Shown: positions 1 through 64,000 of the stretch, in pieces
Position numbering within the stretch: the stretch's first letter is position 1
Layout of the letters: each line of letters opens with the position of its first letter
Assembly: GCF_965641715.1 (NCBI RefSeq)
Contig: NZ_OZ282453.1
Strand: one strand, 5' to 3'
DNA: 64,000 nucleotides
Source of the DNA: Escherichia coli
GTDB taxonomy: Bacteria > Pseudomonadota > Gammaproteobacteria > Enterobacterales > Enterobacteriaceae
Made by a program: the position numbers and the translations under genes
The notes under the pieces: generated by a model
What the model saw: only the letters and a program-made list of their open reading frames with translations
Told to the model about the DNA's origin: nothing
Database searches by the model: none

Positions 1-20900: not shown

Positions 20901-21737
20901 TTTGGAATCGATGCTGACACCATTAACCCCCCCAGCAATAACGCCGAGGTTGCGAACCCCCACACCTTTCTCGGTGCTGACCAGATTGATTTTGTTCGCA
21001 TACATTCCGCCCAGTTTGGCAACATCTACACTGTAACCGTTACGGGAACCGGTGGCGGATACGGTGCCGGTTACCTGGCCTGCGGCGTTAACATAGTTAT
21101 TACCAGCAACAACGTTCAGCTCATCGGCAGACACTTTGCCGTTAACCACCACGTTACGGGACAGAATTTCTGTCGGGCTGGCGTTATCCAGTTTACCGAG
21201 CGTAATGGTACCGCCGTTCACGGAGTAACCGGCCAGCTTGTCATCCTGGATATCCGGCGTCCCGGTGGTTAAGGTAAGTTTACCTGTATTGATTGAACCG
21301 CCACCGTTTACAGTAATACCATTCGGGTTGGCAATAATCAGATCCGCTTTATCCCCTGCAACTTCCATCATCCCATTAATGGTTGAAGGATTTTTGGAAG
21401 TAACCTCATTCAGGATCACCTTCGCCGACCCGGAGGTCAGATTACTGTTTCCCTGAATATTTCCGGCAAGTGAAGTACTGGATTCATTAGCGCTGTTATT
21501 GAAAACGACACCATTTTTATCAACGTTTAGGTTATCCCAGATATTATGAGATAAACCGCTACCGTTAGGTTTGTTGATGTCAACGACTGGCACACCATTG
21601 GCGTTATATACCGTTCCATTTTTTATGACTAATCCCGCCGCTTGAGAAGCTACAGGAAAAGACAACATCATAAGTATAGCAATAGGGGTTAATGCTTTAC
21701 CCACCGTTGCTTCCTTACTTAAATTTATCATCGCCAC
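17925..21737 (-). CDS. Two-partner secretion exoprotein, TpsA (filamentous haemagglutinin/haemolysin-like beta-helix), 1270 aa
   Basis: Signal peptide; N-terminal TPS domain with ANPNGITVNGG motif; Asn/Gly/Thr-rich beta-helical repeats throughout; no recognisable C-terminal toxin domain. Confidence 0.8.
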   Translation of the reverse strand: MAMINLSKEATVGKALTPIAILMMLSFPVASQAAGLVIKNGTVYNANGVPVVDINKPNGSGLSHNIWDNLNVDKNGVVFNNSANESSTSLAGNIQGNSNLTSGSAKVILNEVTSKNPSTINGMMEVAGDKADLIIANPNGITVNGGGSINTGKLTLTTGTPDIQDDKLAGYSVNGGTITLGKLDNASPTEILSRNVVVNGKVSADELNVVAGNNYVNAAGQVTGTVSATGSRNGYSVDVAKLGGMYANKINLVSTEKGVGVRNLGVIAGGVNGVSIDSKGNLLNSNAQIQSASTINLTTNGTLDNTTGTVTSVGTISLNTNKNTIVNTRAGNISTMGDIYVNSGTIDNTNGKLAAAGMLAVDTNNATLINSGKGSSVGIEAGLVALKTGTLNNSNGQIRGGYVGLESAALNNNNGDIQTTGDIAIISNGNVDNNKGLIRSPTGHIVIGAAGSVNNGSTKTADTGSSDSLGIIADTGVEIGANNINNNGGQIASNGNVSLSSYSTIDDYAGKILSNSKVIIKGSSLRNDTGGISGKQGIEVAVGGSLTNNIGVISSEEGDISLLANSVDNHGGFMMGQNITMESMSGVNNNTALIVASKKLKINARGSIENRDGNNFGNAYGLYFGMPQQTGGMVGKEGIELSGQNIYNNNSRLIAEDGPLTLQAQNTFDNTRALVTSGADASIQVGGTYYNNYATTWSAGNLDIDATTLQNSSSGTMIDNNATGFIASDKNLSLEVVNSLTNYGWISGKGDVDVTVNNGNLYNRNTIAAEKGLDIAALNGIENWKDISAGGDLTMNTNRHVTNNSNSNMVGQNIVINAVNDINNRGNIVSDADLNVTTKGNLYNYLYMVGYGDIALSANSVANNNATIEATGDLIIDSKGNVGNNRGNLHALNGVLSVKGNNLNNDNGEIRGYGDVTLALTGNYDSYKGSLTSETGDVTLTANIVDNAYGLIAGENVSVDAKSTIYNNTALIAANKKLVINAGGNLENRDGNNFLRNNGALFGITDNVGGIVGKEGVTLSAQNVYNNNSSIIAENGPLNLLSKGTLDNTRALLSSGADAIIRAAGTFYNNYATTYSAGNLDVYAASLNNASDGRLEDNTATGVIASDKNLDLSVDSSVTNYGWISGKGDVHFNVLKGTLYNRNAIAADNALTINAQNGVENFKDIVAGTALTIDTQKYVTNNSNSNMLGQTIAINAVNDINNRGNIVGDYSLGVKTTGNIYNYLNMLSYGVAGVSANKVTNSGKDAVLGGFYGLALEANETDNTGTIVGM
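18020..20210. repeat. Internal tandem duplication (~1.1 kb unit, two diverged copies) within tpsA
   Basis: Protein segments NTALIVASKKLKINARGSIENRDGNNF... and NTALIAANKKLVINAGGNLENRDGNNF... are about 70% identical over ~300 aa; antisense ORFs 18139-18378 and 19216-19512 share ...SPLPLIQP ends, giving a ~1134-bp offset. Boundaries approximate. Confidence 0.7.
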
Positions 21738-21999
21738 TAACGTTTTCCTTATTGATGCTATTCATTTTGGACATGCAGATCACTTTTGATGACTCACGGA
21801 ATATCAGCAAAAATGATTGCGGCAAATCCTATCACCTGGCGCAATAAAAAATCACGAAAAATAAGCTGAAATAAGGACTCAAAAAAACAACTAAGAGTTA
21901 TTGTTTTTTCATCGAACGGCGAAGAAACTAACTTACTAAAACACAATAATTTAAAAGTCCCCCATCCTTGCTCCTTGGGTGAAAAAAATCCAATTTAGA

Positions 22000-22050
22000 G
22001 GATGTCTGAAATGATATGTAGTTTTCTGTACAACATCATTTCAGACATCC
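22000..22050. repeat. Perfect 16-bp inverted repeat with 19-bp spacer in AT-rich intergenic DNA upstream of tpsA
   Basis: ggatgtctgaaatgat (22000-22015) and atcatttcagacatcc (22035-22050). Confidence 0.8.
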
Positions 22051-23127
22051 GAATAAAACAACAAAGTTGGTGAGTTACAATTAATTTAAATCTTATTATT
22101 TGATTAACAAAGCATCATCATTACTGCATCTTATTCTCTATATCTTTTACGTCGGGGTAGATTCTTTATGGTCATTACGGGCAGGCGACATTTCATTATA
22201 TTACCATTTGCATTCACGCTTGTAACCCTTAAGAGTTATATAAAAAGGAAAGAGTTCTTGCTCATGGTATTACTGAGATCGGATTAACCATGAGGTTAGC
22301 TATATAGAGAGCTTTGGCTTTGCGACAATTGGCTTAAGCAGCCACATTATGCCTGCTTATCGTTGAAAGGGAGAAAGAAGAGCAAAACGGTTTGGCAAGC
22401 TTTCATTCCCATCTAATAGCAATCACCGCTATACATCATCCCTTAACGTATTCTGGTCTTCATAAAAATGTTATTCTAAATTAAAGATTGTAATGATTTT
22501 AATAATGTTGTTATTATTTTGCAACAAAACAACCTAACACAATGATTATTCGCGATTTTTTATTAGTTAAGAGGAATTGTTTTTACAGATTGCGCTACAA
22601 TTCCGCTCATTTCTCACCACAGGAAAAGCTGAAGTAATCTTAAATGACTGTATTAACCCTTTTCTCCGCTGCCAGCACTCTTAAATATCGTTGTTTTATT
22701 CTTATAAAAACGGCTTTTTTGACATAAAAAGTAATAGGTTCAGCCATTATGCAGAATTTACAACCTGAGAAAATCGCAAAAAACACTCTTATTCAGAATA
22801 AAACTCTGTTTATCATCTTTCGGTAAGCATTAAATTACTATATTACCGTTCAACATTAGTATGAATGAAAATTCAATTGTTATACATGTGATGAATGTCA
22901 TATATTGTGCTCATCGATTGCAGGACATCGCTATTCTTTTAGAGATACAGATATCACGCTGTTACTCTCTAATATAAAGAACACGCAAAGATTAGTTGTG
23001 TTACTGCAGTTGTTATGTCGCATATGGAATGCCCATTGTTACATCTTTAGTAAAAAGCTTTATTCACTTTCAAAATTTTTACTCCATGAAGATGGGCTGT
23101 TTTGCTGCAAGCAATTGAGTTAGTGCA

Positions 23128-23751
23128 ATGAACAAGAACTTACTAACAAGGGTAATTATCATTTCGGATGATCTATATTACCTTCAGGGATTAAGTGCAA
23201 AACTAGGTCACCATTATCGTTTTTTTATTGAGTGTTTTTTTTGTTCTCAAAATGCATGCAATAATGACCTAAGTACACTTAGATTTGACAACCGCTTTAC
23301 CAAAAACGTACTTCTTGTCGCAGTGGATGACGTAAGTATACTTGCAAAACTGCCAGATTTGGCCAGGTTTTTAATGATTGTTTCACTAAGAAAGATGAAA
23401 AACAGAAATATCTTCTTTTCACTTTCAGAGCAAACATTCATTAGCCGATATATAAAATTGAATAAACTCATTACTTTGATTAAAAGTACTGATAAAGACC
23501 AGCAAGTCAGGCAGGTGACTCTGACAAGGTATGAGTGGGATATCTATTACTTATATTTTAAGATAGATAACAAAAGAATATTGCACACCCTGCTAAAAAA
23601 GGATGTCAAGTATATTAGTCACTATAAAATATCAGTTTTTAACAAGTTTGAAATTGCTTGTGATAGTGATGGCTTTTACATTTTCAAGGCACTTATACAG
23701 TTAAGGAGATTTACCGGTTTTAAAAACGTCAGATTGTATCAATTGCATTAA
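23128..23751 (+). CDS. Hypothetical protein (207 aa), possible regulator upstream of fimbrial operon
   Basis: AT-rich gene directly upstream of fimbrial major subunit; no motif I can assign. Confidence 0.35.
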   Translation: MNKNLLTRVIIISDDLYYLQGLSAKLGHHYRFFIECFFCSQNACNNDLSTLRFDNRFTKNVLLVAVDDVSILAKLPDLARFLMIVSLRKMKNRNIFFSLSEQTFISRYIKLNKLITLIKSTDKDQQVRQVTLTRYEWDIYYLYFKIDNKRILHTLLKKDVKYISHYKISVFNKFEIACDSDGFYIFKALIQLRRFTGFKNVRLYQLH

Positions 23752-23793
23752 TTAACTCGTTCTATATTAACTCTAAATTTCAAGGATATTAAT

Positions 23794-24354
23794 ATGTTTT
23801 CTACTTTCAAAAAAGCAGCTCTGCTGGCAGCTATTGCATTACCTTTTTCAACTATGGCTGCGCCTACAGTCACTTTTCAGGGTGAAGTAACCGATCAGAC
23901 CTGTTCCGTAAATATCAACGGTCAAACCAATTCAGTAGTATTGATGCCGACCGTAGCCATGGCTGACTTCGGTGCAACTTTAGCTGATGGTCAGAGCGCA
24001 GGCCAGACGCCGTTTACGGTTTCTGTGTCTAACTGCCAGGCTCCAACTGGTGCAGATCAGGCAATCAACACCACCTTCCTGGGCTACGACGTTGACGCTA
24101 GCACGGGTGTTATGGGAAACCGTGATACCAGCAGCGATGCGGCGAAAGGCTTTGGCATTCAGTTAATGGATTCCAGCACTTCTGGTAACCCAGTAACTCT
24201 GGCTGGCGCGACTAACGTACCGGGTCTGACCCTGAAAGTTGGCGATACCGAAGCCAGCTACGACTTCGGTGCGCGTTACTTCGTTATCGATAGCGCTGCT
24301 GCCACTGCCGGTAAAATTACCGCTGTCGCAGAATACACCCTGAGCTACCTCTAA
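23794..24354 (+). CDS. Fimbrial major subunit (chaperone-usher, type-1-like pilin), 186 aa
   Basis: Signal peptide, conserved Cys pair (QTCSV...NCQ), Ala/Thr/Gly-rich, C-terminal donor strand ...AEYTLSYL. Confidence 0.8.
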   Translation: MFSTFKKAALLAAIALPFSTMAAPTVTFQGEVTDQTCSVNINGQTNSVVLMPTVAMADFGATLADGQSAGQTPFTVSVSNCQAPTGADQAINTTFLGYDVDASTGVMGNRDTSSDAAKGFGIQLMDSSTSGNPVTLAGATNVPGLTLKVGDTEASYDFGARYFVIDSAAATAGKITAVAEYTLSYL

Positions 24355-24361
24355 TTAATCT

Positions 24362-24397
24362 ACTGGCTGGCAGTAAATGTCAGCCAGTATTTCTTTG
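24362..24397 (+). terminator. Attenuating hairpin after fimbrial major subunit gene
   Basis: actggctg-gcagtaaatgt-cagccagt followed by atttcttt; typical pilin-gene attenuator position. Confidence 0.5.
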
Positions 24398-24439
24398 CAC
24401 AATTAATAGTGATTTTTCATGGACATGGAAAAGATAAGA

Positions 24440-25141
24440 ATGAACATTTTTGCATATTTACTGGTACTTGTATTTTCCATGAGCATGAGCAGCAGCGCGT
24501 TTGCCAGCGTGGTAATGACCGGAACCCGTATTATTTTCCCTGGTGACGCAAAGGAAAAAACCATCCAGTTGCGAAATACCAGCGATCAGCCCTATATCAT
24601 TAATATCCATGTTGAGGATGAACGTGGTTCTGACAAGAATGTACCGTTTATGCCAACCCCGCAGACATTTCGCATGGAAGCTGCCGCAGGTCAGGCGTTA
24701 CGCCTGCTCTACACTGGTGATAATTTACCGCAGGATCGCGAGTCTGTTTTCTGGTTTAGTTTCAGTCAACTACCTTATCTGAATAAGAACGATAAAAGTC
24801 AGAACCAGCTCATCCTGGCCCTGACTAATCGAGTCAAAATTTTCTATCGTCCCAGCTCAATTGTCGGTAAATCCAGTGACGCGCCAAAAAACCTGACTTA
24901 CCAGGTAAAACAGAACCGCATTGAAGTGACGAATCCCACGGGCTATTACGTCGTGATTCGCGCCGCTGAACTGCTTAATAACGGTAAAAAAGTCCCCCTC
25001 GCGAATTCCGTCATGATTGCTCCTCAAAGCACAATTGAATGGACACTACGCACTGGCATCAGCGTCGCTCCCGGTGCGCAGATTCATTTAGTGACCGTCA
25101 ATGACTATGGCGTAAATGTCACGTCTGAGCATGCCTTATAA
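24440..25141 (+). CDS. Periplasmic fimbrial chaperone (PapD/FimC family)
   Basis: Signal peptide MNIFAYLLVLVFSMSMSSSAFA; chaperone-like N-terminus VVMTGTRIIFPGDAKEKTIQLRN; ORF extends to 24419. Confidence 0.8.
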   Translation: MNIFAYLLVLVFSMSMSSSAFASVVMTGTRIIFPGDAKEKTIQLRNTSDQPYIINIHVEDERGSDKNVPFMPTPQTFRMEAAAGQALRLLYTGDNLPQDRESVFWFSFSQLPYLNKNDKSQNQLILALTNRVKIFYRPSSIVGKSSDAPKNLTYQVKQNRIEVTNPTGYYVVIRAAELLNNGKKVPLANSVMIAPQSTIEWTLRTGISVAPGAQIHLVTVNDYGVNVTSEHAL

Positions 25142-25193
25142 GCTCTTTCCCCTTTTTTGAGCGGTATCCTTTTTCACGCACGAGTATGTCGAG

Positions 25194-27716
25194 ATGAATA
25201 AATCCGTTGTGTCAATTTCTGCGGCAATATTGGTTTTACTCTGCCAGCCGGTTATGGGGAAAGAAATCTCACCCGCTACACCGTCAGATGAAGACAACTA
25301 CACCTTTGACCCGCAACTCTTTCGCGGCAGCAGATTTAGTCAGTCGTCATTGGCAAAACTGACAACTCGTGAGTCTGTTGCACCGGGCAATTATAAAATG
25401 GACATCTACACCAATAATAAGTTGTCAGGCAGTTGGAATGTCACGTTCAAAGAAGCCGCTGATGGTCGCGTTCTGCCCTGCCTGACGCCTGAAGTCGCGG
25501 ACGCGATAGGCCTCAAAACAGGGGAAGATAAGGGTGAAAAAGATCCGGTCTGTACCTTTGCTCAGGAACTCGCTCCCGGCATCACCAGCCAGACACAGTT
25601 GTCACAACTACGCCTTGACTTGTCGGTGCCTCAGAGTCAAATGATTAGTCGCCCTCGCGGCTATGTCCCCCCCAGCGAGCTGGATACCGGAGCATCGCTG
25701 GCGTTCATGAATTATATTGCCAACTATTACAACGTTGCCTATTCAGGGCAGAATGCTCATAGCCAGCGTTCGCTATGGGCATCATTTAATGGTGGCATCA
25801 ACCTTGGTGCCTGGCAATATCGTCAGTTATCCAACATGACCTGGGATAATGACAAAGGGAATCAGTGGAACAATATTCGTAGCTATTTGCAACGCCCGCT
25901 GCCCGCCATAAATAGCCAGTTAATGATGGGGCAGCTTATCACCAGCGGAAGATTTTTCTCTGGACTCAGTTATCACGGCGTTAGTCTCGCGACCGATGAA
26001 CGTATGCTGCCGGACTCCATGCGCGGCTATGCGCCGACTATTCGCGGCGTGGCCGCAACAAACGCCAGAGTCTCGGTAATGCAAAACGGTCATGAAATAT
26101 ATCAGACCACCGTGGCTCCTGGCCCTTTCGAGATAAACGACCTATACCCCACCAGCTACAGCGGCGATCTGGATGTCACCGTTACGGAAGCTAACGGCGC
26201 AGTCAGTCGTTTCAGTGTCCCCTTTTCAGCCGTACCAGAATCGATGCGTCCAGGAACTTCCCGTTATAACGTGGAAGTAGGTAAAACGCAGGATAGTGGT
26301 GATGACTCGATGTTTGGTGACCTTACCTGGCAGCACGGGATGACTAATACGCTGACATTTAACAGTGGTTCGCGTATCGCTGATGGCTACCAGGCGCTGA
26401 TGCTGGGCGGAGTCTATGGCAGTTCGCTGGGGGCATTTGGGGCAAACCTCACTTGGTCCCATGCGCGTGTTCCCGAAAGCGAAGCGCAGAGTGGTTGGAT
26501 GTCGCAATTAACCTGGAGTAAAACTTTCCAGCCTACTTCAACCACCGTCTCCCTGGCAGGTTATCGATACTCTACCAGCGGCTATCGTGATCTGGCTGAT
26601 GTGCTGGGAGAGCGTCATGCTGCCAGCAATAAACAGTCATGGGACTCCAGCCAGTGGCGTCAACAGTCGCGCTTCGATCTTACGTTAAGTCAGAGCCTTG
26701 CGAATTACGGCAACCTGTTTGTGTCAGGTTCAACACAGAACTACCGTGGCGGCAAAAGCCGTGATACACAGCTTCAGTTAGGTTACAGCAATAGCTTTAG
26801 CCATGGCATCAGTATGAACCTTTCCGTCGGACGCCAAAGAATGGGCGGCTATAAAGACAATTCTGATGATATGCAGACGGTAACGTCCCTTTCATTCTCA
26901 TTCCCACTTGGCGGCAATGGACCTCGTGTACCAAGTCTTAGCAACAGCTGGACCCATTCAACTGACGGTAGCTCGCAATTACAAAGCTCGCTAACCGGAA
27001 TGCTTGATGAAGCACAGACCACCAACTACAGCCTGAACGTCATGCGCGATCAACAATATAAGCAGACGACGCTTAGCGGAAACATGCAAAAACGGTTTTC
27101 ACAAACTACCGTCGGATTGAACGCATCGAAGGGCCAGGATTACTGGCAGGCGTCCGGAAACGTACAAGGCGCGATGGCCGTACATGGCGGCGGCGTCACT
27201 TTCGGACCTTATCTGGGTGAAACGTTCGCCCTGGTCGAAGCAAAAGGCGCAGAAGGTGCAAAAGTCTATAACTCCAGTCAGCTGGAAATTAATGACAGTG
27301 GCTATGCGCTTGTTCCGGCAGTAACGCCCTATCGATACAACCGTATATCTCTCGATCCACAAGGAATGGATGGCGATGCCGAGTTGGTCGACAGTGAAAG
27401 ACAGGTAGCACCGGTTGCGGGTGCGGCGGTGAAAGTAATTTTCCGTACCCGTCCTGGTAAAGCGTTGCTGATTAAATCCCGCATGGCAGATGGTTCGGAA
27501 CTGCCAATGGGAGCCGATGTGCTGGATGAGAATAATACAGTCGTCGGTATAGCCGGTCAGGGGGGGCAAATTTACCTCCGCACAGAACAGACAAAAGGCC
27601 ACTTGTCAGTTCGCTGGGGTGAAGGTGCTAACGATAGCTGCCAATTGCCCTTTGATATCAGCGGGAAGGACAGCAATAGCCCTATCATCCGCCTGAATGA
27701 AACCTGTCAGTCTTGA
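25194..27716 (+). CDS. Fimbrial outer-membrane usher (840 aa)
   Basis: Size, signal peptide and beta-barrel-rich composition of the FimD/PapC family; sits between chaperone and adhesin genes. Confidence 0.85.
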   Translation: MNKSVVSISAAILVLLCQPVMGKEISPATPSDEDNYTFDPQLFRGSRFSQSSLAKLTTRESVAPGNYKMDIYTNNKLSGSWNVTFKEAADGRVLPCLTPEVADAIGLKTGEDKGEKDPVCTFAQELAPGITSQTQLSQLRLDLSVPQSQMISRPRGYVPPSELDTGASLAFMNYIANYYNVAYSGQNAHSQRSLWASFNGGINLGAWQYRQLSNMTWDNDKGNQWNNIRSYLQRPLPAINSQLMMGQLITSGRFFSGLSYHGVSLATDERMLPDSMRGYAPTIRGVAATNARVSVMQNGHEIYQTTVAPGPFEINDLYPTSYSGDLDVTVTEANGAVSRFSVPFSAVPESMRPGTSRYNVEVGKTQDSGDDSMFGDLTWQHGMTNTLTFNSGSRIADGYQALMLGGVYGSSLGAFGANLTWSHARVPESEAQSGWMSQLTWSKTFQPTSTTVSLAGYRYSTSGYRDLADVLGERHAASNKQSWDSSQWRQQSRFDLTLSQSLANYGNLFVSGSTQNYRGGKSRDTQLQLGYSNSFSHGISMNLSVGRQRMGGYKDNSDDMQTVTSLSFSFPLGGNGPRVPSLSNSWTHSTDGSSQLQSSLTGMLDEAQTTNYSLNVMRDQQYKQTTLSGNMQKRFSQTTVGLNASKGQDYWQASGNVQGAMAVHGGGVTFGPYLGETFALVEAKGAEGAKVYNSSQLEINDSGYALVPAVTPYRYNRISLDPQGMDGDAELVDSERQVAPVAGAAVKVIFRTRPGKALLIKSRMADGSELPMGADVLDENNTVVGIAGQGGQIYLRTEQTKGHLSVRWGEGANDSCQLPFDISGKDSNSPIIRLNETCQS

Positions 27717-27731
27717 TACAGAGAAAACCCG

Positions 27732-29066
27732 ATGTCTAAATCGACTTTTTTACACATTCTGATTAGCTCCATCATATTGGTGGCACTAATACAATCATCC
27801 GCTTGGGCTAACTGTACAAACACACAGATAGGTCAAACTGAAGATGGTCGGACAGCGCTTATTGAGTTCGGAAAAATTAATATGACCGACACCTATTTTG
27901 CGCCAGCAGGTTCACTCCTCGCGACAACGGTCGTACCTCCCACTAACTACACATCAGGTGGCGCGACAGGAAGCTCCGTACTGTGGGAATGTGATGCAAC
28001 AGATTTGCCAAACATCTATTTTCTGGTCGCTACCAATGGCGACGACCGCGTGGGGGGCTTTTACGATGCAGGCGGGCCTGATGGTCTGAGTGATGTCTAT
28101 GCCACCTGGTTCGCTTTTGTCGGTCTCAAGCAGACCATGGCGGGCGTGACGCTTGGTCGTTACTGGAAGAAAGTGCCCATCACCAGTTATGCCACTCAGG
28201 GAACTAAAATCCAGATTCGCTTACAGGATATCCCTCCTCTTCATGCTGAGCTTTATCGCATCAGTACGCTACCTGATACATCAGCAACAACAAGTTGGTG
28301 CGGTAATAATAATACAGATGGTAGTGGAGTCGGATTCGCAAAACCTTCCGGTACAATCTATAACTGTGTTCAGCCCAATGCCTATATTCAGCTTTCCGGT
28401 ACCAGCGGCATTTTATTTGGTCATGATGAGCCCGGCGAAGATAGTTCTGTTCATTGGGATTTCTGGGGTGCTGATAATGGTTTTGGTTACGGAATGCGTT
28501 CGGCCAATCGACTCTACAACAATGCCACCTGCGTTGCCCGCAGCGCCACGCCGTTAGTATTGCTGCCGACAATTGCAGAAGCACAACTGAATGCGGGCAT
28601 GGAAAGTACCGGTAATTTTAATGTCCGCGTCGAGTGTAGTAACTCGGTTCAATCAGGGATTAGCGATACTCAGACAGCATTAGGAATCCAGGTGTCTGAA
28701 GGTGCATATACAGCAGCGCAAAAACTGGGGATTATCAATAGCAACGGCGGCGTCAGCGCCCTAGTCTCTGATAATTATGACGCAGCAGAGATGGCAAAGG
28801 GCGTTGGGATCTACATTTCTAACAGTGCTCACCCCGATACGGCGATGACGCTGGTTGGTCAACCGGGCATCGCGAAGTTAACCCCCGGAGGAAATGCAGC
28901 GGGGTGGTATCCTGTATTTGAAGGGGCAACATTAGAAGGTGCGACTCACCCCGGATACTCCAGCTATAGTTACTCTTTTATCGCCCGGTTGAAGAAACTG
29001 CCAAATCAGACAGTCAGTGCGGGAAAAGTGCGGGCAACGGCTTATATATTGGTGAAAATGCAATGA
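27732..29066 (+). CDS. Fimbrial tip adhesin-like protein (444 aa, putative lectin domain plus pilin domain)
   Basis: Signal peptide; too large for a simple pilin; operon position after usher. Confidence 0.55.
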   Translation: MSKSTFLHILISSIILVALIQSSAWANCTNTQIGQTEDGRTALIEFGKINMTDTYFAPAGSLLATTVVPPTNYTSGGATGSSVLWECDATDLPNIYFLVATNGDDRVGGFYDAGGPDGLSDVYATWFAFVGLKQTMAGVTLGRYWKKVPITSYATQGTKIQIRLQDIPPLHAELYRISTLPDTSATTSWCGNNNTDGSGVGFAKPSGTIYNCVQPNAYIQLSGTSGILFGHDEPGEDSSVHWDFWGADNGFGYGMRSANRLYNNATCVARSATPLVLLPTIAEAQLNAGMESTGNFNVRVECSNSVQSGISDTQTALGIQVSEGAYTAAQKLGIINSNGGVSALVSDNYDAAEMAKGVGIYISNSAHPDTAMTLVGQPGIAKLTPGGNAAGWYPVFEGATLEGATHPGYSSYSYSFIARLKKLPNQTVSAGKVRATAYILVKMQ

Positions 29067-29752
29067 AATCCGTTTTGCTGCTCTTAACCGTCTTGTTCGT
29101 ACAGTCAGTGGAAGCCGGCATCATGCCGGCTTCTTCACGGATTATTTATCACGATGGCGATCGGGAAAAGACACTGATGCTGGTCAATACCAATGACTAC
29201 CCGGTACTGGTGCAAAGTTGGGTAGATAATGGTGAAGGTTCCCCAGAAGCTGCTTCTCCCCCCTTTGTGGTGCTGCCACCGGTTTTCCGCCTGGCTGCGA
29301 GACGAACCCAGGGGTTGCGGATTATCTATAATCATGACCCACTTCCCCAGGATCGCGAATCTGCATTCTGGTTAAATCTTTATGAAATGCCACCAGAAAC
29401 TCCCCATCAAGATCCCACACATTTAACGCTGGCAATGAATACGCAACTTAAAATCTTTTACAGACCTAAATCTGTAACTATGACACCTGAAGAAGCTATG
29501 CGTAAAATAAGTTGGCATCTGGTTAACAACGGCAGCAGCAGCTATATTGAGCTTAATAACCCAACACCACTGAATATCTCTTTCACCTCCATCAGCATTG
29601 GGGCTACGAAGGTAGAGCAAGAAAGCGATATGATGATAAAACCCTTCAGTCAACGACGGTACTGGTTAGCAAGTAAAAACGTTAGTGGTGTGGTTGCGGC
29701 GACATATCTCGATGATAATGGTGCACAGATAAAGCAACAATTAGCGCAATAA
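29063..29752 (+). CDS. Second periplasmic fimbrial chaperone (PapD-like), 229 aa
   Basis: Signal peptide; SSRIIYHDGDREKTLMLVNTNDYPVLVQSW resembles the chaperone N-terminal domain; 4-bp overlap with adhesin gene. Confidence 0.75.
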   Translation: MKSVLLLLTVLFVQSVEAGIMPASSRIIYHDGDREKTLMLVNTNDYPVLVQSWVDNGEGSPEAASPPFVVLPPVFRLAARRTQGLRIIYNHDPLPQDRESAFWLNLYEMPPETPHQDPTHLTLAMNTQLKIFYRPKSVTMTPEEAMRKISWHLVNNGSSSYIELNNPTPLNISFTSISIGATKVEQESDMMIKPFSQRRYWLASKNVSGVVAATYLDDNGAQIKQQLAQ

Positions 29753-29829
29753 TACCCCGCGTGGATATGTAAACTCTTCGCGATAGTTCACCGCTAACGA
29801 ATAACATCTTTACCCCTGTCCCCCCCGAA

Positions 29830-29855
29830 GTGGAGAAATGACAAAATCTCTCCAC
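29830..29855. terminator. Candidate bidirectional hairpin between fimbrial operon end and convergent SDR gene
   Basis: gtggaga-aatgacaaaa-tctccac followed by tccattttcc. Confidence 0.4.
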
Positions 29856-29896
29856 TCCATTTTCCAGTTAAAACACCTCAACGCAGCCAAAAATCG

Positions 29897-30688
29897 TTAA
29901 CGGATTGAATATCCGCCATCAATGACTAATAGTTGTCCATTGACATAATCTGAAGCGGCACTGGCGAGAAACACCATTGCCCCCATAAGATCCTGTGCCC
30001 TTCCCCAGCGTTGAGCCGGTATACGCCCTTTTATTAACTCTTTTATTTTAGGGTTATTATAAATAATAGCGGTCATTTCACTCACATAATATCCTGGGGC
30101 GATACCATTAATCTGAATATTATATTCCGCAAAATCATCGGCATACGCTTTGGTCAGCCCCGCTAAAGCATGTTTAGTCGCCGCATACCCTGGCGACCAA
30201 CGTCCCCCATGAAATGACAATACGGAACACATATTAATAATTTTCCCTTTTCTTTGCGGGACAAATATATTCAATGCGGCCTGGCTCATATCGAATGCAG
30301 CATTCAGGTTGAGATTAATCATCGGATCCCAGTCGTTTCGATTGAAATCGATAGGACGATTAATGTTACACACGCCCGCGTTATTGACCAGAATATCTAA
30401 CTGACCGAAACGCTCCAGACACCTATTAATAATGGTGCATGATGCATCAGGTTTTGTTATGTCTATTGTCATAAACTCAACTTCAACGCCTTCATGAGTT
30501 AAAGGCTTCAAATATCTATTATCAGGCTCTTTGATGTCAACCAACAATAGATTAGCCCCTGCTTTGGCCAGAGCCGAGCATAAGCCTCTCCCCAGCTCAC
30601 CCGCGGCCCCAGTTACGATGGCCACCTTGTTATGTAATGAAAAAAAATCCAATGAAAAATCTTCAATAGAAAAGCTCATATCACACAT
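29897..30688 (-). CDS. Short-chain dehydrogenase/reductase family oxidoreductase (263 aa)
   Basis: VAIVTGAAGELGRG Rossmann motif, NNAG, catalytic Y-x3-K (YAATK). Confidence 0.8.
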   Translation of the reverse strand: MCDMSFSIEDFSLDFFSLHNKVAIVTGAAGELGRGLCSALAKAGANLLLVDIKEPDNRYLKPLTHEGVEVEFMTIDITKPDASCTIINRCLERFGQLDILVNNAGVCNINRPIDFNRNDWDPMINLNLNAAFDMSQAALNIFVPQRKGKIINMCSVLSFHGGRWSPGYAATKHALAGLTKAYADDFAEYNIQINGIAPGYYVSEMTAIIYNNPKIKELIKGRIPAQRWGRAQDLMGAMVFLASAASDYVNGQLLVIDGGYSIR

Positions 30689-31366
30689 TGCTCCTTATGA
30701 GTAAGTAATATTTAAGGGATAATTTAAGTAATTTTTAGATTTCAATAAAAAAATATAAACATTAAAAATCAGCATGAATAATAAACATCAAATCTTATAT
30801 ACATTTAAGTAGTGATGTATCACGTAAAAATATAGTCATCATAGATATTATGCAGTACGCACAAAAAAACAGACTGGATTTGCTTGCTGATCTATAATCT
30901 TTATCTAAATTACTATTGGCGCTTTGGATAATAACATAAGCATATATTACCTCCTAGCAATAATAGACATAACCTCATATCAAGGTGTCACTGGTAAATA
31001 ATCGGATAAAAGACAGTACCGGTCGGCACATAGAGCTTCTTCTATTTCACCAGAAGTGCACAGCAGGGAACTACCAATCACACGGTTAGTGTCATGGGTG
31101 GAGGATGCGTCCCGTTCTTTCCCTATAACGGGGATACGCAGTTTTTATCAGTACATGCAGAAAACCCCCTAATTCACATCACTGCAGAAAGCATTTAATA
31201 GAAATATACATCGTTTAAGAATTTCAATTAAATCAAGATTATTCTTAAAAATCAGATAATTCACATTTGCATTTTTAGGAAATTATACTATAGTGCACTT
31301 AATGTTCTTGCCTTTATTTTCTGAGTAATACTGGATTTGTAATACACAACTAAGGTATAAAATGTA

Positions 31367-32179
31367 ATGATCTACATTATAAATGATGAAGTAAGATTCA
31401 ACTCATCATCTAATAAGTTAACATCACTCCTTACATCAGAGGAAGTGATACTCACTTATCCTGCGGGAAAATGCTTAAAGTTACTTTTAGATAACGCTTA
31501 TAGTGTCGTATCGCATAATCAATTCTTTGAAAAAGTCTGGAGCGATAGCAGTGCCGATGTCGCAACCAACACTTTATATCAAAATATATCGATGATAAGA
31601 CGTTCTTTTCGCGAAATCAGCTCAGCGACGATATTTAATGATGTTATCAGAACGGTGCCCCGTAAAGGCTTCAAAATCAATGAAGAAATCAGCATAACTG
31701 TTCTCGACAATAATCATACTGAGAATGAAAGTGTTGAGAGTGAAGAGAATGGTACCCACACTGAAAATATAAATAAAAATCACATTGCAAAAGGTATATT
31801 TACCACAAAGAATACATTGCTTATAGTTTGTTTTTTTGCGGCATGGGGGATAGTGTATATATCTTCTTATTTTTTCGATATGGCTTTTCAAAGCAAATCC
31901 CACACTATAAAAAAAATAGATGCTTTCTCAAATTATGCTCAACACCCTACTCAGGAAGGATGCAGTTATTTCTATGATAATAAATACTTTAATTCCGTAG
32001 ACATGTTATCACCGATTATTGAAAAATTGCAGAAGATGGAAATTAACTGCAAAATACATCCTTACATTTACATTGCAACAAATGATAGCATGAGCGGATT
32101 TTATGCTTTCACCTGTAGTCAGATGTTAAACTCTGAATCACCAAATAATTGCAACTCTCTCTATTATAAAGCGGAGTAA
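31367..32179 (+). CDS. ToxR/CadC-like membrane-anchored transcriptional regulator (N-terminal winged-helix, one TM helix, Cys-containing periplasmic domain), 270 aa
   Basis: wHTH signature ...SHNQFFEKVWSDSSADVATNTLYQNISMIRRSF...TVPRKGFKI; TM segment LLIVCFFAAWGIVYISSYFF; periplasmic cysteines. Confidence 0.7.
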   Translation: MIYIINDEVRFNSSSNKLTSLLTSEEVILTYPAGKCLKLLLDNAYSVVSHNQFFEKVWSDSSADVATNTLYQNISMIRRSFREISSATIFNDVIRTVPRKGFKINEEISITVLDNNHTENESVESEENGTHTENINKNHIAKGIFTTKNTLLIVCFFAAWGIVYISSYFFDMAFQSKSHTIKKIDAFSNYAQHPTQEGCSYFYDNKYFNSVDMLSPIIEKLQKMEINCKIHPYIYIATNDSMSGFYAFTCSQMLNSESPNNCNSLYYKAE

Positions 32180-32183
32180 TCAT

Positions 32184-32675
32184 ATGACTCAAAGATATTT
32201 TCTGTTTGCGGGAATAATTTTATGTGCTTTTATTGCAGCAATTCTGAGCCATATTGCGTTTCATCATGCCAATGAACCAGCAGAGCAAAACATATCATGT
32301 AATGCCCATGTTATTAATTTCACCGATCATACAAAAATGGATCAATATTTTTCGTTAAATATGATTTCTGAAAATAACACAGGAAACATGTATCTCACGG
32401 GCGCATACACGGTAGATGGAAAAAAGATGGGCTTCATCCGCCGATATGTGAGTTTTACATACAAGAAATTCCGTGATACCGTTTACTTCACCACTGTTAA
32501 AATACAAAAAATACAAAAAGATGATAACATTAGTGATGAAATCCTTGAAAATATCACTTCTGATTTTTTCATAAAAGTAGACACCTCAATTAATTTTTAT
32601 GTTACACGTCAAAATGATTACAACTACGTATTCTCTACAGGCAGGACACCACGCTTCATATGTATTTCCCACTAA
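32184..32675 (+). CDS. ToxS-like small membrane partner (N-terminal TM helix plus periplasmic domain), 163 aa
   Basis: Single N-terminal TM (FLFAGIILCAFIAAILSHIAF), 5 bp downstream of the ToxR-like gene. Confidence 0.45.
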   Translation: MTQRYFLFAGIILCAFIAAILSHIAFHHANEPAEQNISCNAHVINFTDHTKMDQYFSLNMISENNTGNMYLTGAYTVDGKKMGFIRRYVSFTYKKFRDTVYFTTVKIQKIQKDDNISDEILENITSDFFIKVDTSINFYVTRQNDYNYVFSTGRTPRFICISH

Positions 32676-32776
32676 CAGCATTGTTGCTCCTGGCGTTTGT
32701 CACCAGTTAATAACCTTCTGATGGCTTTGTTTATATTTTAAGGCAATAAAAAACCATTCCAATATTGGTTAATTAT

Positions 32777-34291
32777 TTATCTGTTTACATACCATTGATA
32801 AAACTCTGTCGCTTTCATTGGTTTTGCATATAAGTATCCCTGAACTAATGTCACGTTATTATGAATAAGATATTCCGCCTGGTGAGAGGTACTGACACCT
32901 TCTGCAATCGTTATCAAATTGAGTCGATTACTCAGCTTAATAATAATATCTAAAACAGGCGTTTCGTCTTCCGCTGTAGTGAGCGTGTCTATAAAGCTTT
33001 TATCTATTTTAAGATAATCAACAGACAACTTTTGCAGAAGGCCAAGGGAACAATATCCCGTGCCAAAATCATCAACTGCAAATTCACAGCCATGGATCCT
33101 TAATTCATTTATTTTCTGTAATGCAAGATCAGTATCTTCAACCAGATTGCGTTCGGTAATCTCAAGAACAATGTTAAATTTATCAGATATTGCATTTTTA
33201 ATATGTAAAACATCAGCAACAAAATCAGGATGTGCAAGATGCTCCGCGGCAATATTTATCCCAAGGTGAAACGGCTTTTTCACTTTCCAGCTTTGTACAT
33301 CCTGAATAATCAGTTCAAAGAGATGCTTAGTTAACGGTATAATTAAATTTTCCTCTTCTGCAGCGCGGATAAAAACTACCGGAGATATATTTTTACCATC
33401 TTCGCGTTGCCAACGCATTAACGCCTCAACCCCCAGACACGCTTTGGTTGTCGTGTCACATACTGGTTGATAATGCACAGAAAATTCTCCGGATGACATT
33501 CCTTTCTTAATTTCTTCTGCCAGGGACATTTTCCGAGATATCCAGCGCTGCCATAAGAAGTACAGGATAAAAGAAAGAAGAATAGATAATGGAAGAATGT
33601 AAAATACATTACTAATGACATAGGGATATAATGAAATCATCGGCGTAGTAACTGTAAGACTAGCCTGACTGATCGCAGAATTAAAATCTTTTTTTAACAT
33701 ATATAACTTGTCATTATTATTTACACCACTAATAATTGCAGGCCCTTCAGTAAAGCTAAGAGAAAATGAATCATCATTCTCATCATCAAGAACATCCATC
33801 AGATCATAGATATATCGTGACTCTACAATACTAAAAGCTGTCATATCATTCCCTATTGGCATAAGGAACACTATGGCTGTTTTACCTGGTACAAAACTTG
33901 TACCGCTAATTGATACTATGCGTGATTCTTTATTTTTATTGTGAAAGCTCGTACCGTAAACATCGTTAACATTCATTTTTTTGAAACCGCTAACTGAAGA
34001 ACATATTTGGAAATTATTTTCTATAAGACCCGTTGTTCGAACATAGGGGGTCAATGCTCCGTTAGCAATCAATTGTTCCAGGATATCTTTGCAGGGTTTC
34101 ATCACCAGAATAGAAGTAAGCTTTGTCGTATGTTTGACAATTTGCGTAACATTATCAAGCTGTTTTAACAGAATACCGGCGGTAATTGTCGTATCTCTAT
34201 TCATTTGAAATATTGACATAGCAAACGATAGTAACACCCCCAGAATGCCTGGTATTATAATGAGTACAAACATTTTTTTGTTGAATACCAT
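32777..34291 (-). CDS. Membrane-anchored sensor c-di-GMP phosphodiesterase (periplasmic sensor region, TM helix, EAL domain)
   Basis: EAL motif EALMRWQ in C-terminal domain; N-terminal TM plus periplasmic region; ORF extends to 34387, start chosen at MVFNKKMFVLIII. May correspond to the EHEC vmpA-type PDE, unverified. Confidence 0.75.
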   Translation of the reverse strand: MVFNKKMFVLIIIPGILGVLLSFAMSIFQMNRDTTITAGILLKQLDNVTQIVKHTTKLTSILVMKPCKDILEQLIANGALTPYVRTTGLIENNFQICSSVSGFKKMNVNDVYGTSFHNKNKESRIVSISGTSFVPGKTAIVFLMPIGNDMTAFSIVESRYIYDLMDVLDDENDDSFSLSFTEGPAIISGVNNNDKLYMLKKDFNSAISQASLTVTTPMISLYPYVISNVFYILPLSILLSFILYFLWQRWISRKMSLAEEIKKGMSSGEFSVHYQPVCDTTTKACLGVEALMRWQREDGKNISPVVFIRAAEEENLIIPLTKHLFELIIQDVQSWKVKKPFHLGINIAAEHLAHPDFVADVLHIKNAISDKFNIVLEITERNLVEDTDLALQKINELRIHGCEFAVDDFGTGYCSLGLLQKLSVDYLKIDKSFIDTLTTAEDETPVLDIIIKLSNRLNLITIAEGVSTSHQAEYLIHNNVTLVQGYLYAKPMKATEFYQWYVNR

Positions 34292-34484
34292 ACATGTTTC
34301 CCCACGCATCAGGGTGATGCAACCTAAGAAATTATAGTACAATTGCCAGTAAAAGCGGGTGATAGCAGACTGATCAATGATAAGCATTTAAGATCATATA
34401 GTACTATGATATTTCTGAAAATTGTTACGCATGTCTGCGAATAGCTATTTAGCGCTTACCAAAATCACCCGCTAAAATGCCGCT

Positions 34485-35843
34485 TTATGGTGACTCACAA
34501 AAATTCACCACATCCCTCACAACCACCTTATTACGCCCGGTCTCTTTCGCCTCGTATAGTGCGTTATCAGCCAGTCGATAGATCTCATTCGGGTTTAACG
34601 CATTTTCCTGAGTCACAACAGCGCCAATACTAATCGTCACTTTTTGTGGTATGGCGTATTCAGGATTATCACCAGTTAAACGCTCAACATTTTCCCGAAT
34701 CCTTTCCGCTAAAGCTTTCGCACGTTCAGTATCGATGTCCGTCAGCAAGACGCCAAACTCTTCGCCGCCGACGCGCGCAAAAAGGTCATCTGGCCGTATG
34801 CTTTTCCCAATGATATTCACCACTGTTTTTATCACCTGATCGCCAATCGGATGCCCCCAGGTGTCGTTGACTTTTTTGAAGTGGTCGATATCCATAATCA
34901 TGACGCAATAAGGCGTTTTTTTGGCCGATGCTGATTGAACCGTCAGTTCATTAAAAAAATAATTTCTGTTAAATATATTGGTTAAGGGATCGCGATGTGC
35001 AATGTCCTTTGTTACTCGTAGCGCACTGAATATATGGCACATAAATATTACCATAACGGTTAACTTACTGACTACTTCAATAGTGCGACTAATATACCAA
35101 ATGGACACGCTATACCTGCTCATAAATAAAAGAGAGACATTGTACAGTACGGCACAAAAAGCAATCACTGTCACTCCATTCCAGATATCATAGCGTAAAC
35201 CATTAAAGTATAGATTAACCGAAAGCAAGGTTAACCACATGAAAATCATTATGGTAACATATGAAGCTTTCCAAACCACTTGACCATTTTCATTGGTTAA
35301 CTCGGCAATGTGTAAATCGTAGCTCTCATAATGGCTAGAAAGTATGTGAGCAACTATCGGCCCCCCAAGAACAAAAAACAAACTTATGCACAAAGTCATT
35401 TTTTTGGAAAATAAATTGCGCTGTTTTGTGTTTTCACTAACTTTATTCACCAATGCCAGAAATATTAATATGCACAAACTCATCTGACGAAACAAATAAT
35501 AAATTGCAATGTCATTTTGAACAACACTGCTTGTCAAACGCCCCTCAATCATTTGCTGAATGATAATGACGGTTTTAACAAAGTAAATCAAACAACTCAG
35601 AAAAGCCAAACTAAGTATACAGTTTGAAAATTGCCTACGGTCATAAATGAAATACAACTGCATAAAAATAAATGCAACAGTATCGATAAAAAATAAAGCA
35701 ATCATTACCATCAGATAGGTTGATCGTGGAACAACTTCCTCAACGCCTGGCTGATTAAACCAACTATTCACCAAAACCAAAGCAAGCCCAAACAATAAGC
35801 TCACTAAGACAGTACTACTAATTCTCAAATAGTCTTTTTCCAT
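34485..35843 (-). CDS. dgcT: Diguanylate cyclase DgcT/YcdT (membrane domain plus GGDEF)
   Basis: Starts MEKDYLRISSTVLVS (ORF extends upstream to 35966); GGEEF active site RVGGEEFGVLL; divergent from pgaA as in the known locus. Confidence 0.85.
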   Translation of the reverse strand: MEKDYLRISSTVLVSLLFGLALVLVNSWFNQPGVEEVVPRSTYLMVMIALFFIDTVAFIFMQLYFIYDRRQFSNCILSLAFLSCLIYFVKTVIIIQQMIEGRLTSSVVQNDIAIYYLFRQMSLCILIFLALVNKVSENTKQRNLFSKKMTLCISLFFVLGGPIVAHILSSHYESYDLHIAELTNENGQVVWKASYVTIMIFMWLTLLSVNLYFNGLRYDIWNGVTVIAFCAVLYNVSLLFMSRYSVSIWYISRTIEVVSKLTVMVIFMCHIFSALRVTKDIAHRDPLTNIFNRNYFFNELTVQSASAKKTPYCVMIMDIDHFKKVNDTWGHPIGDQVIKTVVNIIGKSIRPDDLFARVGGEEFGVLLTDIDTERAKALAERIRENVERLTGDNPEYAIPQKVTISIGAVVTQENALNPNEIYRLADNALYEAKETGRNKVVVRDVVNFCESP

Positions 35844-36197
35844 AAAGCTACACCAACCTGTAGGTTGTAGATCCCTTTCTATTATTAATAGATATAAGAA
35901 CTCTACAGTTGTCAATATGAAAACCCACTCACAAACAATACCGATGATGATAGTTGCAGACCGCAATTATTATTACCTTAGTGCTTTATACATTCTTTGC
36001 GACAAGACAGGCTTGTAAATATTTATAAATGGTTATAAGGAAATCCTTATAAAACATTCATTCATAGATATATTAGGAATAACAATTGAATCCGTGAGTA
36101 CAGTAACGCTGCATTTCATCAGGACTTTCGAAAAATCCGAAATCATGCATCGGAATTTACTGATTTAATTATTTTACTCCTAATTTATTTTGAAAAA

Positions 36198-36431
36198 GGC
36201 ATTGGGATTTATGCCGTATTCCTGAAGATCCTCATCATTGGAATGGATTTTCGGGCGAGAAAAGGATTTTATATGGACACTCTGCTCATCATTTCTTCTT
36301 CTCATCATCAACAATTCACGTCTCTCTTCCGCGTTTAATAACGGATTATGAGGTGCAAAAAATATCTTTCTTTTCAGTTACCTGTCATTAGATACAGAGA
36401 GAGATTTTGGCAATACATGGAGTAATACAGG
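36198..36431 (+). promoter_or_regulatory. pgaA long 5' leader with CsrA-binding GGA motifs overlapping the ribosome-binding site
   Basis: GGA motifs at ...acatGGAgtaatacaGGAtg... directly before the start codon; leader length from established knowledge of pgaABCD regulation; the 5' boundary is approximate. Confidence 0.5.
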
Positions 36432-38855
36432 ATGTATTCAAGTAGCAGAAAAAGGTGCCCGCAAACCAAATGGGCTTTGAAAATTCTTACTGCCGCATTT
36501 TTAGCAGCGAGTCCCGCGGCGAAGAGTGCCGTTAATAACGCCTATGATGCATTGATTATTGAAGCTCGCAAGGGAAATACTCAGCCAGCTTTGTTATGGT
36601 TTGCACAAAAATCAGCACTCAGTAATAACCAAATTGCTGACTGGTTACAGATTGCCTTATGGGCCGGGCAAGATAAACAGGTTATTACCGTTTACAACCG
36701 CTATCATTATCAGCAATTACCAGCGCGTGGTTATGCAGCTGTCGCCGTCGCTTATCGTAACCTGCAACAATGGCAAAACTCGCTTACACTGTGGCAAAAG
36801 GCGCTCTCTCTGGAGCCGCAAAATAAGGATTATCAACGGGGACAAATTTTAACCCTGGCAGATGCGGGTCACTATGATACTGCGCTGGTTAAACTTAAGC
36901 AGCTTAACTCTGGAGCACCGGACAAAGCCAATTTACTCGCAGAAGCCTATATCTATAAACTGGCAGGGCGTCATCAGGATGAATTACGGGCGATGACAGA
37001 GTCATTACCTGAAAATGCATCTACGCAACAATATCCCACAGAATACGTGCAGGCATTACGTAATAATCAACTTGCTGCCGCGATTGACGATGCCAATTTA
37101 ACGCCAGATATTCGCGCTGATATTCATGCCGAACTGGTCAGACTGTCGTTTATGCCTACGCGCAGTGAAAGTGAACGTTATGCCATTGCCGATCGCGCCC
37201 TCGCCCAATACGCTGCATTAGAAATTCTGTGGCATGATAACCCTGACCGCACTGCCCAGTACCAGCGTATTCAGGTTGATCATCTTGGCGCGTTATTAAC
37301 TCGCGATCGTTATAAAGACGTTATTTCTCACTATCAGCGTTTAAAAAAGACGGGGCAAATTATTCCGCCCTGGGCGCAATATTGGGTTGCGTCGGCTTAT
37401 CTCAAAGAACATCAGCCAAAAAAAGCACAGTCAATAATGACAGAGCTCTTTTATCACAAGGAGACCATTGCCCCGGATTTATCCGATGAAGAACTTGCGG
37501 ATCTCTTTTACAGCCACCTGGAGAGTGAAAATTATCCGGGCGCGCTAACTGTCACCCAACATACCATTAATACTTCGCCGCCTTTCCTTCGGTTAATGGG
37601 CACGCCTACGAGCATCCCGAATGATACCTGGTTACAGGGGCATTCGTTTCTCTCAACCGTAGCAAAATATAGTAATGATCTTCCTCAGGCTGAAATGACA
37701 GCCAGAGAGCTTGCTTATAACGCACCAGGAAATCAGGGACTGCGCATTGATTATGCGAGTGTGTTACAAGCCCGCGGTTGGCCTCGTGCAGCAGAAAATG
37801 AATTAAAAAAAGCAGAAGTGATCGAGCCACGTAATATTAATCTGGAGGTTGAACAAGCCTGGACAGCATTAACGTTACAAGAATGGCAGCAGGCAGCGGT
37901 CTTAACGCACGATGTTGTCGAACGTGAACCGCAAGATCCCGGCGTTGTACGATTAAAACGTGCGGTTGATGTACATAATCTTGCAGAGCTTCGTATCGCT
38001 GGCTCAACAGGAATTGATGCCGAAGGTCCGGATAGTGGCAAACATGATGTCGACTTAACCACCATCGTTTATTCACCACCGCTGAAGGATAACTGGCGCG
38101 GTTTTGCTGGATTCGGTTATGCCGATGGACAATTTAGCGAAGGAAAAGGGATTGTTCGCGACTGGCTTGCGGGTGTTGAGTGGCGGTCACGTAATATCTG
38201 GCTCGAGGCGGAGTACGCTGAACGCTTTTTCAATCATGAGCATAAACCCGGCGCGCGCCTGTCTGGCTGGTATGATTTTAATGATAACTGGCGTATTGGT
38301 TCGCAACTGGAACGCCTCTCTCACCGCGTTCCATTACGGGCAATGAAAAATGGTGTTACAGGCAACAGTGCACAGGCTTATGTTCGTTGGTATCAGAATG
38401 AGCGGCGTAAGTACGGTGTCTCCTGGGCTTTCACTGATTTTTCCGACAGTAACCAGCGTCATGAAGTCTCACTTGAGGGTCAGGAACGCATCTGGTCTTC
38501 ACCATATTTGATTGTCGATTTCCTCCCCAATCTGTATTACGAACAAAATACAGAACACGACACCCCATACTACAACCCTATAAAAACGTTCGATATTGTT
38601 CCGGCATTTGAGGCAAGCCATTTGTTATGGCGAAGCTATGAAAATAGCTGGGAGCAAATCTTCAGCGCAGGTGTTGGTGCCTCCTGGCAAAAACATTATG
38701 GCACGGATGTCGTCACCCAACTCGGCTACGGGCAACGCATTAGCTGGAATGACGTGATTGATGCTGGCGCAACGCTACGCTGGGAAAAACGACCTTATGA
38801 CGGTGACAGAGAACACAACTTATACGTTGAAATCGATATGACATTCAGATTTTAA
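36432..38855 (+). CDS. pgaA: PGA (poly-beta-1,6-N-acetylglucosamine) outer-membrane export porin
   Basis: 807 aa; MYSSSRKRCP... N-terminus and TPR-then-barrel architecture; recognised as PgaA. Confidence 0.9.
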   Translation: MYSSSRKRCPQTKWALKILTAAFLAASPAAKSAVNNAYDALIIEARKGNTQPALLWFAQKSALSNNQIADWLQIALWAGQDKQVITVYNRYHYQQLPARGYAAVAVAYRNLQQWQNSLTLWQKALSLEPQNKDYQRGQILTLADAGHYDTALVKLKQLNSGAPDKANLLAEAYIYKLAGRHQDELRAMTESLPENASTQQYPTEYVQALRNNQLAAAIDDANLTPDIRADIHAELVRLSFMPTRSESERYAIADRALAQYAALEILWHDNPDRTAQYQRIQVDHLGALLTRDRYKDVISHYQRLKKTGQIIPPWAQYWVASAYLKEHQPKKAQSIMTELFYHKETIAPDLSDEELADLFYSHLESENYPGALTVTQHTINTSPPFLRLMGTPTSIPNDTWLQGHSFLSTVAKYSNDLPQAEMTARELAYNAPGNQGLRIDYASVLQARGWPRAAENELKKAEVIEPRNINLEVEQAWTALTLQEWQQAAVLTHDVVEREPQDPGVVRLKRAVDVHNLAELRIAGSTGIDAEGPDSGKHDVDLTTIVYSPPLKDNWRGFAGFGYADGQFSEGKGIVRDWLAGVEWRSRNIWLEAEYAERFFNHEHKPGARLSGWYDFNDNWRIGSQLERLSHRVPLRAMKNGVTGNSAQAYVRWYQNERRKYGVSWAFTDFSDSNQRHEVSLEGQERIWSSPYLIVDFLPNLYYEQNTEHDTPYYNPIKTFDIVPAFEASHLLWRSYENSWEQIFSAGVGASWQKHYGTDVVTQLGYGQRISWNDVIDAGATLRWEKRPYDGDREHNLYVEIDMTFRF

Positions 38856-38863
38856 GGATAAAT

Positions 38864-40882
38864 ATGTTACGTAATGGAAATAAATATCTCCTGATGCTGG
38901 TGAGTATAATTATGCTCACCGCGTGCATTAGCCAGTCAAGAACATCATTTATACCGCCACAGGATCGCGAATCTTTACTCGCCGAGCAACCGTGGCCGCA
39001 TAATGGTTTTGTAGCGATTTCATGGCATAACGTTGAAGACGAAGCTGCCGACCAGCGTTTTATGTCAGTGCGGACATCAGCACTGCGTGAACAATTTGCC
39101 TGGCTGCGCGAGAACGGTTATCAACCGGTCAGTATTGCTCAAATTCGTGAAGCACATCGAGGAGGAAAACCGCTACCGGAAAAAGCTGTAGTGCTGACTT
39201 TTGATGACGGCTACCAGAGTTTTTATACCCGCGTCTTCCCAATTCTTCAGGCCTTCCAGTGGCCTGCTGTATGGGCCCCCGTCGGCAGTTGGGTCGATAC
39301 GCCAGCGGATAAACAAGTAAAATTTGGCGATGAGATGGTCGATCGAGAATATTTTGCCACGTGGCAACAAGTGCGAGAAGTTGCGCGTTCCCGGCTCGTT
39401 GAGGTCGCTTCTCATACATGGAATTCTCACTACGGTATTCAGGCTAATGCCACCGGCAGCTTATTGCCTGTATATGTAAATCGTGCATATTTTACTGACC
39501 ACGCACGGTATGAAACCGCAGCAGAATACCGGGAAAGAATTCGTCTGGATGCTGTAAAAATGACGGAATACCTGCGTACAAAGGTTGAGGTAAATCCACA
39601 CGTTTTTGTTTGGCCTTATGGCGAAGCGAATGGCATAGCGATAGAGGAATTAAAAAAACTCGGTTATGACATGTTCTTCACCCTTGAATCAGGTTTGGCA
39701 AATGCGTCGCAATTGGATTCCATTCCGCGAGTATTAATCGCCAATAATCCCTCATTAAAAGAGTTTGCCCAGCAAATTATTACCGTACAAGAAAAATCAC
39801 CACAACGGATAATGCATATCGATCTTGATTACGTTTATGACGAAAACCTCCAGCAAATGGATCGCAATATTGATGTGCTAATTCAGCGGGTGAAAGATAT
39901 GCAAATATCAACCGTGTATTTGCAGGCATTTGCTGATCCCGATGGTGATGGGCTGGTCAAAGAGGTCTGGTTTCCAAATCGTTTGCTACCAATGAAAGCA
40001 GATATTTTTAGTCGGGTTGCCTGGCAATTACGTACCCGCTCAGGTGTAAACATCTATGCGTGGATGCCGGTATTAAGCTGGGATTTAGATCTCACATTAA
40101 CGCGAGTAAAATACTTACCAACAGGAGAGAAAAAAGCACAAATTCATCCTGAACAATATCGCCGTCTCTCTCCTTTCGATGACAGGGTCAGAGCACAAGT
40201 TGGCATGTTATATGAAGATCTTGCCGGACATGCTGCTTTTGATGGCCTATTGTTCCACGATGATGCTTTGCTTTCAGATTATGAAGATGCCAGTGCACCG
40301 GCTATCGCGGCTTATCAGCAAGCAGGCTTTAGCGGGAGTCTGAGCGAAATTCGACAAAACCCGGAGCAATTTAAACAGTGGACCCGCTTTAAAAGTCGTG
40401 CGTTAACTGACTTCACTTTAGAACTTAGTGCGCGCGTAAAAGCCATTCGTGGTCCACATGTTAAAACTGCACGAAATATTTTTGTACTTCCGGTAACACA
40501 ACCTGAAAGTGAAGCCTGGTTTGCACAGAATTATGCTGATTTCCTAAAAAGCTATGACTGGACTGCTATTATGGCTATGCCTTATATGGAAGGTGTCGCA
40601 GAAAAATCGGCTGATCAATGGTTAATACAACTGATCAATCAGATTAAAAGCATCCCTCAGGCTAAAGACAAATCTATTTTAGAATTACAGGCACAAAACT
40701 GGCAGAAAAATGGTCAGCATCAGGCTATTTCTTCGCAACAACTCGCTCACTGGATGAGCCTATTACAACTGAATGGAGTGAAAAACTATGGTTATTATCC
40801 CGACAATTTTCTGCATAACCAACCTGAAATAGACGTTATTCGTCCTGAGTTTTCAACAGCCTGGTATCCGAAAAATGATTAA
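38864..40882 (+). CDS. pgaB: PGA N-deacetylase lipoprotein
   Basis: 672 aa; lipoprotein signal (LTACISQ); polysaccharide deacetylase domain; gene order. Confidence 0.9.

Positions 40883-64000: not shown

Follow-up and report, generated by a model that had tools for sequence, protein, structure and literature searches.

What is a long, perfect inverted repeat doing in a spacer that appears to encode nothing? The stretch at 21738-23127 of the window (the whole 64,000-nucleotide stretch of E. coli DNA analyzed here, to which all positions refer unless another sequence is named) spans 1,390 bp between otpA and the ECs1281/loc6 fimbrial operon in E. coli O-island 47 (S-loop 71). An earlier note, made from the letters of the DNA, had described a perfect 16-bp inverted repeat with a 19-bp spacer at 22000-22050 and had offered three readings of it: a site bound by a regulator, a recombinase site for a phase-variable switch, or an RNA hairpin in the 5' leader of tpsA, the gene called otpA here. 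The coordinates and sequence of the repeat proved to be exact. Its arms, GGATGTCTGAAATGAT (22000-22015) and ATCATTTCAGACATCC (22035-22050), are complementary at 16 of 16 positions and enclose 19 nt. We refer to the element as HP1, and we set out below what its surroundings, its variation within E. coli and its conservation in a diverged relative say about the three readings and about others that they suggest.

The spacer and its neighbors in O-island 47

The start of otpA lies at 21737 on the minus strand and that of ECs1281 at 23128 on the plus strand; the two units that flank the spacer are therefore divergent, as had been described. Heading the minus-strand unit, otpA is followed by otpB (ECs1283) and then by acpS, SDR, FabZ-like, ACP, aminomethyltransferase and ketosynthase genes of fatty-acid/polyketide type. 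On the plus strand, ECs1281 is followed by the loc6 chaperone-usher genes ECs1280-1276, an SDR gene, and genes for the ToxR-like regulator GrvA and an EAL protein. OtpAB is a two-partner secretion system of E. coli O157:H7 that has been confirmed experimentally, and GrvA, encoded in the same island, is a virulence regulator. RefSeq annotation and the literature both assign the region to O-island 47/S-loop 71, and the suggestion that the DNA was horizontally acquired is borne out. The spacer is matched in 380 of 5,426 complete E. coli genomes, once in each and with 90-99.7% identity, and the carriers are mostly O157:H7 or O55:H7. A similarity search of plasmids returned only two records, both apparently mis-assigned segments of E. 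coli chromosomes.

Several sequences carry lesions in the flanking genes. The loc6 usher is frameshifted in O157:H7 TR01 (L001 15457-17974), otpA has an internal stop in deer strain 48 (L015 1-147), and in a metagenome contig (L102 1-3707) otpA is split into ORFs of 417 and 825 aa. ECs1281 itself resembles little else: its sequence has no match in Pfam, NCBIfam or PDB, a first scan of a genome collection with it as query gave no match, and among 5.8 billion proteins its homologues form just two distant clusters with 54-56% identity. The AlphaFold model of the protein, with a mean pLDDT of 38.8, is unusable.

Table 1. Positions of the spacer, its flanking genes and the elements discussed in the text
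Feature	Positions	Strand	Description
AT-rich gene-free spacer	21738-23127	none	Sakai NC_002695.2 1348686-1350075; 33.6% GC
otpA (tpsA; ECs1282/Z1542)	17925-21737	-	two-partner-secretion exoprotein, 1,270 aa; TPS and haemagglutinin-repeat domains
ECs1281	23128-23751	+	207 aa, 32% GC; orphan leading the loc6 fimbrial unit; presumed regulator
HP1	22000-22050	-	51-base stem-loop; -28.9 kcal/mol, z = -7.3
HP1 conserved core	22007-22043	-	9-bp arms TGAAATGAT / ATCATTTCA and the 19 nt between them
Flank upstream of HP1 (otpA sense)	22051-22111	-	about 68% identity in alignment with the diverged orthologue; invariant TTTGTTAA
HP2	21775-21820	-	bulged hairpin of 17 pairs, located 38-83 nt before the otpA GTG
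Third conserved island	22825-22928	none	back-to-back sigma-70-like hexamer pairs

The description of the spacer as AT-rich and gene-free also stands. Its GC content is 33.6%, that of the 64-kb window 47.7% and that of otpA and the fimbrial genes beside it 49%; no RefSeq feature lies inside it among the genomes listed, and we found no coding signal. It holds 18 stop-to-stop frames of at least 35 aa; none of the 10 longest passes the Pfam threshold (the best, at 0.025, is a chance match), and 1-nt indels in other lineages, at 21881, 22778 and 22971, fall within the longest small ORFs. On these two grounds we rejected hidden genes and pseudogenes.

Markedly AT-rich and part of an acquired island, the spacer has the composition of H-NS-type xenogeneic DNA. 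The Cappable-seq transcription starts listed for EDL933 under eight laboratory conditions include none in the spacer, and the only one listed for otpA is internal to the gene (1436432). Similarly, no sRNA or small gene in the spacer appears in Hfq-CLIP supplements, O-island sRNA reviews or Sakai small-gene tables. These absences fit a silent, probably H-NS-repressed locus, although they prove nothing; composition and the absence of listed starts together make H-NS silencing of the spacer plausible. In its size (1.4 kb), its divergent genes, its GC content relative to the roughly 49% around it, its place in O-island 47 and its lack of a listed start, the spacer resembles the silenced, H-NS-type spacers of fimbrial and adhesin loci. 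That likeness, drawn from composition and listed starts, describes the spacer and leaves the hairpin unexplained.

HP1 and its variation within E. coli

HP1 is far beyond chance and unique in the window. It is the sole perfect inverted repeat there with arms of at least 12 nt and a spacer of at most 60 nt, and in 200 first-order Markov simulations of the window the longest arm was 14 nt, reached once, while 16 nt was never reached. When folded in the otpA sense, the 16-bp stem is continued by a G.U and a U-A pair, a 1-nt bulge and a 3-bp inner helix that is closed by an 8-nt apical loop, CAGAAAAC; the element sits about 263 nt from the otpA start codon. Fold energies range from -23 to -29 kcal/mol across the E. 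coli haplotypes.

Several familiar classes of element were considered and rejected. A repeat element (MITE, IS remnant or REP type) was rejected because HP1 occurs at this locus only, as one copy per genome in 380 genomes, with no flanking direct repeats. A metagenome scan with the inner 10-bp arms returned eight contigs that represent the same locus and known haplotypes, and 48 others with unrelated chance hairpins. HP1 is without sequence relation to any curated RNA family; among Rfam 15 families the best match was a microRNA model that scored 31.8 bits against a threshold of 53, a generic hairpin match. An intrinsic terminator was rejected as well, there being no terminator-like site in 21500-23400 and only 6 G:C pairs among the 16 of the stem. 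On the minus strand a U7 run begins 12 nt past the stem; the plus strand has no U-run. Finally, the 12 nt beside HP1 at 22051-22062 are perfectly complementary to 22690-22701, but a complement of this length or longer arises in 12% of simulations, and we therefore rejected this long-range pairing as chance.

Invertible promoters are common at fimbrial loci, and on this precedent HP1 could be a target for a recombinase or belong to a phase switch that inverts DNA between the divergent units. A 20-nt inverted repeat of 90% identity (21843-21862 / 22545-22564) flanks 682 bp that contain HP1, as such a switch would have it. However, comparison of strains uncovered no inversion: all 380 genomes match the query over 80% or more of its length, and each of the 80 matches listed is one collinear piece. 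Furthermore, the long-range repeats I1-I4 decay without compensation in other lineages (18/20 to 16/20, 22/27 to 17/27, etc.), and no recombinase gene is annotated within about 12 kb on either side. The spacer thus shares with fimS a fimbrial regulatory region that contains inverted repeats, but, unlike fimS, it is not inverted in any of the 380 genomes, its flanking repeats are not conserved and no recombinase gene adjoins it. We consider a phase switch extremely improbable and abandon this part of the earlier proposal.

An alignment of 17 E. coli genomes spanning the identity range resolves the HP1 stem into five haplotypes. Two are perfect: GGATGT/ACATCC, and GAATAT/ATATTC, in which perfection is regained and A21999C lengthens the repeat to 17 bp. 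GGATAT/ACATCC and GGATAT/AAATCC have one mismatch each, and the O157 form is GGACGT/ACATCC. In the source strain and some others the repeat is perfect, whereas in O157:H7 (Sakai, 1349763-1349813; EDL933, CP008957.1 1436048-1436098; TR01), the majority of the 380 carriers, T22003C reduces it to 15 of 16 matching positions.

The way in which these haplotypes differ bears on what the repeat is. At two pairs, 22001/22049 and 22004/22046, both sides have changed, from G:C to A:T, in the same lineage that gains the 17th pair; we estimate the chance that four substitutions would yield two complementary pairs among 32 stem positions at about 1e-3. The one-sided changes at 22003, 22004 and 22029, which lie in HP1 and its inner helix, leave G.U when read on the minus strand but C.A or A.C when read on the plus strand. 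A U.U mismatch in the stem occurs in a single lineage, represented by ZF8-1, EC1515 and a metagenome contig (L018).

The main rival to an RNA reading of this pattern is that HP1 originated by template switching alone. The repeat would then be a functionless mutational by-product of intrastrand template switching at a quasi-palindrome and/or of deamination of unpaired cytosines in extruded hairpin DNA, processes that would have made the repeat perfect and would go on 'correcting' it. Template switching is documented to create and repair hairpins, and several features of HP1 agree with it: perfect repeats of 16-17 bp occur in several haplotypes beside imperfect intermediates (A.C, C.A), position 22046 changed on two occasions (C to T, C to A) once its partner had mutated, and variable sites have about the same frequency in the outer stem and the flanks. 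The comparison with a more distant relative provides evidence on both sides of this question.

A diverged orthologue and a second hairpin

The first cluster of ECs1281 homologues is encoded on contigs from gut metagenomes (L099-L102) that have the architecture of the E. coli locus, in which otpA on one side, and a 207-aa gene and fimbrial operon on the other, diverge from a spacer that is 1,293 nt long and has about 36-37% GC. Megablast of the DNA of this locus against the 5,426 complete E. coli genomes gave no match. OtpA is 89% and ECs1281 56% identical between the two, and the spacers are 47% identical in a global alignment. Only three islands of the spacer can be aligned by blastn: the otpA-proximal 170 nt (76%), HP1 with its upstream flank (68%), and 22825-22928 (70%). 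HP1 falls in one of the three and a second hairpin, HP2, in another.

At the position homologous to HP1, L099 has a hairpin with an identical 9-bp core (UGAAAUGAU/AUCAUUUCA) and, again, an apical loop of 8 nt. Both arms of the core are identical across all E. coli lineages and L099-L102. The inner helix of L099 has 5 bp, GUGUG/CACAC, versus G.U, U-A, bulge, G-C, U-A and A-U in E. coli, and it is compensated between the two, from A-U to G-C and from G.U to G-C. L099 is without the outer 7 bp, and the E. coli 5' arm carries five extra nucleotides. In E. coli the helix is near-continuous over about 21 bp (16 + 2 + 3, with the 1-nt bulge) and in L099 it amounts to 14 bp (9 + 5), with a fold energy of -16.3 kcal/mol. 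A covariance model of HP1 (R1) recovers L099 at 68.6 bits.

The identity of both 9-bp cores and of the 19-bp spacing between E. coli and L099 also speaks for a dyad DNA site: a regulator such as ECs1281, GrvA or a nucleoid protein, as a dimer or tetramer, would occupy the half-sites TGAAATGAT / ATCATTTCA and control otpA and/or the fimbriae. The location, a regulatory spacer beside uncharacterized candidate regulators, is suitable. The conserved half-sites and spacing agree with the earlier idea of a regulator-binding site, but complementarity is kept well beyond them, by two-sided changes in the inner helix and the outer arms that a protein site does not need. In addition, arms of 16 bp are far longer than usual half-sites, a centre-to-centre distance of 28 bp is unusual, and HP1 has no Fur match; the single Fur-box match in the spacer (13/19) equals the null expectation, lies away from the hairpin and was rejected. 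Because compensation extends into the spacer between the arms, a putative regulator site fits less well, and we regard it as quite unlikely. Since pairing is maintained between the conserved cores too, a hairpin is a better reading than a pair of protein half-sites.

HP2 (Table 1) was found by RNAalifold on the otpA-sense strand, and its structure was thus chosen on the minus strand, which biases the test of its strand. With this bias, 16-17 of its 17 pairs form on the otpA-sense strand in every lineage versus 12-15 on the other, and its energy is -15.3 kcal/mol (z = -2.9) on the minus strand versus -9.4 kcal/mol (z = -0.7) on the plus strand. In L099, where the counts are 16/17 and 12/17, the pairs of HP2 have changed from A-U to G.U twice, from U.G to U-A, from U-A to U.G, from G-C to G.U and from A-U to G-C.

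When both hairpins are considered in the E. coli alignment, 99.8% of cells are paired on the minus strand versus 93.4% on the plus strand, and in both hairpins, the inner helix of HP1 included, one-sided changes without exception give G.U on the minus strand but mispair on the plus strand, an asymmetry that stems from about nine substitutions, several of them shared by descent. Over 20 sequences that include the diverged orthologue, 98.5% of cells are paired, with four pairs changed on both sides and eight on one side only; this level of pairing exceeds all 500 column shuffles and every slid register, although kinship inflates it and the structure comes in part from the same sequences. HP1 and HP2 both display the covariation and the one-strand G.U pairs of a conserved cis-acting RNA structure. 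Judged from these alignments, pairing is kept in evolution, and it is kept on the otpA-sense strand. The asymmetry points to RNA transcribed in that sense.

These findings also bear on template switching. With this class of hairpin HP1 shares perfect arms, imperfect intermediates and a lineage-specific extension of the stem; relative to L099, the E. coli 5' arm has a 5-nt insertion by which it becomes fully complementary to the 3' flank, the outcome expected of one template-switch event. However, the orthologue has kept the core and inner helix in a spacer that has otherwise diverged to saturation, which is hard to explain without constraint and argues against a purely mutational origin. Moreover, the neighboring HP2, which is not a DNA palindrome and contains G.U pairs, is maintained with the same strand specificity, and one-sided changes that are all G.U-compatible on a single strand are a bias that a process acting on DNA does not predict. 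A wholly functionless by-product is therefore doubtful in our assessment. As the source of the perfect, E. coli-specific outer stem, on the other hand, template-switch mutation may well have been at work.

Beyond this lineage, otpA orthologues with 58-78% identity occur in Kosakonia, Enterobacter, Mixta, Rahnella, Izhakiella, Buttiauxella, Pantoea, an Acinetobacter and others. The DNA upstream of otpA in 15 other enterobacterial and Acinetobacter genomes is AT-rich but shows no similarity to the E. coli spacer, no long inverted repeat and no match to the HP1 covariance model. An HP1-like hairpin is thus not a general feature of this operon family, and HP1 and HP2 belong to the lineage that also has ECs1281. 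ECs1281 and the HP1 hairpin co-occur in both of the lineages in which HP1 is present.

Two arrangements in other genera are worth recording. In Kosakonia sacchari SP1 (L089 3-2091), genes for a loc6-like pilin, chaperone and usher (59-62% identity) are divergent from otpA, with an AT-rich spacer of about 0.9 kb in between and no ECs1281, indicating that the pairing of fimbria and otpA predates the island of E. coli. In a Buttiauxella MAG (L086 913-1740), a gene for a GrvA-like, ToxR-type regulator (28% identity over 289 aa) lies divergent and just upstream of the otpA homologue, a gene order that hints at a functional link between GrvA-type regulators and otpAB.

A predicted 5' leader of otpAB

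Retained pairing, its strand asymmetry and the survival of the hairpins lead us to read HP1 and HP2 as elements of the otpA 5' leader. We give about an even chance to the prediction that the two belong to a structured 5' leader RNA of the otpAB operon. An RNA hairpin in the tpsA leader is also the proposal of the earlier note that we favor: the compensatory changes and the G.U pairs confined to the tpsA-sense strand support it, and we infer the transcription of the leader itself. According to this model, the HP1 stem-loop would form in RNA transcribed in the otpA direction and, together with HP2 just upstream of the ribosome-binding site, would be part of one 5' untranslated leader, predicted to be at least about 315 nt long. 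HP1 would act in cis on the mRNA, most likely as a determinant of its processing or stability, and HP2, which adjoins the Shine-Dalgarno sequence, could modulate the initiation of translation. The outer 7 bp that are specific to E. coli may be a template-switch addition to an older hairpin of about 14 bp.

Enterobacterial leader hairpins that control the fate of an mRNA include the RNase III-processed stems of rnc and pnp and the 5' stabilizer stem-loop of ompA. RNase III acts on about two helical turns, or about 20 bp or more, of double-stranded RNA. By this analogy the E. coli HP1 is of the size of an RNase III substrate and could have a role in processing or stability. Like these leader stems, HP1 is a long, stable stem-loop whose changes are compensatory and G.U-tolerant on the mRNA-sense strand, and its placement in a 5' UTR is predicted. 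Unlike theirs, its transcript and cleavage are hypothetical; it lies about 263 nt from the start codon and has only 14 bp in L099.

We judge HP1 to be real, previously undescribed and of modest importance, a fresh instance of the familiar structured-leader kind. The literature searched on O-island 47, OtpAB, EHEC sRNAs, small genes and transcription start sites, which did not include two OtpAB papers by Choi and Bernstein, contains no description of it. A pair of strand-specific hairpins offers a cheap and concrete handle on how the silent otpAB operon is switched on, and HP1 is a tidy natural case for asking whether selection or template-switch mutation maintains perfect hairpins, a matter under debate. 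In other respects the element is of an ordinary kind, in a locus that has been little studied, and holds no surprise.

A more elaborate version of the leader model would have HP1, its upstream flank and HP2 form a hitherto unrecognized riboregulatory leader, or an sRNA plus a leader, that gates the cryptic otpAB and fatty-acid/polyketide-type operon of the island. A dedicated factor such as ECs1281 would bind the leader, or alternative pairing with the Shine-Dalgarno region would serve the same end. We think this version unlikely.

The flank at 22051-22111 could be a promoter or part of the leader, and if it is a promoter it might drive an independent, short otpA-sense RNA that ends at the U-tract after HP1 and acts in trans, or as a checkpoint for premature termination. 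Conservation of the flank is in keeping with such an sRNA or attenuator, as are weak -35/-10-like hexamers seen in it by eye (8/12, below the scanner threshold). U-rich tracts beyond the hairpin point the same way: E. coli has U7 at a distance of 12 nt, and L099 has UGUUUUGU at 6 nt. The terminator scan was empty, however, the stem is AU-rich and the E. coli U-tract is not adjacent to it, and neither the sRNA and small-gene sources cited above nor Rfam, at threshold, contain a corresponding RNA. Taken together, these points make an independent sRNA or attenuator very unlikely.

Candidate promoters occur in the third conserved island. This island has 1-4 variable columns per 50 within E. coli and is about 70% identical to the diverged orthologue. 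Its sigma-70-like hexamer pairs run from 22865 to 22837 on the minus strand and from 22877 to 22906 on the plus strand and are, as sequence motifs, candidate divergent core promoters. Should otpA be transcribed from the minus-strand site, its leader would measure about 1.1 kb. Control by RfaH through an ops element in the leader was rejected, as GGCGGTAGnnTG has no match with up to 2 mismatches in 21738-23127.

Among 50-nt segments of the spacer, variation within E. coli is highest at 21938-21987 (16 variable columns), just downstream of HP1 in the otpA sense. This segment is rich in G (CACCCAAGGAGCAAGGATGGGGG), and the diverged orthologue cannot be aligned to it. The minus strand of 21738-22076, a putative 339-nt leader, contains seven GGA motifs, among them the one in the Shine-Dalgarno sequence AAGGA, against 3.6 expected (P = 0.06). 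The excess is a weak hint of CsrA-type binding. The island adjoins dgcT (ycdT), a CsrA target.

Follow-up and report, generated by a model that had tools for sequence, protein, structure and literature searches.

In the 64,000-nucleotide stretch of Escherichia coli DNA analysed here (the window), we identified an operon that, judged from its sequence, is the already catalogued loc6 chaperone-usher fimbrial cluster of genomic island OI-47 (O-island 47). OI-47, loc6 (ECs1276-1280), OtpAB and GrvA have all been named in the literature (PMC8565820; PMC10877973; bioRxiv 10.1101/2020.04.13.038984), with loc6 as the name of the cluster (PMC8565820; bioRxiv 10.1101/2020.04.13.038984). We regard it as very probable that the locus is, in full, the loc6 operon with classical pilus assembly, a tip adhesin, a second chaperone dedicated to it and a regulator. 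The only new point concerns the unannotated first gene, whose product looks, in its predicted fold, like a very diverged transcription factor of the response-regulator type.

Gene content, neighbourhood and distribution of the operon

Six open reading frames, all on the + strand, make up the complete gene order that a preliminary description had proposed: a 207-aa protein labelled 'hypothetical' in RefSeq, here a putative regulator of the operon (23128..23751), a 186-aa major pilin with signal peptide and donor strand (23794..24354), chaperone 1 (24440..25141 and 233 aa from the RefSeq start; 240 aa from an alternative in-frame ATG at 24419), an 840-aa outer membrane usher (25194..27716), a 444-aa two-domain subunit that is putatively a StbD-type tip adhesin (27732..29066) and the 229-aa chaperone 2 (29063..29752). 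Five of the six match chaperone-usher families in Pfam well above threshold, and the overall reading as a chaperone-usher operon with two chaperones and a large adhesin-like subunit is supported. The pilin belongs to the Fimbrial family (PF00419, 1.3e-14), the usher carries the three expected domains (PF00577 Usher, 4.4e-152; PF13954 PapC_N, 5.6e-31; PF13953 PapC_C, 1.8e-21), and both chaperones contain, above cut-off, the two Ig-like domains of PapD-like proteins (PapD_N 2.4e-35 and PapD_C 3.7e-14 in chaperone 1; PapD_N 6.8e-38 and PapD_C 3.4e-11 in chaperone 2). Downstream, on the same strand, a weak hairpin followed by CCAUUUUCC (29829..29856) may be the operon terminator, the folding of the whole spacer that holds it giving a z of -2.75. 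The chaperone-usher pilus operon of loc6 is thus real and intact; no pili from loc6 are reported in bioRxiv 10.1101/2020.04.13.038984.

The locus aligns to O157:H7 and O55:H7 genomes over 100% of its 6,901 bases with 98.5% DNA identity, and across this 6.9 kb the identity ranges from 98.5 to 99.0% in E. coli genomes that include O157:H7 and O55:H7 and in which the flanking genes are the same. The window itself comes from a non-O157 E. coli, and its closest match is strain RM14516 (99.0%). In comparison with O55:H7 CB9615, the pilin and adhesin proteins and the gene order are identical, whereas the DNA of chaperone 1, usher and chaperone 2 differs by 1.5-2.6% from loc6 of O157:H7/O55:H7, and the DgcT gene, intact in the window, is frameshifted in CB9615. 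The neighbours shared by the window and O157:H7/O55:H7 are OtpAB, an SDR protein, GrvA, a VmpA-type EAL protein, the diguanylate cyclase (DGC) DgcT and pgaABCD. With the OtpAB secretion system at one flank, and GrvA, VmpA and DgcT among the flanking genes, the operon does lie between two-partner-secretion (TPS) genes and c-di-GMP genes, as had been described; it is also accessory, as claimed, since it is carried by 401 of the 5,426 complete E. coli genomes.

Pilin, chaperones, usher and putative tip adhesin

The mature N-terminus of the pilin (APTVTFQGEV) reads as the alternating hydrophobic pattern of an N-terminal donor strand. Immediately 3' of the pilin gene, where a hairpin had been proposed, folding reveals a stem-loop (24361..24389, + strand), whose 12 bp stem closes a loop of 5 nt and is followed by a T-rich tail, with a free energy of -20.5 kcal/mol (z = -5.2) that none of 200 shuffled sequences equalled. 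Its stem is unbroken in a diverged copy of the locus (L002), although the adjacent spacer differs there. An Rfam scan of positions 21500-31500 retrieved no known RNA element, only two sub-threshold chance matches (a miRNA and a coronavirus pseudoknot). The hairpin is probably a partial terminator or an mRNA stabiliser that would set the ratio of pilin to assembly proteins.

The two chaperones are only 32% identical to each other, and the solved structures closest to them are YadV, CupB2 and FimC (YadV and CupB2 for chaperone 1). The start codon of chaperone 2 overlaps the stop codon of the adhesin gene (ATGA), and the five-gene order with the trailing chaperone is kept in relatives from Proteus and Pseudomonas. 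From gene order and analogy only, we infer that chaperone 2 is most likely dedicated to the 444-aa adhesin and that chaperone 1 serves the pilin. A similar split of tasks between two chaperones has been suggested in P. aeruginosa, where CupB2 and CupB4 would have distinct roles (PMC3031594).

The 444-aa protein consists of a signal peptide, an N-terminal domain (residues ~26-262) and a pilin domain (263-444); the latter, its C-terminal 180 residues, is the only region that matches Pfam Fimbrial (1.6e-15), the N-domain having no Pfam domain. In the AlphaFold2 model (pLDDT 91), the N-terminal domain is a beta-sandwich that stands in place of the donor strand, as in two-domain tip adhesins, and its fold resembles the receptor-binding domains of MrkD, Abp1D and F17G. 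This model supports the earlier proposal of a two-domain adhesin, putatively of the StbD type. A fusion artefact, one of the outcomes that would have spoken against that proposal, can be discarded, as over 300 homologous proteins from many genera, 423-462 aa long, cover 94-100% of the frame. The likeness to the receptor-binding domains of MrkD, Abp1D and F17G/GafD is one of fold, with a sequence identity of 10-13% only, and a PDB sequence search with the 444-aa protein found nothing meaningful and matched no solved structure. Moreover, the N-domain comprises ~237 residues against 160-180 in those domains, which amounts to ~85 extra residues. There is a nearly even chance that the tip subunit is not a lectin and that its ligand is a protein or an abiotic surface instead of a sugar. 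Against this reading, F17-type lectin domains are also among the matches of the N-domain, the ligand is not predictable from similarity of fold, and the larger size of the N-domain means that its binding site may differ from those of the matched domains.

The order pilin, chaperone, usher, ~440-aa subunit and second chaperone is also that of the Salmonella enterica Stb fimbriae (stbABCDE). The best NCBIfam model for the usher is PRK15248 (701 bits, cut-off 996), which we assume to represent StbC, as it is numbered between the models for StbD and StbB. The 444-aa protein aligns along residues 23-444 to positions 45-441 of the StbD model (E 1e-32) with 113 bits against a cut-off of 363, and the chaperones score 117 and 115 bits against the StbB model (cut-off 550). 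Every score thus falls far under the cut-offs of the Salmonella StbB, StbC and StbD equivalogs, which makes loc6 a paralogous relative of Stb and not an orthologue. To our knowledge, no receptor of Stb fimbriae is known.

A second likeness is to the CupB system of P. aeruginosa (CupB1-6), in which two non-redundant chaperones are likewise present. For each of the loc6 chaperones, CupB2 ranks first or second among the solved relatives, CupB6, the two-domain tip adhesin of CupB, is among the best structural matches to the 444-aa protein, and both systems are genetically linked to a protein of the two-partner-secretion type. However, the gene of the TpsA-like CupB5 lies within the CupB operon, whereas OtpAB is a separate, divergent unit with its own TpsB. 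CupB5 is exported by a 'P-usher' with a POTRA-like extension. We ruled out a P-usher of this kind in loc6, since PapC_N begins at residue 37 of the 840-aa usher, leaving no additional N-terminal domain, and OtpAB includes a ShlB-type transporter of its own.

The first gene, the upstream region and selection

In the AlphaFold2 model of the 207-aa protein, which is confident, a domain with the receiver (CheY-like) fold (residues ~7-120) is followed by four helices that are predicted to form an HTH of the LuxR type (~134-196), the same predicted architecture as in NarL/FixJ regulators with a LuxR-type HTH, such as RcsB. FimZ and MrkI are fimbrial examples of regulators of the NarL/FixJ type. The HTH aligns to residues 135-200 of RcsB, and conservation within the protein is highest in the C-terminal helices; the match to the RcsB HTH has an E of 0.027 with the family profile and of 4.7e-5 in hhalign, at a marginal probability of 68%. 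Conserved residues at candidate positions of the receiver active site include Asp14 and Asp15 after beta1, Asp67 after beta3 (Asp/Glu in relatives) and Ser86 in beta4. Two features differ from the NarL/FixJ regulators: the position of the conserved receiver lysine is occupied by an invariant arginine in this family (Arg107), and the gene has no adjacent kinase gene. The protein has no Pfam or NCBIfam match (Response_reg and GerE included), a PDB sequence search with it gave nothing meaningful, and 4 of 21 relatives match GerE weakly (best E 0.0031). As GrvA and its partner are clear paralogues of YqeI and YqeJ, homology to K-12 YqeH was also considered, and was rejected (hhalign probability 0.6%, E 0.1).

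The 207-aa protein belongs to a small unannotated family encoded upstream of adhesin genes, often after an EAL gene. Among the six relatives with a readable downstream gene, five are followed by an adhesin gene, and an EAL-domain gene accompanies relatives beside adhesin operons, an arrangement like that of MrkI and MrkJ. From the model and this context, the protein is most likely a transcription factor of the operon. Alternatively, the frame could be a fast-evolving gene with another function: besides lacking a family match, it is AT-rich, and its identity between island copies is only 55%, against 82-89% for their structural genes. Nevertheless, at 55% identity the frame keeps its length and has no stop codon, its dN/dS within E. 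coli is 0.02, and the confident receiver and four-helix model, the conservation of the helices that align to the RcsB HTH and the adhesin genes downstream all argue for a regulator, so that we consider the alternative quite improbable.

Upstream of this putative regulator gene, and separating it from the divergent otpA, lies an AT-rich intergenic region of 1.4 kb (21738..23127; 33-35% GC), presumed to be regulatory, in which no ORF has a family match. A promoter scan found promoter-like sites no more numerous than in shuffled sequence, and no promoter could therefore be assigned. We rejected a fim-like invertible promoter switch in this region, as the inverted repeats are short or imperfect, typical of AT-rich DNA; the sole perfect palindrome, of 16 bp (22000-22050), is absent from diverged copies, and there is no recombinase near loc6. 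The region is likely a target of H-NS silencing.

Compared with a deeply diverged copy (dS 1-1.8), all structural genes have a dN/dS of 0.03-0.13 and are under purifying selection. Positive selection on the adhesin was rejected (dN/dS <=0.15). In some E. coli the adhesin N-domain has raised divergence, at synonymous sites as well (dS 0.40-0.46, vs ~0.1 in flanking genes), a pattern better explained by a recombined allele than by diversifying selection. Some strains carry IS1203 or IS3 within the usher gene or have partial deletions, and truncations occur in O145 strains, which indicates that the operon is dispensable. In strain Sakai, deletion of loc6 left binding to spinach roots at the wild-type level (bioRxiv 10.1101/2020.04.13.038984). 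The tolerated insertions and truncations, the absence of a spinach-root phenotype and the AT-rich upstream region would fit loc6 being a cryptic relic, silenced by H-NS, that travels with the island and makes no contribution in nature, a reading that we consider unlikely.

Putative assembly of the pilus and significance

As a functional chaperone-usher operon, loc6 would work as follows. Subunits would be exported by Sec, captured in the periplasm by the PapD-type chaperones through donor-strand complementation and handed to the 840-aa usher. Assembly would begin at the tip with the 444-aa subunit, which would carry the putative receptor-binding N-domain and whose pilin domain would receive its missing strand from the N-terminus of the major pilin. 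Directly below this subunit the 186-aa pilin would polymerise, since adaptor subunits are not encoded in the operon. The hairpin 3' of the pilin gene would probably terminate or stabilise most transcripts and thereby leave pilin in excess over the assembly proteins. Chaperone 2 would be translationally coupled to the adhesin gene, with which it is conserved from E. coli to Pseudomonas, and the product of the first gene would most likely act as the transcription factor for the operon.

A wider hypothesis, which we put forward as tentative and somewhat doubtful, is that the family of the 207-aa protein, 'hypothetical' everywhere and missed by Pfam and NCBIfam, comprises undescribed orphan regulators in which an HTH is joined to a receiver-like domain. 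With a small EAL partner, and in many cases also a ToxR-type/YqeJ-type pair in divergent orientation, these would form a portable control module placed before adhesin genes that belong to three secretion classes, namely chaperone-usher pili and the trimeric (YadA-type) and pertactin-type autotransporters. The module in OI-47 would tie the expression of loc6 to GrvA and to VmpA and DgcT, the c-di-GMP enzymes of the island itself.

As a discovery, the operon adds little, because it is an ordinary member of a very well-understood class of organelles and published work has previously both named and deleted loc6. OI-47 serves as a marker island for the O157:H7/O55:H7 lineage, with loc6 among its adhesin candidates. 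The intact operon, the purifying selection, the large N-domain with no solved relative, the recombinant alleles and the probable regulator offer handles on the conditions under which loc6 would be expressed and on the receptor that its tip subunit may bind.

The loc6 operon and its host island

The six ORFs at 23128-29752 lie on the + strand, exactly where the preliminary description had placed them, and code for a 207-aa protein, a pilin, a chaperone, an usher, a 444-aa subunit and a second chaperone. Pfam searches gave strong matches for five of the six, bearing out the chaperone-usher assignment: the pilin (186 aa; Fimbrial, 1.3e-14), the two chaperones (240 and 229 aa; PapD_N and PapD_C in each), the usher (840 aa; Usher, 4.4e-152, plus PapC_N and PapC_C) and the 444-aa protein (Fimbrial, 1.6e-15, at residues 263-444 only, with no family for the ~260 N-terminal residues). 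The adhesin stop codon overlaps the chaperone 2 start (ATGA, 29063-29066) and the remaining gaps among the structural genes span 15-85 nt, which indicates a single-operon layout. The hairpin noticed earlier after the major pilin gene is present (24361-24389; 12-bp stem, 5-nt loop, T-rich tail; -20.5 kcal/mol, z = -5.2, equalled by none of 200 shuffles), and its stem is intact in L002, a diverged copy of the island, despite the diverged neighbouring spacer. A weak hairpin with a T-tract (29829-29856) may constitute the end of the operon. For chaperone 1, RefSeq uses the ATG at 24440, not that at 24419; the 33 bases spanning both candidate starts (24413-24445) show 100% conservation extending to the diverged copy, whose adjoining spacer has changed.

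The window is E. coli DNA. The 6.9-kb locus was matched in 401 of 5,426 complete E. coli genomes, with at least 80% covered in 376 of these; strain RM14516 is the best match (99.0%), and O157:H7 and O55:H7 genomes match over the full length at 98.5%. The window and O55:H7 CB9615 have the same gene neighbours, namely a fatty-acid/polyketide-like gene block and a two-partner secretion pair on one flank and, on the other, an SDR gene, a winged-helix regulator, an EAL protein and a diguanylate cyclase, followed by pgaABCD, phoH and efeUOB. The host island is O-island 47 (OI-47; 31.7 kb, z1528-z1556), in which the regulator GrvA is z1531 (PMC8565820; PMC10877973); the fimbrial cluster was named loc6 (ECs1276-1280) and the secretion pair OtpAB (bioRxiv 10.1101/2020.04.13.038984). 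The locus is an ordinary chaperone-usher operon, already catalogued, and the preliminary description and its interpretation were essentially correct overall. In the literature found on the locus, neither a receptor nor a pilus is described, and loc6 was deleted experimentally in earlier work without a phenotype in spinach-root binding. The locus is dispensable, the usher carrying IS1203 or IS3 in some O157 genomes and O145 strains retaining loc6 in part only (also PMC5567499).

Two genes of the island are intact in the window and interrupted elsewhere. otpA (17925-21737), coding for a 1270-aa TpsA, is annotated as frameshifted in ETEC6335 and RM14516 and is split into two genes in the diverged copy L003; the MASE4-GGDEF diguanylate cyclase gene (34485-35966; DgcT/YcdT-like, 492 aa) is split or frameshifted in O55:H7 CB9615. 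In the otpA-loc6 intergenic region (22000-22050) we observed a perfect 16-bp inverted repeat, GGATGTCTGAAATGAT, with a 19-nt spacer, which is exact in RM14516, has only one exact arm in O55:H7 and is absent in the diverged copies L002-L004; Rfam returned only a chance miRNA-like match for this region.

The 444-aa subunit and the second chaperone

That the 444-aa ORF could be a fusion artefact is contradicted by over 300 homologues of comparable size, covering 94-100% of it, in Serratia, Klebsiella, Proteus, Providencia, Erwinia, Pantoea, Pseudomonas, Acinetobacter, Aeromonas and other genera. The NCBIfam model of Salmonella StbD aligns with it end to end (E 1e-32), yet the score of 113 bits falls short of the cut-off, 363, and the usher and chaperones also score under the Stb-type equivalog cut-offs; the likeness to Stb is therefore one of operon architecture, not of orthology. 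No solved structure was detectable for the 444-aa protein by sequence. An AlphaFold2 model built with 43 homologues was confident (pLDDT 91, pTM 0.82), and Foldseek ranked the full-length two-domain tip adhesins LpfD, CupB6, CsuE and PapG at the top, followed by many pilin domains; moreover, a donor-strand pattern is lacking from the mature N-terminus (NCTNTQIG...) but is present in that of the pilin (APTVTFQGEV). On this predicted fold, the reading as a two-domain tip adhesin is well supported. The earlier suggestion of a lectin is not supported: the adhesins giving the best structural matches are reported to bind host proteins, and the N-domain is ~85 residues larger than any of these matches.

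The two chaperones share only 32% identity, being thus old paralogues, and among solved structures both are closest to YadV and CupB2. In Proteus mirabilis and Pseudomonas citronellolis, too, the genes run in the order pilin, chaperone, usher, ~440-aa subunit, chaperone. For CupB of P. aeruginosa, biochemical evidence pointed to CupB2 as the chaperone of the major pilin and to CupB4 as that of the adhesin-containing complex (PMC3031594). From this analogy and from the translational coupling, we infer that chaperone 2 would be dedicated to the large adhesin. The parallel stops at the usher, since that of loc6 has no N-terminal extension and OtpAB has its own transporter.

Selection and diverged island copies

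A deeply diverged copy of the entire island segment, with all genes in the same order, was identified in metagenome assemblies (L002-L004). Its pilin, chaperone 1, usher, adhesin, OtpA and OtpB share 82-89% protein identity with those of the window and chaperone 2 shares 70%, whereas the 207-aa protein, GrvA and the GrvA partner share only 50-55%. Synonymous sites are saturated (dS 1.0-1.8) and the structural genes have dN/dS of 0.03-0.13; the operon is therefore under purifying selection, not a decaying relic.

For the pilin and the adhesin, the window and O55:H7 encode the same protein sequences. A different allele, limited to the adhesin N-domain (27732-28517), occurs in two porcine E. coli strains (L005 and L006), with dS 0.40-0.46, dN ~0.06 and dN/dS 0.15, whereas the genes on either side have dS ~0.1. 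Positive selection on this domain does not account for the pattern, given the low dN/dS and the raised dS itself; as judged from the sequences, the pattern rather indicates a recombined receptor-domain allele, in a mosaic confined to the N-domain.

The 207-aa protein and its genomic contexts

The 207-aa protein is a 'hypothetical protein' in RefSeq and had no match in Pfam and NCBIfam searches. It is a real gene, its frame being open and of equal length at 55% identity, with a dN/dS of 0.02 within E. coli. Among 1.8 billion representative proteins, searched exhaustively with HMMER, only 11 relatives were recovered, eight of them distant (24-33% identity, ~200 aa); a profile search added a few more, and all those named at source are called 'hypothetical'. 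No relationship to K-12 YqeH was detectable. The family profile matched weakly the LuxR-type HTH of RcsB (E 0.027; hhalign E 4.7e-5, probability 68%), and four of 21 members have weak Pfam GerE matches. In the AlphaFold2 model (pLDDT 83, pTM 0.79), beta and alpha elements alternate in the N-domain and four helices form a C-terminal bundle; Asp14, Asp15, Asp67 and Ser86 are conserved at positions equivalent to a receiver pocket, with the canonical lysine replaced by an invariant arginine (Arg107). No kinase gene adjoins the gene.

In five of the contexts examined, an EAL-domain gene lies directly upstream of the family member; across loci L008, L009-L014, L018 and L019, which harbour relatives, it is usually a small EAL-domain gene (~256 aa) that the relative follows. 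Downstream are chaperone-usher operons (the window, L002, L008 and L013), YadA-type autotransporters (L011) or a pertactin-type autotransporter (L019), and a ToxR-type gene in divergent orientation, accompanied by a small partner (mostly ~160 aa), is often nearby, also in other genera. In the window, the ToxR-type winged-helix protein GrvA and its 163-aa partner (pair at 31367-32179 and 32184-32675) have clear paralogues in K-12, namely YqeI (32% identity, E 2e-39) and YqeJ (E 3e-17), respectively. GrvA and its partner change far more rapidly than the structural genes, sharing ~50% identity with the diverged copy versus 82-89%.

Taken together, the contexts, the predicted fold and the HTH matches make the 207-aa protein a probable adhesin-operon regulator, as proposed before, from a small unannotated family with a putative receiver-like domain and a putative HTH; it would bind DNA and may have a link to c-di-GMP. 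Modestly new for loc6 are the modelled receptor domain of StbD type, the recombinant alleles of the adhesin and the fold assigned to the first gene, together with the module recurring around its family: the presence of EAL and 207-aa-type genes before adhesins of three secretion types suggests a portable, unannotated control module.

Follow-up and report, generated by a model that had tools for sequence, protein, structure and literature searches.

The grvA–fidL operon of an OI-47-type genomic island in Escherichia coli

Two closely spaced open reading frames (ORFs) at positions 31367–32675 of a 64-kb stretch of Escherichia coli DNA (hereafter the window) were described in an earlier note as a ToxR/ToxS-like pair of membrane-bound regulator and partner, and they raise the question of which system this is, what it may respond to and which genes it may control.

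Identity of the gene pair and its island

Judged by sequence comparison, the pair is the already described GrvA–FidL of OI-47 of the E. coli O157:H7 type and is not new. The first ORF is grvA (31367..32179, plus strand, stop included), which has an ATG start and encodes a ToxR-family transmembrane transcription regulator of 270 amino acids; the second (32184..32675, plus strand, stop included), also with an ATG start, is a fidL-like gene of the YqeJ family and encodes a bitopic partner of 163 amino acids. GrvA is identical at 269 of 270 residues to WP_000639305.1 of O157:H7 (strains 493/89 and EDL933), the sole change being T118N in a disordered linker, and FidL is identical at 163/163 residues to the O157:H7 protein at the equivalent place in OI-47; there is thus one amino acid change in 433 residues, with 13 nucleotide differences over 2.1 kb of DNA. 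The window is not of identical lineage to sequenced O157:H7, with 98.45% DNA identity across 41.8 kb. Strains 493/89 and EDL933 have the order ketosynthase/ACP/FabZ/SDR/AcpS cluster, tpsB, tpsA, a 207-amino-acid ORF and a five-gene chaperone-usher operon, followed by an SDR gene, a wHTH protein, a 'hypothetical protein', an EAL protein, dgcT and pgaABCD; the window shares this gene order and the insertion site beside dgcT-pgaABCD. We assign the locus to GrvA–FidL of OI-47 because the proteins are near-identical and the gene order matches, and this recognition closes the question posed by the earlier note.

OI-47 comprises z1528–z1556 and codes for adhesin and fatty-acid-synthesis genes, VmpA/PdeT and GrvA (PMC8565820, PMC5567499, PMC4076661). 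GrvA is z1531/ECs1274, a ToxR-family regulator of OI-47 (PMC10877973, PMC9214523), and FidL is ECs1273, termed a 'FidL lipocalin' (PMC9214523); the mapping of z1531 to the window protein was made from these literature descriptions and not from a tag in sequence records. GrvA is reviewed as approximately 30% identical to Salmonella MarT (PMC10877973), and the 29% identity that we found between the 270-residue GrvA and a Salmonella MarT-like protein agrees with this value.

Of 5426 complete E. coli genomes, 410 carry the segment at ≥ 90% identity, with O157:H7, O55:H7, O145:H28, O169:H41 and untyped strains among the carriers. Both ORFs are real genes and not chance reading frames, given this distribution, the presence of homologous pairs in many Enterobacteriaceae genera and their confident folds. 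The GC content of both genes is 34% compared with 48% for the window, within a low-GC stretch from approximately 30 to 36 kb, and the pair is therefore likely to be of foreign origin.

According to published reviews, activation of grvA by RcsB is bicarbonate-sensitive and GrvA lowers gadE expression in exponential phase, indirectly through gadW; with the lower gadE level, ler and the LEE are de-repressed, adherence to Caco-2 cells rises and GAD acid resistance falls (PMC10877973, PMC8565820, PMC6393859). Phenotypes of both grvA deletion and overexpression are published (PMC10877973). Deletion of the whole of OI-47 in TUV93-0 raised type III secretion (PMC3378721); this effect is opposite in sign to that of the grvA deletion, which argues that other island genes also feed in. 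Through Rcs, GrvA ties the sensing of the envelope and of bicarbonate to two traits decisive for EHEC infection: attaching-effacing adherence and acid resistance.

Domain architecture of GrvA and FidL

A winged-helix DNA-binding domain had been claimed for the first ORF, and a profile match bears this out: Trans_reg_C (Pfam), the sole Pfam domain in the protein, spans GrvA residues 25–103 (E 3.7e-11). The N-terminal domain is of the OmpR/PhoB-type winged helix-turn-helix (wHTH) class without a receiver domain, and occupies residues 1–113 (31367..31705, plus strand) in the AF2 model. When GrvA was compared with all PDB sequences, the Vibrio cholerae ToxR DNA-binding domain ranked first (E 9.4e-7), followed by a PhoB-family regulator and CadC; for the wHTH domain the top matches by both sequence and structure were V. 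cholerae ToxR, then CadC and TcpP, the DNA-binding domain of E. coli CadC (5ju7) being a structural match. NCBIfam returned only sub-threshold wHTH matches for GrvA.

The AF2 model of GrvA was built on a 56-sequence alignment and has a mean pLDDT of 83.5; it has a confident wHTH domain (residues 1–113), a long helix at 148–177 and a beta2-alpha-beta3 domain at 190–268, and the linker alone falls below 50. This linker (residues 114–147; 31706..31807, plus strand) is acidic, Asn-rich and predicted to be disordered on the basis of pLDDT (< 50 over residues 119–145) and low conservation. It is followed by a single transmembrane (TM) helix at residues 148–177 (31808..31897, plus strand) with a hydrophobic core at 150–170, supported by both AF2 and Kyte–Doolittle analysis, in which 19-residue windows above 1.6 start at residues 149–152 only; the single TM helix proposed in the earlier note was thus recovered. 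The remaining residues, 178–270 (31898..32176, plus strand), contain the beta2-alpha-beta3 domain with Cys199, Cys228, Cys250 and Cys262, all four of which are invariant in 56/56 homologues. We infer that this domain is periplasmic, as had been proposed, from the cytoplasmic location of the DNA-binding domain and from the four invariant cysteines after the helix, which fit an oxidizing periplasmic environment. At approximately 90 residues, the periplasmic part is modelled as a small alpha/beta domain folded like those of VtrA and ToxR. The PDB yielded no match to this domain in sequence or profile searches; Kinch et al. (2022) modelled GrvA residues 189–270 as VtrA-like (PMC9214523).

FidL is a small bitopic protein, as had been suggested, with an N-terminal signal-anchor TM helix at residues 2–29 (32187..32270, plus strand) by Kyte–Doolittle analysis and AF2. 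The hydropathy peak is 2.51 at residues 6–24, within the sole hydrophobic segment of the protein (residues ~6–26); a single positive charge (R4) precedes the helix and the net charge behind it is negative. In the AF2 model (mean pLDDT 94.7) the helix is followed by an eight-stranded barrel and one short helix, and residues 30–163 (32271..32672, plus strand) are predicted to form a periplasmic lipocalin-like barrel carrying a Cys39/Cys160 pair. Cys39 is invariant and Cys160 is at least 90% conserved in a 67-sequence alignment; they are located in strands E37–47 and E155–162, the first and last strands of the modelled barrel, and are a putative disulfide pair.

The structures closest to the FidL model are VtrC and ToxS at 4–8% sequence identity, so that the description of the second ORF as ToxS-like was correct at the level of the fold. 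Searches of the PDB with the FidL sequence and profile gave no match, and the proposed link to VtrC and ToxS draws on predicted fold and gene order rather than on sequence similarity. An exhaustive phmmer search with FidL recovered 78 representative relatives of ~160 amino acids. The representative of its 99%-identical cluster carries the NCBI name 'FidL' with precomputed matches to PF27292.1 (YqeJ_C) and PF15941.12 (FidL_like), and RefSeq labels some copies 'FidL-like' or 'YqeJ family protein'. Our copy of Pfam-A, which does not include PF27292, gave no match for FidL, including with its FidL_like model, and in a Pfam search with the 67-sequence alignment only 2–4 members touched FidL_like; this null result reflects the library copy, since PF27292 and PF15941 are both listed among the precomputed matches. 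NCBIfam gave noise only for FidL.

Operon layout, the grvA promoter and genomic context

Between the grvA stop codon and the fidL ATG there is a gap of 4 nt (32180–32183), in agreement with the second ORF having been placed 5 bp downstream, its first base being the fifth after the stop codon. A GGAG Shine–Dalgarno sequence for fidL, read from the sequence at 32173..32176 (plus strand), lies 7 nt upstream of the ATG, among the final codons of grvA, and this position suggests translational coupling of the two genes. No terminator-like site was predicted between grvA and fidL, nor was a terminator predicted after fidL, where the convergent intergenic region shows no folding beyond that of shuffled sequences.

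Upstream of grvA the best sigma-70-like promoter candidate is TTCACA, an 18-nt spacer and TATACT (31260..31289, plus strand; 10/12 consensus positions), a consensus match in a region where the count of such sites does not exceed the shuffled expectation. A tandem direct repeat resembling an RcsB box (31234..31265, plus strand) abuts and overlaps the −35 hexamer: the proximal copy, TCAGATAATTC (31252–31262, plus strand), is perfect and overlaps the predicted hexamer, and the distal copy, CAAGATTATTCTTA (31234–31247, plus strand), is degenerate. Upstream of the grvA homologues in two relatives (L003 and L005), ATTCAGATAATTC occurs twice at 18-bp spacing; the repeat is conserved in these relatives even though the rest of the intergenic regions does not align. 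Within the 64-kb window the proximal copy is the only exact occurrence, and other window promoters contain only matches with two mismatches, at chance frequency.

The consensus of the RcsB box, which we take to be TNRGAN4TCYNA, is matched with no mismatch by the distal copies of both relatives (that in Pseudocitrobacter was confirmed by search) and with one mismatch by the proximal copies in the relatives and by both copies in the window; no perfect match is present in the 64-kb window. The grvA promoter also matches the RcsAB-box consensus TAAGAATATTCCTA with ≤ 3 mismatches, although the window total of eight such matches, against 5.3 expected, is at chance level. The case for this site is therefore based on its conservation across genera, as the motif counts are not above chance. 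RcsB is reviewed as a direct activator of grvA (PMC8565820, PMC6393859), and by inference from sequence the repeat may be assigned to RcsB; it would be the RcsB site of the published work or else one through which GrvA regulates itself, and it offers a concrete target for mutation.

The GrvA–FidL-type pair is conserved as a unit across the Enterobacteriaceae. In each of the nine homologous loci that reach past the regulator (L003, L005–L007, L009 and L011–L014), the next gene after that for the wHTH protein is a YqeJ_C (PF27292) gene, and the two ORFs overlap by 4–8 nt in most sampled relatives (they are 10 nt apart in L013). By comparison with Pseudocitrobacter, island genes are 73–88% identical, against 50.5% for GrvA and 48.8% for FidL. 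Identity by domain is 75% for the wHTH, 15% for the linker, 20% for the TM segment, 45% for the periplasmic domain and 56% for the barrel. On these figures the cassette evolves much faster than its surroundings, matching the literature label 'fast-evolving', and GrvA–FidL belongs to a fast-evolving family of gut-signal receptors.

The earlier note had also proposed that the pair controls neighbouring adhesion genes. A synteny survey covered nine distinct genomic contexts of GrvA/YqeI-family cassettes, and in five of them a pilus operon is no more than 9 kb away: the OI-type context of E. coli and Pseudocitrobacter; L005, with an ECP/Mat pilus operon directly upstream; Citrobacter L007 and L014, which share a chaperone-usher operon with the same five-gene layout and an usher that is 41% identical; L011; and L012. 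In Kosakonia the cassette is divergent from, and abuts, a tpsB-acpS-SDR-fabZ-ACP-GCV_T-KS cluster in which the KS is 80% identical. Pseudocitrobacter lacks the linkage to the EAL gene pdeT, but genes for c-di-GMP enzymes are near the cassette in four contexts. In Yokenella ~6 kb separate the cassette from homologues of acid-fitness-island genes, namely of gadE (48% identity, E 8e-60) and hdeA, together with an AraC regulator of the GadW/GadX type; given the action of GrvA through GadW and GadE this linkage is suggestive, although a single case. The survey lends some support to control of neighbouring genes, and falls short of proof. We also considered whether the 207-amino-acid protein travels with the cassette and rejected this, since the proteins concerned, in several loci, are unrelated except for the true Pseudocitrobacter orthologue; the protein has no match in Pfam or NCBIfam, and its match to K-12 YqeH is not significant (E 0.35).

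Proposed mechanism, rival readings and related systems

In VtrA/VtrC the periplasmic edge strand of the regulator completes the open barrel of its partner and bile salts bind inside the barrel, and ToxS and TcpH shield ToxR and TcpP respectively from regulated proteolysis (PMC9214523, PMC10269533). Kinch et al. (2022) classed GrvA/FidL with VtrA/VtrC and ToxR/ToxS as a 'co-component signal transduction system', with a confident AlphaFold complex for GrvA–FidL and experimental complexes for YqeI/YqeJ and PsaE/PsaF (PMC9214523); a 2023 table of transmembrane regulators gives GrvA without a listed partner (PMC10269533). On the pattern of VtrA/VtrC and ToxR/ToxS, and in line with the published AlphaFold model of the complex, the open barrel of FidL would be completed by the edge strand at the C-terminal end of GrvA's periplasmic domain, giving an obligate heterodimer. 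FidL would bind a small hydrophobic cue in the gut, most obviously a bile salt or a fatty acid. The bound ligand, protection from proteolysis or both may alter the oligomerization of GrvA, allowing its membrane-tethered wHTH domains to bind direct repeats at target promoters. Taken as a whole, the locus is best explained as the grvA–fidL operon of an OI-47-type genomic island working in this way, a reading to which we assign a probability of roughly 0.85.

A rival reading denies FidL a ligand-sensing role and makes it a chaperone or protease shield that stabilizes GrvA, the real input being RcsB and bicarbonate acting on the grvA promoter. The only documented input is the control of grvA transcription by RcsB and bicarbonate (PMC8565820, PMC6393859, PMC10877973); further, the RcsB-box-like repeat of the promoter has been kept in different genera, and other partners of the family are known to keep their regulators from being proteolysed (PMC10269533). 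This reading is possible, if rather unlikely: in VtrC and ToxS, the two structures closest to FidL, the ligand (a bile salt) is bound by the lipocalin-like barrel, and divergence in the periplasmic parts is much faster than in the wHTH domain or in adjacent genes, as would be produced by changing sensory specificity. The roles of ligand sensor and shield are not mutually exclusive. That the pair is a decaying and non-functional remnant on a horizontally acquired island has a negligible probability, even though its GC content of 34% lies within a foreign island and the paralogous K-12 yqeIJ sits in the degraded ETT2 island (PMC9214523): both frames are intact with a single residue change against 13 nucleotide differences from O157:H7, the functional residues are invariant across genera, and the published grvA phenotypes (PMC10877973), together with this pattern of conservation, effectively refute it.

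A further reading concerns the targets, and would have GrvA–FidL as mainly a local regulator with the adjacent adhesin module of the island as its direct and ancestral target, namely the chaperone-usher fimbrial operon (23128–29752) and perhaps tpsBA and the ACP/ketosynthase lipid cluster, the LEE and GAD effects being secondary cross-talk. Parallels exist in the action of PsaE/PsaF on psaA, MyfE/MyfF on myf and MarT on misL (PMC10269533, PMC9214523), and the pilus operons found close to the cassette in five of nine contexts, as well as its divergent arrangement with the tpsB-lipid cluster (the other half of OI-47) in Kosakonia, point in the same direction. As a rough background estimate, approximately 5–7% of the positions in an enterobacterial genome are no more than 9 kb from a pilus operon, and the contexts are few and not all independent; one of them (L006) has no adhesin genes. 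The fimbrial operon also starts with its own small gene (23128–23751), which could be its regulator, the conserved repeat of the grvA promoter is at no other promoter in the window and the reviews list LEE and GAD outputs only (PMC10877973). We consider the local reading unlikely on balance, and hold as more doubtful still the proposal that GrvA–FidL serves first of all as a resident switch for the surface module of OI-47 (chaperone-usher fimbriae, TpsAB and the ACP/ketosynthase lipid cluster) with FidL sensing a lipid. If it were true, this lipid might even be the product of the neighbouring lipid cluster, and the effects on LEE and GAD would have arisen later as cross-talk; the recurrent linkage of the cassette to pilus genes, c-di-GMP enzymes and, in Yokenella, gadE, hdeA and a gadW-like gene would then represent an old circuit setting adhesion against acid resistance.

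The pair may be compared with several known systems. The architecture had been likened to that of ToxRS or CadC; the ToxR/ToxS likeness holds by wHTH domain and fold, whereas the CadC sensor and a LysP partner are absent. CadC has a much larger, multi-domain periplasmic pH sensor and works with the permease LysP. A CadC-type pH/lysine sensor was rejected for GrvA: its periplasmic part forms one small domain, its score with the CadC model of NCBIfam is 19.5 bits where the cut-off is 400, and its partner is predicted to be lipocalin-like and not a permease. The published structural comparison extends only to the N-terminal periplasmic subdomain of CadC (residues 194–316 of 3lya; PMC9214523), and the table of transmembrane regulators gives CadC for Escherichia spp. 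with K-12 not named (PMC10269533).

YqeI/YqeJ (K-12 and APEC, ETT2) and MarT/FidL (Salmonella SPI-3) are paralogous cassettes of equal length and domain order that share with GrvA/FidL the four periplasmic cysteines of the regulator and the cysteine pair of the partner, and the partners belong to one Pfam family (YqeJ_C). GrvA is 32% identical to K-12 YqeI and FidL is 21% identical to K-12 YqeJ (E 3e-17); the statement that such systems are uncommon in E. coli was therefore too strong, K-12 itself having a paralogous pair. The grvA and fidL ORFs are 4 nt apart, in contrast to the overlapping ORFs of most relatives, and the two paralogous cassettes differ from it in island and in reported output: ETT2, serum resistance and flagella for YqeI, and misL for MarT.

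The resemblance to VtrA/VtrC, the bile-salt receptor of Vibrio parahaemolyticus (PDB 5kev/5kew), is more distant, as there is 8% sequence identity with no sequence-level relationship detectable, VtrA has no periplasmic cysteines (Kinch et al., PMC9214523) and the output is vtrB and T3SS2; bile-salt binding has been shown for VtrC, whereas FidL is likened to VtrC by predicted fold and gene order. For Vibrio ToxR/ToxS, identity is 24–26% in the wHTH domain and not detectable elsewhere, the regulons differ and the GrvA model does not have the C-terminal helix of the ToxR periplasmic domain (PMC9214523). Across these comparisons GrvA–FidL resembles ToxRS, VtrAC and YqeIJ rather than CadC.

Lineage and spread of the island

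Over 41.8 kb (positions 11101-52902) the window is only 98.45% identical to the O157:H7 locus (L001), in an alignment with 16 gap openings, and no complete genome of the collection searched matched the 1.8-kb grvA-fidL segment at > 99.4% identity. On both comparisons, the source of the window is an E. coli lineage that is distinct from the sequenced O157:H7 strains and has an island of the OI-47 type. The island was found in 410 genomes of several serotypes (in one case on a record designated as a plasmid), and its spread exceeds the 'O157/O55/O145:H28 only' to which reviews have confined OI-47.

Neighbours of the GrvA/FidL cassette

Downstream of fidL and convergent with it is a gene for a CSS-motif EAL phosphodiesterase (32777-34387, minus strand), named pdeT in some RefSeq genomes and presumably encoding what publications on OI-47 call VmpA. 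This is followed by the core-genome diguanylate cyclase gene dgcT (34485-35966, minus strand), with pgaABCD beyond. The Pseudocitrobacter island has no copy of the EAL gene, whose linkage to grvA-fidL is therefore not conserved.

Parts of OI-47 recur beside cassettes of this family in other genera, as seen when window positions 10375-30688 were compared with loci from Pseudocitrobacter (L003), Citrobacter (L007 and L014) and Kosakonia (L009). The five-gene chaperone-usher operon lies near the cassette in Pseudocitrobacter, with 73-88% identity, and in Citrobacter, where the usher is 41% identical; the Kosakonia cassette neighbours the tpsB-acpS-SDR-fabZ-ACP-GCV_T-ketosynthase cluster, the ketosynthase being 80% identical. 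Across these four loci identity to the window pair is only 27-51% for GrvA and only 23-49% for FidL; the two proteins have thus evolved far more quickly than the genes around them.

The first gene of the fimbrial operon, a 207-amino-acid ORF on the plus strand (23128-23751), lies in a stretch of 33-35% GC and is kept in Pseudocitrobacter with 56% identity. It had no match in Pfam or NCBIfam and no significant similarity to K-12 YqeH. By eye, its N-terminus resembles small GerE/LuxR-type regulators adjoining two other cassettes (L011 and L013), and the ORF may therefore encode the operon's own regulator.

Upstream of grvA homologues, three lineages retain a tandem direct repeat, two copies of ATTCAGATAATTC at 18-bp spacing (window 31234-31265; L003 9861-9896; L005 8082-8112), in intergenic regions that cannot be aligned elsewhere. 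Of the two window copies, only the proximal one is perfect, and it overlaps the predicted -35 hexamer; the distal one is degenerate. The repeat is RcsB-box-like and probably the published RcsB site, although it could possibly be a site of GrvA autoregulation instead.

A GrvA variant and Pfam matches of FidL

The deposited GrvA variant of E. coli DEC4E (P0087) has a scrambled segment at columns ~140-170 of alignment A4, coinciding exactly with the last part of the linker and the TM helix; the flanks on both sides are identical. The pattern suggests two compensating frameshifts, which could have arisen from sequencing error or could mark a natural variant without a membrane anchor.

FidL (32184-32672) gave no match at all in a scan of a Pfam-A copy that included FidL_like (PF15941.10) and lacked YqeJ_C (PF27292). 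Precomputed annotations of a 99%-identical protein give both families, and an empty scan of that copy does not therefore signify absence in FidL/YqeJ proteins.

A related cassette in Yokenella

In Yokenella regensburgei (L013 9001-18765) the GrvA/YqeI-family cassette adjoins a DosC-like GGDEF gene and a CSS-EAL gene. Some 6 kb away are a homologue of gadE (48% identity to K-12 GadE), hdeA and a GadW/GadX-like AraC regulator, and putA is ~5 kb from the cassette. These surroundings echo both the known GadW-GadE pathway of GrvA and, in E. coli, the chromosomal setting of OI-47 between put and dgcT.

Follow-up and report, generated by a model that had tools for sequence, protein, structure and literature searches.

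Does an additional EAL-domain gene, standing beside the diguanylate cyclase gene dgcT and the pgaABCD operon, form with them a local circuit that sets PGA production, or does it stand there as a consequence of how this chromosomal site was assembled? The question is raised by positions 32777-35843 of the window (the whole 64,000-nucleotide stretch of DNA analysed here), where the ORF listing of this E. coli chromosome shows a pair of intact genes encoded by the minus strand (Table 1). An earlier note on this DNA had described an additional EAL enzyme with a periplasmic sensor next to dgcT, and this description holds: the open reading frame is intact, its coordinates are exact, and the sensor is a CSS domain. 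The orientation has to be corrected, however. Rather than lying tail-to-tail, or convergent, with dgcT as the same note had it, the EAL gene (vmpA, or pdeT, a name said to follow the 2016 nomenclature of Hengge et al.) is arranged in tandem with dgcT and lies downstream of it. Its actual tail-to-tail partner is the fidL-like gene on the opposite side, 101 nt away, while pgaABCD is divergent from dgcT. The same neighbours surround pdeT in several other E. coli loci, including that of isolate PapM-32-1, and in near-identical RefSeq loci the order runs fimbrial operon, SDR, winged-helix regulator, small hypothetical protein, EAL protein, dgcT, pgaABCD and phoH. Across complete E. coli genomes (5426 searched), the 3.9-kb segment from 32600 to 36500 finds a partial match in 4249 and a full match in 382, the best at 99.6%.

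Table 1. Features of the pdeT-dgcT locus, in coordinates of the window
Feature	Coordinates	Strand	Basis or remark
OI-47-type island between tRNA-Ser serX (947-1034) and dgcT	1137..34518		blastn against K-12, an empty-site strain and ATCC 25922; tRNA
grvA, membrane-anchored ToxR-family winged-helix regulator	31367..32179	+	Pfam Trans_reg_C
fidL-like co-component of GrvA, 163 aa	32184..32675	+	orthology to O157:H7 protein
pdeT (vmpA), CSS-domain EAL phosphodiesterase	32777..34387	-	536 codons as annotated; Pfam CSS-motif and EAL
dgcT-pdeT spacer	34388..34484	-	reaches 34292 if M33 is the start
Right junction of OI-47-type island, within last ~11 dgcT codons	34485..34518	-	homology to island-free strains from 34519
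dgcT (ycdT), MASE4-GGDEF diguanylate cyclase	34485..35843	-	intact, 452 aa; RefSeq orthologs named dgcT
pgaA, pgaB, pgaC (then pgaD), PGA synthesis/export operon	36432..42200	+	ORFs of 807, 672 and 441 aa; RefSeq annotation of 98-99% identical loci

Identity, distribution and start codon of pdeT

The EAL protein is identical to the protein at the same position in O157:H7 strain F7386 at 531 of 536 residues, without gaps. Together with the published position below ycdT, this identifies the gene as the vmpA of EHEC, a correspondence that the earlier note had put forward for a protein comparison to settle. The published gene (EDL933_Z1528) is described as "inserted immediately downstream of ycdT", that is, of dgcT (Richter et al., 2014), and its product as an additional, sixth CSS-PDE of E. 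coli found in certain EHEC/EPEC strains (Herbst et al., 2018); reviews place vmpA within the island OI-47, which spans z1528-z1556 and measures 31,727 bp. Set against VmpA/PdeT of O157 (EDL933 Z1528), the window protein is the product of the same gene, with 99% identity and the same architecture, and both genes close the OI-47 island, flanked by fidL-grvA on one side and dgcT on the other. The five substitutions, given from window to O157 protein, are I59V, S211R, K226R, L421H and I431S; none affects a catalytic residue and none a cysteine. What does differ is the host: unlike O157:H7 EDL933, the strain that carries the window is a non-O157 E. coli, with a complete OI-47-type island.

The two genes on the other side of pdeT are equally familiar. 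Their products are near-identical to O157:H7 proteins (GrvA at 269 of 270 residues, the FidL-like protein at 162 of 163), and grvA is z1531 of OI-47. GrvA/FidL (ECs_1274/ECs_1273) is a co-component regulator of the ToxR/ToxS-VtrA/VtrC superfamily, so the earlier description of a "ToxRS-like pair" was a fair one. The 163-aa partner finds no Pfam match even at E≤10, and BLASTP detects no similarity between it and the FidL_like protein encoded next to PdeT's homolog in Enterobacter; it is assigned as a putative FidL because it is orthologous to ECs_1273 and because RefSeq so names it, the ortholog in O145:H28 being annotated as "FidL-like protein". The GrvA/FidL system is a neighbour of pdeT, not a part of the phosphodiesterase.

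pdeT occurs in 414 of the 5426 complete E. coli genomes, as a single copy in each, and in 382 of these it is contiguous with dgcT. Clustering at 90% identity places the protein in a group of 1841 sequences, whose next relatives are 56% identical; the closest relatives outside E. coli, from Enterobacter, Klebsiella, Citrobacter and Lelliottia, are 50-56% identical. The nearest genomes found are those of an otter isolate, A16, and of the baboon isolate PapM-32-1. In contrast to a review in which the element is exclusive to O157:H7, O55:H7 and O145:H28, pdeT and OI-47 were found here in non-EHEC isolates from otter, baboon, pig, chicken meat and urinary infection.

As annotated, the pdeT reading frame probably starts too early. 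Aligned PdeT homologs are 504-524 aa long, lack the first 32 residues and align from about residue 33 of the annotated protein, and a Shine-Dalgarno-like motif, GGGGA, stands 7 nt ahead of the ATG at 34291 (M33), with none ahead of the annotated ATG at 34387. Both observations favour M33, so the true product is probably a protein of 504 aa with the N-terminus MVFNKKMFVLIIIPG. The 32-codon extension itself is nearly identical across six E. coli loci and shows too little variation to discriminate between the two starts.

The OI-47-type island and the 3′ end of dgcT

By blastn, positions 2735-34473 of the window (31,739 bp) are missing from K-12, which has an IS3 element in their place and lacks the EAL gene. 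The length absent from K-12 matches the published 31,727 bp of OI-47. Its nearest full-length match, at 99.0%, is in the baboon isolate, and the PapM-32-1 annotation gives its content as fatty-acid/polyketide-like, ABC/Lol-like and two-partner secretion genes, a fimbrial operon, SDR, grvA, fidL and the EAL gene. Two other strains delimit the insertion. Ecol_545 has no island, and there serX lies 104 nt from dgcT, with no pdeT; ATCC 25922 carries a different, integrase-bearing island at the same serX-dgcT site. Homology of the window to both begins at 34519, inside dgcT. Since the junction falls within the last dgcT codons, DgcT exists with two alternative C-termini: ...VVVRDVVNFCESP (452 aa) in the window and in K-12, and ...VVVKEAEILINRKDDE (455 aa) in Ecol_545 and ATCC 25922, the two strains without this island.

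K-12 shares its DgcT C-terminus with the island-bearing strains, and the flanks of its IS3 element are of island type as well. In K-12-type loci, ycdU and a truncated malonyltransferase gene are retained on one side of IS3 and the island-type 3′ end of dgcT on the other. Because both island ends flank IS3, these loci look like deletion derivatives, as judged from their sequence, and most E. coli have this IS3 deletion derivative, with dgcT present and pdeT absent. It thus looks as if K-12-type strains descend from an island-bearing form and lost OI-47 by a deletion associated with IS3, rather than EHEC having gained it.

DgcT of the window is complete in its motifs as well as in its length. 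Pfam places MASE4 at residues 41-274 and GGDEF at 282-439, the active-site motif GGEEF is at 359, and the RxxD I-site, as RPDD, is at 350, five residues upstream. In two O157:H7 records dgcT is annotated with a frameshift, the A7 run at window positions 34916-34922 being reduced to A6. The idea that EHEC generally loses dgcT while keeping pdeT did not survive a search with a 66-nt sequence, in which the A6 allele was perfectly matched in only 4 of the 5426 genomes. The allele is either rare in nature or a sequencing error in the homopolymer, not a general feature of EHEC, and its rarity agrees with the intact ycdT region of EDL933 (Richter et al., 2014). A true loss of dgcT is seen in O145:H28 strain RM12581, where a 1.76-kb deletion (window 34297 to ~36058) removes dgcT and spares pdeT.

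Adjacency to dgcT and pgaABCD

Read jointly, these observations make it very likely that the gene is pdeT/vmpA, an accessory sixth CSS-domain phosphodiesterase in terminal position in OI-47, and that it adjoins dgcT through the placement of the island. The principal alternative extends the local signalling circuit envisaged in the earlier note: DgcT and PdeT would be a dedicated, co-expressed, antagonistic pair, perhaps with GrvA/FidL as an input, whose local c-di-GMP pool sets PgaCD activity and PGA output. Much about the locus invites such a proposal. Both are membrane proteins, encoded next to a pgaABCD operon whose PgaCD is activated by c-di-GMP; ycdT has been proposed to act on PGA owing to its divergent position (Richter et al., 2014); and the arrangement is retained in 382 of the 414 pdeT-positive genomes. 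dgcT and pdeT follow one another on one strand, and no intrinsic terminator is predicted on the minus strand between 34485 and 34291, so that co-transcription is possible at the level of sequence. By the usual marks of an operon the evidence is divided: the genes share a strand, and the gap, which measures 97 nt if counted to the annotated start and about 193 nt if counted to the probable one at 34291, is free of a predicted terminator, yet it contains promoter-like hexamers. One promoter-like site lies at 34421-34393 in the spacer, though such sites are no commoner than in shuffled sequence. The spacer RNA folds with z = -3.19 and is thus structured, without a U-tract hairpin.

The comparative evidence, however, points away from a dedicated circuit, which we regard as unlikely. 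An island that extends from serX to the last codons of dgcT by itself brings its terminal gene next to dgcT; in Ecol_545, which has no island, serX stands close to dgcT, and most E. coli, being IS3-deleted, keep dgcT without pdeT. The reverse separation also occurs, in RM12581. Among homologs with 50-56% identity, none of the seven contexts inspected (Enterobacter, Klebsiella, Citrobacter, Lelliottia) has a GGDEF or pga neighbour. Expression argues in the same direction, as CsrA represses DgcT in K-12 to levels that escape detection under standard laboratory conditions. Nor do the targets of the presumed input fit: those known for GrvA are LEE and gad genes, and not pdeT, dgcT or pga. The VmpA phenotypes published reportedly include motility, which suggests an effect wider than PGA. 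No demonstration of a dedicated DgcT-PdeT-GrvA circuit tuning PGA was found in the literature. From these genome comparisons we argue that the adjacency of pdeT and dgcT is incidental, and most simply a consequence of island position. Less likely again is the specific form of the proposal in which DgcT and PdeT are a co-transcribed, membrane-localised antagonistic pair gating PgaCD locally. Were it true, the natural variants of this locus (island present, IS3-deleted, dgcT deleted as in O145:H28, and the two DgcT C-termini) would reset PGA control lineage by lineage.

Sensor domain, catalytic site and predicted action of PdeT

In PdeT, Pfam assigns residues 63-222 to the CSS-motif domain (E 2e-13) and residues 291-523 to EAL (E 4.8e-64), and the former has a hydrophobic segment on either side, at 31-62 and at 253-280. 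The predicted topology, TM1, periplasmic CSS, TM2 and cytoplasmic EAL, is that of the CSS-domain phosphodiesterases. PdeC and PdeB of E. coli K-12 likewise have the order TM1-CSS-TM2-EAL, an EAL domain that is active and a conserved pair of periplasmic cysteines (Herbst et al., 2018), although they are only distant paralogs of PdeT, whose best full-length NCBIfam model, NF007839, reaches 311 bits, short of its cut-off of 461. The cysteines of PdeT, C99 and C129 (the CSS motif being at 129-131), are invariant in 13 aligned sequences and lie 30 residues apart, compared with C75 and C106 in PdeC.

The alignment of EAL catalytic residues, suggested in the earlier note as a check, returned the complete set. 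E321, R325, N378, E409, E412, D439, D440, K460, E496 and Q516 are invariant in 13 family members, and loop 6 reads DDFGTGY at 439-445. No residue of the catalytic set is lost or variable, and the degenerate active site that the earlier note had named as a refutation is therefore not seen. By sequence, the nearest structure solved is the EAL domain of PA3825 from Pseudomonas aeruginosa (PDB 4Y9O, 4Y8E and 5MF5), to which residues 287-526 of PdeT align with E 5e-44 and with all catalytic motifs in register; these structures cover the EAL domain only and are uninformative on the sensor domain. One difference is in the EGV motif, which is EGVS in PdeT and EGVE in PA3825-EAL, a serine or threonine at the fourth position being common to all 13 aligned members. 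E. coli has many degenerate EAL proteins, and this substitution might be taken to mean that the EAL domain is catalytically dead and that PdeT does no more than sense c-di-GMP or serve as a "trigger" protein; we consider this highly improbable, as EAL-x-R, N, ExxE, DDFGTGY, KxD, the E of EGV and QG are all invariant in the family, the first E of EGV is kept, the fourth-position S/T is a family trait, and a 99%-identical protein is reported to be an active phosphodiesterase.

Taking PdeT, then, as a catalytically competent member of the family, its action can be sketched from the O157:H7 protein and the paralogs PdeC and PdeB. VmpA of O157:H7 EDL933 is reported to have c-di-GMP phosphodiesterase activity and, when lost, to change both motility and biofilm formation (Branchu et al., 2013), and PdeT would likewise be an inner-membrane CSS-EAL enzyme that degrades c-di-GMP. 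For PdeC and PdeB, a DsbA/DsbB-dependent disulfide lowers activity, and the thiol form is processed by DegP/DegQ (Herbst et al., 2018). By analogy, a disulfide made by DsbA/DsbB between the two periplasmic cysteines may keep PdeT activity low, while the reduced, thiol form may dimerise via TM2, become highly active and be trimmed by DegP/DegQ. Downstream, c-di-GMP is known from the literature to stabilise and activate the PgaC-PgaD complex; by lowering c-di-GMP, PdeT would therefore be expected to disfavour PGA synthesis through PgaC-PgaD, as one of several c-di-GMP-dependent outputs and hence as a general effect.

The gene itself is nothing new: pdeT/vmpA has been described before, at this position and with GrvA/FidL, likewise described, as its neighbour. 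A role of VmpA in motility and biofilm formation has reportedly been in print since 2013, from Branchu and colleagues. What the analysis changes in the earlier account is that the genes are in tandem and not convergent, that the annotated start is probably 32 codons early, and that the link of pdeT to dgcT and pga is positional, not conserved. Three points may count as minor additions: pdeT is probably annotated with too long an N-terminus, the island junction falls within dgcT, and non-EHEC isolates also carry pdeT and OI-47. For the biology of E. coli, pdeT is relevant to the lowering of c-di-GMP, and to the accompanying shift between motility and biofilm, in some lineages, mainly O157:H7 and its relatives.

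The pdeT start and the dgcT-pdeT spacer

The annotated start of the 536-aa RefSeq-style pdeT ORF, the CSS-EAL phosphodiesterase gene downstream of dgcT, probably lies 32 codons too early, as homologs and local motifs suggest. Homologs of PdeT start at the position equivalent to M33 and, of the two candidate starts, only the M33 ATG is preceded by a Shine-Dalgarno-like GGGGA. The RNA of the spacer between dgcT and pdeT is predicted to fold at -60.8 kcal/mol, more stably than shuffled controls (z = -3.19), with a hairpin directly 5′ of where the pdeT ribosome-binding site probably lies; the fold of this segment is without a terminator-like U tract.

Features of the dgcT-pdeT region and O-island 47
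Feature	Window position	Strand	Remark
80-nt repeat, two copies	1016-1095; 1197-1276		181 nt apart, just 3′ of tRNA-Ser serX
OI-47	1137-34518
Island ends retained in K-12	1279-2734; 34474-34484		compared with L003 (K-12)
Spacer RNA	34280-34500	-
M33 ATG of pdeT	34291	-
Probable excess at annotated pdeT start	34292-34387	-
Deletion in RM12581	34297 to ~36058		L013 (RM12581 locus) 3700-4083
Right junction of OI-47-type island	34485-34518		within final ~11 codons of dgcT (3′ end)
A7 run in dgcT	34916-34922		directly before GGDEF domain

Loss and alleles of dgcT

The contiguous dgcT-pdeT arrangement is missing in about 30 of 414 pdeT-positive genomes. In O145:H28 RM12581, a 1.76-kb deletion with ~8 nt of microhomology removes the entire dgcT gene and extends to 5 nt upstream of the probable ATG of pdeT, taking the Shine-Dalgarno-like motif with it; as a result, pdeT is left divergent from pgaA. 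The "frameshifted" dgcT annotation in O157:H7 strains F7386 and FRIK2455 is due to an A6 allele in place of the A7 run. Perfect matches to this allele occur in only four of 5426 genomes, so it must represent a rare variant produced by slippage or, alternatively, an error in sequencing the homopolymer.

O-island 47 and its counterparts

Copies of the serX-adjacent repeat are more numerous in K-12 than in the window, and the K-12 record carries three annotated "RtT sRNA" features across the repeat stretch.

In Enterobacter hormaechei (CP169086.1, 1-13097), an IS-flanked island contains a CSS-EAL gene (55% identical) together with a fimbrial operon of the chaperone-usher type and, as a pair, genes for a wHTH and a FidL_like protein. 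The wHTH member shows full-length homology to GrvA (22% identity, E 1e-16). This set echoes the E. coli trio, in one of seven homolog contexts only.

According to a 2024 review, OI-47 is exclusive to O157:H7, O55:H7 and O145:H28. The island, with pdeT and grvA, was found here in non-EHEC isolates from otter, baboon, pig, chicken meat and a human urinary infection (L001, L014, L015, L020). DgcT ends in ...VVVRDVVNFCESP (452 aa in total) both in strains with the island and in K-12-type strains, and in ...VVVKEAEILINRKDDE (455 aa) in Ecol_545 and ATCC 25922, both of which lack OI-47. In K-12-type strains, ycdU and a truncated gene for ACP S-malonyltransferase are still present, as is the island-type end of dgcT. 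Because both island ends are thus kept, flanking an IS3 element, "O-island 47" looks, on sequence comparison, like a 31.7-kb IS3-associated deletion in the K-12 lineage rather than an EHEC-specific insertion.
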